Shown: piece by piece, positions 1-64,000 of the stretch
Layout of the letters: each line of letters opens with the position of its first letter
How positions within the stretch are numbered: the stretch's first letter is position 1
Source: Cyanidioschyzon merolae
Lineage: Eukaryota
Direction: 5' to 3' (one strand)
Assembly: GCA_000091205.1 (NCBI GenBank)
Contig: AP006499.2
Length of the DNA stretch: 64,000 nt
Program-made: the position numbers and the translations under genes
The notes under the pieces: model-generated
Databases searched by the model: none
What the model saw: the letters and a program-made list of their open reading frames with translations, nothing else
Told to the model about the DNA's origin: nothing

Positions 1-1215
1 TCTTACAAGCGACCGAGTGGTTACGGCACAGATAAACTGTATCTTGGGAGGTCCATGATTTTGTATCCATGCGTCAGCTTGATGTAATGAGCTGCACCAG
101 ACCCAAGTCTCATCTGGACGTGGTTCGTTTCTGTCGTTCCCGTCCTTGTGGTAACGTCCGTGAGCGCCCGCTTCATTCCAAAGACATACACCAGAGTTGT
201 CCCGCATTGTTCTTGCCCTTCGATTTTTCCTTTCGTGACCCCGGGTCAAAGACGATCAAATTTATCAGCGCTTGATATACGACTCGAGCAGATGTTCTCT
301 CGAGACCAGCACGATTGCTCTCGGTCCAGGCGATCAAGCAGGCGTAAAAAAGTTCCTACCGAGGAACGGGAGCGCATTCTGTGGTCGCTCCGCTCGTTCA
401 GTCATTTAGCTAGTTGTACCCACATCGTTTCAGTGTCTGTAAGAAGGGCAACCAGAGATCATCTGACCTGGGTCAAGGGTCGCGAGACACCATCCCCAGC
501 ACGTGGAAGTTTGCAAGCGCGTTGACTTCGCGTTCCAATCGGTTGCCGACGATGACCCGCTGTGAGACGAAGCATTTTGTCCGTTCACGATGGCGATCTT
601 GGAGGAAAGCGTACAACTTCATCTCGAAGACGAGAAATTGCCCTGCGGTCACGTTATCTCGCTCGTGATCCATGCTCTCCCCGAAGGGCTCGAGCGGCAT
701 ATTTCTCCCCTCTACCAGAGGATGCGATCCGCTTCTCGCAACAGAACCATTTGGTCTTCCCGGTGAAACGAACCTCCAACCATGAACTGGTCGAGAAACC
801 GGAAGACTCGAAAATTCTCTCGACTGATGTAGAGGAGGCGTCCCAGAATTCCATGAGCGCTTCGGTATGGTATCGGGGGCGGGCGCTCCGCGGCGGCCGC
901 GCCAGCGTCTCCAACTGCAGGCAACAAAGACAGCACGTCAGAATCTGTTCATAAGCGAACATGATGGAATATGATGGTATATCATGGGACAAAAGGAGAC
1001 TCGGATGCATGCGCCAACACACACCATCGACAGGGCGCGCTTGAACTTGCGATGAACCCTGGTGACACGAGGGTCAGCTGCCCGAGACACCGTGCACAAC
1101 GTTCGTCACTGCGCTCTTGGGCACGACTTTTTGGTCTTTGACGGACTCGAAGTCGCCTACTGCTTACGCTTTGGACCGACTGACAAACATCATTAGGGTT
1201 TTTTTTTGAATCCGT

Positions 1216-2529
1216 GTGCGCTGTCCCTGTGGGTGCTCGTCAGCAGCTCAGAGCCGGGCGCCTTTGCGAGCATCCAATCGCCGTCTGGTCGGAGTGCACG
1301 AAGAATCAGACATGCTCAAGTTCTTTCGCCAAGACGGGTCGAATGAGGACAAAGATGATACGAAAAAGCGTGCATCAGTCCTCGAACGCGACGTATCGTC
1401 GCCGCCGGAGCGCCAGGAGCACGGCACGGACGACTTGTCCGAGAGCGCGCAACGCTCTCGTGTTTTATTCGGGTTGATTGTGGGCTCCATGGTAGCGCTC
1501 TGGGGACGGCGTCACCGTCCGAATCCTAACATGGAAAAACGACCAGCATCGAACGGTTCTGGTAGAGAGAGACAGTCTCGATGTTCAGCCTTGGTGAGCG
1601 CTGCCCCTGTAATTCGCATGGGACTAGTCGCTGACGTGCAGTACGCTGACAAGGACGATAAAGAGGTCAGCGGCTCGACGCGCCACTACAGGAACGCCAT
1701 TCATAAGCTGGCACGAATCGTGGAGGCTTTCGATAGCGAGGCGGGGTCGCTGGACCTTGTGCTCCAGCTCGGAGACCTAGTCGATGGCCAGGAGCAGCTC
1801 GATGGATCGCGCGCCGATCTTGAGCTCGTCCTGGGTCAGTTCGCTCGTCTTCCCGTGCCGCTGTACCATGTCTTGGGTAATCATTGCCTCAAATGCGGTC
1901 GCGACTGGCTTCTGAAACGTCTTCGCACACGTGCGTTCTACGATATGCCGCTGCGCGCACGGATGTCATCGGGCCCGAGCGCAACAACCACTCCGTCGGA
2001 AACGCCGTGGCGGCTCGTTGTACTCGATTGTCTGGATATTTCATTGCACTGGGATGATCCAGAAGACCCACGACGTTTGCAAGCAAAGCGCTATTTAAAG
2101 GAACACGCCAGCACGGCTCCGAATGCGGTGCCATATAATGGCGGTATCGGAGAAACGCAGCTGGTTTGGCTCGAGAACGTTCTCGCCGAGGCTCGGACGC
2201 GACAGGAGTTCGTCATCGTCGCCGGGCACGTGCCGATCGCTCCGCAGAGCGCGGCACCGTCTCTGTTACTTTGGAACTACGAGGAGGTTATGGCCCTATT
2301 CCGGGTCTACCGCGACGTCGTGAAGCTCGTACTAGCCGGCCATGAACACGACGGAGGCTATGCCCAGGTTGATGGCATTCACTACATCACACTGCATGGA
2401 GTGGTGAATTGCACCGACGGTGACGATAACGCCTATGCTATTCTTGAACTTGTAGGGCACTCGTTTGCTCGCTTACATGGATTTGGACGCGTCGAGTCTC
2501 GTCTGCTGCTTTTCGACGCATCCCCATGA
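1216..2529 (+). CDS. Calcineurin-like metallophosphoesterase, ADPRM-like (Mn-dependent ADP-ribose/CDP-alcohol diphosphatase). True start uncertain; candidate ATGs at 1216, 1312, 1489 and 1531.
   Basis: Single long ORF. The conserved blocks GLVADVQYAD, LQLGDLVDG, GNHC, AGHVPI and AGHEHDGGY align to the ADPRM metallophosphoesterase signature, and the C-terminal layout matches human ADPRM. Confidence 0.8.
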   Translation: MRCPCGCSSAAQSRAPLRASNRRLVGVHEESDMLKFFRQDGSNEDKDDTKKRASVLERDVSSPPERQEHGTDDLSESAQRSRVLFGLIVGSMVALWGRRHRPNPNMEKRPASNGSGRERQSRCSALVSAAPVIRMGLVADVQYADKDDKEVSGSTRHYRNAIHKLARIVEAFDSEAGSLDLVLQLGDLVDGQEQLDGSRADLELVLGQFARLPVPLYHVLGNHCLKCGRDWLLKRLRTRAFYDMPLRARMSSGPSATTTPSETPWRLVVLDCLDISLHWDDPEDPRRLQAKRYLKEHASTAPNAVPYNGGIGETQLVWLENVLAEARTRQEFVIVAGHVPIAPQSAAPSLLLWNYEEVMALFRVYRDVVKLVLAGHEHDGGYAQVDGIHYITLHGVVNCTDGDDNAYAILELVGHSFARLHGFGRVESRLLLFDASP

Positions 2530-3989
2530 AATGGCGATCAGCTCGCACTGAAACTTGGTGTGCCATACCATTGCTGGCAATACTTGGATCCTGCGTCTGC
2601 GTTCATCACAGAGCGATCCAGCTCGCCGCTGATGCGCGCTGCGGAGCGAATCGCAGGCGGCTAGAATGGCTGGGCATTACGGAGCGCCTCGGAAGCGGTG
2701 CTGTTCACGTAAAGCCCGCACAGCAGACAGCTACAACGCGTGTTGTACCCGAAGGAACTCGCTGAACGAAGACAGCAGAGCCTCGGTAGTTGTTCTTACC
2801 AAGGATTCGGATAGGATCTGTGGTGCTGTCGCCGTCAACGTCGCTGGGGCACTGAGCATGCACCGCGCGTGGGTATCAACGCCAATTTGGATGATCGTGC
2901 TGAGGTTGCAACCTGGACAAGCTAGCGGAGCACTGTAGAATACCAGCATTCTTGTTTGCTAGAAAGCTGCACGAGAGCAAAATTGAAACGAAACATGGCC
3001 CCTAGTGGGGATACGGGCCTCGAGCTTGCGCCCGAAACACCAACGCCACGAGATCAGGCGACGTTCTGGCAAGCAACGCTATTGAATCGATTAGAGTTTG
3101 CCGTAGTTTGGAACTGGATCTGCCGCGGGTGCTCATCATTTGGGTATTCAGCGGGAGAATTTGCCGTAGTTGTGTTCGCAGTAGGAAGCGTCAGAGCTCA
3201 CTTCTGTACGCGTCGAGTCCAAGAACCGATGCGTGCGGAACGATCGTGCAGCCGTGTCCGCTGCAGAACATAGAGGCGTTCTTCGTTCCGTAAACGATCG
3301 GCAGAAAGCTTTTCAGTATCGAGTCGCTTCTGTACAGTAGCCGTGGTGCGTAGAAGCCGATGCACGCTGCTCCCCGCAGCGAGCACAGCGCTTGCGAAGC
3401 GGGATCACTTGTCGGCATTATGCAACGGTCCGTGTGCGGGCGTGCCGTGCACCCAGGGTTCAGTTTAGCGCGCTGCTCGAATCTCCATTCGTGTCTGCAT
3501 CGAATGGAACAGCTCCGCTTTGCCAACTCGGGCGTACACACTTCAGTTTGGGTCTCCTGGTATTGTCATCAATACAAGCCTTTGAGGGCGTTTTGTTCAA
3601 CTGCCTTCTTTCCGTCCTTCTAATCCGCGGCGTGGAATATGTTGGTCTCTTCTTTCTGTTCTTCTCAGTTGGCAAGAGTCGAACGATGTTGGTGGCAGTG
3701 TTCAGGTCCCGATTTCACTGCTTCCAGCTGGAGTCGACGCATGTCGTCCCTAGATGATGCATTCGATCTACGCTTCGCTTGCCATGTTTATTTTCTTTGC
3801 ATACAGCATCGGTACGCAGTTCGCAGCGGTTGCGCTTGGCTCTATGCAGGCGTTCCCATATGATCGCAACCGCCACTCCTTCTCGTTCTTGTGCTGCGCC
3901 TCGTCGAAGCGCTGCCCTATGGTGCGTGAGCGCTTGCCTGTTCGTTCGTTGTAGACGCCTGACGGGTACAGAAGGCTCGCATAGATACA

Positions 3990-4500
3990 TGCCGTCTTGC
4001 GGCGCCTGGTGCCGTATCCTACGATCACGTGCTTGTTCTCAGTGATCCCCTTGGCGAGTACTCTTCCGGCTGCACGTACAAGCGTACACTGTTCCGTTCA
4101 ATAAAAAATTTGTGGAACGTGATATTGTCCATGATGAAACTAGCACCCCTAGGATAATCGTGAATGGAGAAACTTCCGAGCCATGTCGATCCGCCTTCGC
4201 ACCTTTCCTGCAATTCCGGAACGCGCTCTCGCCACCCGAAGCGCTCGTAACGATGACTGAGGTTCGATCTCAAGGCCCTTGCACCGGCGCTATAGGCGCC
4301 AATGCTGTCGCTTTCGGCAGGCTCGGCACACGATAGCACGTATGACACGACCAGAATATCCGAGATGAAGTGTAGGTAATGTACTATGGAGGTAGGGCGT
4401 TTGATAGATACTTCATCGCGCACTGAAAAAACAACACAAAAAAGTAAGAAAAGAAAAATGCACATAATCGGAGAACGCTGGCCTAAGTACACGTTTTGTC
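3990..4500 (+). repeat. Degenerate probable copy (U) of the dispersed repeat family; only the core is reasonably recognisable.
   Basis: Block B (reverse complement GTGGAACGTGATATTGTCCATGATGAAAC at 4113-4140) matches Y 55368-55388 and X 47931-47953. A weak block-C-like stretch lies at about 4345-4375. The region is AT-richer than its surroundings. Confidence 0.35.
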
Positions 4501-5138
4501 AGTTGAAAAATCTCAAGACCCTTTTACGTGCAAAAAGAAGAGACAGGCGTCGCTTGGAGCGTATCCTGCGAGCGGTGCCATATGGCTGGCGAATTCTGTT
4601 TCGTCGATGACCGTAAAGCGAGGAGGATTACGCTTTCGAACGGCATCGACTATTTGACTTGAGCAATTCAGTGAGTGCTCGGTATGAGTTTGTGCACAAG
4701 TCGTTGCGGGAGAATGTCGGGCTTCTTTCCACGTCAACCTGGCCATGCTCATTGCTGCACCATCGAGTTTGCCTTGAAACAGAACGATCTAAAACAGCCA
4801 AGATTTCATGACTTGAGCATGCTTCACATGAAGTAAAGAGAGACATGGAGGCTTTCGGGTATAAATCGGATGATGATATCGGTTGTTTTGCGGACCCGTG
4901 TTAAAGCGCATCGCGAACCACATTGATTTCGGAGACGAAACGAATTCCAGTGACGAAAAGTAGAAGCATTCACTCCGAAAAAGAAGAGAGAACATATGAA
5001 AACTATTTATGAATCTATAATCCCTTATTCATGCTTTCCACATCTCGAGAAGCTCGACACCTAGAAAAGCTCGCGAAAAATCGAAAGGCAGGATCAGAGA
5101 GAATCGTTCCAAGCTCCATCTTCATCTGATATGGAGGT

Positions 5139-5510
5139 CGGACAAACGACATCCGCGTTGTTCAGGCAACAAGCGCCAGCGCGTTAACTCAAATAACAGA
5201 AGACGCGTTTCTTCGAGTCCGCTGTTAGGTTTTCAAGTCAGCGCGTAGACCAAACGACATCCGCGTTGCTCAGGCAACTAGCGCCAGCGCGCCGACTCGA
5301 GTTACAGAAGACGCCTCTCTTCAAGTCAGCGCGTAGACCAAACGACATCCGCGTTGTTCAGGCAACTAGCGCCAGCGCGCCGACTCGAGTTACAGAAGAC
5401 GCCTCTCTTCAAGTCAGCGCGTAGACCAAACGACATCCGCGTTGTTCAGGCAACTAGCGCCAGCGCGCCGACTCGAGTTACAGAAGACGCCTCTCTTCAA
5501 GTCCGCTGCT
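5139..5510. repeat. Minisatellite, about 88-bp unit x about 4.2 copies, ending 4 bp before the ALG8-like ATG.
   Basis: Direct tandem repetition of GACCAAACGACATCCGCGTTGTTCAGGCAACTAGCGCCAGCGCGCCGACTCGAGTTACAGAAGACGCCTCTCTTCAAGTCAGCGCGTA. Units are near-identical; the first unit carries a about 20-bp insertion. Confidence 0.9.
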
Positions 5511-5514
5511 CCGA

Positions 5515-7275
5515 ATGGATAAAACGTCGCACCCACAGGAAGGAGTGGGTTTTGGGTTGCTGCTGCGATTGTACTGCGTGACGGCGCTTCTGAAGGCTCT
5601 TTTGGTGCGCGCACCTTACTCGACGGACTTGCTTGTGCACCTGCACTGGAAGAGTCTCACGAGGCGGTTCCCAGTGTCCGCCTGGTACACGCCTGCGACC
5701 GGGCCACCCTATCTGGACTATCCCACATGTTTCGCCTACCTCGAATGGTTCCTCGGTGCGCTGGCGCAGTTGCTCCGTATTCCACTCGATCACGAGAACG
5801 GTAGTGTGCGTTTATCGACGTTGATCTTCATGCGAATAACAGTTATCGCACTAGACGTGTTTCTGTTTCTCGGCATGCGACCATGGTGTGCAGGCCCGGA
5901 GACAGCCGCCGCAGCCTCTTTCCCGTCTGTAGTACTCGATCGATTGCTTTGGGTTGTTACGCACCCTGCGCTCTGGCTCGTAGACAATATCCATTTCCAA
6001 TACAATGGGCTGGTAATTGGCGTCATTCTATACAGCCTGGGCGTCCTGTTTCGCGAGAGCGTTTACGCGGAAATGGAAAAGCGTCGATCCCAAAGAGGCA
6101 TGTGGCGAGCTAGTGCGGCTTTTCTGGTGGCGTTGGGCTTGAAACATACGACTGCGCTCAGCATTGCGCCAGTAGTCGGACTTGTGCTGTGGAAACAACG
6201 CGCCTGGAAGAATATCTATGTTGTTGTTTCCGGTTTCGTTTGGTTGCTTCTGATGCTCGGCTTGCCTTTTGGGTGCGTGGGTTGGCGCGCGCTCTGGGAA
6301 CGCCTCTTCCCGCTGGATGAGCGGGGCCTTTTTCACGCGTATTGGGCGCCGAACGCGTATGCCCTGCTCGCAGCCGCTGACAAAGTTGTCGCCCGTTTCT
6401 GCGCTCTCGTTTTCAGCAGACTTGTGGAACGAGGGCTTGCGAAATCTCCGCACGGCTCTGATCTGCTACCGATGCTACACCGATCCGGCCGCGTTTCGAA
6501 CAGCGCCGGACTCGTCCAGACTGCAGGGGGCGGTTTCTACCTCTTGCCAGAATGGACTCCGATGCTTGCCACGCTATGCTGCGTCGTCGCAATGACACCG
6601 AGTCTGCTTGCTCTGCACTGGGCATTCCAGGAAAGTGCAAGGCATGGCGAAACACAACCTGCCAGCTCGGATGCAACCGCCGTAGACCGGTTAGATCAGC
6701 GCCGTTGCATGGAGTTTTTGGCGAAGATATGCGCACAGGTGTCCCTGAGCTTGTTCTTGTTCGGATGGCATGTCCACGAAAAGGCGCTCATCCTGCCGGT
6801 GTTCCTCGCGGGCCTCGGATTAGGGCCGCGTCATCCGGTAGCTGCGGCCCTGAGCACAGCCTGCTCGCTGGCGATGTTCCCGCTGGTGTCCTCGCCAGGC
6901 GTACGGCTGGTTCGGCTCGCGCTGCTCTTCTGGCACTGGCTATACTTTGCGCCGCTGCAGCCTTGGCCACCGACGCGCGCGTGGCTGTTGGTGTATTCGT
7001 ACGGTGGAATTGGGCTGATGATCGGCGAGCTGTTGGCCTCGTGGCACGGCTGGCAGCGTCTGGGTCTACCGTTTCTGCCGCTGATGCTACAGTCCGTGTA
7101 CAGTGCGCTCGCTGTTGTCTTCGCATGGGGTTATCTCAGCTGGCAGGTGTGGCGAAGCACGCGAGCCGATTACATGGGATGCAGCCCAAATGCCGAAGCC
7201 AAGCACTTGCTCATCGCACCGTCAGTGCAGGCCGGTGCGCGACCTCTGCTTGTCCGTAGCTCCTCCAAGCACTGA
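5515..7275 (+). CDS. ALG8: Dolichyl-P-Glc:Glc1Man9GlcNAc2-PP-dolichol alpha-1,3-glucosyltransferase, ALG6/ALG8 family (GT57), ALG8-like.
   Basis: The N-terminus LLKALLVRAPYSTDLLVHLHWKSLTRRFPVSAWYTPATGPPYLDYPTCFAYLEWFLG parallels human ALG8 ([53 protein letters not shown]). The ORF is a multi-pass membrane protein of 586 aa and carries the HEKALILP motif. Confidence 0.85.
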   Translation: MDKTSHPQEGVGFGLLLRLYCVTALLKALLVRAPYSTDLLVHLHWKSLTRRFPVSAWYTPATGPPYLDYPTCFAYLEWFLGALAQLLRIPLDHENGSVRLSTLIFMRITVIALDVFLFLGMRPWCAGPETAAAASFPSVVLDRLLWVVTHPALWLVDNIHFQYNGLVIGVILYSLGVLFRESVYAEMEKRRSQRGMWRASAAFLVALGLKHTTALSIAPVVGLVLWKQRAWKNIYVVVSGFVWLLLMLGLPFGCVGWRALWERLFPLDERGLFHAYWAPNAYALLAAADKVVARFCALVFSRLVERGLAKSPHGSDLLPMLHRSGRVSNSAGLVQTAGGGFYLLPEWTPMLATLCCVVAMTPSLLALHWAFQESARHGETQPASSDATAVDRLDQRRCMEFLAKICAQVSLSLFLFGWHVHEKALILPVFLAGLGLGPRHPVAAALSTACSLAMFPLVSSPGVRLVRLALLFWHWLYFAPLQPWPPTRAWLLVYSYGGIGLMIGELLASWHGWQRLGLPFLPLMLQSVYSALAVVFAWGYLSWQVWRSTRADYMGCSPNAEAKHLLIAPSVQAGARPLLVRSSSKH

Positions 7276-7631
7276 AATGTAAAATATCTACTGTTAAGCA
7301 TGATATCGCTCGATCTCCCATGGAGCAGAGCACTTTGACAACACCAGGCACTATTAGGACAAGGCGAATGCGTGGTACTCTCGACGACTTTCGTCTGCGG
7401 TACCTGCGTGCGGTACAGCACCTTATCGCGTTGCACGACGATGCCGTGCCACCCTCACCTGAGTGCCAGTCTGCGTAGCTTCAAAAGCAAGCAACACGGT
7501 TTCCAGAAGTGCCAAAATACGCCCATATCATTCTCTGGAACGGAGTCTCCAGGCGACGGACTTTTTTATTGAGATATGGCACAAAGTCTGCACGCTGGAC
7601 GAGGAGTCTGTGTGATGACACCCTGAAAACA

Positions 7632-9307
7632 AACGCCGTTCTAAAGAAAAAGGCTGCTGTCGCCAGTGGTGCAGTAGTGGCGAGAAACCCGCCCTAGACA
7701 AAACGTCTCCAACTGAGGAGCAGACGCCTCCCAGTCTTGATCGACCGGCCATCTCCTACTGCTTCCAACTTCTTCTCATATAGGTCGACTTTGAGAGGTT
7801 GTCCAATAAAGTTTGTTCTTGTCGACTCTGGAGGTCTCTTCTCCAGCACCGCACATTTCCGTCCATTGAATGCGGCGTTAAAGTCTCAATTGACAAACTC
7901 CATACGTTTCTTGCCATTGGTTGTACTTACGAATGCGAGTAGTCCACGAACTTTTGCCCTCCTTTCCATTTGCTCTTCCGTCAGCGCTCCGTACTTTTTT
8001 ATACCCTCAGGGCTCCTCTGGCACTTTTTCCATCTCGACACTCTGAGGTGTACACTCCAGTTCGTGATGTGTATACGATGTTCGGAACTCATCTACAGGT
8101 ATCGTAACAAAACGCCTTGCGCACTCCTTGTACGTTCACGTCGTTGGAGCTGGTGTACACCCTTTTTTGGATTCCCAGCGTCCTGCTCCGTATGCGACTA
8201 CGAGCCTTTGAATTTCATCCTCCTTCAACGCACTCAACTCATTGAAAAAATTCGCGAACGCCCGCTGTTTCCCGCCGTATCGATTCATTCGCAAACGAGC
8301 CCACCGGGGCTTGGTATACTCCTCCCACAGCGTATCCCAATGCGCAATGCGAATATCATAACCATCGCTGTATCCAAGCGTGCGGAAGATGGTATTGATG
8401 GTAACGTACGTCAGAAAGCAATGCGTCTTTAGAGGTTATCGACAGCGAGATTCTACCGGGAATCAGGTATAACGAATGCGAGGAAGAAAACTGCTGCGTG
8501 GAATGCAGGAATGAAAGAGCACCTGGAAGCTTCGAGCGAGGCGACGAGCCGAGGCGCGGACTTTGAAGCTTTTCGAAAGTGTATGGAAGTTCGCATTGCG
8601 CATTGGGATACGCTGTGGGAGGAGTATGCCAAGCCCCGGTGGGCTCGTTTGCGAATGAATCGATACGGCGGGAAACAGCGGGCGTTCGCGAATTTTTTCA
8701 ATGAGTTGAGTGCCCTGAAGGAGGATGAAATTCAAAGGCTCGTAATCGCATACGGAGCAGGACGCTGGGAATCCAAAAAAGGGTGTACACCAGCTCCAAC
8801 GACGTGAACGTACAAGGAGTGCGCAAGGCGTTTTGTTACGATACCTGTAGATGAGTTCCGAACATCGTATACACATCACGAACTGGAGTGTACACCTCAG
8901 AGTGTCGAGATGGAAAAAGTGCCAGAGGAGCCCTGAGGGTATAAAAAAGTACGGAGCGCTGACGGAAGAGCAAATGGAAAGGAGGGCAAAAGTTCGTGGA
9001 CTACTCGCATTCGTAAGTACAACCAATGGCAAGAAACGTATGGAGTTTGTCAATTGAGACTTTAACGCCGCATTCAATGGACGGAAATGTGCGGTGCTGG
9101 ACAAGAGACCTCCAGAGTCGACAAGAACGAACTTTATTGGACAACCTCTCAAAGTCGACCTATATGAGAAGAAGTTGGAAGCAGTAGGAGATGGCCGGTC
9201 GATCAAGACTGGGAGGCGTCTGCTCCTCAGTTGGAGACGTTTTGTCTAGGGCGGGTTTCTCGCCACTACTGCACCACTGGCGACAGCAGCCTTTTTCTTT
9301 AGAACGG
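7632..9307. repeat. Large near-perfect inverted duplication (palindrome). The left arm is about 7632-8330, the unique spacer about 8330-8615 and the right arm about 8615-9307. Arms are about 99% identical.
   Basis: ORFs 7737-8432(+) and 8463-9206(-) translate to the same protein except for 2 substitutions and the C-termini. The 68-aa ORFs 7886-8092(-) and 8851-9057(+) are identical. Direct reading shows reverse-complement identity from AAACGCCGTTCTAAAGAAAAAGGCTGCTGTCGCC inward on both sides. Confidence 0.9.
8511..9170 (+). pseudogene. Possible decayed TnpB/Fanzor-like (OrfB zinc-ribbon) reading frame. It runs outward through the right arm, is interrupted by in-frame stops at 8805, 8934 and 9063, and is mirrored on the minus strand of the left arm.
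   Basis: Frame 0 reads ...LVIAYGAGRWESKKGCTPAPTT*TYKECARRFVTIPVDEFRTSYTHHELEC...EMCGAGQETSRVDKNELYW. This resembles the TnpB C-terminal pattern YKA..G..V.V.P..TSQ.C..CG ... C..CG..DRD.NAA.NI, with YKECARRFVTIPVDEFRTS matching YKAAWYGRTLIKVDPRNTSQ. The similarity is judged by eye only. Confidence 0.2.
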
Positions 9308-9373
9308 CGTTTTCTGTTCGTAGCGGATGCCAGAGAACTGACGTTCATTTGATTCGCAGAGTAGAGGACGCTT

Positions 9374-10699
9374 ATGCGTTCGGGATTTCTGCACGAAGCA
9401 GAGCCGCCGGCTCTGGATCCTGCAGATGCGGTGTGGCGACGTCTCAGTTCAGTTGAGCAGCAACGATACTTTCTTCATCGCATCGTGCTGCACACTTTTG
9501 CGCAGAAACCCTTAAGGATACCGACGGAAATACTCGAACACAACTCAGGACAAAGTGGCGTTCATGAGTGGCAAGGACCGGTCGCCAGTTTCCTGCGACT
9601 GCTCCGTCGACTCTGTCACGGCCTCCGGTGGGAACACCGCGGTGCCGAGCGCTCAGTCGTCGTTCTCCACCCTGGTGTGTACGTTGGCTGTGTTGCCGAC
9701 GAACACACTGTCGACGACGTGCCTCTCATCGTGCACCGTTGCGACGACCTGGGCGCTTACTCGGTGACGGTGCTGCTGGAGCCCTTGCTGGTGCTGGCCC
9801 CGTTCGGGAAGCAGGTGACACGAGTGCGCTTTCGCAAGGCCGTCACCGAGAACAGCAGCCCAGAGACCATCGATGCGTTTATGCACGTCACACTCCCGCT
9901 GGCACAGGCGCTTCTCGGAACGGATTCGTGGTCAGAGCTGGCACCTTGCCGGGCGCTTCGGGTCCAGCTACTTCGACGGGATGTGCCTCAAAGCGGCTCC
10001 GATACGCAGAGGATGCACGCACCACGCGGCGTTGTTCTGTTCGAGTGTCCAGTATTGAAGACGGGGCTGCACTGGGAGACGCTTCGTGAGACGCTGGCGA
10101 GGGGCTCGTTCCCACATGGACGCAGCGTTATTCAGCGGCTGGGCGGGGTGGTGTCCACGGCAGGTGTTGCGCCAACGTGGGGTCTGCGCCTCATCAGCAT
10201 GTCGCGTTCGCATTTCGAGCGCTGGTTGAGCGACGTGTACATAAGCGCCGTTCGAGTGCCGAAATCACGGACACCCATGTGCAGTCTGACAGTATGGGCG
10301 GAGAGCGCTGACAACTGCGCCTACGTTGCGAACACGAGCTGGTTTGAGGACTTGGATACTTTCTCGAATGAGCGCCGGGACCTACTCGGTTTTGCCGCCT
10401 TAGAAAAGATATTTTACAGCAAACTGCTTCCTCGTCTACGGCGGCGTATTCGGAATGCTGGACGCGCGGATACGCAGCATCACCCCCTGTTGCTGTGGTT
10501 CATGGCAATGGCACCTCCGAAGGGGCCACTTCAGACGTGCCTCGGGGCAGAGGTAGCGCTGCCAAGCCACCTACTTATACAGGATTTGGAGCATGTGCTT
10601 GGTGTGCGGTTTCATCTGCAACAAGACCAGAAAACTACGCTCTGGTGGTTATGCTGCCAAGGTTTGGGTTACCAGAACTGGAGCCGCGTTCGCCATTAG
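9374..10699 (+). CDS. Hypothetical protein (441 aa) with no recognisable domain.
   Basis: Long ORF with balanced composition and no motif I can name. Its 3' end overlaps the convergent ORF 10649-11794. Confidence 0.35.
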   Translation: MRSGFLHEAEPPALDPADAVWRRLSSVEQQRYFLHRIVLHTFAQKPLRIPTEILEHNSGQSGVHEWQGPVASFLRLLRRLCHGLRWEHRGAERSVVVLHPGVYVGCVADEHTVDDVPLIVHRCDDLGAYSVTVLLEPLLVLAPFGKQVTRVRFRKAVTENSSPETIDAFMHVTLPLAQALLGTDSWSELAPCRALRVQLLRRDVPQSGSDTQRMHAPRGVVLFECPVLKTGLHWETLRETLARGSFPHGRSVIQRLGGVVSTAGVAPTWGLRLISMSRSHFERWLSDVYISAVRVPKSRTPMCSLTVWAESADNCAYVANTSWFEDLDTFSNERRDLLGFAALEKIFYSKLLPRLRRRIRNAGRADTQHHPLLLWFMAMAPPKGPLQTCLGAEVALPSHLLIQDLEHVLGVRFHLQQDQKTTLWWLCCQGLGYQNWSRVRH

Positions 10700-11794
10700 G
10701 TTATTCAGCGGGCTGGCTTGCTCTTGCTGAGTGCGATTTCCTGCTTGTCTCGTTTGATCGAGGCTGACTAGCACAGTCTGCAACGCGGCAGGGGCACCAG
10801 TACGCGGGATGAGCGGAGCGCTCGATCCCGGATCCTGTTCGACTCGGTACGAGGCGTAGGCCCAGAGCGGGGTCGTTGCCAGCGCGTCGACTCGCTGCGA
10901 AGCAGGTCTGACTGCCCACTGTGGATCGTAGGCTGATGGGAGCTGCAGCTGAGCGCTTTCCCAGTTGCGATCCATCGCTACATTCGTCCAGATTGAGGCA
11001 AAAACGCCAACGTCCTCTGTTTGCGTTGCAACGGTTCGTGCTTGTGTACGATGGAGTTCCACTAGCCACTCGGGGCGGCGTCCTCGCTCTACGGCCGGAT
11101 ACTCCCATTTACGGGCATCTGTGTCCGGAACTGGGTCCACCAGGCCAGTTCGATCCGGTGCGGCGACTGGGGTATCAGTTTGCGTCGCGCGGGCGACGAC
11201 GACAGCGTCGGTGCCAGCCCGACTGGCTCGCTGCGAGTCTGCAGTAGCCGCCGTCCAAGCTGTATGCGTTTCGCTTGGATCCGTTCCGAGTAGCGTAGCC
11301 GCCTCAGGGGCTGCGGCCTCTGGTCCACTACGAGAGCCGGCTTCGCTGGCGCTGGCTCCCGTTGCAGCACGCGTCGTAAAAACGCTTTGCTGGACGAGAG
11401 CGCCTGGAGCCTGCGCTCCCTCGTAAAGCGTATGGAGTTGGAAACCAGGCGCAACGAGCACTGAAGCGCCTGCTGCTGTCGACGAGGCCCCTAGCCAGCT
11501 GGGAAAGGCCTGCCCCAGTAAGCCCGCTAGCCGACGGCCGAGATCGTACCAGAGACGTGCACCTCGCAGCTGCGTCTCTGACAGCCGGTCCAGCGAGTCC
11601 GCGTCAAAGTACCCGGCGAGAAGGGCCACTATGCGTGCGGACAAGCGCCTCATTCGGCGCTGCAGCAGCGCGCGACGCCTTTGCAAGAGACGTGCCGCGA
11701 TAACCGCCTCACCTGACGCGGTAACTTCCGTACTGCGCGCAGCTGGCTCGTCTTCCGCACCGCTTTCCTGGGGCGTTTCTCTCTGGCGCCGCAT
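10649..11794 (-). CDS. Hypothetical low-complexity (A/S/T/P/Q-rich) protein; may be spurious.
   Basis: 381-aa ORF in a GC-rich region where two further long ORFs are present in other frames, so there is no coding-frame discrimination. Confidence 0.2.
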   Translation of the reverse strand: MRRQRETPQESGAEDEPAARSTEVTASGEAVIAARLLQRRRALLQRRMRRLSARIVALLAGYFDADSLDRLSETQLRGARLWYDLGRRLAGLLGQAFPSWLGASSTAAGASVLVAPGFQLHTLYEGAQAPGALVQQSVFTTRAATGASASEAGSRSGPEAAAPEAATLLGTDPSETHTAWTAATADSQRASRAGTDAVVVARATQTDTPVAAPDRTGLVDPVPDTDARKWEYPAVERGRRPEWLVELHRTQARTVATQTEDVGVFASIWTNVAMDRNWESAQLQLPSAYDPQWAVRPASQRVDALATTPLWAYASYRVEQDPGSSAPLIPRTGAPAALQTVLVSLDQTRQAGNRTQQEQASPLNNLMANAAPVLVTQTLAA

Positions 11795-14700
11795 ATTCGT
11801 TTGTGGAAGCGAAGCGCGGCTTCAGCATGCGCACATTCGCGTGTGCAAAACTCCAGGTATTCGCAGCGCTCAGCTGCTGTTGCCCTTTGGCGGTTTCGAG
11901 CTCCACCTTCGTTCACTGTGCAACTGCTAAAGCCCACGTGTCCTCTTACACCAACGTTCAGTCGCGGTGCCGCCTGCACGAGTGCGTCTCGGAACGCTTC
12001 CGCTGGTGCGCAGGCGCTGTGCCTATGCGCCTGCGCTCATGCGATCCGTTGGACGAGCGCCGGCCAATGGCGCGGCCGCTTTCGCGCAATGTGGACCTAT
12101 CGTTTCTACGCAGTCCATGCGACAGATTCCGTAGATTTTATGGATGCTCGGGACGCTATATTTGGTACGGATGATATCGACCGTGTTTCGTCATTCCGGG
12201 ACGGTCGTCTGCGTTCAGTAAGCTTGCGTGATATCACGAATGACGTTAGCCAAGGTTCACAAGTACGTGTTTGTCTACGTCTCTGCGTACCTGCACGCAT
12301 CCAGAAACATGGAGCCCCGACCTTCGGATGCAGTGCAGAGCGATCGCTGTGGGCGGGACGCGATGGCGCTTGGCGCACGCTCCACAGCTGCCGGCTGAGT
12401 GCGCCATCGATACACTTGTCGCTACCCGAACAGGAGAATATCGAAGAGAAGAGCCATGTGCGTCTGGAGGAACGAGCGCAGTCAATTACGCTCTGTGCAG
12501 TGCATTCTGGAGTACGCGTGAACTCCAGAATGGTCTTTTGTTCTTGCTCGCAGGTATTCAAGAAAAGAAGTGAATCCCCTGGATCGCAGAAAGTTCGCGG
12601 AACGAATGTGTCCCGTCACTCCTAGATTGCAAAGAAAGGCCTTGCATGGACAAGTCAAATGTGCTATGGTCTGCAGGCGGATGCTTCCCTCTTTTCATGG
12701 TTCTTTTGCTGGACGTCGTCCATCGAAAATAGAAGTTACCAAACTCAAGCTCAACGACTGCCTCCGCCTGGATCCATTTCACGCCAAAGGACCTCCGAGA
12801 AAAAGCTGCAGGATGTGAAGCTTTCGCATCATGGATAAGAACGACGGTGACGATGCGCGAATGAACAAAGCGACAGGTACCCATGTACACGAGACCATCG
12901 CGCGATGAACAGCAAACGCTGTCGGCTTGGGAGGGAAACGCGGTCGTCCATCGCGGGACGGACGAATGTTCGGCTCATCCGGTGAGACTTGATTCGCGAG
13001 AAATTGCGGAGCTGTTCATGGGCACTCAGATAGGCGTGGAACGCAGTTCGCAACCGAAAGACAAGACGGAACGACGGCGGGAGCAGTCCGTGGGCCCTCT
13101 CAAGTGTCTGGATACGAAAAACTCGTCAAAAATACAGGATCGTTCAACACCTCATCCCTCGTAGAAGCGCTCCCCGGGGCCTTCTCTGTCACGCATTCCT
13201 CTGTCCTGCTCTGAGCCGACGTCGCATCCCATCACTCGCCAGCCGGAAAGGAATATGCTGCTGATACTGGGGTTGAGGTACTCTTCGTACCAGTCTATGC
13301 TGCCTTGTGCAAGCTCATCGAACGCGTCGTCTGTCGTGTTGGACGCCATCTCAAGGCTAGCGGATCTGAATACGAGTGGTTTCCACCCATGACATCGAAG
13401 GCAATCGAGAAAATCATTCTTCGACAATTCATTGTCTACCTTCAACAGCCCTGAATTGCATTGTTGTTGCTCGTCTGCTCGTGCGCGTGAGGGTAGCGCG
13501 AAGAAGCGCTGCGTTTCACGAGGCGCACCCCGTGTCCCTGGACTGCGTCGAATCCTCAGCGTGCTGGCGCAGCAGCATGGAAACTGACGGAGACGATCTC
13601 TCGAGATACTGATGGAGGCAAGTCACGAGCTGATGATGTCATATTCGTTCGCGGCGGTAGCCAGTGCCCCGGAAACGTCGCAGTGAGCTCGAGCGTCACC
13701 TCTGATCACCAGAGCTCAACGTGGCGTACTGGACCCCGAATCGCCGAACGTCATATCCAAGGAATGGTAGACACATCGTGCCTGGCTGGAAGCCTTGCCT
13801 CCTGCGGAAATGCGTGTTCCATGAACGAGCATCGTAGAGCAAAGCTGTAGCAGAGCCCGGATCCGAGCGCATTCGCCTTCTCAAGCTCCTCCCTGATGTC
13901 TTCCTGATTCGTCAGATCGAGGTCTATTGTATCACCAAAGAGTCTTCAGTGGTATATGGCCGCTCTCAGTGAGCTACGACTGGTCTCTGCAAGCAACGAT
14001 GAAGCATTATGACAACTTTACGAAAAGCACTGGTGGAGCTCGCTCAATCTTTTCCTTCAACACAATGGAAATAGAATGAACTGAACAGGGACGATCAACA
14101 CTTTCGGACGATCGACCTGCATGCACTTTGTGAAACCCTGGTCTCAGTCGAACAATGAGACTCATTTTCAACCGTTTTTAGGTAGATGAATAGAGATAGT
14201 TTCAGATACGCGGGAGTCCGGGTTCCGGGGCACCGCGGCCGTCGCCATACCAGCAGATCGATCGAGGCGGTGGAGCCCACGACCTCACAAGAAAACTAGA
14301 TGGGGCTGCGCATCTTCTTCCAATGCTAGGTTGCATCGCTGGCCGGGTATCGTGGCCACCAGGACGCATATGGTCAAGCGGAATGACAGCAACGGGATCG
14401 ATGTCGACACCCTGAGCATCCTGTCGAATCGAGACGGCTGTTTCATGCGCTTCATTCAGAGACAATATATGACCGTGCCATCGGCGCATGCGGACGATCT
14501 TTGGCAGGAGGATCTGACAGACTGCGCTGCGATCGCGAACAGTATCGGTGGTGCGGAGGCAACAGGCGTGGCTTTACCAGCCTGTTCAGTGCACCACATA
14601 AGGAGCTGATGGATGCGTCCCGTTATTTGGTCATAGCCTACCGCGCTGAATATGCTGTAGCGCGCATCATCTGCACTCCTGCTCCTTCGACGTGCGCGGA

Positions 14701-15039
14701 CAAGGAAAACAGGAATCGATTCTGTAAGATTCTCATCGATGCGTTCAGGACGACATCCACACATGAAGAGAATGGGAGCACGTTGCATGATCTAGAAAAG
14801 ATAACAGTGAAACACAGCCGAATGCTCGATACGGTGCTGGGTAAGCTGAGCGAGCGTCGGAAGGCGAGGTGCTCGAATAGCGAGGCTTTCTATGAGGTCA
14901 TTTCACCTGTGCAACAATGGACGTTACCGCTTTCCACACTGAGCATTCTACACCGCGATCAACTTGCCGGAATGCACCGTGCCTCGGCAACATCCAGCAG
15001 CTTTGCGTTGAGCGAAATTCCGTCAGAATCCCATACTAC

Positions 15040-15197
15040 AAAGTCTGCGCATTGTACTGAAACTCTGAAGACCTTTGGTGAATAGAGAACCACTGACCAG
15101 GAGCGAAGACTCCCAGAATCCTCTACGGCAAAGTCTGGGCAATGTACTGAAACGCTGAAGATGTTCGATGAAAAAGGAACCGGTGACCAGGAGCGAT
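15040..15197. repeat. Tandem duplication, about 90-bp unit x 2, about 85% identical.
   Basis: CAAAGTCTGCGCATTGTACTGAAACTCTGAAGACCTTTGGTGAATAGAGAACCACTGACCAGGAGCGA is followed by CAAAGTCTGGGCAATGTACTGAAACGCTGAAGATGTTCGATGAAAAAGGAACCGGTGACCAGGAGCGA. Confidence 0.8.
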
Positions 15198-16759
15198 GCG
15201 TTCGTATGTAATCGCCCGGAGCAAGGCGCTGGTTCGGTACGAGTCAGCTATCCGGCAAGGTTGCGACGCCGTATAATCCACCCACTCACACACATTCACA
15301 CAAGGAAGCAGTGTCCTGGACATTTGATAAACGATCATGGTAACCCTCAATTCGGTGTTACGAAATGTATCGGGATCGTGAACCGCACCTCTTCCGCAAA
15401 CGCTTCCTGGGTTTCAGACCCCTTCGATCACCGGCATACCCCCTGCTATGCAATTCAGGTTGGATCACAACGGCAGTGTCATAGACGGCACACTGTCGGA
15501 CGACTGCACTCTTTCAAAGTCAACGTTCTTGTCGTCGGTGTTCTCCCCGGTGTATCATCCATGAGTCTGCATACGAAAACTCCCTGTCCGCCATTCATCG
15601 CATCTTGTGCGGCATTTTCCTCTCCTCGCCTCCGCTATTCCCATCGTTATCGTTATCATCATCGGAGTTTTCCACGAGCGCTTCTGCTCGCCTGAATGCG
15701 GACGTCGCCCGGACAGTACATTTGCATTCGGCGACGGCGTGACGAGCCCAGGTAAACGCACCACCTCATGATCGTCGAGCAGACCTGCTCTGCATGTACG
15801 GACTCGTGCCTGTGTCACGAGACATGTCCCCATTTTGTCGGATACAGGGAACGCCTCATTCTCGAGCAGCAACGGAACAATGGGCCCCGCCAAACCGCTC
15901 GTCGATGGTGCACCACAGTGCCGAGGAACAACTGCGGCGCGTTCACGAGTTCCTGCATGGATATCGCACCTGTAAAAAGAGGACGCTTCCATACGTTTAC
16001 ACGAAACATGTCATGTATGGATACGGGTAAGCGGCACCACCGCGTCGAAGCCGAACGCTCGGACGCACCGATGCTCGCCCAACTCGTCCCAGATGGTATG
16101 CAGGGTCACCAGTGCGCCGCTTGATACCCCGAGTTCGGCACGAGAGCGATAGAGCGATAGAGCGAGCGACAGAAAACGGACCCGCTCGAGATCGGGCGCT
16201 GATGGATCGCGGGACGCCGCTGCGCCCCACGGGGCGAAACGGAAAAAGGACGGGTTCGTGGGCGCGCTGGTACCGCAGCTTGGCACGCGAGGCTTCCTGT
16301 GTGTACGTACGCGTAGCTTGTCGCTTGACGTACGGGAAACGTTTCGTCGAGACAGCAGCGCACAGCGTAGGTGGTCATTATCCTATTTATTCTGATATTT
16401 ATTGGACAACGGATAGAATCTTTGGCGATGCGGCAACCAGCGAGTTTCACGTCGCCGCTGTGCGTCGTGGTATACGGAGAGCGGGAGCGCCCGTCGCTCG
16501 CGAGCGCACCCTCGACTTCGGAGCACAGCTCTTGGCAGGGCTCTGTGTTAGCGAGCGCGTCCGCTCAGTCGAGCGCAAGCTCGTCGTCCAGCGCAGGTAG
16601 TCGCTGGGGCGCTTCACAGAGCCTGCTCACGTACCCGGCGGTGTTTAGCGAGTCCAGGGCGGCGATTCGCGCCCGCTTCCAGGCTCCGCCCCCGACACCA
16701 CACTGTGCGCGTATGCCTGACGGTCGTCTGTGCTGGTTGCGCAAGGAAAATGTGGCTCA

Positions 16760-19273
16760 TCATTGAGCGTCAGCAGACGGCGGCTGTGGCGGTAGTGGCT
16801 GTCGTTGCTGTCGTTGCTGTCGTTGCACCCAGTTGTTGGTACGCGACGAGCTAGAGTCGTTGCCTGTCGTCGACGCCGAGGCGTTCGAAGGCCGCTCGCG
16901 CCCGTGTCCTTCGTCCATGGACTGGCGCTGCGGCTTGCTCGCTTGACTTGGACTCGAGCGAGCGGCGCCTGTGTGCCCGTCTGCGTTCGTGCTTCCGTCA
17001 GCGGGTTTCGGTGCAGCGGATGCAGGTCCGTTGTGGCTGCCGCTCGCCTGCGAAACGCGGGTCGAGTCGTTCCGCGTCGACCGCGGCTTGGTCGACTGCG
17101 AAGCAGCAGGCGCCTGCGCGCGCTCTCTGCCCTTGTTTGCAGCTGTGCTCGACGCGGGTGGACGGGATGTGCGTTCCGCTCTGCGTACCACGGTAGTTTC
17201 GGTTGTCATACGCACGGTCCGCTTTGTACCGCTGCTGCTCGTTGTGGTTGAAACCTGCGTTGTGCGTTTCTGTACAGCAGTGCGCGTAGCGTCATTCGCA
17301 TCCGTCTGCGGAGTAGTAACGGGTTTGCTTCGGTCGGGTTTCGCTCGGGCCTCCAGTTCAGCGATGGTGCGAGCAAATCCTCGGCGCTGCTCCGCTGCAG
17401 ATGGCGTATTCGACCAGGCAATCTCCCCGCTGGGGACTCTCTCCTGGAAATAGTTGCCCGTATCGGGATCGAAGACGTCGTTCTGGCCGAAGAGGTCGCG
17501 TCGGCGTTCCTCGCTGGTGAGCTCCCGATGCGGATCAATGGAGCCCACCGCCTCCAGCAACCGTCGCTCTTCAATAAAAGGCAGCAGAACAACTGCCTCC
17601 CAATCAAACCGCTTGCCATTCAGATCTGTACGGAACTCTGCGGGATAAAAATCACGCACCGGGCTCTCTAGATCGAGCATGAGCTGTCGATACGGAGGTG
17701 GTAGCTCGCCGCTGCTTTCAGGGGGCAAAACGCCCAGCAGCTGGGTCAGCGGCGTGAAAGGTTTCCCCTTGAGAAAACGAACCTTGTACGAGCCGAGGTC
17801 GCGGAGATCCGAACACAATGGTGCGAAATAGTACGGATAATACCAGGTCCACGACGGGCATCCGTGGTGGTAGTACTGGAGCACCCAATGCAGACCTTCG
17901 AGATAGCTCTGAATCACCTGTCCGCGTAGTCGCTCGTTCCCGTCTGGTGCATCGAGGTTCAAACGGAATTTGTCCCGATAATAGGCGACGCGGTAGCGCT
18001 CGGGGTCACAGTACTCCTGGATGTTCTCGTCGACGCCTCTGCGATTGAAATACGCGCGTTCCTCTTCCGCAAGACGAGCTGCGAATGCCTCCAGTCGGTC
18101 TGGATGGATTCGGTGCTTGTCGGTGAGGTAGCCACCCATGATGGGCAGCAGCTCCTTATACGCGCCGAAGAGGAGTTCCAGCGCACCGTCAGAGATATCC
18201 AGATGGGGAAGGTGTGGCAGAAAGTCGTTGCCCACGAGTACGCCCATGAACATAAAGTCATCGACGATGCGCTCCAAATCAACGTGGAATGGCGGGGCAT
18301 CGCTTCGCTGGCGACTGGCCAATTCAGCGAACTCCTTATACAGTTCGTCGCGCAGGAGATTAATCTCCAGCAGGTGAAACTCCTCAAAGTCGTCCAGATT
18401 GGCGGGTGCATCGACAAGTCCCATGCGTCGGGCGGCAAGCGCCCGCGCCAGAGGCGAGTTGTCGCCGGACTCGCTCGCCGCAGCCGGGTTGCTCAGCGAC
18501 GTTATTGGCGGCGAGCGTGCTGCTGCTCCGAGTCGCTCACCGATGCGTCCGCGGTACACGAGTTTCTCTCGAAGCAGCGCAAAGTACGGCTCGTGGGTCA
18601 CGAGTCCCAACATAATCAGATCCGCATCGAGTCCATACATGCAGTGCCGGATGGGCATATCCCCGCGGTGGCGGTGTTGCCGCTTAATCTCCCGGATCAT
18701 TTCCATGATCTTGTGCTCGCCTTCGCCGGGCACCTCGGGTCCACTGAAAACCACTTTGCATCCGGTCTGCCACGCCCGATCGTTTCGCATTTTGTAGTCG
18801 ATCCATTCGCGAAAGGCCTGCGACAACCGGTCCATGAACGCAGTACCAGGCGTGATGCAGTTCGAATCGAAGCGTTCTTCAATGAATCCGTCCTCGAGAT
18901 CGCCACGGGCAATGGCTTCTGCGAGCACTCGTTCCGCCTCTTTGGCCGAGCGGAAGCGTCGAGAACGTTGCTGGTTCATCTTTGCGCGTGGTGCTACACC
19001 ATCCACAGCCAGAAAGAGGAACTTTCGTGGTTTCACAATGCGGTAAAGACGATCGGTGTAGGCAAAAATGCGGGCAAACATCTCCACTTCATCGAGAAAG
19101 ATGATATCGCCGTCGTTGTTATGGGTGCAGGTGTGGATGATACCGTTCATGTCGAGGTAGAAGTTGTCGAACTCACGATCACCTTCAAGCGACTGGTTGA
19201 TGACCGGATAGCGCAGTGAGAGCCAACGAAAGAAGCGCGGAATCCCCATGGTGCTACGCTGCTGCTCGGACAC
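16760..19273 (-). CDS. XRN2: 5'-3' exoribonuclease, XRN2/Rat1 type (837 aa), with a long low-complexity S/T/Q-rich C-terminal tail.
   Basis: The N-terminus MGIPRFFRWLSLRYP...FDNFYLDMNGIIHTCTH...FLAVDGVAPRAKMNQQRSRRF...DSNCITPGTAFM...PGEGEHKIM...GLDADLIMLGLVTHEPYF is collinear with XRN2 conserved regions CR1 and CR2. The size fits XRN2 rather than XRN1. Confidence 0.9.
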   Translation of the reverse strand: MSEQQRSTMGIPRFFRWLSLRYPVINQSLEGDREFDNFYLDMNGIIHTCTHNNDGDIIFLDEVEMFARIFAYTDRLYRIVKPRKFLFLAVDGVAPRAKMNQQRSRRFRSAKEAERVLAEAIARGDLEDGFIEERFDSNCITPGTAFMDRLSQAFREWIDYKMRNDRAWQTGCKVVFSGPEVPGEGEHKIMEMIREIKRQHRHRGDMPIRHCMYGLDADLIMLGLVTHEPYFALLREKLVYRGRIGERLGAAARSPPITSLSNPAAASESGDNSPLARALAARRMGLVDAPANLDDFEEFHLLEINLLRDELYKEFAELASRQRSDAPPFHVDLERIVDDFMFMGVLVGNDFLPHLPHLDISDGALELLFGAYKELLPIMGGYLTDKHRIHPDRLEAFAARLAEEERAYFNRRGVDENIQEYCDPERYRVAYYRDKFRLNLDAPDGNERLRGQVIQSYLEGLHWVLQYYHHGCPSWTWYYPYYFAPLCSDLRDLGSYKVRFLKGKPFTPLTQLLGVLPPESSGELPPPYRQLMLDLESPVRDFYPAEFRTDLNGKRFDWEAVVLLPFIEERRLLEAVGSIDPHRELTSEERRRDLFGQNDVFDPDTGNYFQERVPSGEIAWSNTPSAAEQRRGFARTIAELEARAKPDRSKPVTTPQTDANDATRTAVQKRTTQVSTTTSSSGTKRTVRMTTETTVVRRAERTSRPPASSTAANKGRERAQAPAASQSTKPRSTRNDSTRVSQASGSHNGPASAAPKPADGSTNADGHTGAARSSPSQASKPQRQSMDEGHGRERPSNASASTTGNDSSSSRTNNWVQRQQRQQRQPLPPQPPSADAQ

Positions 19274-19602
19274 GCGGAGGCAGCACAGCGCCCGACGTGC
19301 TTACGAGAGAGCGTCTGCAGGCCTCCGTCTCGAGCGCGTCAACGGCTGCTGGCCCAGCGCCGTTTCCCAACGACACTTACGTGAGCAAAGATCTTGTCAA
19401 AACTGCTGGATTCGCGTATCCGTACCAAAAACACGCAACACACGAGAACAAGTTCTTTCTGAACGAAACGAAAGGTCCGACACCAGTCGCGAGCTTTCGT
19501 AGACTTGAACGAAGGGTTCAGGCACCCGAGTCTCCAATCAATTGTAGATTGGATCTTGGATAAAAAGTCTCTCTTGGTGGCCAGATCACGCACGAACACC
19601 AG

Positions 19603-19632
19603 TCACGAAACGAAACGAAACGAAACGAAACG
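19603..19632. repeat. (AACGA)6 microsatellite in the divergent XRN2 / RUS-family intergenic region.
   Basis: Direct reading: CGAAACGAAACGAAACGAAACGAAACGAG. Confidence 0.9.
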
Positions 19633-19867
19633 AGTCGTCGAGCTTACACAGCACGGAGTCGTGCACCTCCCCAGTAGACGCTTGCTTCCTCCTTATCGTG
19701 CGAACACGACTTGCGTTTTCAACGTTTGATAGAGCACTCGTTTTGCAACGCGTTCCGAGTCTATGCTACCGCCACGACGCACAACCCAAGCGCCTCGTGT
19801 GCCTGGAACAACTCCGTCAACGAGTCGTTGAACGCTTCGCAAGCAGCGTCAGAAGCGGAGAGGCGCA

Positions 19868-21823
19868 GTGCAGACGCCGTACGAAGAAAAGCACCCGCAC
19901 ATTTGCGCCCGCCGGTGGCTGCCGCGGATGCATTTCGCCTACCTCCGTGAGCCAGCTCAGCGAGTACCAACAGCAAGGCACGTAGCCGCAGCACCGCAAC
20001 GCAAAACTGACCACGGATCAGGGGACACTAAAGCCCGGACAACTGAATCTGATTGCACTTTCGGGGAACCGTGCTTGGGTGCTTTGATTGTACACTGTAA
20101 ACGAGGGCATACGGATTCATCGACTGCTTGCACGGCACTTGGTGAACGGCTCGAAGGGATGCGTGGCCTAGAGTCGCACCGGCTCGGCGCGCAGCATCTC
20201 TTTCTAGGTTTTACGGTGCCTTTCTGGACAGAGAAGAATGAATCACCGAATAGGCCGACTAAGCGACAGCTTCTGGCCATTAACCGGAAGCGACGCGGCT
20301 TGTTCGGCACTGCTGGTGGGCTGCTCGCAGGCGGCGCTGCGGCGCCTGGCTGGGAGGCGGGCCCCAGGAGCGGTACACGCGGGTCGTTGCTGCGCCTGGA
20401 GGCTGCACGAGCTGCCTCTGTGACAGAAAGGCAACACCAGGGAGCCTCGGTTGTGGGAAAAACGACACCTGAGGCCGTCGCCTACGAGATCGATCGGCAC
20501 GGGTCTGTGTACGCGTACCGGGCAACAAGCACGGCGGGCGCGGGGTCCCTGGAGCGGCTCGCGGACTTGCGGAGTAGCGACTGGCGCCAGCGTGCTCGAC
20601 AGGCGTTGGCAGCAGCACCTGGTCAGCTCGTGCTCCAGTTGCGCTCAGTTTTCCTGCCCGAGGGGTTTCCAGAGAGCGTCGGGCCATCCTACCTGCGTTA
20701 CTCGTTGTGGCGCGGTGCCCAGAACGTGGTCTCCGCGATGACCGCAGTGCTATCGACGCATGCCCTGCTCGCAGCAGTTGGTCTATCGTCGACGCCGGTG
20801 GCCGCGGCGACGTCTTGGGTCCTCAAGGACGGCATTGGTCAGCTGGGAAAGCTGCTGACGGCGCGACGCGGTCGAGACTTTGATGCCGATCCCAAGCGAT
20901 ACCGCCTGTCGTCGGACCTGCTCTATGATGCTGGGTTATCGCTGGAGATTCTGACACCGCTCTTCCCGCAATATTTCCTAGCGCTAGCTGCGCTGGGCAA
21001 CTTTACGAAATCGGTAGCGATTACAGTAGGCATGGCTTGTCGTAATTCAGTGCTGAGCTCGTTCGTTTTGCGTGGCAATCTGGGGGATATCAGTGCCAAG
21101 AACGATGCCCAGAACGTTGTCACGAATCTGACTGGCATGGGGCTGGGGATTGTGACGGCGCGGGCGTTGCCGCCAAAGCCATCAGTTCGCCTGGGGGCCT
21201 TTGCTGCACTGACGGCCCTGTACAGCGTCCTCAATTACCAGTCCATGAAGGCAGTGAAGTTAAATGTGGTGAATCGTCAGCGAGGAGCAATCATTGCGGA
21301 CTCCTTCGTGCGGAGTCATGCTGAGGATGTGCTCGATGTTGAGACCGTCAATGATCTGGAATGTATCATTCCATTTGTACCAGAGCACTTTCAGTGGTTG
21401 CCCCTTAAACTGGGCGTGTCCCTGGAGCGAGTGGGTCGCTTGCCGCCGCCCCAGCGAAGACCCCGTGCTCGCTACGTGATGTCGATGAATGAGCGGGAGC
21501 TACGCGTGGCGTTGCACGAGCGAGCAGCTCCTCGCGATCTGCTGCAGGTTCTGTTGCAGAGCGCGTATCTTCGCTACTTGGTAAGTGTGCGGAGTGGCGG
21601 TATGGAGCGGTGTAGCCCAGCACGGCAGCGAACAGCCATAGGTTTGCCACGGGTCTGTTTTCCGCTACGGCTTTCACCGGATATGGACCAAGGGCAGCTG
21701 ATGGCCCAGGCAGAGGCGTATGCGGAACGCTATGTGGACGCGTTCTGTAGAGCTCTAGAGCGGCGTGGCTGGAACACAAGGGTTCTGCAGCTGGCCCCGG
21801 ATCGCTATCGCTGTCGCTGGTGA
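19868..21823 (+). CDS. RUS1 / DUF647 (UPF0420, C16orf58-like) family membrane protein. The N-terminal about 100-190 aa of the ORF may not be coding; the start is uncertain.
   Basis: QLRSVFLPEGFPESVGPSYLRYSLWRGAQN, VLKDGIGQLGKLL and the following hydrophobic segments match the DUF647 core (FLPQGFPDSV...Y..Y..W, LKDG.GQ.GKL). Confidence 0.75.
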   Translation: MQTPYEEKHPHICARRWLPRMHFAYLREPAQRVPTARHVAAAPQRKTDHGSGDTKARTTESDCTFGEPCLGALIVHCKRGHTDSSTACTALGERLEGMRGLESHRLGAQHLFLGFTVPFWTEKNESPNRPTKRQLLAINRKRRGLFGTAGGLLAGGAAAPGWEAGPRSGTRGSLLRLEAARAASVTERQHQGASVVGKTTPEAVAYEIDRHGSVYAYRATSTAGAGSLERLADLRSSDWRQRARQALAAAPGQLVLQLRSVFLPEGFPESVGPSYLRYSLWRGAQNVVSAMTAVLSTHALLAAVGLSSTPVAAATSWVLKDGIGQLGKLLTARRGRDFDADPKRYRLSSDLLYDAGLSLEILTPLFPQYFLALAALGNFTKSVAITVGMACRNSVLSSFVLRGNLGDISAKNDAQNVVTNLTGMGLGIVTARALPPKPSVRLGAFAALTALYSVLNYQSMKAVKLNVVNRQRGAIIADSFVRSHAEDVLDVETVNDLECIIPFVPEHFQWLPLKLGVSLERVGRLPPPQRRPRARYVMSMNERELRVALHERAAPRDLLQVLLQSAYLRYLVSVRSGGMERCSPARQRTAIGLPRVCFPLRLSPDMDQGQLMAQAEAYAERYVDAFCRALERRGWNTRVLQLAPDRYRCRW

Positions 21824-22534
21824 GCGGCTCTAGCTCTCGGGACGGAGAGCGCTCTCGATCGAGTCCAGAAGCTTGATTTTTATGCACACAACCTGAGATC
21901 CATCCGGAATATCCTGACCCGGCTCATGGAACACTGCGTATTTGCGACGTTGCTCGGGGGCATTTTGGGCGTCCAAGTTTGGTTCTCAGGCCATGAACGC
22001 TGAAGCCGGATTCACTCCAAGCGACATGAAAGGAGCATTAGGGAGCATTATAGACGACTAGGAAGACATAGGTAGCACTAGGGAGCATTCGGATGCCCTG
22101 GAAAGCACCATTCAGGACACGCCACATCGCGTGTTGTCGCGCGAGTCCCATGGTGACGGTACATTCCGTTTGTTTACGAGATCGCTTAGCAGCCTATTGA
22201 CGGCTCGCTTGGTGATCCCGAAGCACTTCATCGGAATCCGGGCAGCACGAGCAGTGTATGTGTGTATGCGCAGTACCGCTGCTATGTGTCTGGGGCGTTG
22301 CAGTGCGCACCGGCACGTAGCGTGTCGGCGCTGTGTGCCATGGGCGGGTCGTCCCTCGGCTCCAGAGAGTCCGGGAGACCAAGCTCCGTAAACGAAGCTT
22401 TTGCGTATCGTCACAGAATGGTGCTGGAAATCAGGTTTTGTGTGAGACGCTCGGAGCGTATGCCATACGACAGCTGAACAGAGATGCGTCCAAGCATGAT
22501 CTGAACTCAACTATCGCTCCTGATCTCTGTTGCG

Positions 22535-22828
22535 TCATCGCATAGGGATCGTCGAGGCCTGCTGCCCAGCCGCCTCATACATGCGAATGCAACTTGCCAT
22601 GCAGTGCTCTTTGCCTTGCACACGACATAGAAGGCGTTGGGCATCGTGCTCGCAACACATAGCCGAACACCTATTTTGTTCAGCGCTGCGAATGCAGGCC
22701 TCTCTATGATCGATCGTACTTGCGCAGTGCGGCTTGCTGTCCATGCTCAGCTGTAGACCTGCTTCGCTCAGCGAGGTGAAGGCGTCAAGGCGACCGCAGT
22801 CACCGAGCGCGTTGTCGCCCAGTCTCAT
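22535..22828 (-). CDS. Small twin Cx9C (CHCH-domain) protein, a possible mitochondrial intermembrane-space / COX assembly factor.
   Basis: The ORF contains C-ASTIDHREA-C ... C-CEHDAQRLL-C, which is two Cx9C pairs with helix-loop-helix spacing. It lies 170 bp from the COX16-like gene on the same strand. Confidence 0.35.
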   Translation of the reverse strand: MRLGDNALGDCGRLDAFTSLSEAGLQLSMDSKPHCASTIDHREACIRSAEQNRCSAMCCEHDAQRLLCRVQGKEHCMASCIRMYEAAGQQASTIPMR

Positions 22829-22994
22829 ACGGCCTGATGGATAAACTCGCAGTACGTTTTCAGGTCACCTGCGAGTAACTTGCCGTTACGCTTCTTGTAA
22901 GCGCTAGACGCGTCCCGCTCCGGGCGTTCAGGTTCCCAGATTGATCACGACTTGCTTACCGCCACGCGGTGGATGCGGGCTCAATGCTTTCCGC

Positions 22995-23276
22995 TCAACG
23001 CGTTCCGCTCGTGCTCGAACGCGCTCGACCCGGCACCGGAATATTTACATACGCACTTGGTGGAGCTTCTGCGTTTTCCACGCTCTCGGTTCTGGATGGA
23101 GCACTGGTTGTGCTCGACACTGCAGTGCCCGCGTGCCTCTCGAGCCGCCGACGGGTGCGGTCTAGTTCGTAGCGACCTTCGAGCAGGTACGTTACCCCGT
23201 AGAGACTCGCGACCATCAGGGTCAGGAACGGAAGTCCAACACGAAAGAAAGGATTCTGCTGTAAAGGCCGAAGCAT
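22995..23276 (-). CDS. COX16: COX16-like cytochrome c oxidase assembly protein. The ORF extends to 23426; the Met at 23276 gives a typical about 93-aa protein.
   Basis: MLRPLQQNPFFRVGLPFLTLMVASLYGVTYLLEGRYELDRTRRRLERH matches the COX16 signature (NPF.FFG.PF..L.V..S.GL..L...RYE) followed by a single transmembrane segment. Confidence 0.6.
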   Translation of the reverse strand: MLRPLQQNPFFRVGLPFLTLMVASLYGVTYLLEGRYELDRTRRRLERHAGTAVSSTTSAPSRTESVENAEAPPSAYVNIPVPGRARSSTSGTR

Positions 23277-23672
23277 GGCTCTTTCCGACTTGCGGTCAGC
23301 GTTCAATGCTTCAGTTTCTACTCCGGTTTTCAGTAACTTAATGGGCTGCTGATTCGATCCCAACGCTTGCCGAGTCCTTCGTGCCACACGCTTCCTCTTG
23401 AGCGAAGACGACATCCAGTGAAGCATCGCTCGCGACGTCTGCCCGCTGAAGCACGGCCTGATGCCTCTGCTGCCATGCCTTGCACCACTTGGCGACCGAA
23501 CGGAACGGAACGTACCCGTTTCTGTTGCTTCGTGTTTGTAATTATAAATTGTGCTTGTGCCTAATTCTTGTACCGAGCATAAGTAACTACTGTTTGTGTC
23601 ATTTACTGGGCCTGATCACTCTAGCGTCCAAGGCATAGCACTTGACGTCACGGTTCAGGTACAGTTTTCGAA

Positions 23673-24317
23673 ATGTTTGCGTTTTCAGCTGCGCCTCTGC
23701 TTCGCACGGGGAAAGTCTCGTTGCTCATTGCTGCTAAACCGAGCTTTCGTCCTTGTGCCTGTAACTTGTCTGCGAATTCGTTTGGGGATCGCAGCGTTTG
23801 GCGGCGAAGCGGGCATCAGCGAACGCAGAACGCGCGTCTTGTGAGCGTGAACGCGTCACTGGACCCTGTGAACGAGAAGGACACAACGGCAGAAGCTTCG
23901 CTGCCGCCCAAGCCGTCAAAACCTCCAGGCGTCACACGAGGGCAAGTTATTGTCGGCACGCTCGTAGGGTGCGTACTTCCTTTTGTTCTGTTTCGAGCGC
24001 TGGAGCGCTTACCGGGTCAAGATGCGGTCTCGGCTGGTCGATGGACAGTCGCTGGGATCACAGTCCTAACCGTAGGCTGGGTTGCGACCTATTTGACGCG
24101 TGTGGGTACGAAGCGCACCACCTATGCTCAGCAGCTGCGGGCATACGAAGATGCTGTCCTTCGCAGGCGACTAGCAGAGCTGAGCGATGAGGAGTTGCAG
24201 GTGCTCCTAGCGGACGGCGATGATGGCGAGAGTACGGGCCCAGAGCGCTCTTTTGAATCAGGTGCAGCTTCGAGTTCATTGTCCAAGTCACCAGAGGAGC
24301 CAGATCGCCGGAAGTGA
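23673..24317 (+). CDS. DUF3007-like protein (cyanobacterial/plastid family) with an N-terminal extension resembling a transit peptide.
   Basis: Two transmembrane segments (VIVGTLVGCVLPFVLF and WTVAGITVLTVGWVATYL) are followed by TRVGTKRTTYAQQLRAYEDAVLRRRLAELSDEELQVLL, which matches the DUF3007 pattern (TYLFRV.TG.MTY.QQ.KDYE.AVLQKRLEE.TPEEL). The match is from memory of the family, not a profile search. Confidence 0.5.
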   Translation: MFAFSAAPLLRTGKVSLLIAAKPSFRPCACNLSANSFGDRSVWRRSGHQRTQNARLVSVNASLDPVNEKDTTAEASLPPKPSKPPGVTRGQVIVGTLVGCVLPFVLFRALERLPGQDAVSAGRWTVAGITVLTVGWVATYLTRVGTKRTTYAQQLRAYEDAVLRRRLAELSDEELQVLLADGDDGESTGPERSFESGAASSSLSKSPEEPDRRK

Positions 24318-25424
24318 GCTACTTGGACACGAGATAGAACGCTTAATTTCTGTGTTTGCAATGTACGGGACATTGGCACACTCGGGTCGTCAGCAGTCGC
24401 TACTGGTGCAGCTTCGATGGAGCGCGCAGCGTGCTGCCAAACTGCGAATACAGAGACGAAGCATCAACCTTTGCGCGGAGGCGTCCCGACTGGATGCACA
24501 TCTGCATGCAGCAGGAGCAACAGGAGCTATGCCTGTGTCCCATGAACGTGAGAGCAGCGAATGTTGTCGCTGACGCTGGAGCGAGCGCAACGCGAGGGGG
24601 GCGCTGTACCGCGTCCCGCAGCAACTGGCCTGATGATCAAAGCGCCGTACATTCGTGGAAAGACTCCCGCCACCAGACTCTGTCGATACACGAGCACTGT
24701 CGTCGCATGTATACCATGCAGCTTCTCTGTCGGAAGTCGACACGTTCATCTGTATCGAAGGATGCTCCGCAATGCGTCACTCATGGACGACACGCACGGT
24801 GCACTCGTGCAGCAGCGTGCCCACAGTATCAAGGGCGCGCACCTGAGCTCGACCTTGAAAACTGCCGAAAGCCTTTTCGTTGCAACGCCATAAGCGTTGC
24901 TGCGACGGAGTTTGCACTTACTTCTGTGGCATTCGTACCAAATGCATGGATACAACGCATGGTACGGTTTGGGGTGCTGGAGGCGTACCAGAAGCATGGC
25001 TGCGACGGAATGCGCGGTAAGTGTCGTCTCATTGGCGCCAGAAGCGTTTTGTAGCGGAATGTACGAAAAATCGCGCTCGAAGCGATTCCGCATAGCGTCT
25101 TCTGCATGAACGCTGTGCACATTATGTGGAACGTGCCGCTGATGGTATGGGATCGATGGCAACGACCAGACTTTCGCGACGATGCCCAGGTTCAGCGTCA
25201 GTCATGGATCGGGAGACCTGCGGTTCCCGCCCGACCTTTCTAGGATCCACCGTCTCTAAGCTGCGCTTCCTGTTGGGATTCCAGGTTCGATCCAGCGATG
25301 GGAGCGCTGCTTGCGGGGAGCTTGCGAGCTGCTAGCCGGTTGATGCATACCGGCACTAGAAACCTGTCGCCTAAACAAGAACGCTTCGATATAATGAAGC
25401 GTTAGATGCAAATGCTCGCTACGC

Positions 25425-25935
25425 TGCTGCGACCATCGCACGTGCGATGCAGGCAAGAAGCGATCCAAACGCAGTTTACCCGTTTTCTTCATGGTATAGG
25501 ACGCATGTATGGATCATCATCGCAAGCGTGATGCAGGCAAGAAGCGATCCAAACGCAGTTTACCCGTTTTCTTCATGGTATAGGACGCATGTATGGATCA
25601 TCATCGCACGTGCGATGCAGGCAAGAAGTGATCCAAACGCAGTTTACCCGTTTTCTTCATGGTATAGGACGCATGTATGGATCATCATCGCAAGCGTGAT
25701 GCAGGCAAGAAGTGATCCAAACGCAGTTTACCCGTTTTCTTCATGGTATAGGACGCATGTATGGATCATCATCGCAAGCGTGATGCAGGCAAGAAGTGAT
25801 CCAAACGCAGTTTACCCGTTTTCTTCATGGTATAGGACGCATGTATGGATCATCATCGCAAGCGTGATGCAGGCAAGAAGTGATCCAAACGCAGTTTACC
25901 CGTTTTCTTCATGGTATAGGACGCATGTATGGATC
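25425..25935. repeat. Minisatellite, 84-bp unit x about 6. The unit length is a multiple of 3 and it lies in frame within ORF 25447-26181.
   Basis: ATGCAGGCAAGAAG(C/T)GATCCAAACGCAGTTTACCCGTTTTCTTCATGGTATAGGACGCATGTATGGATCATCATCGCA(A/C)G(C/T)G is repeated and translates to 28-aa repeats MQARSDPNAVYPFSSWYRTHVWIIIASV. Confidence 0.9.
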
Positions 25936-26104
25936 ACCACCATCATCATCACCCCCGCAGGGATTCCCCAGCAACCGCAATACGAAAGTGGATCCCGCTG
26001 GTCTCTGCGGACGCAGAGCCACGGCCGGCACCAGGCATCGTCTCTGCCAGCGGCCTGCGCTGGGGTTCACCTGCGGACCGAAACAACTTGCCCGCTTCTG
26101 GTTC

Positions 26105-27106
26105 ATGGACGGTTCCGAGAATGGACAAGACTCAATTGCGGAAAAACTACGGCGCCGACTCTTGGAAAAGATGCTCGCTGAGCGCGAAGCGCTTCGAGAG
26201 CAGGAACGGCAGGCGCCAACGACGTCGGGGCCAGCACCGTCTCTGCCAGCGGCAACGCGCTCTACCGACCCAGACGAGGCTACTGAGCCGAGGCATCAAG
26301 TAGCTCGCGAGCTGTCTATTTCAGACTCGCAGCCAACACCTGCGGAGGTCTCTCAGGGAGCGTTGCCGGCAGCAGGAACCTCGTCGGGACCCGCGCTGGC
26401 GAGCGAGCACCAGCGTTTCGAGGCGGCAACTTCGGGGAACGCTGCTTCCACGACCCGGCAGTCTCCGGCTGTCGAGTCTGCAGCGTTATCGGTACCGGGG
26501 AACACCGAGCCTTGGCTCCGCGGACAACCAGCTGGCGACGATGCGCTGCCTGCTGAAACCAGGCGCTCAGCGAGTCTTTACGGAGCCGGGTGCGTAGAAG
26601 ACACCGACCGCAACGCTCATTCTGCCACGGAACTCAAAACGTCGAGTCCGTCGGCACTCCCCGACCCGGAGGATGCGCATGCCCTGGCAAGTCGCACGAG
26701 TGGGACACCCGAGTCCGGGACTTCGTCTGAGCGCTCGCTGGCCACATGCTCGGTTTCGCCTGTACTGGGACCCGCCGACTCGTCTGAGCGGCATGCAGCT
26801 ATGCACTGGACAGCGGATACACCCGAGTTCTTCGTAGGCGCGGATCATGGTGCCTCGGCGGAAGCCGTTGATCCCCAGCCACTGTCAACAAAGACGCAGG
26901 ACGACAGACACTCACGAGACAGACAGGGCGCGACGGAGCCCAGCTCATTACCAGGAACGCAAGAAACGGCATTCGTTCGCATGGGGTATTCAGCGGAGGA
27001 GCTACAGCGGATCGAGTGCGCTGTTCAGAGTTTTTGTGCATATGCGCTGGCGGTTGCGGAGCGCACATTTCAGCGTGTGCAACGTGCAGAACGCGAGGTA
27101 TCGTAG
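26105..27106 (+). CDS. Hypothetical S/A/P/T-rich protein with no recognisable domain. The ORF could extend upstream into the 84-bp array (from 25447 or 25880).
   Basis: Long ORF. The N-terminus MDGSENGQDSIAEKLRRRLLEKMLAEREALREQERQ is coiled-coil-like, the middle is an acidic S/P-rich low-complexity stretch, and the C-terminus YSAEELQRIECAVQSFCAYALAVAERTFQRVQRAEREV is structured-looking. Confidence 0.3.
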   Translation: MDGSENGQDSIAEKLRRRLLEKMLAEREALREQERQAPTTSGPAPSLPAATRSTDPDEATEPRHQVARELSISDSQPTPAEVSQGALPAAGTSSGPALASEHQRFEAATSGNAASTTRQSPAVESAALSVPGNTEPWLRGQPAGDDALPAETRRSASLYGAGCVEDTDRNAHSATELKTSSPSALPDPEDAHALASRTSGTPESGTSSERSLATCSVSPVLGPADSSERHAAMHWTADTPEFFVGADHGASAEAVDPQPLSTKTQDDRHSRDRQGATEPSSLPGTQETAFVRMGYSAEELQRIECAVQSFCAYALAVAERTFQRVQRAEREVS

Positions 27107-27177
27107 GCTCTGGAGATCCGCTTGCGCATCACTGAGCGTGAGAAACCGGATACAATGCTCTCGTGAGCATGCCGGAA

Positions 27178-27179
27178 GC

Positions 27180-27217
<38 letters not shown>

Positions 27218-27240
27218 CTGCTGCTGCTGCTGCTACCTCG
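27178..27240. repeat. Compound microsatellite (CAA)14(CTG)7.
   Basis: Direct reading: AACAACAACAACAACAACAACAACAACAACAACAACAACTGCTGCTGCTGCTGCT. Confidence 0.9.
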
Positions 27241-27888
27241 ATAGCGACGAGCGGCAACCTATATGGACCGGTGAAAGGAGACAGAATCTCGAGTATGCCG
27301 TGCTGCGGCATCATCAAGTGCATGCCAGGTTGCCGCGCTGCGCCTGGCGTTCGCGTCCAGGCATCAGCATGGTGCACCTATACACAACACTGCGCTTACC
27401 GATACCGTATCTTGCCCTGGGTTCTAGCTGATCCAGAAACGGTGGCGATTTTTCTCGGGCTGATGTTCGCAAGGGCATCACCGAGCCGTTCTGTCTCCGG
27501 CCAGCGACCGCATTGGCGGCGCTTCCAGTGTCACAGGAGGCACGCACAGTCGACTGGGCTTCTGGAGCATCGCGTCAGCGAACCTTGACCCCGCAAGGGC
27601 AAGCCTGGTCAGTAATTCGCGGAACTCGGGGGCCTCGAGCGGACCAGCTGGCACTTCCCTGGCTGCCGATTATCATCACGTACTCGGGAGATTCATGGCT
27701 TGTCTCATAAATCCAGTACCATAAACAGGTTCAATGATTTTCGCATACGGCAAGGGAAAGGTATCGCACCTGGAGCACATGACCGGGTCAGCATTCACTT
27801 ACTGAACGACCAGCCAGTGCATCGGAGCCTCGGGAGCGAGTCTACATTCCCGCTCTGTGAGGCAGTGGACAAAAGCCGCGTATGCGAG

Positions 27889-28632
27889 CTAGGCTGCCGT
27901 GTGCGCTTCTCGCGACCACGCACCGGGTATCGCGTTCCCGCGCTCGTGGCTGGACTCCCGCGCCTCTACGACGCCTGCTGCTCTCGGTGCGGCATCCACG
28001 CCAGCAGCATGCCCGTTGCTACCCAACTTATGCTGCGAATCTACGATATCCGTAAAGAAGAATGCTAGGGCAGCCAATCCGTTGCGGGTCTCGGTGACAC
28101 GAAGACCGTAGCCTGCAGGTGTCTCCATGGCCACCGCGTGGCCCATATCGACCGGCTGGTGCTCGTTCGACTTCGATGCCACTGAGGACTGTGTATCCGC
28201 ACGCCACGTCCAGCGAAGCACACGAAACCTCGTCACCCGTTCAAAGTGCTCTTGTGAGCTCTTGTCCACGAACGGGGAGCGCAACACGGCGATGCGCTCG
28301 AGTTTATCGCTCGGTGATGCGACACCGCCGTGAAGTTCGCCGCCGGCTGCCCGTATGAGGAGCTGCATTCGCCTCAAAACATCGTTCAAGCGTTTTGAGC
28401 GCATATCCCACGTCATGTAACGAAACAAATAACGGTATTCGTGAAGGTCCGGAACCGAACCCTCGGTAGAGCCTCCTGCTACCGCAGCTGCCGCCGCCCG
28501 ACTCGTCCAGTGCCGTGCCCCAAGTGACCAGAGCTGACGACAGGATGTTGCCGTTTCTCGTGCCCAGGGTCGTGCGAGATGCATTCCTGACGAACGTGTA
28601 CCGTCTTGGCGTCGGTAGCGCGTCGCCGACAC
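27889..28632 (-). CDS. Organellar (probably mitochondrial) ribosomal protein uS10 family member with a long N-terminal extension.
   Basis: YRYLFRYMTWDMRSKRLNDVLRRMQLLIRAAGGELHGGVASPSDKLERIAVLRSPFVDKSSQEHFERVTRFRVLR parallels bacterial S10 (IRIKLKAYDHRLLDQS...[39 protein letters not shown]). Confidence 0.55.
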   Translation of the reverse strand: MSATRYRRQDGTRSSGMHLARPWARETATSCRQLWSLGARHWTSRAAAAAVAGGSTEGSVPDLHEYRYLFRYMTWDMRSKRLNDVLRRMQLLIRAAGGELHGGVASPSDKLERIAVLRSPFVDKSSQEHFERVTRFRVLRWTWRADTQSSVASKSNEHQPVDMGHAVAMETPAGYGLRVTETRNGLAALAFFFTDIVDSQHKLGSNGHAAGVDAAPRAAGVVEARESSHERGNAIPGAWSREAHTAA

Positions 28633-29439
28633 GCACCCGCACCTGTTCGTTGGAAGAAACGTCGCAGGCGACGACGATCGCTGCGCTCCTTCTTGTGGTT
28701 CGATCTTCTCCCCGACGACAGTTCCGTGAAAAGCTTACCGCAATTGGAACCACTGATACGGTAACAAGTCCGCCAGGACACCCAAGTTTGCAGTTGACGC
28801 CTCCGATTCAGCGTATACACGGAACGGGACTGAACACGAACAAGTGCGCGCTGAGAGAGCGCACTCCGCCACAGGGCCTCGCGCTGGTACGCACCGGGAG
28901 GTATTCGCTCTGCTGTCGCACAGGGGAAGCGGGAGTGACGGCCTCTTTTCTGGTGCTTCTGGCACGCTGAAGTGTCTAGCAGGGAACAGGGTTTGCAAAG
29001 CCGGGTACCGGCAAACAGGGAATATCTGAGGGCGTCTGGGTCGGTCTATCGATCCGGCAACGGAAGCAGGCAAGCGGCGATACACGGAACGCTGCCACTG
29101 TGCCACAGCAGGAGTGATCGAGCGCGTGCGATAAGCACGATGCCGTACTCTTTTTGTGATGACCTTGACTGCACGCTTTGTGATCGAGTGCTGTTGCTCG
29201 TGCTCCAAGGAAAACGCGTGGCTGTGGCGTGGTGTCGCGGGCTCGACGCTTGCACGCCGCGTATCCACTCGGGAGCCGGGGCACTGGGTCGCCCGAGTCA
29301 ACACGAGTCGGGGATGCGGTCCAGCGAGCGCTGCGCTTTTCGCGGAATGACCGCTCGACACCTGTGTCCGATAAGAATGGAGCGATGAACTGTACGCTCT
29401 GTTCCTGACTTGTAACTCATTTCTGATCTTTCGTAGATG

Positions 29440-30150
29440 TACGACATCGAAAAGCGATGTCCTGCACTAAAGACTTTCCGATGCACGGGTTGCTTTAGGA
29501 TTCGTAGAGGTGTTTCCGGAGAGGGCTCTTCGATGCTCTGCCGCTGGAACTCGATACGCCATTGGAAGCCCCGATGATTCGCGACGTTCTCGGACGAGGG
29601 TTCCTAAAACAACCGATATTATGAGGTCCTGTTGACGTATAAGCATCCGTGCGTCTCCCTGGCATACTCGTAATATGATCCAATCACGATTTCTTCCAGT
29701 TTTCGATCGATCGGTCACCATGCAACTCGTTGGCACAGCGATTCGTGCTTCCGAATGAACGTTGACCAAGCTCGACGGTGCTCCTTGACGACTTGTATAC
29801 AGGCTGCTACCAAAAGTTCACTGAACTTATTACCCCAAATCAGAGAATCCGTTCGAATGACAAATCCGCATCTCCTTGTGGCCGCCGACGAACCCGGACT
29901 TGACAGCGGCATGGTGCCTCTCAATAGAGACATTCGCAGAGGGCCGTGTCTCTTCTGTTTACATGGAATGGGGTCTTGGACTCGGACGTGAGTCATCGAC
30001 GCAATCGTTTCGACTAGAGCGTGGGTCGCTGCCATGCACGACAGGAACGTAGACGAATCGAGATTGGTGAGATTGATCTCTGGAGCAGTACATGGGAGCA
30101 TTCCCGGTACGGCGTCTCTGAGTCATGTCACTGCCCGACGCCATTCGCGC
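29440..30150 (-). repeat. Partial copy (W) of the dispersed repeat family.
   Basis: Block C TTGGACTCGGACGTGAGTCATCGACGCAATCG at 29977-30015 is preceded by GGGCCGTGTCTCTTCTGTTT, matching X 47761-47834. A block D-like stretch AAAAGTTCACTGAAC lies at about 29815. A degenerate block F reverse complement CGACATCGAAAAGCGATGTCC lies at 29447-29470. The encoded peptide ...ETIASMTHVRVQDP matches X ...AAMTQVRVQNP and Y ...AAITKARVQNT. Confidence 0.6.
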
Positions 30151-30892
30151 GTGAAGGCTTTGATGACGTAGAGGCGAACGGGCGACGCCTCGAGCACCAC
30201 GAGGGAGCGCTTCATGACCGGCGCTCTATCGAAGCGCATCGGTTCGAGGGAACAAAGAACAGAGACTGAACGCTAACTACCAACAAGATGACGAACTCTT
30301 CTCCCGTTACGATAAAGATTAAAACGGGAAAAAGTTTCCGTATCTTCGAAAGTTTACCTTCGAGGTGGAAGTTCCAGCGAGCCGGACGAGTCTCCCGGGC
30401 TAGTGCTTCATGCTACCACCAGTGGCAGGTGCTGTGGCGAAATCTGAGCAACTGGTCCGCAACGCCATTCATTCTGCGACAAGGGTGCCGGTAGCCTGTG
30501 CCTAGGCGTTGCGGACCAGTCCTACTGGACTCCCAGTATATCGCTTCGCGCTATCGTAGGCAGTACGTCTGTCCGCGCAGCTTGCAGACTCCCAGCATGA
30601 TCATGAATCCCAATTCCTGCCGAGTAAAGCACTCCTCGAGCCGACGCACTCAGTGGTATGGCAGCAGGGTTCTGTCCCCGTGATGTATCTGCTCCAGCGG
30701 TTTAGGCGCTACAGCCGCAGCTCAGTGCAGGCACTCGGCGCTCGATAGCACGTACAAAACGACCGGTTTATCCGAGCGGAGCTATATGTAGTGGAACTTG
30801 ATGATAAGCGCATCATGATAGAAGCTTTTTCGATAACCATGATCCATCGTGTAGTCTGGGACCTGTGGTCAACGTAAACGTTTTGTCATCGA

Positions 30893-30990
30893 AAAGAAGC
30901 AGCAGTAGCAGTAGTAGCAGCAGCAGCAGTAGCAGTAGTAGCAGCAGTAGCAGCAGTAGCAGCAGTAGCAGCAGTAGCAGCAGTAGCAGT

Positions 30991-31032
<42 letters not shown>

Positions 31033-31033
31033 T
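30893..31033. repeat. (CAG)n/(AGC)n trinucleotide microsatellite, about 47 units with AGT interruptions, upstream of the V-ATPase c gene.
   Basis: Direct reading. It produces polySer and polyLeu artefact ORFs 30865-31086(+) and 30813-31103(-). Confidence 0.95.
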
Positions 31034-31288
31034 ACATGCGCACGTCACCGATGCGATGCATGCTCCATGTACGATTCATCCCATGATCTCTAGTTACTTT
31101 CATAAAGATACTACGTTGTCCATAGATGTGCTTGCGTTGCGCTGCAACCCTGCGCCCGACAGCCAGACCGCCCGCTACCCATCCATCGCGTAGATTCCCA
31201 GTAGTGCTGAAGCCTGTCGCCGCTGCACGTGTGCTTTTCAGGCGACCGTTTTCGTCCCGCGGGTGCGCACAGTGAGCTTGCAGTACTC

Positions 31289-31783
31289 ATGAGCGCGACG
31301 AGTCACGCCTGCCCGCCTGCTGCTGCTTTCTTTGGCTTCATCGGAGCTGCGTCGGCGCTGGTTTTCAGCAACATGGGTGCTGCGTACGGCACCGCCAAGT
31401 CGGGAGTCGGCATCGCAGCTGTGGGCGTGCTGCGCCCCGAACTCATCATGCGCTCGATTATACCAACTGTCATGGCGGGCATTTTGGGTATTTACGGACT
31501 AATCGTAGCAGTGATTCTTTCGGGACAGATCTCGCTGCAGTCGTACCCGTACTATCTGGGGTTCGCGCACCTCTCCGCTGGGCTGGCGATGGGTCTCAGT
31601 GGCCTGGCTGCGGGCATCTGCATTGGCGTCGTCGGTGACGCCGGCGTGCGAGCAACCGCCCAACAACCCAAAGTGTTCACGGGATTCATTCTCATTTTGA
31701 TTTTCGCGGAAGCGCTTGCCCTGTATGGTCTGATTGTGGCCCTCATCCTCGGAGGCAAAACTGCTCCAGGCGCTTGCACTTGA
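31289..31783 (+). CDS. V-type H+-ATPase 16-kDa proteolipid subunit c (V0 c).
   Basis: [64 protein letters not shown]...[39 protein letters not shown] is near-identical to VMA3/ATP6V0C and has four transmembrane helices. The start is taken at the Met of MSATSHACP; the ORF opens at 31229. Confidence 0.9.
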
Positions 31784-32337
31784 AGGGGCAGCATACCGGC
31801 GGCGAGAAGATCCCAGTATGAGACGCAAAAGCCGCCCAGCGTGTTGGTCTTGCGAGTCAGCGCTCGTTGCTTGACGGAGCTGGCACTTTCCCCGCTGGCC
31901 CGCTTCGATGGCAACTGAAGTCGCAAAATCAGGGCTTCATATCCACAGGGGTACCTGTCAAGAGCTTGTGAACTGCTCAAACGTCCATAGCAATTTTCGT
32001 GCAATATCCCGAAAAAGATAAAGCCTCGTGCCAGCGACTTTTCCGTCGAAAAGCTTTTCGACTGCTCAAGTTTCCACACCAAGAGTCATGGAACACCTGG
32101 TGCCGGATGCATCGAAGCACAAGGCATGCGTTGTCTTCTGGTGTCGGAAATCGCTGGGGCCTGCATACCTGGAAAACGGCCACGGGAGGACTACTCACCA
32201 ACGACATTCCTTTAACAGTTCCGCATACAACCCTTAACAGTCCGGTTAGCGCTGATACCTCAGAGCGCACCGACTTGAAGCACGGCTCCAGAACCAAGGC
32301 CCAGCGAACGTCCGCCAGCGAAAATGCCCCTGACCGC

Positions 32338-32362
32338 CGACAAACAAACACACACACACACA
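32338..32362. repeat. (AC)12 microsatellite.
   Basis: Direct reading: ACAAACACACACACACACACACG. Confidence 0.9.
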
Positions 32363-32659
32363 CACACGAAAGTGTCGTGCTTTCATGGGCAACTGCTGTT
32401 GATTGCTGTTTACGGGTTGTGGTTGACGCACACGCGCTCTGTGTCTGGCTCGCAACCCGCTCTTGGACAGAACTCGCTACCACCAGCGACTCCAACTTGT
32501 ACACGATCTCGCAAAGTGACGGTCTCCGCTTTCGCGCTTGTCTCTAGAGGAGCACCTGCGCCGAAGCCAGCGTGCACGTCGTCACACTGGTGTGCACGTG
32601 ACTGAACCAGGAACTCGCAAAGCTGCGGTTCGTGTTCTGGAGACCCAGTTCACACACCT

Positions 32660-35347
32660 ATGGACTGGAGACGGACGCTGCGACTCTCAACCTTGACACG
32701 AACGCTGCAGAAGCGGCTATCGCTCCGCGGGGCTACCGCCCGGCTGGCCGCGTGCTCAACTGCTGGACCGCTGTCTTCCGTTAGCCTCGACGCTGAGGCC
32801 TGGGCGAAACACATTCAACATCAAACGGGGGTCGCTGTGCGCTGCGGCTTCGGTCTGGACTTTGAAACAGGACGGCTGGCTCGACTCGCCACGGGATCGG
32901 TCACCGTTCACGCTGGCAGTACGCAAGTCCTCGTGGCGTGCGTTTTGGCCGCACATCGAGCACCAGCAAGCTTCGCCCAGCTCGATGCCCTGTTGCAACA
33001 GCAGCACACTGCGGGGCGGCTCTCGGAGTGGCAACGGACACAGGAGCTTTTGCAGACGTTGCATACGGCACCGTTGTGGGTGGATGTGCGCGAGCGTGCT
33101 TCCGCTCGAGGCCTTATTCCGACCTCCTATCATCGACGAGAAAGTGCTGCAACCGAAAAAGAGGTGATTACAGCTCGCCTCATCGATCGTGCACTACGCC
33201 CGACGCTGCCGCGAGGTTATTGTATAGAAACGCAACTCACTGCCGAAGTGCTCAGTGCCGACGGCCAACTGGACCCCGATACCCTGGCTCTGAATGGCGC
33301 CGCTATCGCGCTTCTCTTGGCCTTTCAGCGCTGCTTTCCGCAGCAGGTCATGCAGGCACAGACTCGACCACGCCTGGTAGCAGCAGTCCGTATCGCTCGA
33401 TTAGCTCAGACGAGCACCGCAGCGGACACGGTCGCTTTTCCTCCGTCCGAGTCGGCATCGATGACGCCTGCTCGCCCTCGCTGGATCATTCAGCCGAGCT
33501 ATGCGGAGCGACTGGCTAGTGACCTCGATTTGGTCTTTGCCGGCACCAGCGATGGCTGTTGTGTCGCACTTGAGGGCGAGGCGAAAGCCGTGCCTCCCGA
33601 AGATATTGCTGAAGCTTGCCGCCTGGCAAGCGCCGCGCTAGAACCCCTGCGACAGCAACAGGAAGCCCTGCTCCAGCAATGTCGACTGGCAGCGTCGATG
33701 CCAGGGGCAGGTGCTGGACCACCTGCCCTCTTCTGGGCGATGCCGCGTCCACAAGTCGTTGCCGAGGCGTTGCGCCACAGCGGCGAGCGTCTGGTATCGA
33801 TCTATGCACATGCTCCGGAAAAGACTGAGCGGGGTATCGCCGTCGCTCAGGAGAGCGCCCAAGCAGTCGCACACCTGCGCCAGCACGCGGCGTCTTTGCG
33901 GTCTGCACCTGCCACAGACGCATCGAGTGTATCGCCTGGTGTCGATGCTGTTGGCCCTGCCGAGGCTGCGCTGGCGGTGCTGGAGGCTTCGCGGGAGGCC
34001 TGGCGACAGGCCCTGCAGCGCCACCAGCACCGTGTCGACGGCAGGCTGCCACGTGAAATGCGTCCCATGGAGGCTCGCGTGCAAGTCCTGCCGTCCGATA
34101 CCTGCCATGGTTCAGCGCTCGTGAGCCGAGGCGAGACGCAGGTGCTCGCTGTAGCGACGCTGGGCTTCCCGTCGCTGGCAAAGCGCCTCGATGCCTACGG
34201 CGGCGGTGCCGACACCAAGCAGTTCTATGTTCATTACCAGTTTCCACCTTACTGCAACAATCAACTGGGTCGTGGGGATGCACTCTACCGGCGTCGTCGC
34301 CGCGAGGTCGGTCACGGTATCCTGGCCGAGCGTGCCGTGCGCTCAGTGCTACCCAGTGACCTCTGGCATGCGGTGCGTCTCGAGGCGGATGTGCTGGCCT
34401 CGGCTGGCTCCAGCTCCATGGCTGCTGCAGCGGCTGGCTCTCTGGCACTCATGGACGCTGGATTACCGCTCGCGGGTCCTGTCGCTGGGGTCAGTATTGG
34501 TGGGATTCTCGCCACCACGTCTGCGGGCTCGAGCGCAACGACGGAAGCGTACCTGCGGTCGCCATTCGCACAGGATGCAGAGCCCTGCGCGGACCTCTTC
34601 CTCGTGGACATACTCGGATTGGAGGACTTTTTCGGCGATTTTGACTGCAAGGTCGCGGGGACAGAGCAGGGGATCACCGCTTTGCAACTGGACGTGAAAC
34701 ATCAAGGTCTCACCTTGGAGCAAGTGGCGCGAGCCCTGGAAGAGGCTCACCGTGTCCACCATGTCCAGCTGGAGAAAGTCCTGCGTGTTGCGCTGCCCGC
34801 TGGAGCAGCGCGTCCTTTCCTGCCGCCCCAGGCACCGCGACGTGGCAGCTGGAATCTGTCTCTGGCGGATCGGGGACGTCTGCTGGGTGCTGGAGGTCAA
34901 CGTGTGCGGGAGCTCGAGCAGCACACCGGTTGCAGTATACAGCTGGAAGACGACGGAAGCATTTCCTTGTGGGCGCCGAACGCGCAAGTTCTGGAGCAGG
35001 CTCTCGAGATTCTGCAGCAGGTAACGCGCATTCCAGCCTGCGGAGACTCGTTCCATGGTCGAGTACTGCAAATCCTGGACTTTGGGGCTGTTATCGAGAT
35101 TCAGCCCAGTCCGAGTTCGTTCCGATTACAGGGCCTTTTGCATCGGTCGGCATTTGCGTCGGCCTTGGAATGGACCAGGGTTCAGGTTGGAGACGCTTTA
35201 GTGGTGCGGGTAACCCAAGTGGACCCACGGACCGGTTCTCTGCGGTTCGCCCAGGTTGCCCCCATGGATGGTAATGGTGTTCCGAACGGCACCAGTACGC
35301 TCGATGAGCGTCGCGATGCAGCATCTTCGGAAATGCCCCGCAACTAG
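32660..35347 (+). CDS. PNP: Polyribonucleotide nucleotidyltransferase (PNPase), organellar type, with an N-terminal targeting-like extension.
   Basis: Two RNase PH domains (including GRRRREVGHGILAERAVRSVLP and FFGDFDCKVAGTEQGITALQLDVKHQGL), a KH domain (GAGGQRVRELEQHTGCSIQLEDDGSISLW) and an S1 domain (GDSFHGRVLQILDFGAVIEI) occur in the canonical PNPase order over 895 aa. Confidence 0.9.
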   Translation: MDWRRTLRLSTLTRTLQKRLSLRGATARLAACSTAGPLSSVSLDAEAWAKHIQHQTGVAVRCGFGLDFETGRLARLATGSVTVHAGSTQVLVACVLAAHRAPASFAQLDALLQQQHTAGRLSEWQRTQELLQTLHTAPLWVDVRERASARGLIPTSYHRRESAATEKEVITARLIDRALRPTLPRGYCIETQLTAEVLSADGQLDPDTLALNGAAIALLLAFQRCFPQQVMQAQTRPRLVAAVRIARLAQTSTAADTVAFPPSESASMTPARPRWIIQPSYAERLASDLDLVFAGTSDGCCVALEGEAKAVPPEDIAEACRLASAALEPLRQQQEALLQQCRLAASMPGAGAGPPALFWAMPRPQVVAEALRHSGERLVSIYAHAPEKTERGIAVAQESAQAVAHLRQHAASLRSAPATDASSVSPGVDAVGPAEAALAVLEASREAWRQALQRHQHRVDGRLPREMRPMEARVQVLPSDTCHGSALVSRGETQVLAVATLGFPSLAKRLDAYGGGADTKQFYVHYQFPPYCNNQLGRGDALYRRRRREVGHGILAERAVRSVLPSDLWHAVRLEADVLASAGSSSMAAAAAGSLALMDAGLPLAGPVAGVSIGGILATTSAGSSATTEAYLRSPFAQDAEPCADLFLVDILGLEDFFGDFDCKVAGTEQGITALQLDVKHQGLTLEQVARALEEAHRVHHVQLEKVLRVALPAGAARPFLPPQAPRRGSWNLSLADRGRLLGAGGQRVRELEQHTGCSIQLEDDGSISLWAPNAQVLEQALEILQQVTRIPACGDSFHGRVLQILDFGAVIEIQPSPSSFRLQGLLHRSAFASALEWTRVQVGDALVVRVTQVDPRTGSLRFAQVAPMDGNGVPNGTSTLDERRDAASSEMPRN

Positions 35348-36264
35348 CAAGGGACAGACTTGACGCAGCGGCATGACGTGCATCACGAGAAGCTGGACCA
35401 GAATGACGTCGATCGTTCATCCAAATCCCCCAAAACGGTTGATGTCTCTTTCCAGTGATTCAGTAGAAACAAGTCAGTGTCGTTCATGGAACTTGAATAA
35501 ACGAGGGCGCGTCTGCTTGCCTGGACGGCAAGAAGCGCTGTGTCGCTGTTGGACGAGGCGGGCGTAAACCTCGACGGAACGCCAGCGCCTGGACAACCGA
35601 GTTCTTGCAATGCCGAGTCGCTCGCCGTGTTGCTGCCCAACGTTTCCGCGGCAGCTGAAATCTTCTCGCGCATTGAGCCCAGCGTATGCACGCTCCACTG
35701 CTATTTTGTCGACATGTGCTGCCGAACTGGGGCCTCTCGAGTTCGTGGATGCGAATACAGGTGTCCGAAAACGCCACACGAAAGACTCGCGGCTGCTACG
35801 CGCTGCGGAGTCTCGTCTGGCAGTCCACTTGCGTCAAGAGCTGCGCTTCACCGAGCGACGATGCGACGGCTGGTAGGTGCGCACTCGGAACGACCTCCAG
35901 AACCTTCGATGTTTTTCTCCAAACGAGACCATCCGATGTCGTATGCAGCAGGCAAGCACAGCGAGTCTGTTTATTGTTTGCTATCTCGAGTAGAAGCTGG
36001 GCGAGACAGAGGCACGCCAGAGGTACCCGCTTGTTCCCTTGCATGTGTTTGGCGAAAGATCACCTCCTGCATCCCTGCTTGCAGCGTCCAGTAAACCTCA
36101 TGGCCGCCACAACACGCTGAAGAACGTTCAGTACTTGGCGAGATGTAGCAGCAATAGCCTCGGGCGCGCTTCATTCGATGTATCGTGTCGCTTCGAGCAA
36201 ACAAGGACTTTGGTCTTGGTTCGCATGGCGCTGCGCTCTGTTTATGACGGATGTGCTCACCAGA

Positions 36265-36358
36265 GAGAGAGAGAGAGAGAGAGAGGAACCCCCGCCCTCG
36301 CCCTCGCCCTCGCCCTCGCCCTCGCCTTCGCCCTCGCCTTCGCCCTCGCCCTCGCCCC
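36265..36358. repeat. Compound microsatellite (GA)11 followed by about 11 units of (GCCCTC)n.
   Basis: Direct reading: GAGAGAGAGAGAGAGAGAGAGAGG...CCCTCGCCCTCGCCCTCGCCTTCGCCCTCG. Confidence 0.95.
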
Positions 36359-36488
36359 CAAAAAAACTACCTGTATACAGCCTGTTGCGGCAGCGTTCGA
36401 ACCCACGACCGTACGACATTTCGGGAGCAACCGCTGTCTTGGGGGCGCTCAGCTTGTGGATATTCTCAGCAGCCGAACGCTGGGTTTC

Positions 36489-36663
36489 TCAGGGCGTGTT
36501 TGCATTCGGGGAGGTCTCCGTCGCCGGTGGAGGCGGTACCCCTCGCCGTACCTGCGACCAGTCCACCTGGGTATCTTTCCCGAAGAAAGACTTGGCACCC
36601 TGACTAGACGGTGCCTTGCGAGGCGCTCGTTCGGAGGCAGGCACTGCACCAGCGTCAGCGTCA

Positions 36664-36696
<33 letters not shown>

Positions 36697-37937
36697 GGCG
36701 ATGGTACGCCTCGTCTGGAAAACTCCACTGCGGATGAATCCCCTGCCGCTGCAGCCATGCCTGCAAAAGGTCTCCGCCGGTGCCTCGACGAGGTGTCGTT
36801 ACTCGCCGAGGCCTTCACAGCGGACGGAGGCAGCCGTCCTCTGCGACTAAAGTCTAACGTTGTCGGCTCCGTGGAGGCGCCCTGCTTCGCCGCGTGCGTC
36901 GTGCTACTCGCTGGCGGCGGGTTCATGTGCGACGGCAGCTCTTGCGGTCGTCCTGGACGGGCGTCACGAGCACTGGGCTCCGTTCGAGTGTCTGCTGGAG
37001 CATCTGCAGGAAGTGTTGCCTCGGAACGCGTGCCCTCCGAGGCTGCCGGTGGCAGTCGACCACGCTTCCCAAAGTCGACCTCCACATCCGAGGGGATGAA
37101 CCCCCTAGAGGGCTGAGGTTCTGATGCTGACGCCTTTGCCTCTGCCGCAGGTGGCAACATGCCACGTTTGCGGAAATCAACGTCTACGTCCTCGACAGGC
37201 GACACCTGCGCACGAGTCGTTACCGCAGGCGGGAGTAGTCCGCGGCGTTCCAACGTTCCTTCGGCTGAGTCTGTCACCAACTGACCGAACATTTCTCGCC
37301 TCCTTTCGGGTTGGCGGCCACCAAAACTACCCAGACCTTTTTCGGCTGTCTCTAGTGCCGCGGGAGGCGCCAGGCCTCGCCGGGTAAAGTCCGGCTCTGG
37401 TGCCGCTTCGGCTTCAAGCGCCGGACCTGCTCCGTTCAAGCCAGCGGCCGCTGCTGGAGCGGGAAACCCCCGCGAGTGATCCGCATTTCGCAGCCAGTCG
37501 CGACCGCCTGCGTCTCCAACTGGGCCTCGAGGCGTCAGACCTCGTCGAGCTGCGCTCCAGTCCAGTTCGGGTTCAGCGTCGGCACCGCGGTTACCAGCAC
37601 CAAACGCTCGATCGGAAGCAGCACCGGCACCCGCGAATCCACTGTCGTCATCGTCGGCCCAGTCACAGGGTGCTTCACCGAAAGCCGATCGCATTCGAGC
37701 TCCGGGACCGCCGAAACGCTCCCAGCGGTCTCCGTAACCTCCGAACGACCCACCATAACGAGCTCCGAACCCTCGTTCGTCATCGGGTCCCCGACTCCGC
37801 GGCGCAGTCGGTAGCACGGCGAGTTCGGGATCCGCCGCTACAATGGGCCCCGACCCGGGCTGCTGACCACTGCCAGCAACAAACTCGCTGAGACTAACGG
37901 TCACCTTGTTCGACTTGCTGCTCTTTTTCTTGCCCAT
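36489..37937 (-). CDS. eIF4B-like translation initiation factor (plant-type, no RRM), glycine/arginine-rich with repeated D(F/W)xRRGxLPP motifs.
   Basis: The N-terminus MGKKKSSKSNKVTVSLSEFVAGSG...ELAVLPTAPRSRGPD parallels eIF4B N-termini (human KKKNKKGKTISLTDFLAEDGG...ILPTAPR; plant KKKKKMTLSEFTKG...LQLPTGPRQRS). It is followed by RGG/GYG-rich segments and five DFxRRGxLPP repeats. Confidence 0.5.
36655..36692. repeat. (GCT)12 microsatellite; (CAG)n on the coding strand of the eIF4B-like gene.
   Basis: Direct reading: CAGCTGCTGCTGCTGCTGCTGCTGCTGCTGCTGCC. Confidence 0.9.
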
Positions 37938-38099
37938 AGACGTCGCTGAGAAAAACGAAAACGCTCAACAGCAAGCGCCCGACGGTTGCCCGAGGGCCGG
38001 CGTCGTCGACCGCGCCCTGCACTGGACGCACGACAAGTGCCCCGTCTGCTTTTCGGGGCTAGGCAGCCGTTTTCCGCGTGAGTTCCATGGCAAAGTAGG

Positions 38100-39050
38100 C
38101 ATTGAGAGGCAACAGGTCTTTCAAAACGGGTGTACAGTCTACAAGTTAGATCGCTTTTCATGAAGTTGAACACAAGCGTTTGCGGGTTTTTTTCTGAGAC
38201 GGTTTCTGTTTCAAGTCTTCGAATATCTCTGGCTTTATCTGCGAAGGTGCCTCGTTTCCCTCGAGCTCTGTCGTCAGCGATGGAAAGTTGTTCAAGGCAG
38301 CGTTAAAGTCCCGATTTTGCGCTTTTGGCTGGTGTCGACGCAAACGATGCACTGATGGAAACAGCAATCTATACTGTGCTTGCCATGTTCATGGTGTCTC
38401 CTGACACCCTCGGTGCGCCTTTTGTTCCTGTGACCCTTGCCTGTGATAGGGTGTTCCGGTGTACGTCCACCGGACACCTTGTCCTTCGAGTGCCAGTCTG
38501 TGTTGCTTAAGAGGCAGAAACCGCTGGAAGCGTATCCCGCGAAGGGTAGCAAGCTGCTGTCGAATGCGGTTTCGTTGATGGTCTCGTAGGGAATTGGATT
38601 TGTCTTTCGAGAGGAATCGGCTTTTTTTACGAAAGAGAATTTGCGAATTTTGGGCATGAGCTTGTGAACAAGTCATTCAGGGGCGATTTCGAGTATCTTT
38701 TCTCCTGATCCATCCATCGGCGCGAATCCCTGCGCCCACGAGTCGCCTCGAAACGGAAACATCGGAAGCTTGAAGCGTACCGGCCTCGGACATGCTGCAT
38801 CTAAGCAAAAGGAGAAGAATGGAGGCTTGCACGTATGCGTTGTACAATGGTATCGGTTATTTCACGAAGCCTTGTCCGAGAGCGCCGCGAATCGTCTTGA
38901 TGCTCGCGGCGTGACGAATTCCTTCTGCAAAGCCTCGAATTACTCACCCCGAGACTACAACCACGGATCCTGAGACCATCTCTGAATCCCGACGCACGTA
39001 TTGCCGCACTTTGAATATCGAGGCTGCACATCTAAACCAGTTCGGAAATG
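38100..39050 (+). repeat. Copy (V) of the dispersed repeat family; the 3' part is well preserved and the 5' part degenerate.
   Basis: Block D reverse complement GGCATGAGCTTGTGAACAAGTC is at 38653-38680. Block E CGCGAATCGTCTTGAT is at 38886-38901. Block F ATTGCCGCACTTTGAATATC is at 39000-39019. Spacings match copies X and Z (D to F about 345 bp; E to F about 115 bp). Confidence 0.7.
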
Positions 39051-39701
39051 ACGAGAAAGTCGAGGGCAGAGCGAGCAATCCGGTGTTCCACCTCAATGCT
39101 GGACAGGTGCGGACTGAACCCGAGCTCGCATCGAAAGGTATGTATGTGGGACACGATGGACTGTTCACAGCGCGCCTCCTAATACGAGTGCCTCTAGATG
39201 AAATGGATCGTGAACAGGCAGCGAGAAGCGCTCGATTGGCACCTCCGATGTTTCGTTCTTTAGTTTTCATTTGAGACAGGTGCCAGTTCTATGCCGTTCA
39301 GTGCCTTGGTCTCGATGCGCGCTTGAGAGAGCTCTTGGGTCGTGCAGGGCGGCTCCTTCTGCGCAGCGTGTTTGAAAAGGAGACTTTTGTGCAATGCGCT
39401 CGATAGAAGCACTCGTCTATTGATCCGGTATCGCGAATATGGCACAGAAGCACCGCCAAAACGCCCGCAATGGAACCAGGGAGCACTGCAGCATGAATCG
39501 CGGCTGAATAAAAATTGCAGCTGCTTCCGCTTTGGCTGCGTTTGGGTGATGGAAAGCGAGATTGTCCAGGAACAGGACAGAGGAACGTCCAAAGTAGGAG
39601 CCAGGGCGTGCTGCGATGAAGGATGCGCTGGTGAACGATCGCATCCGTCTGGCGCTATCAAAGCGACAAGTTGATTCGGTCGCCGCAAGCGCTGATATTT
39701 T

Positions 39702-39732
39702 CGGAATGCTTGCTTGCTTGCTTGCTTGCTTG
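39702..39732. repeat. (GCTT)7 microsatellite.
   Basis: Direct reading: GCTTGCTTGCTTGCTTGCTTGCTTGCTT. Confidence 0.9.
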
Positions 39733-40533
39733 CTTCTACCAATCGCTGTTTACCCTTCGTTGAATACTCATATACAGGCCGGCCATATCACTCGAATCCA
39801 TTCGCATCGAGTGAGATGTACACCTGTGCCCCCTGTGGTAAGCGCTTGCGTCTCAGTGCGGAATCGATCGTTTGTTGCTGAACGCACGACGGTCTCCCAC
39901 AGAAATGTGCTCTCTCCCTTGTACGCGCATGTCTCGTTATCGTCATTCGTATCAAGCGTACGGAAACTTCACACCATATGGCTTGTTTCATAGGGTTTCG
40001 CAGCGAACATATGGACTGGAATAGACTGACACGAAGACACTAGTGTAAAATGCGTTTGATGAAAAGCGTTCTCGGTGCACAACGTTCAAAATATGGACTT
40101 GTAGAGAGGCGGTTCATCCACTTGCTGACCACAGATTGACTCACTTGCACATGCAAAGCCGATTTCGCAAGCCAGCAGTGGCTGCAGACACAGTCGGTCT
40201 GCGGTCCCGCACCAATGTACGGCGTACACTCTTTCTGTTGCATACCAGCGAGGAACGCAAACAGAAAAAACAAGTAGGACGTGCTGGCGCAGGCATCGCT
40301 GAATGCACCGCTCTGAGTAGAAGGCGTGCAGTGGATTCCCTGGTATGGTCTCAGAGCGTCCCGAAAATCTCTACTCATCTCCGAAGCGCGGGCCTTCGTT
40401 GCTACACACAGCATTCGGTACAATACAATGTAACAGAATTCGCAGCAGAAGCTGAACAAGTATCGATACGTGCGATAACTCGCTGACGAGCGCAGCAGCG
40501 CTCCAGACGCGCAAGCCTTGCCCAAGTAACTGT

Positions 40534-40582
40534 CTTATAGTCTGCCTGCCTGCCTGCCTGCCTGCCTGACTGACTGACTGAT
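40534..40582. repeat. Compound microsatellite (TGCC)6(TGAC)4.
   Basis: Direct reading: CTGCCTGCCTGCCTGCCTGCCTGCCTGACTGACTGACTGA. Confidence 0.9.
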
Positions 40583-40707
40583 TCCCATACCTAGGCGAAT
40601 GCCGGCTACCCAAGCAACGTACAGGCGACGCGGGAACCTGCCCTTAACGAATTCAAAAGCATTCCGGCGAATCGAAGATCCCGGTAGCATCAGCGAGCGC
40701 CGCAATT

Positions 40708-42759
40708 TCACTTGCCACTCCGCAGATGCGATCGGCCCGGACCCTTCCGCTCGTTTGAAGCTATTTTGAAGCCGAATGCGTTCATGGGGCCAGGCACTCG
40801 GAACAGCATCCGCAGCAGCTTAGGCTGTGACTGGGCCATGGAGCGCGCCCAAGCGCGAAAAGCCGTAATGTCGTCCTCTCCGCGGCGTGTAATCCACAGA
40901 CGGAGTTGATCCGCCCGAACAGCATTGTTCTTTGCCAGAGTATTCAGCAAGGTCTGATCGTGCTTCAGTCGCTCATAGAACCAGCTCAAAAGTCGTCTAT
41001 ATGGTTCGTTCGCTGCCTCCCGCGATTTCAGAGTCCCGCATTGCATTGAACCTGGCCGCTGAAACGCCGGCGGGTCCTGAGGTTGTTGCCCCAGCGACTC
41101 GTTCCCCGGTTTCACGCTCTTTTCGTCACAGGAACACGTGCTTATATCCTCGTCCGTGCGTGTGAACAGGTGCAACATAGAGAGGGCTTCGATCGCCTCT
41201 CCGAGGCGCGAGGCTTCGCCGAGCTGGATATCCGCAAAGCCAACATCCCGCGTTTCCATTTCCGCCCAGTCGCGGACGACGAGCTCATCGAGCTTCGTGC
41301 ACCGGGCAAAATACTCGCGAGCCAGTTCGTAGTTGCCGCAGTGGCGTTCAAGCGAGGCCATCGCGTGACAGAGATGACGATCACCGGGCGCAATTTCCAG
41401 ACCCTTCTGAAAGAGCATCCGCGCTTTGTCCAGTCTACCTTGGCGCCATTCCAGTTTCCCGAGCAAGTTGTACGCTGCTGGGGCGGTATGCGGGGACCCA
41501 TTCGACACTTCAATTGCTCGTTCGAAGAGCACGCGTGCCTCGTCAATGCGTCCGCGCTGCTGTTCGAGCATACCCCATGCGTGCAACGTTCGGGCATGAT
41601 TTGGATTCAAGGCAACTGCTCTTTCATAGCAGCAAATTGCTTCATCGTAGCGATGCTCGCGTTGCTCGAGGACACCCCAGGTTTGGTAAAGGCAGGCAAG
41701 CTCCTTGCACGTGGGATTGATTTGCTCTACAGAAGCAACACCCAGTTTGAAAAGCTCTCGGGCGCGCGTCACGCCCAAGCCCAGACTCGCTTCGAAGCGC
41801 ACCCAAGCTTGCCATGTAATCGGATCCCGCCCGTTCACTGCACGGGCGCTCAGCTCGAATAGTCGACGGACGAGCCTTGCTCCGGCACAATTGCTGGGCC
41901 GACGGCTCGAATCGGTCTCTGGACGCTTCTCGTTTTTGTGGAGCGGTACGAGTTTTTTGCTCACGGATGACATACTGCGTCGAAGCTCCTGTTGCTCGAG
42001 GAAACGCACTTCAGCAAGCGCCCAGGCATGGTAAAGCTTGCTAGCAGAGCACCATCGTCCAGCCTCTGCGTCCTTCTCGTTCCAGCCTTCAATATCGGGA
42101 ACAAATTCGGTTCCGATATAGTCTGCGAACGTATGCACCGGCACCGTACCGTTCTCGTCGACGGTGGATTCATTCCATACACCGCCCGCACGAATCAGGC
42201 CCCGTCGAAACACCGCCCGAGCCCGCGCTACGCCGTGCAGACGATGGAACACGCTTGACGCCCAAGTCAGGTCGTCTACCGCAGAGAGTTCCAGCTCTGC
42301 GGTTCCGTCGCGTCGCATGATATCTCCGCCAACAAGTCCGTTCTTCTCGTCGTCCGTGTATATTGTTGGCTCTGCTAGCGCCGCCTCAGCTTCACACTGA
42401 CCGAAACCAACCCATATGCGAGCATCGAAAGGGTGTTGCCAAACGAGCTCTTCGAACAGCTGCCGTGCTGCCTCAAACCGTCGTGTTTCTACATAATAAA
42501 AGGCCGTCCCGAACGTGCGCGGTGCCGGGTACACACAACTCGAGTTACGCCAGAGCCTTGGGCACCTAACTTCGTCCGCGACCTCTTCGCTAACTGTTAG
42601 GGTCGCGACTGCTGAAAACCTCCCGGGAGGCCGTCTAGAGATACCACTGCCTCGCCGCCACGCTCCCGTGCTGAACGCTTTGGGCGTACAGCGCGACACG
42701 GCAGTTACAGAGCAAAACCCCAAGTTTTTCTCTCCTATTATCCCATGAAAACTCGACAT
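40708..42759 (-). CDS. HAT/TPR (half-a-TPR) repeat RNA-processing protein, HCF107/Mbb1-like, with an N-terminal targeting-like extension.
   Basis: It carries at least 9 tandem about 34-aa repeats of the W..W..FE...G / A...Y.RA....P......W type. Examples are WQAWVRFEASLG and YQTWGVLEQREHRYDEAICCYERAVALNPNHARTLHAWGMLEQQRGRIDEARVLFERAIE. Confidence 0.7.
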   Translation of the reverse strand: MSSFHGIIGEKNLGFCSVTAVSRCTPKAFSTGAWRRGSGISRRPPGRFSAVATLTVSEEVADEVRCPRLWRNSSCVYPAPRTFGTAFYYVETRRFEAARQLFEELVWQHPFDARIWVGFGQCEAEAALAEPTIYTDDEKNGLVGGDIMRRDGTAELELSAVDDLTWASSVFHRLHGVARARAVFRRGLIRAGGVWNESTVDENGTVPVHTFADYIGTEFVPDIEGWNEKDAEAGRWCSASKLYHAWALAEVRFLEQQELRRSMSSVSKKLVPLHKNEKRPETDSSRRPSNCAGARLVRRLFELSARAVNGRDPITWQAWVRFEASLGLGVTRARELFKLGVASVEQINPTCKELACLYQTWGVLEQREHRYDEAICCYERAVALNPNHARTLHAWGMLEQQRGRIDEARVLFERAIEVSNGSPHTAPAAYNLLGKLEWRQGRLDKARMLFQKGLEIAPGDRHLCHAMASLERHCGNYELAREYFARCTKLDELVVRDWAEMETRDVGFADIQLGEASRLGEAIEALSMLHLFTRTDEDISTCSCDEKSVKPGNESLGQQPQDPPAFQRPGSMQCGTLKSREAANEPYRRLLSWFYERLKHDQTLLNTLAKNNAVRADQLRLWITRRGEDDITAFRAWARSMAQSQPKLLRMLFRVPGPMNAFGFKIASNERKGPGRSHLRSGK

Positions 42760-43014
42760 TCAACTGTTAGAAAGCCCTCAGACCAAGCGAACCGTAATAC
42801 CTCCGCGAACGTCACGTTTAGACGAACAGCGAAACAGAAATATCTAGACCTGTGCTCGTGATCACCAAATAACAACCGCCATCCGTCTCCGAGATTCGCA
42901 TGGAGTGGCCTCGCGCGCGCGTTTACCGCCTCGCTGCGAGCCGCCGCTGCGTGTATTTTTAGAGACAGTTAGGGAAGAAGATGTATAATATTGTGCCGAT
43001 GAGCTGTCCGCGGT

Positions 43015-43455
43015 GCATCGCGATCACTATGCCCATAAATGAATCTTTAGGCACGTATATGGAAGTATCTCTACTTCGTTGCCAGCATCCAAGGGTACCG
43101 GGCGCATCGCGATCATGATGCCCATAAACGAACCTTTAGGCACGTATATGGAAGTGTCTCTACTTCGTTGCCAGCATCCAAGGGTACCGGGCGCATCGCG
43201 ATCATGATGCCCATAAACGAACCTTTAGGCACGTATATGGAAGTATCTCTACTTTGTTGTCAGCATCCAAGCGTACCGGGCGCATCGCGATCATGATGCC
43301 CATAAATGAACCTTTAGGAACCTTTAGCCAAGTATCTCTACTTCGTTGTCGGCATCCAAGCGTACCGGGCGCATCGCGATCATGATGCCCATAAATGAAC
43401 CTTTAGGAACCTTTAGCGAAGTATCTCTACTTCGTTGTCAGCATCGAAAGGTGCC
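43015..43455. repeat. Minisatellite, about 88-90-bp unit x about 5. The last two units are variants.
   Basis: Repeated unit: GCATCGCGATCATGATGCCCATAAACGAACCTTTAGGCACGTATATGGAAGTATCTCTACTTCGTTGCCAGCATCCAAGGGTACCGGGC. Confidence 0.9.
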
Positions 43456-43881
43456 GGGCGCTTTTCTCGTTTGGCGCGCATCTACGTGCGCTTTTGTCGA
43501 GAGCTGCGTGCACCAACGAACTGCGCACACCTGGTTGGTGTGCAGCTACGCTGCATGTTCCTCGGGGGCAAACTGTGAAGGCGTACCAACGTCAACGCAC
43601 TTGAGAGCAGGGCGTCTCGGTCTCAGTCTCCGAAGCGCACAGGCAAGCGTTTGCCGCTTCGAAGCAGCAGGGCGACGCTCGCTCGTGCCGCCCCAGCCGT
43701 GACGGCTTGTCGCTCGCACCGGACGGCTCGTGCGAATAGAGGCCGCCAGCTGCTACAGCACCCTCACTGTATTCCAAAATCTCGTTGTGTAGGTCTACAA
43801 TTCAGACGCTGAGACCGGTGCTGGTGGCGAGCAACGGTCTCAGAACCGTCACCACTTGCAAGCGACCCTGAGCATCCGACT

Positions 43882-45507
43882 GTGCGAGGCGGTACGATGG
43901 AATCCAGTTTCCGCGTGCGGTTGCCAAGCGCGTCCCATGTCCGTATTTTCGGAAGTGCACTCTCCTGTCTAGCCCGCTGCCAGACTGCGTATTCACTTCA
44001 GCGCTTTTCCGAAGCAGGCGCGAAGGATAATAGCGCTTTCGAAGGCATCTGGCTCGCGGCCTCTGCCTCAAGCCTAACTTTATCCATTCAGAATTTGGGA
44101 TGCGTTGCGGAAATCAGTTTCCCCCGCGCATTCTTCTCACGCGAGCAGGGCGGGCGTCTAGAAGCGCCTCCAGGTCGGACGCTCTCTGTCAGTGTCGACC
44201 CAGTATTATGGTGGCCGGTGTTCCGGCATGCCGTCGGGAGTGCGGGTGCTGCTGCAAATGTCGAGCGCCGACGCGCTCACCCTGGCACACCCTCGGGCCC
44301 AAAAGCGCCATCGAACGCTTCCGGCGGGGTACCGGTCGAGCAGCTAGAAATACGTGCAGATACGCGTGATCGTGAACTGGTGCTCGATGCAGTAGCCTCC
44401 GTTGGATATGCGTTGGGTCGCAAGGCCCGTCCTCCGGTTGGATTCCACGACAACCGACATTGGCGTTTCCAATTTCGTTTCCAAGCTCTGATGCGGTATC
44501 AGGCATTGTCGCTGAACGAGCGTTCAGCACCTGAACACTATCGCTGTCGCATGCGCTTCGCACCGCGCGTCTTCCTCGAAGCGCTCTCGAATATGCATCG
44601 TCGTGTTGTTCACCTACACTTCTATTTCGAGCAACATCAATTGCGTTTAGCGAGTGCGGTAACGGAACAGCTCGCGAGACACTATGGTGAGCGGCCAGAT
44701 TCGCGCATCGTGTCGCTGCATACCCAAGTGAAGATTGATGGCAGTGAGCTCGATGTGTACGAGGGCTTTGCGCAGTTCTTCCAGGAGGCAGGCACGAATC
44801 AGAACCTGGATGATGCCGAGAATCGATCGGCTTTCGAGACCAGCATTTCATCGGGCAGAACTGTTTTCGTTGTCCCGCTCCGTCCGTTCAAAGCTTGGCT
44901 GGAGCTCAGCCAGCGGCTTCAGTGCTCAGTGTGGATGCTATACGAGTCGGGTGGACAACTGATGCTGCGACTCGAGAAGGCACCTGCCACTGATTACGCG
45001 CAGCACCTGAGCGCCGCCACGGATGCACAGTCAGTTATGGGAGATACCTGGCCCGCAGACTTTACAGACGACTCTCAGCTCTTGTCATCCTTGCTTTCGG
45101 CAGACATGCAACTGAATATTCGAGGAAGCGCTAGTCTCACTAGTGCATTGTCATCGCTGGGGCAGGCACAGCATGGGACATGGCTCGTTGCTGCGAGTGC
45201 CAGAAATTCTAGCGCTGCATTGGAGCACACACAGAACCAGAACGACGCGAGTCGTGCGGCACTCATAGCAGCACCGTGCATCGCGAATGGGAGCGACCGC
45301 CTTCCATTCGGATCATCCTCCTTGTTGCACGTGGACGAGGCCGCCAGAGACATTCCGCAAGCAGCGCTCTTCGCTGATCATTCCCGAACCGCCAGCCCCG
45401 TCTTGAACTCTGGTGATAACACTGAATCTGATGACGAGAGCGAGCGTTCGGTTGGCGGCACCCCGCCGCCAGTAGCATCCTTTATCGCAGATGTCTGGCC
45501 TAGTTAG
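43882..45507 (+). CDS. Hypothetical protein with weak resemblance to a PCNA-like checkpoint clamp subunit (Rad9/Rad1-like) plus an acidic S/TQ-rich tail.
   Basis: The N-terminus ...VRIFGSALSCLARCQTAYSLQ... resembles RAD9A [22 protein letters not shown]. The body is about 270 aa and the tail about 200 aa with several SQ/TQ sites. The similarity is low and judged by eye only. Confidence 0.3.
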   Translation: MRGGTMESSFRVRLPSASHVRIFGSALSCLARCQTAYSLQRFSEAGAKDNSAFEGIWLAASASSLTLSIQNLGCVAEISFPRAFFSREQGGRLEAPPGRTLSVSVDPVLWWPVFRHAVGSAGAAANVERRRAHPGTPSGPKAPSNASGGVPVEQLEIRADTRDRELVLDAVASVGYALGRKARPPVGFHDNRHWRFQFRFQALMRYQALSLNERSAPEHYRCRMRFAPRVFLEALSNMHRRVVHLHFYFEQHQLRLASAVTEQLARHYGERPDSRIVSLHTQVKIDGSELDVYEGFAQFFQEAGTNQNLDDAENRSAFETSISSGRTVFVVPLRPFKAWLELSQRLQCSVWMLYESGGQLMLRLEKAPATDYAQHLSAATDAQSVMGDTWPADFTDDSQLLSSLLSADMQLNIRGSASLTSALSSLGQAQHGTWLVAASARNSSAALEHTQNQNDASRAALIAAPCIANGSDRLPFGSSSLLHVDEAARDIPQAALFADHSRTASPVLNSGDNTESDDESERSVGGTPPPVASFIADVWPS

Positions 45508-45996
45508 ATGTTCAGCATAGCAGTTGCGTGGAAGCACCTCCGAGGCGAAGTGTCTAGCGGAAGCCCGACGCTCGCCGAGCGCACGACCTCAACGGTTTCG
45601 AGCCTGGGCACGGGTACGCACATCCCGATCCGTATTCCATTGGCGTGGCTGGTGCTCTGGAAAGGTCCCTGTTTCCAGCCGCCGCCTCGAACAAGCGTAG
45701 GCACGCCATCTGGGCCCTTGAGAGGCAGCAACTCGCGATACTGTATACACCGCGAACGTCGTTTGGCATCGTAAACGATTACGTTGAAGTCAAGTGAGTG
45801 CTGTTCACCTGTAACATTCATGTGATACACAAGCGGGATCCTATAAACGTCCCGGCACGCACACTTTTCTCTTCAACATGCACCGGTTTCGCTCTGCGTT
45901 CATAACCAGAATCTGAGAACAGCTACCTCAGCATTCCCTGAGTTGGACACTTTGTCTTCGCTCTGCGTTCATGTACACGATCTGAGAAAAGCTCCG

Positions 45997-46929
45997 TTAC
46001 AGCGGCGGTCGAGCTGGGTGCACTCGTGCACGCCTCGCATAGGAGGAGGCGGTTTGCACGCTACCATCTGCGGGTACCTGTTCTTCTTGTGGCTCCTTGT
46101 GCAGCGTTGATGCGATCAGCCCGAATGGTTTGATTTCTACGGCGACTTCGTCACCTTTTGGCATCTGGAACATGCGATAGAAGCCCCGCATGACGCCCAA
46201 AGGTGCCGCCAACACGCACTGACTCCGATACTCGTAGCTGTCACCGACTTGGAGGGTCGGCGTCTGGCCGACCACCCCGAGACCCCGCACCGTCTGTAGC
46301 TGACCCTCTAGGTCATTGATATCCCAGTGGCGTCCGAGGAGCAGCACGGGTGCAGGACCATGGTTCTCTATCCGTACAAAATACGTGAAATGGTACATAT
46401 CACGTAGACCATCCAGACCAACGCCACGTTGCTCGCGACCGAGAAACAACGAATCCACCTGAACCCGCACGCCTGCCGTCAAACAACTCGAGTGCGGTTC
46501 ATAGACTAAGCGCTTCAGCGCGACAACGCGCGATTGTAGCACTCTGAGCAATCCGAACCCAAGCTCCAGTTCTCTTTCACTCGGCTGCTGCTCTGTGAAG
46601 CTTCTTTCACGCACGGAGCGACGCAGCGCTGCAGCGAGCTGCCACGGGTCTCGCGGCGCCTTCCCGGGCACCACTCGTGCGAGTTCATTTAATGCGGGAC
46701 CCAGTGTTCCACAGAATATGCTCCATTCGCGGGCGTGGAACGCTGACGGGAGCACGCTCCTGCTGCTTTCTACTCGCGTCCACTCGCGAGCATAGTCGCG
46801 CAGCGAACGCTGCAAGGCTCTGTACAAAACGCTGGCCGTAGAACGCCTCGGGGAAGCGTTCCAAGTCGAACTTGCACTGTACGGGTGAGAGGGACAGCGA
46901 ATGCGCCCTGTGAGCAGCCGACTAGCCAT
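45997..46929 (-). CDS. ApaG (DUF525) domain protein with an N-terminal extension.
   Basis: YHFTYFVRIENHGPAPVLLLGRHWDINDLEGQLQTVRGLGVVGQTPTLQVGDSYEYRSQCVLAAPLGVMRGFYRMFQMPKGDEVAVEIKPFGL follows the ApaG fold signature (Y.F.Y.I.I.N......QL..RHW.I.D..G....V.G.GVVG.QP.L.PG..F.Y.S...L.TP.G.M.G.Y.M....G..F...I..F.L). Confidence 0.8.
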   Translation of the reverse strand: MASRLLTGRIRCPSHPYSASSTWNASPRRSTASVLYRALQRSLRDYAREWTRVESSRSVLPSAFHAREWSIFCGTLGPALNELARVVPGKAPRDPWQLAAALRRSVRERSFTEQQPSERELELGFGLLRVLQSRVVALKRLVYEPHSSCLTAGVRVQVDSLFLGREQRGVGLDGLRDMYHFTYFVRIENHGPAPVLLLGRHWDINDLEGQLQTVRGLGVVGQTPTLQVGDSYEYRSQCVLAAPLGVMRGFYRMFQMPKGDEVAVEIKPFGLIASTLHKEPQEEQVPADGSVQTASSYARRARVHPARPPL

Positions 46930-47249
46930 CCAGCAACGAAAGAGCCGTTACACGAGCTTTGACCTGCATCGGAACCGAGGTCGAATGAGCGGCGAGCGCG
47001 TAGGCGACAAGCTGCAGCCGCTTCGCCCTGGGCTCGTTCAGCTCTGCATTCATTCCGCAGTGTGCATGTGATAAGCCTTGATAGCATGTGGGTATTTGCT
47101 GCTCCTGTCAAGCAACCGAATCATATACAGTGGAATGGAACGATCGGGCATGAAACCTGGCGACTCTGCGGGATCCGGGTCGGTGCACTAGACCCGTGTT
47201 CGATGACAATGCCTCCCTGAACTGGGCGCTCGATTCCAACCGTTCGACT

Positions 47250-48700
47250 TTGGCCCAGGGTTTTCATACACAGAGTCTCGACATCCAAAGTGCAGCAATA
47301 AGCGCCGACGCATTCCTAGGTAGTGCCCGCATGCCCGATAGTCTTTTCGGGATGTCTGCTTCGAGTTGTTGCAGCACGAAGTTGTCTTGGCACCGGCATT
47401 GCGATCCTTCGCGACGTCCTCGAATAAGGGTTCGTGAAATCATCGATATCGCTATTGGATTTATACCTACAAGCCGCAATTTTATTCTTTTCCGGACATT
47501 TTGAAAACAGGAACGCTTCACGTTTTCGATTTTTTCTTCGAGGGAGCTCATGATGACGGGAATTCCCTCCGTTGGGCCGATGAGAAAGAATCTCGACGTC
47601 GTCTCGTGACGACTCATTCACAAGCTCATGCCGAAAGTTCACCGAAGATGGCACGTCAAATAATCGTTTCTATTCTATAGACGAGGCCCGACCTCTGAAA
47701 GAGATCCAGGTAACATTATTCGACGGAAACATGCTACGGCTGTCGGGATGCGCTCGCAGGGGCTCCCGTCTCTTCTGATTGCTTGGAAAAGGATTCTGGA
47801 CTCGGACTTGAGTCATCGCAGCGCTCGCTTCCGGTGGGGAGTGCGTTACCGCTTTGCACCAGGGGGGTTTGCTTAGACGGAAAGAAAATTTCTCGAGAAC
47901 ATTTCGAGCCTGGATTCCTCGTCCAGTACTGGATTCATCATGAACAACATTGCCGTCCGCAAATCCATCATCGAATGGAACAGCAGGCGCTCGTTTTTCC
48001 AGCGAACAGCGTCGTCGCTGACGGGATCGCTCATAACAAGCCCGTACTCTTTGGGGACGCCATCAGGTGCGAAAACGGTGCACGGTATCGTGCCCGGCAT
48101 TCTCGATTGGTCAAGTGCATATCCGTCGAGCGATGAACGAAGGCGTCTCGAGCCACAGTGCAGCCCATGGAGGAGAAGCTGAAGTGCTTGACATACGAGA
48201 ACACCCGAACCGGAGCCAGACGCCACCGTTGCAAATCGGATATCGACGCAGTATGCAAAATCAAGATGAAAATGGCAAGAGAAGCGCAGATCGCTTCTTC
48301 TCTCTGTGCATGATATGCGTTGACAACCGGCAAAAGGGCGAAATTGTGACGTGCACGCCACCATGAACCTCATTCGACTGCTGACAGAGGAGCTGGAGGC
48401 ACAGGAGAAACCAGCGTATTGAAAAACGTGCATCAGACAGAGGGAAACAAACCAGTCGCAAAAAAAGCTCGCAAAGACTGGTGTTCACGAAATCTGGAAG
48501 AGGCCCGACATTTATCGCATACAACCGAGGTAGCTGTCTGGGTCTCCATCCATTTCAGTTTGGAATGGGCGTTGTGCAATACCGCGAAACCTTGGAGTCA
48601 GCTGTACGCTCGAGAATATCGACTTTGACCTACCAGTGCATTTTTGCGAATGATGCTCATGCCCGCAGAGCGCTCTAGTCCGGGAAATGAACATGCAGTG
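47250..48700 (-). repeat. Full-length copy (X) of the dispersed repeat family.
   Basis: Block F reverse complement GACATCCAAAGTGCAGCAAT is at 47280-47299. Block D TTCACAAGCTCATGCCGAAAGTTCACC is at 47615-47648. Block C TGGACTCGGACTTGAGTCATCGCAGCGCTCG is at 47798-47834. Block B GGATTCATCATGAACAACATTGC is at 47931-47953. Block A ATTCGACTGCTGACAGAGGAGCTGGAG is at 48371-48397. The interior is about 65-75% identical to Y with indels. Confidence 0.8.
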
Positions 48701-49009
48701 CAGATGTCAAGACGCTCCCGGTCACGCAGCCGGTCATCGGCGGATCGTCGCCTCACGGACAATCCACCACTTCGGTGTACGAGTAGATGCAAAGTCGCCG
48801 CTGACAAAGTCCAAACATGTCGACGGATTCGAGGACGCCCTGCTGGATTGCTTGCGCTACACAGGGCCCGTACTCCCGGAGCGATCACATTCCTAGATAG
48901 TCAACCTATGTCTAGTTTCGTTGCCCCCGTCTTCGCCATCCACCACGATCCAGTCCTTTAGGGACAATAATGTACATAACTGATACCCCGCATTGCAGCA
49001 GCGCCTGCA

Positions 49010-52000
49010 GTGTTCCGGCGTCCTTCGAGACGCACTGCGCCTCCGAAGCCGCAGGTCGGACGCCTTTCCCGAAAAGCGTTCTTGTACGGCTCCATGATCG
49101 AGGCGACTGCCGTAGAGGTAGATCGTGAAGGGAATCATGGTCAGCGTAACCGGTGGCACCGCGTTCCAAAGCGCAGACGTCAAGCAGTTCCCGCTGCAGC
49201 GTTGAAGGAAAACGCCCAGCGCCGACAGGAGACCGCCGCGAAACGTGGCCTAGAGAGGCACGCCGAACGAGAGCGATATTTTGCCATTCTTGGATCACAG
49301 ATGCTTTCAAGCTCATTACGGGACCAGTTACTACCTTCGCAAGCACTTAGTGGACACAAACGACGACGCGCCGGTCCCGAGGTGGCTTCGCACCCGCACC
49401 CGCCTGAGCGAACGGAGGCCGAACGCGCGCCGACGCCCACGGCGACAGCTCCGAAGCACTTGTCGCAGGCACCGGTTCAGAAGCGATTTCGGTCGCGTCA
49501 GCACCAGACCCCGGCAGCCTTGGCGGCACGTATTGGCAGCGATCCAGAGCCTGGTACAGACACCCCGCCCGAGTGCTCAAAAGCAAATGCTCGTACGAGC
49601 GTTGTGGTGCGGTGTGAAAGTGGTCACCCAGTTTCTATGCCGGAACCCAAAGATACACAGAATCTCTGTGAAATGCCGTCACATGCCCATTCAGATGTCA
49701 TGGTGGACCGCACGGACGCTACACTGAATACACTGGCGGGTATTGCAGTGTGTAGCCCGTCGTCGGCGCTGTCCATCGACACGCGTCTTCAAACGTCTTG
49801 CGAAACAACACGCCGCGCGAGTAATGTATCATCATCATCATCATCATCGTTGATGCTAGCTCCATCCATAACAGACGTAGACAATGGGCGGACCACTGCA
49901 GAACAGACAAGTACTGGGAAACTGTCGCTCGCCTTGGTATCGCTTCCGAATCAAGGCGCATACTGTCAGCACCTGTACCAGCATCGGCAGGAAATGCTAG
50001 CCCCTGTACATCATGAAGACGACGATGGGTACGCCGCGGTGGTGCCGGTTGCCCACGGATTACCTGCTGCCGCGTACCGGCGGGATTCTGTCGCGGCGCC
50101 TGCACCTCGCTCCTTCTATGTGACACTGGAACGGACAGCAGACATCCAGACACGTCGAGCGTCTCTGCCCGTATTCGAATTGGAGCAGGAATTCATGGAG
50201 ATGGTCCGCGATCGCGATGTTGTCATCGTGGTCGGCCCAACAGGCTCTGGGAAAACAACCCAGATACCGCAGTTTCTTTACGAGGCTGGGTACGGGCATC
50301 CCGACGAGCGGCGCCGACCCGGTGGTTCAGTTGCAATTGTCCAGCCACGACGTCTGGCAGCAGTCTGGTGTGCAGAGCGCGTTGCCTCAGAGCTAGGAAC
50401 AGAAATTTTACGACAAACGCGAGAAGACGAGACGGGCGGCGTGAGGCAACCTGTCCAACTCGGCGTCCAGGTAGGATATCATGTTCGCCACGATCGAAAA
50501 GTCCATGACGAGCACACCCGGCTTGTTTTCGTTACCGACGGTATTTTGCTCCAACAGCTAGCGGAGGACATTGCTCTTCGACACTTTGGATGCGTTGTTC
50601 TCGACGAAGTACACGAAAGGAGCATCCAAATGGATTTGCTCCTGGGACTTCTCAGTCGAACGGTTCGCCTGCGACGTTCACCCGCCTGGCAATCAGCGTA
50701 TCCAAATATCGGACCTCTCAAGCTAATTATCATGTCTGCGACGGTTGATGCAGAATCCCTGGCGCGGCATCCTAGACTCTTTACGAGCGCGACATCAGCG
50801 ATGCTTGCGAAACTGCCCAGTGGTAGCGTACCGGAAATGCCGAGGTCGCCTGCGACACGCTCGGAGGCATTGCGGGTGTCATCATGCGCAATCAGCGATG
50901 TGCCTTCGGTATCGAGCGAGGCGACTCTGTGCTGCTTCGCGAAAGCTTCGGATGCGGGTGTGTCTTCACCTGATGCTGAGGCTCATCTGCTGCCAGCCGT
51001 CGCTCCACAGCATGCAGGCAGCGATGCGCTGGATACGCGTCATACGCAACCGGCGAGTGTTGCGGCACTGCAGGCACTACGCGCTGCAGCAGAAGCTGAT
51101 GCAGCCATAGCGGCAGGACGTTCCGCGGGCGACAAACCAGAAGCCGGCGCTGCTTCAGCGCCAGCAGTGCTGGTTGTTCCTGGACGTCAGTATCCTGTCA
51201 CCATCCACTTTGCTCGACAGACGCATCGTGACTACATCGCTGCTGCCTGCGAGAAATGTCTCAAAATTCACCAACGCTTACCTGCGGGCCATATTCTGGT
51301 GTTCCTCCCGGGTCGCCGGGCCATCGCACAGCTCTGTGCTTCCTTGCGAAAGGCGTGCCGAGGCACCTGCGAACGCCCACTTCATGTCAAACCTTTATAC
51401 GCGGGAATCTCCCGGGTCGCCCAGGAGGCGCTCGAGCACGCCGTTCACGGAACGGAGCGGGTGTGCATCGTCGCAACGAATGTTGCTGAAAGCGCCATCA
51501 CGATTCCCAACGTTCGCTACGTCGTAGACAGCGGACTCGTGCGGCGAGTCATGACCCATGCGTACAACAGCGAGGGCGTCTCGCTGCACCAAGTCACCTG
51601 GACAAGTCAAGCCTCTGCGCAACAGCGAGCTGGCAGAGCCGGACGCACCGCTCCCGGGCACTGTTATCGCCTCTATTCTGTCGCAACATTTGTGAACCTC
51701 TTTCCGGCAACGGATACTCCCGAAATCCAACGCATGCCGTTGGAATCGGTGCTGCTGTTTCTGAGCCGCCTCGGCATACGCCATCCATTGCGCTTTCCCT
51801 GGGTAACGACACCAGGAGCAGCCGCGCTGCGCAAAGCGCACTGGGTTCTCCGGGTGCTCGGAGCCGTCCAGGACGAGCGTGCTTCTCGCCACGTGACCAG
51901 TCCGTCGGTTGAAGAGCGCGCCTTGGCGGCACCGAGCGCTGCACCAGATGACCTGTCGCTGGAAGCGCCTACACCACTGGGGATCGCCATGGCCCGCGTA

Positions 52001-53617
52001 CCGGTATCGGCTCGGCTGGCAAGATTGCTTTTCTGGGTGCGTGACCACAGTCCAGACGCTATTCGGTACGGGATCCGCCTTGTTGCCCTTTTGAGTGTAC
52101 GTGAAATCATGAGCAGCGGCAGCGGCAGCGGCAGCGGCACGTTACCACTTGCGAACAAGGACTCATCAGAGAGTGCATCTGGGGGCCGTTATGCTTTTCG
52201 CCGAGCGCTCTATCATCCACAGAGCGAGCTGCTTACCAAACTTCGGTTCCTGGGTGCTGCTGAATACGCTTGGCGAGCGGAAGGCGGCTTCCGTGCACTC
52301 ACTCGATTTTGTGCATTGTACGGTCTGCAGGAATCCACTGTTCGAGAAGCGCTCCTCATCGTGCAACAGTTGGAGCGGCGCGCAGACCGCTTCCTGGGCA
52401 AGCAGTGCTTGGATGATCTCGCTCCTAATGGAACAGCAGAAACTCGACCAGAGGGATCCGAAACAGACGGTTGCAAGCGTCCGCAGGATGTGCGAGATCT
52501 CGCTGCAGGGTGCTTTTGTGGCAGCGAGCCGGACCCCATGATCGACGATGACGATACGGAAACAGAGGCGGACAACGACAACGACGACGGGATCCCGTTC
52601 CAGGATCCCAGTGTCCACGTATCCAAGGGGCAACGACGAGGTTTCGTTTGCCGCTGGGGCGATGAACCGCTGCGGCCTCCATCACCAGAACAGGAGCAGA
52701 CGCTTTGTCGTGCCCTGCTGGCGGCCTTCCCGGACCAGGTAGCGCGGCGAATGCATACAGAGGAGGCCAAGGATTGGCGGCAACAGCACTCTGGAGTGCG
52801 TACGAATGGAGTCCTTTTCCGCTGCCCGGTCTGGGAAACAAAGGATTGCGAGTCGGTCGAGGGAGTCGTGGCGCGTGTGTCACCGTGCTGCCCGGTGGAT
52901 GTCTCTGGTGATGAAGTTCAGTACCTCCTGTATACCGAAGTAACGCTCGAGGAGCTGGAACCTTCACCGGACCCGGCCACAAAGTCTCCTGCTACTGTGG
53001 CAACCCTGCGAGGCTCGACGCGTATCGAACCCGCCTGGTTAACGACGCTGAATCATCCGTGCTTGGTACGCTATGGAGACGTCGTTGCGGAACCTGCTCC
53101 AAAGTATGATGCAGAAGCGGATCAGGTGATGGCCTGGGTGCGCTGTCTCTACGGTCGAGAGGCCTGGACCTTGCCCCTCTGCTGGATGCCGCTTCCAGCG
53201 TTTACACAGGACCCCTTGGACGGGCAGATAGAGGATCAGCGGGAGCGCAGGATCTGTATCTTCGCCAGGGCACTACTAGAGCGACAAGTGCTACCGCGTC
53301 TTCCTCCGCCGGCTATTCAGCATGCATTACAACCGTCACCTGCTGTGCTCACCTGGGGTCTCGAGCACGGCGAACGGTCTACATCTGGGGATCGCCACTG
53401 TAACTTGGGGTATAGGCGGCATCGGGCGGCCGTTCTCCTGGTGACAGCTCTCAAGCGGTACGACATCACGAGCCGGCAGGCGTTGTTTCGGCAGTGGCGA
53501 CGCGACCCCTTCTACCTCCGCTATGAGTTTCTCTTATGGGTGCCAGCCGCACATCAGGGCATGATCCAGCAGCAGTGGACAACACTTACACAGCAAGATG
53601 CAGGTTGTTCGGTCTGA
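49010..53617 (+). CDS. DHX37: DEAH-box ATP-dependent RNA helicase, DHX37/Dhr1-like. It has a about 390-aa low-complexity N-terminal extension and large insertions between and after the RecA domains. The start is uncertain.
   Basis: Motif I is VVGPTGSGKTTQIPQFLYEAG. Motif II is VVLDEVHERS. Also present are SATVD, LVFLPGRRAI, TNVAESAITIPNVRYVVDSG and QRAGRAGR, then helicase-associated HA2/OB-like C-terminal regions. The pre-helicase sequence LPVFELEQEFMEMVRD matches DHX37 (LPI...). Confidence 0.85.
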   Translation: MFRRPSRRTAPPKPQVGRLSRKAFLYGSMIEATAVEVDREGNHGQRNRWHRVPKRRRQAVPAAALKENAQRRQETAAKRGLERHAERERYFAILGSQMLSSSLRDQLLPSQALSGHKRRRAGPEVASHPHPPERTEAERAPTPTATAPKHLSQAPVQKRFRSRQHQTPAALAARIGSDPEPGTDTPPECSKANARTSVVVRCESGHPVSMPEPKDTQNLCEMPSHAHSDVMVDRTDATLNTLAGIAVCSPSSALSIDTRLQTSCETTRRASNVSSSSSSSLMLAPSITDVDNGRTTAEQTSTGKLSLALVSLPNQGAYCQHLYQHRQEMLAPVHHEDDDGYAAVVPVAHGLPAAAYRRDSVAAPAPRSFYVTLERTADIQTRRASLPVFELEQEFMEMVRDRDVVIVVGPTGSGKTTQIPQFLYEAGYGHPDERRRPGGSVAIVQPRRLAAVWCAERVASELGTEILRQTREDETGGVRQPVQLGVQVGYHVRHDRKVHDEHTRLVFVTDGILLQQLAEDIALRHFGCVVLDEVHERSIQMDLLLGLLSRTVRLRRSPAWQSAYPNIGPLKLIIMSATVDAESLARHPRLFTSATSAMLAKLPSGSVPEMPRSPATRSEALRVSSCAISDVPSVSSEATLCCFAKASDAGVSSPDAEAHLLPAVAPQHAGSDALDTRHTQPASVAALQALRAAAEADAAIAAGRSAGDKPEAGAASAPAVLVVPGRQYPVTIHFARQTHRDYIAAACEKCLKIHQRLPAGHILVFLPGRRAIAQLCASLRKACRGTCERPLHVKPLYAGISRVAQEALEHAVHGTERVCIVATNVAESAITIPNVRYVVDSGLVRRVMTHAYNSEGVSLHQVTWTSQASAQQRAGRAGRTAPGHCYRLYSVATFVNLFPATDTPEIQRMPLESVLLFLSRLGIRHPLRFPWVTTPGAAALRKAHWVLRVLGAVQDERASRHVTSPSVEERALAAPSAAPDDLSLEAPTPLGIAMARVPVSARLARLLFWVRDHSPDAIRYGIRLVALLSVREIMSSGSGSGSGTLPLANKDSSESASGGRYAFRRALYHPQSELLTKLRFLGAAEYAWRAEGGFRALTRFCALYGLQESTVREALLIVQQLERRADRFLGKQCLDDLAPNGTAETRPEGSETDGCKRPQDVRDLAAGCFCGSEPDPMIDDDDTETEADNDNDDGIPFQDPSVHVSKGQRRGFVCRWGDEPLRPPSPEQEQTLCRALLAAFPDQVARRMHTEEAKDWRQQHSGVRTNGVLFRCPVWETKDCESVEGVVARVSPCCPVDVSGDEVQYLLYTEVTLEELEPSPDPATKSPATVATLRGSTRIEPAWLTTLNHPCLVRYGDVVAEPAPKYDAEADQVMAWVRCLYGREAWTLPLCWMPLPAFTQDPLDGQIEDQRERRICIFARALLERQVLPRLPPPAIQHALQPSPAVLTWGLEHGERSTSGDRHCNLGYRRHRAAVLLVTALKRYDITSRQALFRQWRRDPFYLRYEFLLWVPAAHQGMIQQQWTTLTQQDAGCSV
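49832..49852. repeat. (TCA)7 microsatellite inside the helicase N-terminal extension (polySer).
   Basis: Direct reading: ATCATCATCATCATCATCATCG. Confidence 0.85.
52118..52141. repeat. (GGCAGC)4 hexanucleotide repeat; it encodes (SG)n within the helicase.
   Basis: Direct reading: AGCGGCAGCGGCAGCGGCAGCGGCAC. Confidence 0.85.
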
Positions 53618-54027
53618 CGTCTCTAAAGCGAATACGCCTGCGATGGTGTGCGGATTCCTCGTTCCGTATTTGCTTTCGAATGAGCGCAGGAATCCCGTTC
53701 AAGTATTGTGCTACGTTTGCGCGTATTCCATCTACCGTTTCACAAGCAAGTGGTCAGGGCGTGGATTTTAGACTCCTCGATCGACAACGATTTGCAAGTG
53801 AGCGCGGTGATCTCGCGCTTACGCTGCAAAACTCTCTCAAGACGCCGAACATTGATCAGCTCGCGTTGATAATAGCATGCCCCTACCTCCACGACGAATA
53901 CGCAGTGTAGAACTCAGGATAATTTGGAACTCCCATGGGGTATCCTCGGAGCACCTCGGATACTGCCAAATGTGGTGCTCGGACGGTTCATGTTTGCGCG
54001 GACTACAACAACACCACGAACCGCTCG

Positions 54028-54513
54028 TCATTCTGGACTAGTCATCGTCCGGTCGTCGTCGTCGTCGTCTCCGCCGTCGTCCTCCGACTCGGGCGCATAG
54101 AGTCCTATTCGATAGTCTTTTAGGAGCCACGCCACGTTCACCCACGGGTGCATCTCATCAAACACAGCTGTGCTATCCTTTCCGGCCGCTTCTATGAACA
54201 GGATTTCCGCACCACCAGGGTGGAATCTGAAGTAAGCGGTTATGTCATACACAACTCCGTGGATAGCCGTCCAGGCGTCAGTAGCACTGCCATGTGACTC
54301 CAGTTCTCGTTTACTGACCCGTCGCGAGGACTGTTGGCCCGCAGCTGCAATCGCTGTTGCTCGAGGGTCTCGGGGTCGACTCAACCAGGCCAGAGGCGGT
54401 GGGGCTTTTGCCGGCTGTCGAGCAAATATTCTGGTCTTGTTGCTCCCCATCTGCGTCGCAGTAGACGCGATAGGAAGCATCCAGACCTTGCTGGCTCCTG
54501 CACGCCTGAACAA
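54028..54513 (-). CDS. Cytochrome b5-like heme-binding domain protein with an acidic C-terminal tail.
   Basis: KRELESHGSATDAWTAIHGVVYDITAYFRFHPGGAEILFIEAAGKDSTAVFDEMHPW contains the HPGG heme-ligand motif and the flanking His typical of cytochrome b5 domains. Confidence 0.8.
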   Translation of the reverse strand: MFRRAGASKVWMLPIASTATQMGSNKTRIFARQPAKAPPPLAWLSRPRDPRATAIAAAGQQSSRRVSKRELESHGSATDAWTAIHGVVYDITAYFRFHPGGAEILFIEAAGKDSTAVFDEMHPWVNVAWLLKDYRIGLYAPESEDDGGDDDDDDRTMTSPE

Positions 54514-54744
54514 TCAACGAAAACGGTGCGTTGTGAACGGTGCGGCGGCGTTGGTGCTGGGCGATCCCAGGATCCTACCTGCCACGATGGCCCCTGTTCC
54601 GAAGAGCCAACCCCGGTACTCGTATCCGATGAGCATGGAGTTATGAAGGACATGCTATGTTTCCGCCTTTTGAAGTTTTGTGGATTTGGTTTTGACGAAC
54701 AATCTCGGTATTCGTCGTATGGCAAGAACGGCACAGGGATTCAT

Positions 54745-55990
54745 ACGTAATTTTCGGAGTCAAAGTCGTCGTTTCGGAGTGGCTACTCGGAGTTTTTGCT
54801 ATCGAAATCTTTCACATCTCTGTGATGATCATGACTCATGACGTCTTCAAGCAAGCGTTCGTAACACAACCGATGTCAATATCGGGTTCATACACACAAG
54901 CGCCCAGTCTTCACTATTCCTTGCGTGCGGCGTGCTCAAACCACGCAATCTTCAAGTTTACAACGCTCGTGTTTCCGGGAGACGCATCGCCGGGGCGATT
55001 CGCGACCTTGGATTAAGGCCAAACAAAACCCGACTTTATCTCTTGGGGACTTGTTCACTCGTTCATGCCGAAAGCTCACGGAGCTTGTCACGTCGAATAA
55101 CTAATCCTGTCCGAGAGACGAATGCTCTTCTCTCTGGGGCCATCGACGAAACAGCATTGAACGGCAGGATGATATCTCTCGCAGGGGATTTGCTCCCAGT
55201 GACTCCTGTTCCTTCTTTCCGCATCGCATAGTGTTTTGGACTCGGGCTTTTGTTATCGCAGCGATCGCTGCCGGTGCCGCGTGCGTCATTGCATTGCGCA
55301 ACGCGCGCGTAGACGAGTCGAAAGTTCTCAGCTGGATCACCAGCGTGGATTTTCCCTCCCGTCCTTGTTCCATCATGGACAACATCGCTTTCCACGTGCC
55401 TTTGTTCGAATAGAACAGTCTGCGATTGCACTCTCGGAAGAGAGAGGACTCGCCCAGGGAATCGCCCAGAACAGGCTTGTTATCGTAGGGTACTGTACCG
55501 ACACAGTCGGCTTCCAGGGGCATGTACCGAGCGATGAAGCAAGTGCTCGTGCGTAGTAGGGCGGTCCTCTGACCAGGAGATGCTGTGATTGTATGACAGC
55601 GCCTGATTACAGTCTAGTGTCCAGGCTGCAAATGGCCCAGCGATGCTGTCCACGAAGAACATGAAACGGTAAGCATAACCAAGACTGCAAAATTCGCATG
55701 CGCATGAAAAAAAAAAGTCTCGATCACATGCGGAAACGCCCAAGTCGAGACTTGAATACTGCCATCAACATCCTTCGACTGCTGACAACGAAGCTGGAGA
55801 GAAAGAGAGACTTAAACCCGGAGATGCGCGAGAGGAAACGCGAGCAATCGCAGATACAACCTACCAAGGCCGGTGTTGATGGGAATCAGGAGCGACCCAA
55901 ACAATAGCATGGACTCCCGAATGAGAGAACTGGGACCCATTCCAGATTCATCCGATTTCGATGGACTATCAGCAGAGATGGAATATACAG
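54745..55990 (-). repeat. Full-length copy (Y) of the dispersed repeat family; block F is degenerate or absent.
   Basis: Block D TTCACTCGTTCATGCCGAAAGCTCACGG is at 55053-55085. Block C TTGGACTCGGGCTTTTGTTATCGCAGCGATCG is at 55237-55275. Block B TTCCATCATGGACAACATCGC is at 55368-55388. Block A TTCGACTGCTGACAACGAAGCTGGAG is at 55774-55798. The extended region is alignable to X and Z. Confidence 0.8.
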
Positions 55991-56176
55991 GTCTAGCCAG
56001 AATCGAAGACGGCACGACGCGTTTACCGGGAAACAGGGCTCTCCGCCTCCGCTAGGCGCTGAGCTCTCATTTCGGCCTCTGTGTTGCGGAGCGCATTTCC
56101 CGTCTGGCAGTTGGAGCTCCCGCGCTGCCTCCGTTTTGAGGCATCCCTCGCTCAGAACATGGCGTCACAAGTGCGC

Positions 56177-58159
56177 TCAACGATGTATGTACAGCAGGCA
56201 GTGTCCAAATGGAAGTCTTCGAGTCGAGACCGGTAACAGGTATGCGGCCTTTGCAGCTGTGTTTCCCGATTGATCGGATTCTCTCGCGATCAAGCGGGGT
56301 ATCGGGAAACAACCCTCGCGAAGAGGAAAGTACCAGAAACGAATTGAGCACGCGGATGCTGAGTAGAGGGATACTAGGTGACGAGTACAGTTTCCAATAG
56401 GTAGGAGTGTCCCAGGCAACGTTTCGGCTTCCAGGTGCAGGACTCCGCACGGGGACTCGGTGCCTACCGCGGAAAACTCCGTTTGCAACGTCTTCGAACC
56501 AGATTTGTGTGGAACAGACCAGTTGACCTCGATGGTGTAACAGATTTCGAATGGAGTTTCAAGTCGTATCCGCGCTGCTGGACGACAAAACTGCAGGACA
56601 ATGCGATAAGGCGACGACGTTCCCGTTCCTTCCGGTATCTCCGGTAATGGCGAAAAATAAATCTGTTGCGGTAACCAGCGCGTCGAGAGAGCCACCCAGG
56701 TGCGTTCTCCGAGAACGCCTCGCGTGGTACGCCACTGAATGCTTACACTACCCGGGTGAAACGGTGTATCCAGGCTAGGTGCGCTGTTGGCGCTTTTCGA
56801 GGAAGCAGGGCGACGATGGAGCATAAACACAAACCGTGCTCGATCGCCTGGTGAAAGCAGTGGTGCCTTTGTACGGAAGCGAAGCGGCATGAGTTTCCAG
56901 CTCGACGTTGATGCTGTTGCACCCGATGCAGGGGATGGTCCTGCGGAAAATGGGGCTTTCTCCTGGGTCTCCATGGGACTGGCAATATAAGGAACGGTTT
57001 CCGGCGGCTCAAGCGGCTTCTCACTACCCTGAAACGTTGGGGCGTCTGGGCGGCATTGTCCAGCAAGCAAGTACAGCGGCTCGTGGCTTGTGTTCTGGAT
57101 GTTCACGAGCCAGAGAAATGTCTGCCTTCCGCGCTCAGATCTTTTGTCGAGGGTCGTCGATCCCCAGGCGAGCGCATACCCCTCTAACTGCCAGGCATCA
57201 CTGACCTGGAAGCGAAAAGTCTGTTGAAACGAGGTCATTGGCGTTGCTGTCGGTGAGATTGGTGTTGCGTTCTTCGCAAAAGCGCTGCCGGGACTCGCGC
57301 GATGCGTACTCAACTGCAAACCCGCGCTCGGCTGCGCCAAAAGCAGTTGACAGCTCACAAAGTGCTCCCCCGGTGTTTCGAACGGGAGACGAAGCGACCA
57401 AGCTCGGCATCGTTCTGGTGGAAGCGCGGTCTCGTCGAGTCGCTCGAGAAGGAGCATCGTCTCGGATGCATCCCTCATTTCAACTCGGACACGAAAACGC
57501 TCGAGCGCGTAGGGCAAGCCATGGGCCAATTCTAGACGGAGATTCGCGGTCTCCCCGGCATGCCATTCCATCGGTGATGCATCCTGCAAACAGAACATTC
57601 GGTTGAAAGAGGTCATCCCTATACGCGAATGTGTCGCTTCCGCATGCTCCCGTCCAGTAACGATTTCGCATACGCTGCCTACGAGAGGTCGAAACGTAGT
57701 GCATTTCTTGACCATTTCTGTTAGCTCCGATCCCAGCGCATTCTTCGAGACTCTCGTCGGATGCGTCATGCTCGGATGCAGGCATAACTGCAGCGGAAAG
57801 AGCCGAAATACGATGGAACATTGTCCCGCGTCAGTAGAAACGCCTTCAGATGCCTCAGGTCCGCCAACGGTGTCGTCTTGCGATGTGAGGGGAAAAGCGA
57901 GATCGGCAACCGCCTGTTCTCTGCTCGCCATGCTGACGTCACCAGCAGGCGCATTCCAAGGAGCATCCTTCGCACCATCGATGGACATCCCGGGTGCGAC
58001 ACCTCCTGCAGTTCCTGCTGGATCAGACGCTGCCCCTATTGGAACACGCTCGGGATCAGTATCCGTTCCGGAGCCGAGCAACATACCAGGGGCTAAGCGA
58101 GGAGAGATGCGCTCGTTGGATTTCGTTTGTCTGACGACATCGCTTCGCTTCATGAGCAA
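56177..58159 (-). CDS. Hypothetical 660-aa protein with possible weak similarity to TRAPPC13 (DUF974).
   Basis: Long ORF with balanced composition. The segment TSFQQTFRFQVSDAWQLEGYALAW resembles TRAPPC13 [23 protein letters not shown]. There is no other recognisable motif, so confidence in the family is low. Confidence 0.35.
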   Translation of the reverse strand: MLMKRSDVVRQTKSNERISPRLAPGMLLGSGTDTDPERVPIGAASDPAGTAGGVAPGMSIDGAKDAPWNAPAGDVSMASREQAVADLAFPLTSQDDTVGGPEASEGVSTDAGQCSIVFRLFPLQLCLHPSMTHPTRVSKNALGSELTEMVKKCTTFRPLVGSVCEIVTGREHAEATHSRIGMTSFNRMFCLQDASPMEWHAGETANLRLELAHGLPYALERFRVRVEMRDASETMLLLERLDETALPPERCRAWSLRLPFETPGEHFVSCQLLLAQPSAGLQLSTHRASPGSAFAKNATPISPTATPMTSFQQTFRFQVSDAWQLEGYALAWGSTTLDKRSERGRQTFLWLVNIQNTSHEPLYLLAGQCRPDAPTFQGSEKPLEPPETVPYIASPMETQEKAPFSAGPSPASGATASTSSWKLMPLRFRTKAPLLSPGDRARFVFMLHRRPASSKSANSAPSLDTPFHPGSVSIQWRTTRGVLGERTWVALSTRWLPQQIYFSPLPEIPEGTGTSSPYRIVLQFCRPAARIRLETPFEICYTIEVNWSVPHKSGSKTLQTEFSAVGTESPCGVLHLEAETLPGTLLPIGNCTRHLVSLYSASACSIRFWYFPLREGCFPIPRLIARESDQSGNTAAKAAYLLPVSTRRLPFGHCLLYIHR

Positions 58160-58799
58160 ACTCGGAAACGAACTTCAGTTTGATTGATATCCTCAGTTCT
58201 GTCAGCCGCTCTACGTTCTGATGTCGAGCGATACAGGAGGTTAGGTTCTTCGCTGTATGGGTCCAACTTGCGAGGGCCGGGGTGAACCCCAACGGTCTGT
58301 CAGCTGCTCGGTGTTTTGTTCTCGAGTGATGCTGCGCTTGATGTCACTCGCTAGACGAGTACAAAGTCCGAGCTGGTCGTGCAGTGGGCAGAAAACGCCA
58401 AGCACTGCTTCTGACGCCACAGTCGACTGGTAAAAGTTCACCCTAGACGGCGTTTACCAGCATCTGTGACCAGTTCACGAGTATAGACTAGGTTGAGTAT
58501 AAATTAAAATCACAGAGAAATAGCTGTTTGTACTGAACTTGAACGTAGCAGACCCGCTGCTGGCAACAAACGAACGAAATAGCGACCGTTCGACCACAGG
58601 CGGCTTCGAAAGAAAGGCGTCGGCCTCACAAAAGAAAACGTAAAGTGAGCGCGCTCCTGGTAGCTATGTTGATCACTGCGAGTTCACGAGATGGAAGCGC
58701 TCGATATAACTACAACGTTGAAACACAGACGCGGAGATACACACCAACCCCGAAGTCGTTCAAACGGTGTTTCACTGTTGTGCGCTGCAGCGCATATTC

Positions 58800-60230
58800 C
58801 GAAACCCGTCTGCGACTGGAATGGAGCAGGCCCGATGAGCGAACACGGGCTTACACGCGATACCCATGTCAGCATAAAATGGAACAGGTCTACTTACCTA
58901 GCAGGAGCGTACACCCCAAAGTTTTCGTCTCATTCCATCGCCATGGACGTCGGCCTTTACGGGATGTTTCTGCGACTGTTTCCCTTCTCTCTCTCTCTGT
59001 ATATTCTCTGGCTCGCCATACGCCGGTTTCCCCTGTTCCTCCAGCTGCGTTGTCAGCAGTCTCAGAATGCTGTCGCCGGTGTTCAAGTCCCGAATTCATC
59101 GCTTCCGGCTGTTTCAGACAGAATTCGCGCAAAGACAGTAGTTGCGTTCTACGCCTCGGTTGCCGTTTGCACGACTTGCTTCGTGTAGATCCTCGTTGCG
59201 CCCTTCACAGTACTGACACGTGACCATGGTCGGGTATGCCCGTACGTCCTGGGCACCTGCTTCCCCGAGTGCTGCCTGCCACATGCACTGGACGCTCACC
59301 TCAGGGGACGACCCCATTTCCGTGCCCAGTGCCGTACGCGATGAACACGGTCTTCCGCGAGGCGATACACTCGGCGAGCATGCTGACTGCTGTGCGCGCT
59401 CAAACACACACACACACACACACACAGAGACACACATACAGACACAGACACATACTGACACACAGATACACAGACTCACACACGTCCACGCTGCTTCATT
59501 CGAGAGCGGATTTTTCTGGGACCCGATGTTGCTCATCGTGAGACAGGGACCGGAAGGAGCACTCACGCTGGAGAACAAGTCGCGAAATCTCGACCCGTCA
59601 TCGCTGCATTCGTGTCCAGCGTCCGTCACCGCGCTGCACACACGAAGCAAGCACTGCGATGACTCAAGCCCGAGCTCGGGAAGATTCTGTACTTGAAAGC
59701 AAGCTCTCGTAGCGTACTCCACAAAACGTATCACGCTGGTGCCGATTCCCGTTTCTTCGCTAGAGAGAGACAGCGCGGGATTCACCTCCTGAAGCACATC
59801 CATCCTCTTGTCGTGACTGGCTCAGTGAGCCTTCAGCATGAGCCCGTGAACGAAACCTCAAGCGTCGGTGTCGACGGTGCCCGGTCGACAATCCAACAGT
59901 GCGAGTCGCTGCGCTCATGGCTGGCATAGGGAGAAAAAAAGATTCGAAAACTTGAAGAATCCGTAATGTAAGCATGTCGATCGTAAGGCAAGCGGGAGAA
60001 CGGATGCTTGTTGATACGGGTCGGTCAAAGATACCGGTTACTTGTCGAACAACTGTTCAATAGCTTCGCGAATCGTCTTGATTCCATTTCCGTAAAAACC
60101 TTAAGCGGGACAGCGTGGAAGAGGCCACGCCCAACTGACGACCCAGCATCCTAAAACTACGCATGAATCCACACACCTTGATTGCAGCACTTTGAATATC
60201 CATGCGATGCACGAAAAAAAACACGAGTCC
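58800..60230 (+). repeat. Full-length copy (Z) of the dispersed repeat family, containing an internal (CA)n / (ACACAG)-like microsatellite at about 59400-59470.
   Basis: Block A reverse complement CTCCAGCTGCGTTGTCAGCAGTCTCAG is at 59039-59065. Block B reverse complement GATGTTGCTCATCGTGA is at 59525-59541. Block C reverse complement GCGATGACTCAAGCCCGAGCTCGGGAAGATTCTG is at 59656-59690. Block D reverse complement CTTCAGCATGAGCCCGTGAA is at 59831-59852. Block E CGCGAATCGTCTTGAT is at 60068-60083. Block F ATTGCAGCACTTTGAATATC is at 60181-60200, followed by an A8 run. Confidence 0.8.
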
Positions 60231-60428
60231 GGAAAGATATCGAAAGACCTGAACAGAGCGACAAGTTCTGTTCGCCGTCTTCATCGGGCTGGGTCATGGA
60301 AGGACACCGCGACCGCCGCTGCGACAACTTTCCTCCGCAGCGTTCGCCACTGGCAACACCTCTAACGTCGACTGTAACACTCGACGGGAAGGGACCGACG
60401 ACCCGGTGCGACCAAAGTCCAGATCATT

Positions 60429-63400
60429 ATGGCTACTACAAGGAGAGATACTTTATTGAAAATACAGGCAGAGGTGCAAAACTGGTGGGAACAGGAGCAC
60501 GTCTTCGACGTTGACGCTCCAGAAGACTTTGATGCCGAGGGCGGCTGGTCCAGTCTCGGAGTGGAGCCTCGGCAGAAACCGACGTTCTTCGTCACGTTTC
60601 CTTACATCTACGCAAATGGACCGATCCACCTGGGTCACGCGTTTTCGCTGAGTAAGGCGGAGTTTGCAGTGGCGTATCAACGTATGAAAAGACGCCCGTG
60701 CCTCTTTCCCTTTGGCTTTCACTGTACGGGGATGCCGATCCAAGCGTCGGCGACGAAACTGGCCAGAGAGCTGGAAACCTACGGGTGTCCGCCTCAGTTT
60801 CCCGACACGCCTCAGCGTACAGGTGCAGACGCAGGCCTGGATGCACCTGTCGACGGCTCGGTGGGGCTAAAGTCGAAAGTTTTGGCAAAAACTGGCGGCC
60901 TCCGCTTCCAATACCGTATTCTGCAGGCGGTCGGTGTTCCCGACACGGAAATTCCCTCTTTCACGGATCCGTTCAAGTGGCTCATGTACTGGCCACCGAT
61001 CGGTATGCAGGATGCGAAACAGCTTGGACTGCACGTGGACTGGCGGCGTTCCTTCATCACCACAGAGGCGAACCCGTATTACGACGCGTTCGTGCGGTGG
61101 CATTTCGAAAAACTCCGAGCACAAGGTCGTATCAAGTTCGGAAAACGCTACACCATCTATTCCCCGCTAGACAGGCAGGCCTGTGCGGATCATGATCGAG
61201 CTAGTGGCGAGGGTGTCCAACCACAGGAATACGTGCTGATAAAAATGCAGGTACTGGAGCCGTTTCCGGCTGTGTTGGAACCGCTCGCTGGGCGACGAGT
61301 CTACCTGGCTGCCGCTACATTGCGTCCAGAGACTATGTACGGTCAGACGAATTGTTGGATAGCGCCCGACGGAAGCTACGGTGCCTACGAGGTCAACGCA
61401 GATGGCGATGTGTTTATTGTCACAGAGCGAGCAGCGCGGAACCTCGCCTTTCAGTATTGGTCACCAGTCTACGGGGAGACACGCTGCCTATTGGGGCCCT
61501 TCCCAGGCGCGGCGTTGCTGGGTGCCGCAGTGCGCGCCCCGCTTAGCAGCTACGAGCACGTCTATGTGCTACCGATGCTAAGCATCACATCGGACAAGGG
61601 TACTGGAGTCGTTACCAGCGTACCGAGCGATTCACCCGACGATTACCGTGCGCTGCAGGACCTGAAAGAGAAGCCTGCTCTGCGTCGCAAGTACGGTCTC
61701 CGGGATGAGTGGGTGTTGCCCTTTGAACCGGTGCCCATCATTCAAGTGCCCGAGATGGGATCGCTCTCTGCTCAGGCAGCCTGTGAACGGTATCGGGTGC
61801 ACTCCCAGAACGATCGCGATGCGCTCGCCAAAGCCAAGGATGAAGTCTATCTGCGGGGCTTTTATGACGGAGTGCTCTTGGTGGGCCCCCATGCCGGCCA
61901 GCGCGTTCACGTTGCCAAGCCACTGATTCGTCAGCTGCTGCTCGACCAAGGCGATGCGGTGGTCTACTCGGAGCCAGAGCGCCCTGTTGTATCACGCTCC
62001 GGCGATGAGTGTGTGGTCGCGCTCTGCGACCAGTGGTACATCGATTACGGTGAGGAGCAGTGGAAGCAGCTCGCCAGAACGTGTCTAGAGGCCATGGAGA
62101 CGTACCACCCGGAAACGAAACGCAGTTTCGAAGCAGTCCTTGAGTGGCTTCGCGAATGGGCGTGCTCTCGTTCGTTCGGACTGGGAACGCGTCTGCCTTG
62201 GGACCCGCAGTATGTGATCGAATCACTCAGTGATAGCACGATCTATATGGCATACTACACCGTTGCACACATCCTGCATCGGGACTTGAACGGCCAGGTT
62301 CCGGGGGCGGCTGGTCCAGCCAGCCAACTCACTCCGGCTGTCTGGAACTATGTTTTTCTCGGTCAAGGCGATGCAGAATCTCTCCCGATACCCAGCTCTG
62401 TTGCACGAGCGATGCGGCGCGAGTTTCTCTACTGGTACCCGCTGAATCTGCGCGTGAGCGGCAAAGACCTGATCAATAACCATTTGACGTTCTTCATCTA
62501 CAACCATGTGGCTATCTTTCCGCCCGACAAGTGGCCTTTGGGAGTGCGCGCAAACGGCCATATTATGATCAACAATGAGAAAATGTCCAAGTCAACGGGC
62601 AACTTTCTCACGCTAGCGGAGGCAGTACGGAATTTCTCCGCAGATGCGGTGCGATTTGCGCTCGCGGATGCCGGCGACGGCGTTGATGACGCCAACTTTC
62701 AAGTGAAGACGGCGGATGAGGCTATTTTGAAACTGACAACTCTTTTAGCGCTCGCCACTGAAGCGCAGGCTCTGCTCAAGAATGGGCAGATGCGTTCAGG
62801 TCAGCCGCTTCAGTTCTGGGATCGCGTTATGGAGGCGGAAGTGGATGCACTGGTGGCAGCCGCAGCGCACGCGTACGAACGACTCGAGTTTCGAGACGCC
62901 CTCAAGTTCGCGTTCTATGAATTGCAGGATGCACTGGGGATTTGGCGGGTCGCTGTTGGCGGGGATACCGACCTCACAAAACTGCATCATGAGGTATGGC
63001 GTCACTATATTCATGCGCAGGTGATTGCGCTCTACCCGATCTGTCCGCATACGTGTACTTGGATATGGAGACGGCTGCTCCACGAAAAGTCGCCAGCCCC
63101 GCCAATGCACTGGCTGGAAACGAGCCCTTTACTGGGGTCACCCGAACGGGTCGCCATTCGAGCTGCCGGTCGCTATCTACAGGCGCTTTTGCATCGAGCC
63201 CGACTCGTGCTGCAGAAACGCCTTGCGCATCGATCGCAACGTGCAGGGGATGCTGCTGCCCCTACTGCTTCTACCAGCACCGATGACAAGGAAGAGCGCG
63301 AGCGCGACCCCAGTGATCAAGTAGGTGCTCGAGCTGTGCGCGTACGACTCGTGGTTCGCACGACACCAACAGCTTGGCAAACTCGCTGCGTCGAACTTGT

Positions 63401-63701
63401 TCAACAGGCGTATGACCCTACGACTCAGTCGTTTGCAGCGGACCTGCCGAAACGCATAGCTTCGGATCCGGTCTTGCGACGGGTTGCCAAACGAGCAATG
63501 GCACTGGCGATGACGTTGCGGGAGCGGAAGGACTTTACGGTGGCGCTTGAGTTTGACGAAAAGGCGGTACTTTTGGAAAATCTCGGCTACCTAGCGCAGC
63601 AGCTGGGCGTGCATGAAGTGGAACTAGATGTCGATGGCCCCGAAGCGGAGCAGCGCGGTGTCATCATGGGCGAACCCGTTATTCTCGTGTTTGATGCATA
63701 A
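60429..63701 (+). CDS. LARS1: Cytosolic leucyl-tRNA synthetase (eukaryotic/archaeal-type class I LeuRS), 1090 aa.
   Basis: The HIGH region is FPYIYANGPIHLGHAFSLSKAEFAVAYQRM, the CP1 editing domain is present, and the KMSKS motif is NNEKMSKSTGNF. The protein is collinear with cytosolic LeuRS and its length equals that of the yeast/human enzymes. Confidence 0.95.
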   Translation: MATTRRDTLLKIQAEVQNWWEQEHVFDVDAPEDFDAEGGWSSLGVEPRQKPTFFVTFPYIYANGPIHLGHAFSLSKAEFAVAYQRMKRRPCLFPFGFHCTGMPIQASATKLARELETYGCPPQFPDTPQRTGADAGLDAPVDGSVGLKSKVLAKTGGLRFQYRILQAVGVPDTEIPSFTDPFKWLMYWPPIGMQDAKQLGLHVDWRRSFITTEANPYYDAFVRWHFEKLRAQGRIKFGKRYTIYSPLDRQACADHDRASGEGVQPQEYVLIKMQVLEPFPAVLEPLAGRRVYLAAATLRPETMYGQTNCWIAPDGSYGAYEVNADGDVFIVTERAARNLAFQYWSPVYGETRCLLGPFPGAALLGAAVRAPLSSYEHVYVLPMLSITSDKGTGVVTSVPSDSPDDYRALQDLKEKPALRRKYGLRDEWVLPFEPVPIIQVPEMGSLSAQAACERYRVHSQNDRDALAKAKDEVYLRGFYDGVLLVGPHAGQRVHVAKPLIRQLLLDQGDAVVYSEPERPVVSRSGDECVVALCDQWYIDYGEEQWKQLARTCLEAMETYHPETKRSFEAVLEWLREWACSRSFGLGTRLPWDPQYVIESLSDSTIYMAYYTVAHILHRDLNGQVPGAAGPASQLTPAVWNYVFLGQGDAESLPIPSSVARAMRREFLYWYPLNLRVSGKDLINNHLTFFIYNHVAIFPPDKWPLGVRANGHIMINNEKMSKSTGNFLTLAEAVRNFSADAVRFALADAGDGVDDANFQVKTADEAILKLTTLLALATEAQALLKNGQMRSGQPLQFWDRVMEAEVDALVAAAAHAYERLEFRDALKFAFYELQDALGIWRVAVGGDTDLTKLHHEVWRHYIHAQVIALYPICPHTCTWIWRRLLHEKSPAPPMHWLETSPLLGSPERVAIRAAGRYLQALLHRARLVLQKRLAHRSQRAGDAAAPTASTSTDDKEERERDPSDQVGARAVRVRLVVRTTPTAWQTRCVELVQQAYDPTTQSFAADLPKRIASDPVLRRVAKRAMALAMTLRERKDFTVALEFDEKAVLLENLGYLAQQLGVHEVELDVDGPEAEQRGVIMGEPVILVFDA

Positions 63702-64000
63702 AGTGCCTCTGACACAATACGAGGTCGCATGTGGGCGACAATTAGACCTGCGCACGGTGCTGCTGCGAGCACTGTTATCCTAGACAGCGCAGGTGGCGCT
63801 TTCGGATATTGCCAGGAGGAGACTTTTTGTTCGTGTTTAGTTTGCAATCTGAAAGCGGTACACCAGTTCGGTGTTAGAAGCGGAAAACCCTCGCACGGAC
63901 TGCTACGGATCTGTGCTGACTGGGAATCACTCGAGCGTTGTTGTTGCTCCAGAGGCGGCCTCGCTGAACCAGAACATGTGCCAGTTCAGTTTAGCAGACG

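Follow-up and report, generated by a model that had tools for sequence, protein, structure and literature searches.

A near-perfect palindrome in Cyanidioschyzon merolae is probably a fossil of two CMe-1A Fanzor1 transposon copies joined head to head

The window, that is, the whole stretch of 64,000 nucleotides of C. merolae DNA that was analyzed, carries a large palindrome between ALG8 (100% identical to XP_005538215.1) and a gene for an RTC-like protein that matches XP_005538216.1 from C. merolae 10D exactly. An exact look-up of the ALG8 protein encoded in the window returned no record. A trypanosomatid or oomycete source had been considered, given an intron-poor sequence with 56% GC, and was rejected when ALG8 homologues indicated Cyanidiophyceae and the strain 10D matches proved exact. 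The palindrome consists of a left arm on the minus strand (7631-8353, 723 nt), a "spacer" on the plus strand (8354-8589, 236 nt) and a right arm on the plus strand (8590-9312, 723 nt). A repeat search and a base-by-base comparison showed that the two arms are 99.2% complementary, with 6 mismatches in 723 nt, and that the identity ends sharply at both inner and both outer edges. The original prediction of a near-perfect palindrome with arms about 99% identical was thus borne out; the inverted repeat structure that it described also stood, while its sizes, arms of about 700 bp and a spacer of about 285 bp, were replaced by the measured values. Since the next-longest repeat in the surrounding 5 kb is 26 nt or less, a chance origin of the inverted repeat was excluded. 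A target-site duplication or direct repeat was sought at the outer edges of the palindrome and none was found, and a literature search found no earlier description of a palindrome at the C. merolae ALG8/RTC-like locus. The two facing open reading frames of 231 and 247 residues had no Pfam match, and an exact look-up of the 231-residue product, which spans the junction, returned no record in any other assembly. The suggestion that these frames are antisense artefacts is reasonable and they should stay unannotated; the locus annotation is settled as a dead inverted CMe-1A Fanzor1 pair with no gene.

CMe-1A is a Fanzor1 element of C. merolae described by Bao & Jurka (2013, Mob DNA 4:12, PMC3627910), who reported a consensus of 3169 bp, about 150 genomic copies approximately 80% identical to it, no terminal inverted repeats (TIRs) and no target-site duplication, gave the transposase and class as unknown, and classed the CMe-1 protein as Fanzor1. 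The published consensus (PMC3627910) was used for the alignments. When the 5' end of the element was sought from metagenome copies, it was ambiguous, with several alternative 5' modules, and the published consensus resolved it. With blastn, window positions 8350-9309 corresponded to consensus nt 2209-3169 with 86.7% identity and positions 8353-7634 to consensus nt 2449-3169 with 86.8% identity, so that both alignments ran to consensus nt 3169 and left the outermost three bases of each arm, TTT, unaligned. The left arm, an inverted, 5'-truncated pseudogene copy, covers consensus nt 2449-3169 (protein residues ~515-734), followed by TTT. The right arm is made up of the final 721 nt of a second 5'-truncated copy, again followed by TTT, and reaches the natural 3' terminus of CMe-1A 61 nt upstream of the RTC-like gene. 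The spacer is the unique 5' continuation of this second copy (consensus nt ~2213-2448, residues ~436-514). In tblastn searches, the arms matched residues ~515-734 of the 734-residue CMe-1p with 78-83% identity in two frames, and the translation of the spacer, IITIAVSKRAEDGIDGNVRQKAMRL*RLSTARFYRESGITNARKK..., matched CMe-1p from residue 434 on.

The palindrome is, with a probability of roughly 0.8, a non-functional fossil composed of two CMe-1A 3' parts arranged head to head, with the 5' ends in the center and the natural 3' termini pointing outward. It has in common with CMe-1A the host, the 734-residue Fanzor1 protein and the lack of TIRs and of a target-site duplication, and differs in that it is two 5'-truncated, pseudogenized copies joined head to head. 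The proposal that a decayed gene of the TnpB/Fanzor type has its 3' half duplicated head to head, pointing outward, is supported both by the CMe-1A alignment and by the matches to Fanzor1 structures described below. As the fossil of an already described transposon, the palindrome is therefore largely ordinary: the family was known, and as a structural variant the palindrome is new yet minor; no function is indicated and no new biological system is suggested.

The relationship to Fanzor1 was examined with family profiles. Profile A2, built from CMe-1-type proteins and remote relatives obtained by an all-protein HMMER search, matched three Fanzor1 proteins with solved structures in the PDB, those of Parasitella parasitica (PpFz1, 9cf0, E=1.7e-20), Spizellomyces punctatus (SpuFz1, 8gkh, E=1.3e-12) and Guillardia theta (GtFz1, 9cer, E=1.2e-5). 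The matches extended over the WED/REC-to-RuvC region and aligned the DPG, vdEFRTs and nRD.NAA.N motifs with those of the solved structures, a profile similarity to experimentally characterized Fanzor1 proteins that profile A1, made from close relatives only, did not reveal; A1 had no match in the PDB and the search succeeded only once the remote relatives were added. Across 30 relatives, D122 and E294 were invariant and D363 was nearly invariant. Like the solved Fanzor1 proteins, the CMe-1 family has three catalytic motifs, an N-terminal basic stretch resembling a nuclear localization signal and a 3' non-coding tail that ends at the element terminus. Unlike them, the window copies have no RuvC-I and are broken by stops and a frameshift. 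Sequence comparison assigns the arms to the Fanzor1 family as dead copies.

The stitched pseudo-protein, the full-length homologues and the 734-residue reconstruction had no significant match when scanned against Pfam and NCBIfam. The zinc ribbon profile PF07282 (OrfB_Zn_ribbon / Cas12f1-like TNB) reached E=0.15-0.9 on CMe-1-type proteins and E=5e-4 in three of the 30 relatives, and the CxxC cysteines of the zinc ribbon are mostly replaced in CMe-1 (THHELGC...EKC). The absence of a significant profile hit had been put forward as a refutation of the TnpB/Fanzor assignment, a rule that would have wrongly rejected this family. Pfam alone misses the CMe-1 Fanzor1 lineage, and a family profile compared with solved Fanzor1 structures is needed. 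An AlphaFold2 model made from the shallow A1 alignment had a mean pLDDT of 35.5 and was unusable.

Alignment with CMe-1p showed that two stop codons and one frameshift are common to both arms. The first stop is an in-frame TGA in place of an arginine codon (TT*TYKE) at 8805-8807 (plus strand) in the right arm, with its mirror at 8136-8138 in the left arm, and the second is a TGA that replaces the RuvC-III arginine (VN*DFNAA) at 9055-9057 (plus strand), mirrored at 7886-7888; both coincide with the ends of open reading frames. The frameshift falls within 8878-8935 of the right arm (plus strand; mirror ~8008-8065), where the tblastn matches pass from frame +3 into frame +1 (right arm) or from -3 into -1 (left arm) and overlap at query residues 606-629. 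The Fanzor1 homology thus continues in one frame to about residue 629 (window ~8933) and then in another, as ...PEGIKKYGALTEEQMERRAKVRGLLAFVSTTNGKKRMEFVN*DFNAAFNGRKCAVL... Consequently, the original reading, in which a single frame was kept across three in-frame stops, was wrong in detail, and the tail that it quoted, EMCGAGQETSRVDKNELYW, is out of frame because the homology shifts frame after about residue 629; the true RuvC-III reads VN*DFNAA, its arginine codon having become a stop. The spacer part of the right copy has a further stop, TAG, at 8430-8432. RuvC-I and its aspartate are deleted in both copies, the right copy beginning at residue 434, just past GADPG, whereas RuvC-II (VDEFRTS) is retained. 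The D...E...D catalytic triad, complete in the CMe-1-type family, is therefore incomplete in the window copies, which are Fanzor1 pseudogenes rather than functional members because RuvC-I is deleted and a stop stands at RuvC-III. Neither copy can give rise to a nuclease.

The 3' untranslated tail, comprising a terminal hairpin region and TTT, lies at 9250-9312 (plus strand; mirror 7631-7693). In active Fanzor elements, the guide RNA scaffold would end in the 3' tail. A terminal hairpin of 10-12 bp was kept in two sequence versions among 28 aligned family copies and the folding of the 3' tail had a mean z-score of -1.6 among family copies, whereas the hairpin of the window copy is degraded. RNA folding of the arm termini, proposed earlier as a check, showed that the window copy folds no better than shuffled sequences (z = -0.26). 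RNAalifold found no consensus structure in the 28 aligned 3' ends, and an Rfam scan of window positions 7000-10000 gave no match. CMe-1A and the companion element TE-N2_CMe insert directly after T-runs: TTTT was present in the last 10 nt of 14 of the 19 5' flanks, as compared with 1 of 57 control windows (p ~3e-21).

Metagenome assemblies provided an independent view of the locus. The left junction, with the ALG8 flank and the inverted orientation, was reproduced in more than 10 metagenome contigs (L007-L016 and L103-L110) and the right-flank junction in contigs L097-L102 with 99.3-99.9% identity. A search for an empty site, or for a contig that runs from ALG8 through to the RTC-like gene, found neither; all contigs break inside the arms. 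The palindrome of these closely related environmental populations is longer, with arms of ~1.05 kb, and both copies reach consensus nt ~2089-2131. A segment of 504 nt (12840-13343 of L007) is missing from the window and is bounded in L007 by the 8-nt sequence AATGCGAA at 12832-12839 and at 13344-13351; the two copies are fused in the window at 8346-8353 (no strand assigned), the junction of the central deletion. Contigs L097 and L098 contain the same extra central sequence as L007, approached from the right side. The central 260 nt are oppositely oriented in L007 and L097, which could reflect a real flip-flop or an ambiguity of short-read assembly.

The reference form would have been derived from the longer version by a 504-bp deletion between the two 8-nt direct repeats AATGCGAA. 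Such a deletion would have taken out the center asymmetrically, reducing the arms from ~1.05 kb to 723 nt and widening the spacer to 236 nt. Asymmetric loss of the center stabilizes palindromes, and the comparison of the reference strain with its environmental relatives would offer a natural example of stabilization by microhomology-flanked loss of the palindrome center. The deletion allele was found in the reference sequence only and the 231-residue frame is on record nowhere else, so it is possible that the deletion was made during cloning of the Sanger-era genome.

The near-identity of the arms had been attributed to recent formation or gene conversion. In the outer arms, 6 of 723 positions are mismatched, as compared with 14 of 244 (~6%) in the inner segment of the longer allele (Fisher p = 2.7e-5). 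Compared with the other window arm, each window arm has 6 differences, about as many as the 5-9 that separate it from either arm of other strains. The tree of the family has the form of a star, with the window arms 13% away from the consensus. The 99.2% identity of the arms is best explained by arm-to-arm gene conversion; a recent origin is disfavored because the copy is 13% removed from the consensus and the inner segments differ by ~6%. If gene conversion did occur, it erased the evidence that would distinguish one duplication event from a pair of insertions.

Fold-back (snap-back) DNA synthesis or repair is the most likely origin of the initial inverted pair, and would have nucleated inside a 45-nt segment of CMe-1A (consensus nt 2089-2134). 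This segment holds a native 8-bp hairpin, GCTTCGCC-CGT-GGCGAAGC, with a folding energy of -13.9 kcal/mol, and the start of 75-nt tandem repeats. Fold-back at the hairpin is suggested because a head-to-head pair at an unrelated locus, L079, centers on exactly that hairpin: its best symmetry axis is at 3470, in the loop of CTTCGCC-CCT-GGCGAAG. At the window locus, the junction joins consensus nt 2089 to 2131 and lies ~8 nt off the loop of the hairpin; no microhomology that could have primed the fold-back is clearly preserved there. The fold-back reading draws on these two loci only.

Fold-back priming and center-break models have been developed for large palindromes in yeast and mammalian cells, where short inverted repeats are involved and central deletion is stabilizing. 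The window palindrome resembles these in that the axis lies at or beside a short native inverted repeat, the center is the most divergent part, one allele has lost the center by a microhomology-flanked deletion that left a spacer, and the arms evolve in concert. Unlike palindromes on the scale of chromosome arms, the arms here end at natural transposon termini with unique DNA on both sides, and the mechanism is read from sequence only.

The strongest competing explanation, which is unlikely, is that two CMe-1A elements inserted independently head to head, as at locus L092, that central deletions removed their 5' halves and that gene conversion later evened out the arms and spread the stops. 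Several observations are consistent with this sequence of events, 1) the family prefers to insert at T-runs and the A-rich leader of CMe-1A provides a T-run on the opposite strand, 2) inverted TE-N2 modules are located exactly at the A-rich leader in five loci (L085, L047, L074, L045 and L092), 3) L092 also has two near-full-length head-to-head copies with an arm identity of 82%, 4) both outer ends of the palindrome are genuine 3' termini followed by TTT, as in every other copy, and 5) the two L079 arms are 89% and 78% identical to the consensus, an inequality that insertions made at different times would explain no less well than a single duplication. Against it, random deletions are unlikely to end in the same 45-nt segment at two unrelated loci, a coincidence of ~2%, extensive conversion would be required to account for the common frameshift and stops, and no remnant of either 5' half is present at the window locus.

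That the palindrome is itself a mobile, non-autonomous foldback derivative of CMe-1A with TIRs of ~1 kb, of which the window locus and L079 would be copies, is very unlikely. The same architecture and the same center do occur at these two unrelated loci, and both outer ends are natural element termini that abut T-rich flanks as in ordinary insertions. However, in a neighbor-joining tree the window arms group with their own orthologues only, the L079 left arm forms a long isolated branch and no palindrome-specific subfamily is apparent. With identities of 85% and 72%, the L079 arms resemble those of the window no more closely than ordinary copies do; only two palindromic loci were found among ~80 examined, there is no target-site duplication around the palindrome and the parent family is without TIRs (PMC3627910). 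The earlier suggestion that the structure might be a foldback transposon with very long TIRs was accordingly not supported, L079 being the one other such locus and its arms not grouping with those of the window.

That the palindrome as a whole is a product of faulty assembly or cloning of the reference genome is scarcely credible: such structures can form falsely in some long-read libraries and undergo central deletion in E. coli clones, and the exact spacer junction (8353/8354) is seen in no other assembly, but the flank-to-arm junctions on both sides recur in short-read metagenome assemblies made independently with two pipelines and from several samples, the inverted orientation and the inverted second copy past the center are present in L007, L097, L098 and L099, every contig with ALG8 or the RTC-like gene ends inside the arms as a true repeat predicts, and 6 arm differences are unexpected for a fold-back read artefact. 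The check for an artefactual palindrome proposed at the outset thus came out in favor of a real structure, with the exact spacer junction remaining specific to the reference.

The non-autonomous Fanzor1 elements CRe-1, CRe-2 and CRe-3 of Chlamydomonas are of the Helitron2 type, whereas the published class of CMe-1A is "unknown" (PMC3627910). The CRe elements resemble CMe-1A in their insertion directly after TTTT, the lack of a regular target-site duplication and of TIRs, a 3'-terminal hairpin, variable or truncated 5' regions and a Fanzor1 gene as the sole open reading frame. Two Helitron2-like features, the T-run target (14/19 junctions) and the 3' hairpin, are present in the CMe-1A family, and an asymmetric terminal inverted repeat and a 5' hairpin, sought by eye in the CMe-1A consensus, were not convincingly seen. 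It is conceivable, if doubtful, that head-to-head, 5'-truncated dimers are a regular by-product of CMe-1A-type movement, in which single-stranded or rolling-circle, Helitron2-like copying from the 3' end, with insertion after T-runs, would snap back at an internal hairpin. If so, the palindromes would be a footprint of the transposition mechanism of a Fanzor1 family that has neither TIRs nor a transposase. The T-run preference, the conserved terminal hairpin and the recurrent head-to-head pairs with the same center, none of which is described in PMC3627910, are clues to the movement of a family unclassified since 2013. The companion element TE-N2_CMe is also present in the window, at 30250-30891; in agreement with the published description, it corresponds to the initial 635-640 nt of CMe-1A.

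The repeat search established that the inverted repeat was real and differed slightly in size from the original prediction, with arms of 723 nt instead of about 700 nt and a spacer of 236 nt instead of 285 nt. The left arm (7631-8353, minus strand) and the right arm (8590-9312, plus strand) were 99% complementary, and a base-by-base comparison located six mismatches (7814/9129, 7841/9102, 8198/8745, 8228-9/8714-5 and 8315/8628) and an abrupt loss of identity at each of the four edges. No other repeat longer than 26 nt was found in the neighbourhood. The 586-aa ORF on the left (5515-7275), an ALG6/ALG8 glucosyltransferase (Pfam E=1.5e-67), was 100% identical to XP_005538215.1 of Cyanidioschyzon merolae 10D, and the 441-aa ORF on the right (9374-10699) was exactly XP_005538216.1 of the same strain, encoded on a 1.23 Mb chromosome, so that the palindrome takes up most of the space between two neighbouring reference genes. 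Upstream of the ALG8 start, tandem 88-nt repeats (5143-5510) were unequal in copy number between the window and metagenome contigs, as seen from staggered blastn matches over 5143-5506.

A translation stitched together from the right copy retrieved 228 homologues, 55-80% identical, from hot-spring metagenomes. Bao & Jurka (2013, PMC3627910) described one Fanzor1 family in C. merolae, CMe-1A, whose roughly 150 copies each match a ~3-kb consensus at about 80% identity; it has no TIRs, an undetermined TSD and an unknown class, and its first 635 bp are a separate element, TE-N2_CMe. The consensus (3169 bp) and protein (CMe-1p, 734 aa) used here are those published with that paper. Segment 8350-9309 aligned with consensus nt 2209-3169 (86.7% identity) and 8353-7634 with nt 2449-3169 (86.8%), while the protein alignment placed the right copy at CMe-1p residues 434-734 and the left arm at about 515-734, with 74-83% identity. 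The spacer is therefore an additional 5' part of the right copy and not foreign DNA.

Scans against Pfam and NCBIfam gave no significant match; PF07282, which had been proposed as a check on the TnpB/Fanzor identity, reached only E=0.15-0.9. A profile limited to close relatives likewise found no match in PDB, and the AlphaFold model (pLDDT 35) was unusable. Significant matches came instead from a family profile, A2, built from 30 of the 1373 relatives, many of 600-700 aa, found when 1.84 billion representatives were searched exhaustively with HMMER. A2 matched the Fanzor1 structures from Parasitella parasitica (9cf0, E=1.7e-20), Spizellomyces punctatus (8gkh, E=1.3e-12) and Guillardia theta (9cer, E=1.2e-5), with the DPG, vDEFRTs and nRD.NAA.N motifs aligned to those of the solved proteins; within the profile, D122 and E294 were invariant and D363 nearly so. 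The 2013 classification and this independent profile test together support the assignment of CMe-1A-type proteins to the Fanzor1 family and bear out the predicted TnpB/Fanzor identity. Fanzor1 nucleases have by now been characterised structurally and biochemically. A heavily decayed and far more ancient relic of this family lies at 14558-15059 (plus strand); it has 29-33% protein identity to CMe-1p residues 542-706, and a remnant of the RuvC-II motif, LIDAFRTTSTHEE, is still recognisable.

Both copies at the palindrome are dead. The right copy starts just downstream of GADPG, so the RuvC-I aspartate is missing from both. A TAG stop lies in the spacer (8430-8432), a TGA stop is found in both arms (8805-8807, mirrored at 8136-8138), and a second TGA stands in place of the RuvC-III arginine, again in both (9055-9057, mirrored at 7886-7888). 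The single frame thought to run across three stops was wrong in its last third because of a frameshift between about 8878 and 8935. The inward-facing ORFs of 231 and 247 aa, suspected from their composition to be artefacts, run antisense to the Fanzor frame and had no Pfam match.

Both flanks were represented in metagenome contigs with 98-99.9% identity to the window. On the left, L007-L016 and L103-L110 reproduced the step from the ALG8 flank into the arm; these contigs break inside the arm, except that L007 extends beyond. There the inverted left copy runs through the equivalent of window 8589-8346 and is followed by a further 260 nt of CMe-1A sequence, back to consensus nt ~2089, containing the DPGN motif and 75-nt acidic tandem repeats; past these, a forward copy begins at consensus nt ~2131. 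Contigs L097 and L098, entering from the right flank, have the mirror image of this layout. Independent contigs thus reproduce the flank/arm junctions and an inverted second copy from either side, which answers the concern that the palindrome as a whole was an assembly artefact. Relative to these contigs, the window lacks exactly L007 12840-13343 (504 nt), a segment flanked on both sides by AATGCGAA, of which a single copy is present at window 8346-8353. It is implausible that an insertion restored homologous gene sequence, and we infer instead that the reference form descends by deletion from a palindrome whose arms measured about 1.05 kb. The deletion allele, on record nowhere else, could have arisen when the reference genome was cloned. 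The middle 260 nt of L007 (13084-13343) and L097 (124-384) were reverse complements with one mismatch; either this segment undergoes a true flip-flop inversion between the arms, or the contigs show the ambiguity to be expected when short reads are assembled across a collapsed repeat. In the short contig L010 (2432-2534), window ~7682, just inside the left arm, was joined back to 7307-7409, probably a chimeric or circularised assembly product.

The arms occupied a long branch in a star-like tree and had diverged from the family consensus by 13%, yet only 0.8% separated one arm from the other. In L007, the adjoining 244 nt towards the centre differed from the right copy by 5.7% (14/244 versus 6/723 in the outer arms, Fisher p=2.7e-5), and divergence was higher still in the innermost repeat units. 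Each window arm differed from its partner (6 differences) about as much as from either arm of other strains (5-9 differences). This pattern suggests an old palindrome whose outer arms were homogenised by gene conversion and not a very recent duplication; of the two explanations first offered for the arm identity, gene conversion is thus favoured over recent formation.

The 5' ends of CMe-1A and TE-N2_CMe directly follow T-runs. TTTT occurred within the last 10 nt at 14/19 distinct junctions versus 1/57 control windows (p ~3e-21; junctions in L004, L020, L028, L033, L047, L054, L056, L061, L062, L069, L078, L085, L087 and at window 30892-30900). The family 3' tail retains a terminal hairpin in two sequence versions, which would fit a transposition signal or a guide-RNA end; the window's own hairpin is degraded (z=-0.26).

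Several further inverted pairs were found among about 80 fetched family loci. L092 carries two near-full-length copies head to head, L054/L055 a short old pair, and L079, an unrelated locus, a head-to-head pair of 5'-truncated copies whose arms were 73-80% complementary. L079 has its symmetry axis at position 3470, in the loop of CTTCGCC-CCT-GGCGAAG, a native short inverted repeat at consensus nt 2110-2126 that as RNA forms an 8-bp hairpin (-13.9 kcal/mol). At the window locus, consensus nt 2089 is joined to 2131, within the same 45-nt segment. A centre common to two unrelated loci within 45 nt of a 3-kb element points to a sequence-directed event, and we favour, with moderate confidence, an origin in which fold-back synthesis or repair, acting where the hairpin or the tandem repeats lie, would have generated the palindrome. 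In the main competing account, two copies inserted separately, and central deletions and conversion followed. The clear T-run preference lends this account some support, the A-rich leader of CMe-1A itself offers such a T-run when read on the other strand, and TE-N2 modules occupy that site in inverted orientation in several loci; random deletions, however, would not be expected to place both centres in one 45-nt segment. A mobile "foldback" unit is unlikely because the pairs form no shared subfamily and no TSD flanks the palindrome.

No function is indicated for the palindrome, which had no Rfam match. A spacer of 236 nt is expected to disfavour cruciform extrusion, and a hairpin could form in single-stranded DNA or read-through RNA. 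Both the element family and its Fanzor1 protein have been known since 2013. What is new is small: the locus as a head-to-head truncated CMe-1A pair, the centre-deletion polymorphism between the reference and its environmental relatives, and the family-level clues, namely the T-run target, the terminal hairpin and recurrent pairs with a shared centre. These clues, in which the 3'-terminal hairpin of CMe-1A is followed by TTT, resemble the Helitron2-type Fanzor1 elements of Chlamydomonas, which insert after TTTT (PMC3627910).

Other features of the element ends were observed. A full-length TE-N2_CMe copy at 30250-30891 (minus strand), 80% identical to consensus nt 1-640, is preceded by CTTCTTTT, and a 104-nt fragment of this module (consensus 84-189) lies at 4293-4396 (minus strand). 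The family copies share a core from consensus nt ~648 and carry at least four different upstream modules (L030/L019/L021 ~4813; L045/L058/L074/L085/L092; L024/L046; L005/L018/L056), one of them TE-N2 in either orientation. The 5' ends are therefore modular or variable, a pattern that would fit one-ended or 5'-truncating transposition. About one-third of copies have an identical 12 nt, GTTTYCAGGRGT, past the consensus 3' end, beyond which the flanks diverge (L006, L018, L020, L027, L050, L059, L087, L089 and the left arm of the window at 7619-7630, the right arm being without it); the 12 nt may mark a longer, alternative 3' terminus or a favoured target site. By eye, a similar short direct motif is present at both ends of CMe-1A, at consensus nt 5-17 (GACAAAACGTTT) and at about 3155-3169 plus TTT (GAAAGGCGTTT or GAAAAACGTTT).

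Follow-up and report, generated by a model that had tools for sequence, protein, structure and literature searches.

The window, a 64-kb stretch of contig AP006499.2 from Cyanidioschyzon merolae (64,000 nucleotides), contains six collinear and strongly diverged copies of one repeat family, designated U to Z (Table 1). They are all intergenic; with a summed length of 7.7 kb they take up 12% of the window, in agreement with a preliminary description that had recognised a repeat family at these places and had called it intergenic with a share of 10-12%. MAFFT aligns the six regions collinearly over ~1.3 kb, and a DNA profile of the family finds the same six places and no others in the window. Protein profiles return the same places as the DNA profile, and a search of the window with both kinds of profile for copies beyond the six found none. 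A weak 'VLFLDNLAFHH' trace at 39549-39698 on the minus strand is insignificant (E=0.028). The places were right from the start but the extents are wider than first drawn, as is seen for X and for U, which had been confined to ~3990-4500. The genes of the family run on the plus strand in X, Y and W and on the minus strand in U, V and Z, opposite to the strands first assigned to the copies, and the peptides quoted as shared (LQLRCQQS..., AAMTQVRVQ...) are antisense readings. Copy W is also found in a 99%-identical strain (L008), and the window matches contigs of Logan (SRA-run) and JGI assemblies at 99.0-99.6% identity. The XRN gene of the window is 99% identical to a protein present only in Logan assemblies. 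The runs behind these contigs are probably those of Lemonade Creek in Yellowstone, where a C. merolae 10D-like alga is described as dominant (PMC11662350).

Table 1. Positions of the six copies in the window and of the features read within copy X.
Feature	Positions	Strand	Description
Copy U	3486..5137	-	Complete element plus an extra insertion of ~250 bp at 4268-4521
Copy W	29359..30255	+	Left end and transposase part only; the right end and the bulk of the Fanzor part are lost
Copy V	38088..39109	-	Both ends kept; ~0.4 kb internal deletion over the transposase/Fanzor junction; DNA profile match in two pieces
X left-flank TA	47189..47190	.	Putative target-site duplication, read from the sequence
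Copy X	47191..48571	+	Complete, 1381 bp; DNA profile match spans the whole model; ends from the 19-copy alignment
X left terminal inverted repeat	47191..47216	+	GACCCGTGTTCGATGACAATGCCTCC; family consensus YACCCRTGTCAGAWKAAAATGGAACA
X transposase remnant	47268..47967	+	IS630/Tc1-mariner codons 1 to ~235; two HTH motifs, first D 'IDET', second D 'MDNIAFHK'
X Fanzor1/TnpB remnant	47968..48513	+	Last ~180 codons; TT..C..C zinc ribbon, RuvC-III 'RDLNAAINIL'
Block A within the X Fanzor remnant	48373-48398
X right terminal inverted repeat	48545..48571	+
Copy Y	54617..55963	+	Complete, 1347 bp; left end ~100 bp upstream of a cytochrome b5 gene in divergent orientation
Copy Z	58863..60296	-	Complete; CA-rich microsatellite insertion at 59402-59483; TA at 58861-58862 adjoins the right end

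The family is also found outside the window, and its consensus was built from 19 copies, the six described here and 13 from public contigs. The DNA profile detects copies on other contigs (L005, E=2.5e-185; L006, E=4e-70), and 11 further copies come from metagenomes. Because these are independent copies on other contigs, the family is dispersed, as had been proposed, and not the product of a local duplication. At least 27 distinct copies have been seen. The peptides used to search for copies are present in none of 10 independently known ones, so the true copy number is probably in the hundreds, and the family is expected to be abundant throughout the genome. In support of insertion, a related species (77% amino acid identity) has 22 kb of synteny without the family, and its counterparts of the gaps containing U and W are shorter by 2.1 and 1.3 kb.

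Identity of the copies to the consensus is 63-77% (~27% difference), and even the closest pairs of copies share no more than 64-69% identity. An identity of 65-75% had been given for the sequence between six short conserved blocks, named A to F; this agrees with local BLASTN segments (64-76%) but not with global pairwise alignment, where identity is only 50-60%. Blocks A, C and F each occur in 3 copies with at most 3 mismatches versus 0.00-0.04 expected in shuffles. The proposed mosaic of strongly conserved motifs is nevertheless weak: across the 19-copy alignment, conservation per column hardly varies within the element (0.67-0.74) and drops to 0.49 in the flanks.

Single copies give weak protein matches, with one of eight frame-corrected copies reaching DDE_3 at E=1e-3. 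Since no single copy is convincing alone, the identification of the family rests on consensus and profile reconstruction. A consensus of eight copies matches Pfam DDE_3 (E=8.8e-11) and the NCBIfam IS630 transposase (E=1.1e-13). In the 19-copy consensus the DDE_3 match (PF13358) has E=4.2e-10 and 40.1 bits, above the cutoff of 28.6, and the IS630 match (NF033545) has E=1.2e-18 and 67.6 bits, which is below the curated cutoff of 100. Helix-turn-helix matches (HTH_33, E=4e-4; HTH_Tnp_Tc3_2, E=9e-4) lie at the N-terminus, and the consensus is 40% identical over 261 amino acids to the intact transposases of L027 and L028 (E=1e-55). The homology ends ~7 residues past the second D, and the third catalytic residue and the C-terminus are gone. 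The catalytic triad of ITm transposases consists of D, D and then an E or D 34-41 residues later, and the family, which is of the DDE_3/IS630 type, has the first two Asp motifs only. The missing third residue is in keeping with a deletion derivative and not with an autonomous ITm member.

The remainder of the element comes from the 3′ end of a Fanzor gene. The consensus matches the Cas12f1-like TNB domain (PF07282) with E=1.2e-7 and 32.2 bits, against a gathering cutoff of 26.3, covers positions 329-388 of the 389 in the NCBIfam TnpB profile, its C-terminus (E=1e-3), and is 42% identical to amino acids 566-725 of the L028 Fanzor ORF (E=7e-25), with homology starting at about amino acid 546 of that ORF. 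It is therefore the consensus that permits assignment to a superfamily, which the preliminary description considered out of reach: an IS630/Tc1-mariner transposase joined to a TnpB/Fanzor TNB domain. A full Fanzor1 or TnpB protein has WED/REC lobes and, 125-275 residues upstream, a RuvC-I Asp. The family retains only about the last 180 codons, without the WED/REC lobes and the RuvC-I Asp, and its Fanzor part is a gene fragment and not a Fanzor gene. The motifs TTxxC..C...C..C...RDLNAAINIL and TTVKCHRC...CMKC...RNRD are present, and the C-terminal signature of Fanzor1/TnpB reads 'HLTTVKCHRCEG...FRLCMKCVDNSRKRRNRDLNAAINIL' in the consensus; the Fanzor motif of Bao & Jurka is [TS][TS]xxC4-x(5,50)-RD (PMC3627910). 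To take the element over its full length for a decayed TnpB/Fanzor gene, from 'CxxC...RDLNxAINIL', fails as its 5′ two-thirds are an IS630-type transposase by Pfam and NCBIfam; the TnpB reading is confirmed for the 3′ third only. The Fanzor remnant begins directly after 'MDNIAFHK', a junction whose position is placed, by inference, from relatives only ~40% identical.

The six blocks, formerly considered as possible cis sites or regulatory motifs, coincide with ancestral protein motifs and had in part been read on the wrong strand. Block F is the start of HTH1 ('LDIQSAAI'), E is 'NQDDSRRPR', D is 'CSQAHAES', C is 'GSWTRT.VIAAIAS', B is the second catalytic motif 'FIMDNIAFHK' and A is the Fanzor RuvC-III motif 'RDLNAAINILRLLTTELE'. 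An unusual transposase with DD(~130)D spacing and block A as the third catalytic motif was considered and rejected, because the relatives are DD35E and block A aligns to Fanzor. Likewise, 'YSPRGSP' is not a remnant of 'PPYSPxxNPIE', being off register with respect to the relatives, and in a different frame its bases can be aligned with Fanzor 'QRALARAAD'.

Separate Fanzor1 pseudogene fragments are seen in the window at 7793-9150 and 13965-14800. Their Fanzor lineage is a different one (42-56% amino acid identity to L044); they have no DNA similarity to the six copies by BLASTN, and no terminal inverted repeats were found at their ends (7.6-9.3 kb and 14-15.8 kb).

Intact relatives of the element are present at 11 metagenome loci, each with a DDE_3 ORF of 304-345 amino acids (E=1e-25 to 1e-28 in the three scanned). 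At eight of these loci, representing six distinct elements, it is followed on the same strand by an ORF of 677-794 amino acids. That of L065 matches the Guillardia theta Fanzor1 (PDB 9cer, E=1.8e-43) and that of L061 the Spizellomyces Fanzor (8gkh, E=4e-9). The Fanzor ORF of L028, the relative nearest to the Fanzor half of the family, has no sequence match of its own to solved Fanzor structures, so its link rests on the Pfam domain and the architecture. L061 is a complete element of 3243 nt in the order TA, terminal inverted repeat (27/31), two genes, terminal inverted repeat and TA, and the intact relative P0133 has D-35-E spacing with 'MDNIAFHKS...PPYSPECNPIE'. The intact metagenome relatives are thus 3.2-kb elements of transposase and Fanzor1 with a terminal motif and TA flanks as in the family, and for this reason the latter is regarded as an internally deleted non-autonomous derivative. 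A search of C. merolae-like sequence for an autonomous partner with the same ends found none, and the DNA profile detected 34 loci, every one of them of the short form.

The ends of the family support the same origin. The 19-copy consensus has terminal inverted repeats of 26-27 bp whose left and right versions match at 24 of 27 positions, and TA adjoins 15 of 35 ends (8/18 left, 7/17 right) versus a background of 0.029 (p<1e-7). Terminal inverted repeats with a TA target site are features of Tc1/mariner-IS630 (ITm) transposons. TA stands at both ends in L005, L006, L030 and L057; it survives at only 43% of ends, and the right flank of X at 48572-48573 now reads TT. Searches for inverted repeats inside single copies give chance-level matches only, with no recognisable repeat per copy. 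The earlier statement that neither terminal inverted repeats nor target-site duplications nor a transposase domain are visible is accordingly superseded by the consensus, which provides the repeats, the TA enrichment and the IS630 and DDE_3 matches. In the relatives the terminal motif of the family is seen again, 70-80 nt upstream of each transposase gene (L027, 15/15; L033, 22/27). At L020 it reads TA followed by CACCTATGTCAGG, and an intact relative such as L061 has YACCCRTGTCAG ends.

Stops and frameshifts interrupt both halves in every one of the 19 copies; the transposase remnant of X has 3 of the former and 5 of the latter. Codon positions 1, 2 and 3 are conserved equally (0.73, 0.73 and 0.72). 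The raw copies were also tested for coding by comparing their ORFs, by a BLOSUM block test and by synonymous and stop statistics for each frame. None of these gave a signal; a coding signal appeared in the consensus only. The copies are old and dead and have decayed neutrally.

Taken together, the six repeats are most probably (roughly 0.88) dead copies of a single non-autonomous, deletion-derived cut-and-paste family of the Tc1/mariner-IS630 type that carries a truncated Fanzor gene. The ancestor would have been a two-gene element of ~3.2-3.4 kb with terminal inverted repeats of 26-30 bp and insertion at TA, encoding a DD35E-type transposase of ~320 amino acids and then, on the same strand, a Fanzor1 (a TnpB-like RNA-guided nuclease) of ~700-800 amino acids. 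An internal deletion of ~2 kb may have joined transposase codon ~235, after the second catalytic Asp, to about the last 180 Fanzor codons while retaining the two element ends, leaving a unit of 1.38 kb. This unit would be unable to make either protein, lacking the third catalytic residue of the one and the WED, REC and RuvC-I parts of the other; its two halves do not share a frame, and it probably contained a stop already. It must then have been copied by a transposase supplied in trans, and would have inserted into intergenic DNA of a C. merolae-like genome before decaying neutrally. The analysis establishes the membership of the family, its domain content, terminal inverted repeats and TA enrichment, the two-gene layout of its relatives, the place of the junction and the neutral decay; the deletion event, the mobilisation in trans, the age of the family and its abundance in the genome are what we infer from these observations.

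In Fanzor and TnpB the guide (omega) RNA is associated with the 3′ terminus of the gene and with the element end. It is conceivable, if improbable, that the Fanzor 3′ end and the adjoining right end were retained since they encoded the omega RNA, making the 1.38-kb units guide-only hitch-hikers. They would borrow from full-length elements both the transposase, to cut and paste, and the Fanzor nuclease, for homing to emptied TA sites. This would help to explain how the units came to outnumber their parents and to fill the intergenic DNA of a genome with a reported 0.7% of transposons. The evidence for a guide RNA was sought in decayed copies, from which it may have been erased: in 17 copies, 0 pairs are predicted by RNAalifold for the Fanzor 3′ part and right end, the consensus fold has z=-1.45, and an Rfam gathering scan and a tRNA scan of the window found nothing.

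Among the alternatives to a deletion-derived Tc1/mariner-IS630 family, the copies might represent the C. merolae repeat already described as 'WSV486-like' (Nozaki 2007) or CMe-1A (Bao & Jurka 2013), which is known from 150-253 copies (PMC1955436; PMC3627910). Both occupy the same host lineage, are dispersed and intergenic and contain a truncated Fanzor-type ORF, that of CMe-1A being weakly similar to a Fanzor-type protein (PMC1955436; PMC3627910). By its published description, however, CMe-1A is ~3-3.2 kb long, ~80% identical to its consensus (~20% divergence versus ~27%) and without reported terminal inverted repeats, whereas the family measures 1.38 kb, has such repeats and includes a transposase remnant next to a Fanzor part of another lineage. 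The published density of about one copy per 65-110 kb also differs from six in 64 kb, and the Fanzor1 fragments at 7793-9150 and 13965-14800 fit the published repeat better, so that identity with CMe-1A is quite unlikely.

It is very unlikely that the 1.38-kb unit was autonomous and made one chimeric protein in which a transposase N-terminus is followed by a Fanzor C-terminus whose RuvC-III aspartate completes an RNase-H-like active site. Such a fold is present in both parents, the halves are directly adjacent on the same strand and their frames together offer ~415 codons between the ends. Yet the consensus does not read the two halves in one frame, and its plurality codon at position 819 is TGA (7/19 copies), which fits the retention expected of an ancestral codon. 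Moreover, neither a codon-position effect nor a synonymous excess is seen in any frame, and the unit lacks the third catalytic residue of the transposase as well as the RuvC-I/II parts of Fanzor.

The preliminary description had offered two options, a transposable-element family, which is upheld, and a set of small genes, for proteins or non-coding RNAs, that evolve fast around conserved regulatory or RNA motifs, which is just as hard to credit as a chimeric protein. Called ORFs of 120-186 amino acids do overlap copies (P0121-P0125), but their frame and strand vary, no ORF is common to the copies, the BLOSUM block test has no strand preference (4186 vs 4427), and the codon effect, Rfam match and RNA structure expected of such genes are missing, as noted above. 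Four short Logan contigs start near-identically in Y (55756-55790) and run into cytochrome b5, which could mark the 5′ end of a transcript; the starts at 55788-55790 border on the stretch that is repeated most, 27 nt of which are exact in another copy, and could be assembly breaks.

C. merolae serves as the "simplest" genome of a free-living eukaryote. Transposons are reported to make up 0.7% of it, with no MITEs (PMC1955436; PMC3964958), and Tc1/mariner elements are missing altogether from a recent EDTA annotation (preprint 10.1101/2022.10.24.513474). In a genome reputed to be almost free of transposons, one ancient mariner/IS630-Fanzor family thus accounts for 12% of a 64-kb window. If this were true genome-wide, a sizeable share of intergenic DNA would be old transposon debris missed by BLAST- and library-based annotation, red algae would join the lineages with Fanzor genes carried on mariner-type elements, and the CMe-1A/'WSV486' repeat, so far unclassified, would gain a lead towards its classification.

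Viewed against transposon biology at large, the element is an ordinary one, a further member of the known Tc1/mariner-Fanzor1 type. Like IS630/ITm elements of the DD35E type it has a paired HTH N-terminus, the motifs 'DE(T/S)xF' and 'DNxxxH', short terminal inverted repeats and a TA target; it differs in having lost the third catalytic residue and the transposase C-terminus. MITEs of the Stowaway kind are under ~800 bp and free of coding remnants, with a high and homogeneous copy number, and the family, at 1.38 kb with ~90% recognisable coding remnant, is not one of them. It does resemble Stowaway MITEs, as well as Ds of Ac, dSpm and deleted mariners, in that ends are kept, coding capacity is lost, transposase comes in trans and any detectable autonomous copy is outnumbered; unlike Ds, dSpm and the deleted mariners, its deletion fuses two different genes. 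[quoted passage not shown] The intact relatives L027, L028, L033, L044, L061 and L065 have exactly this layout, and in comparison with it the family in the window is a 1.38-kb internal-deletion derivative, non-coding and very decayed, in a cyanidiophycean red-alga host.

The repeat family is real and dispersed. Self-BLASTN among its six places in the window returns only short matches of 64-76% identity, and a MAFFT alignment lays the places out collinearly over ~1.3 kb, upholding the ordered blocks of the preliminary description, at a global pairwise identity of 50-60%. At ≤3 mismatches, blocks A, C and F can each be found in three copies, against 0.00-0.04 matches in shuffled sequence. Searched with a DNA profile of the six copies, the window yields no seventh, and independent copies appear on other contigs, at E=2.5e-185 on L005 and E=4e-70 on L006, as expected of a dispersed rather than an only-local family. 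The consensus protein, scanned against JGI metagenome contigs, hit 49 loci; the DNA profile matches 34 of them, which represent 11 further distinct copies. Six window copies and 13 from other contigs form a 19-copy set; counting also the loci L071 and L072 and the ORF fragments P0126, P0127, P0129 and P0130, 27 distinct copies were seen in all. Exactly one of the six scan peptides is present in each of the 11 captured copies. Since these peptides are absent from all ten independently known copies, the scan caught a small minority and the true copy number probably lies in the hundreds, the source species of the metagenome copies being taken as putative.

The majority consensus of eight copies has, on the strand opposite to the one first taken as forward, a nearly open frame of ~400 codons matching Pfam DDE_3 (E=8.8e-11) and the NCBIfam 'IS630 family transposase' (E=1.1e-13). 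The transposase part of the 19-copy consensus includes HTH motifs, 'AIDETAF' and 'FIMDNIAFHK' (IS630, E=1.2e-18; DDE_3, E=4.2e-10), so that the family, in which no known transposase domain was visible at first and which could not be assigned to a described superfamily, can be placed. A profile search added six more decayed ORF fragments and intact-looking relatives annotated DDE_3, one of which (P0133) reads 'MDNIAFHKS...PPYSPECNPIE', that is, DD35E. Neither TIRs nor target-site duplications had been visible at first; the consensus TIRs agree at 24/27 positions, and TA adjoins 8/18 left and 7/17 right ends at a background TA frequency of 0.029 (p<1e-7 even with one base of slack).

Parts of the 19-copy consensus (gene orientation), and family copies and Fanzor1 features in the window
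Feature	Position	Strand	Description
Left end			TA, then TIR YACCCRTGTCAGAWKAAAATGGAACA, then ~50 nt spacer
Transposase remnant	codons 1 to ~235
Junction	consensus ~970-975
Fanzor remnant			~180 codons, frame different from transposase
Right end			~25 nt spacer after Fanzor frame end, then right TIR, then TA
Copy U	3486-5137	-
Copy W	29359-30255	+
Copy V	38088-39109	-
Copy X	47191-48571	+
Copy Y	54617-55963	+
Copy Z	58863-60296	-
Fanzor1 inverted repeat	7631-8353 and 8590-9312		arms 99% identical
Fanzor homology in inverted repeat	7793-8330	-
Fanzor homology in inverted repeat	8352-9150	+
Fanzor1 fragment	13965-14800	+	vs L044 aa 339-612, 27-42% identity, E=1e-25

The family transposase profile also matches a 304-345-aa ORF at each of 11 more distant loci (E=1e-46 to 1e-12), and all three of those scanned match Pfam DDE_3 (E=1e-25 to 1e-28). 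At eight of the 11, representing six distinct elements, a second ORF of 677-794 aa lies downstream in the same orientation. A TNB domain ends three of five scanned long ORFs; the ORF at L065 matches Guillardia theta Fanzor1 (PDB 9cer, E=1.8e-43) and that at L061 Spizellomyces Fanzor (8gkh, E=4e-9). The whole 3243-nt L061 record (JACCDU010271300.1) is one complete two-gene mariner-Fanzor1 element with TA and 27/31 TIRs, and would be a convenient intact reference for such elements. In the relatives, the window family's terminal motif sits 70-80 nt ahead of the transposase gene; in the related locus L020 it is preceded by TA.

The 3′ stretch of the family aligns to the C-terminal end of the ORF downstream of the relatives' transposase (42% identity to L028 aa 566-725, E=7e-25). 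It carries 'VVDIWEHLTTVKCHRCEG...FRLCMKCVDNSRKRRNRDLNAAINILRLL' and agrees with the signature that Bao & Jurka gave for Fanzor/TnpB (PMC3627910). In profile searches it matches the very C-terminal end of the NCBIfam TnpB model and the Cas12f1-like TNB domain, Pfam PF07282, the latter with E=1.2e-7 and a score that exceeds the gathering cutoff. The best relatives of both halves are one set of two-gene elements with transposase then Fanzor, in like order and orientation. An internal deletion of ~2 kb is the simplest reading of the 1.38-kb unit. Lost with it would be the C-terminal part of the transposase, where the third catalytic residue lies, and at least the first ~550 codons of Fanzor.

Stops and frameshifts interrupt both halves in all 19 copies; identity to the consensus ranges over 63-77%, and the closest pair of distinct loci shares 69%. 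Conservation is flat inside the element (0.67-0.74, against 0.49 outside) and equal at codon positions 1, 2 and 3 (0.73, 0.73, 0.72). TGA is the plurality codon at consensus position 819 (7/19 copies), near expectation if the master copy carried it. Taken together, these data trace the copies to a non-coding master, followed by neutral drift. The motifs described as strongly conserved do recur (A, C and F), and the blocks are local maxima coinciding with protein motifs of the parent genes rather than sites under present constraint. Of the two identities first proposed, the transposable element stands and the family of small genes or RNAs is not supported: ORF comparison finds none common to the copies, scans of the window give no Rfam or tRNA match, and the raw copies show no coding signal, as a BLOSUM block test favours neither strand and synonymous change is in excess in no frame. 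ORF-based protein searches return only fragments of the known copies and of two new ones, and one of eight frame-corrected single copies is significant (E=1e-3).

Secondary insertions occur in dead copies: 59402-59483 in Z is a CA-rich microsatellite, and 4268-4521 in U is a ~250 bp A-rich stretch not in any other copy. Next to V, 39549-39698(-) reads 'VLFLDNLAFHH' and weakly resembles the L027 transposase (tblastn E=0.028); the trace could come from a related, still older element or be due to chance. Four independent Logan contigs (L016-L019) start within 35 bases, 55756-55790, in the Fanzor remnant of Y and run antisense through Y into a cytochrome b5 gene (54028-54513, -); the starts could reflect transposon-derived transcription initiation with a long leader, or the assemblies could have broken at the 27-nt stretch that is repeated most.

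The long ORFs of the window, on both strands, are intronless eukaryotic housekeeping genes (XRN, DHX37, ALG6/8, an RNase PH/KH protein, a class I tRNA synthetase). In protein searches XRN has a 99% identical counterpart that occurs in Logan assemblies alone; its identity is 77% to a hot-spring metagenome protein and 62% to Cyanidium caldarium. SRA-run (Logan) and JGI assembly contigs match the window at 99.0-99.6% identity; the dominant alga of Yellowstone Lemonade Creek has been described as 'C. merolae 10D-like' (PMC11662350), and we infer that these runs are putative Lemonade Creek samples, on which basis the host is taken to be a C. merolae 10D-like red alga. W, X and Y occupy identical sites in the 99% identical strains. 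A related hot-spring species with 77% identical proteins (L001, JGI Ga0531430_00182) shares the gene order of window 1426-33250 in a more compact form (~22 kb vs ~32 kb). Its 22-kb syntenic stretch holds no family copy, and the gaps holding U, W and the Fanzor1 inverted repeat are 2.1, 1.3 and 1.2 kb shorter; its compactness is partly the absence of transposon copies and of that repeat. Tandem arrays lie at 5143-5508, 15010-15196, 25434-25939 and 43012-43461 (periods ~88, 91, 84 and 89 bp; units 80-98% identical). The 84-bp array is inside long ORFs 25447-26181 and 25880-27106; the other periods are not multiples of three. A simple-sequence tract at 30977-31032 matches the reverse complement at 36661-36695 (94-100% over 30-35 nt, with 3-nt register slips), probably as low-complexity coding or intergenic sequence.

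The remaining Fanzor1 fragments of the window, 7793-9150 and 13965-14800, are of another lineage than the six copies, with 42-56% amino acid identity to the Fanzor ORF of the related locus L044. The inverted-repeat arms are pseudogenised C-terminal halves with in-frame stops ('VIAYGAGR...IPVDEFRTSYTHHE...VN*DFNAAFN'; 45-56% identity to the L044 ORF, E=1e-53), with no mariner-type TIR at their ends. The 13965-14800 fragment is of the same L044-like lineage, more decayed and with several in-frame stops. The inverted repeat probably represents the CMe-1A/'WSV486-like' repeat already known from C. merolae.

For C. merolae, transposons were put at 0.7% of the genome; eight class II elements of 'bacterial-type' were reported, along with a 3.2-kb repeat, present in 253 copies, whose truncated ORF resembles WSSV WSV486 (PMC1955436). 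Bao & Jurka reported one Fanzor1 in WSSV, which we infer to be WSV486, and ~150 copies of CMe-1A, an unclassified TIR-less 3-kb Fanzor1 element, in C. merolae (PMC3627910). EDTA re-annotation lists Mutator, Helitron, CACTA and unknown elements and no Tc1/mariner, P-MITE found no MITEs in C. merolae, and a literature search (Repbase entries lying outside the comparison) found no paper describing the window family. Set against the published description of the CMe-1A/WSV486 repeat, the family differs in its size, its divergence, its TIRs and its transposase content; the other Fanzor1 fragments fit that repeat better than the six copies do. Mariner/Tc1 elements that contain a Fanzor1 gene and have TA duplications have been described (PGv-1, PUl-1; PMC3627910). 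The family is a well-supported, ordinary element type, an old, non-autonomous, internally deleted mariner/IS630-type transposon with a Fanzor tail, and new as a described member for a C. merolae-like alga. It suggests that estimates of transposon content are too low for this 'transposon-poor' model genome, and it connects the Fanzor remnants of red algae with carriers of the mariner type.
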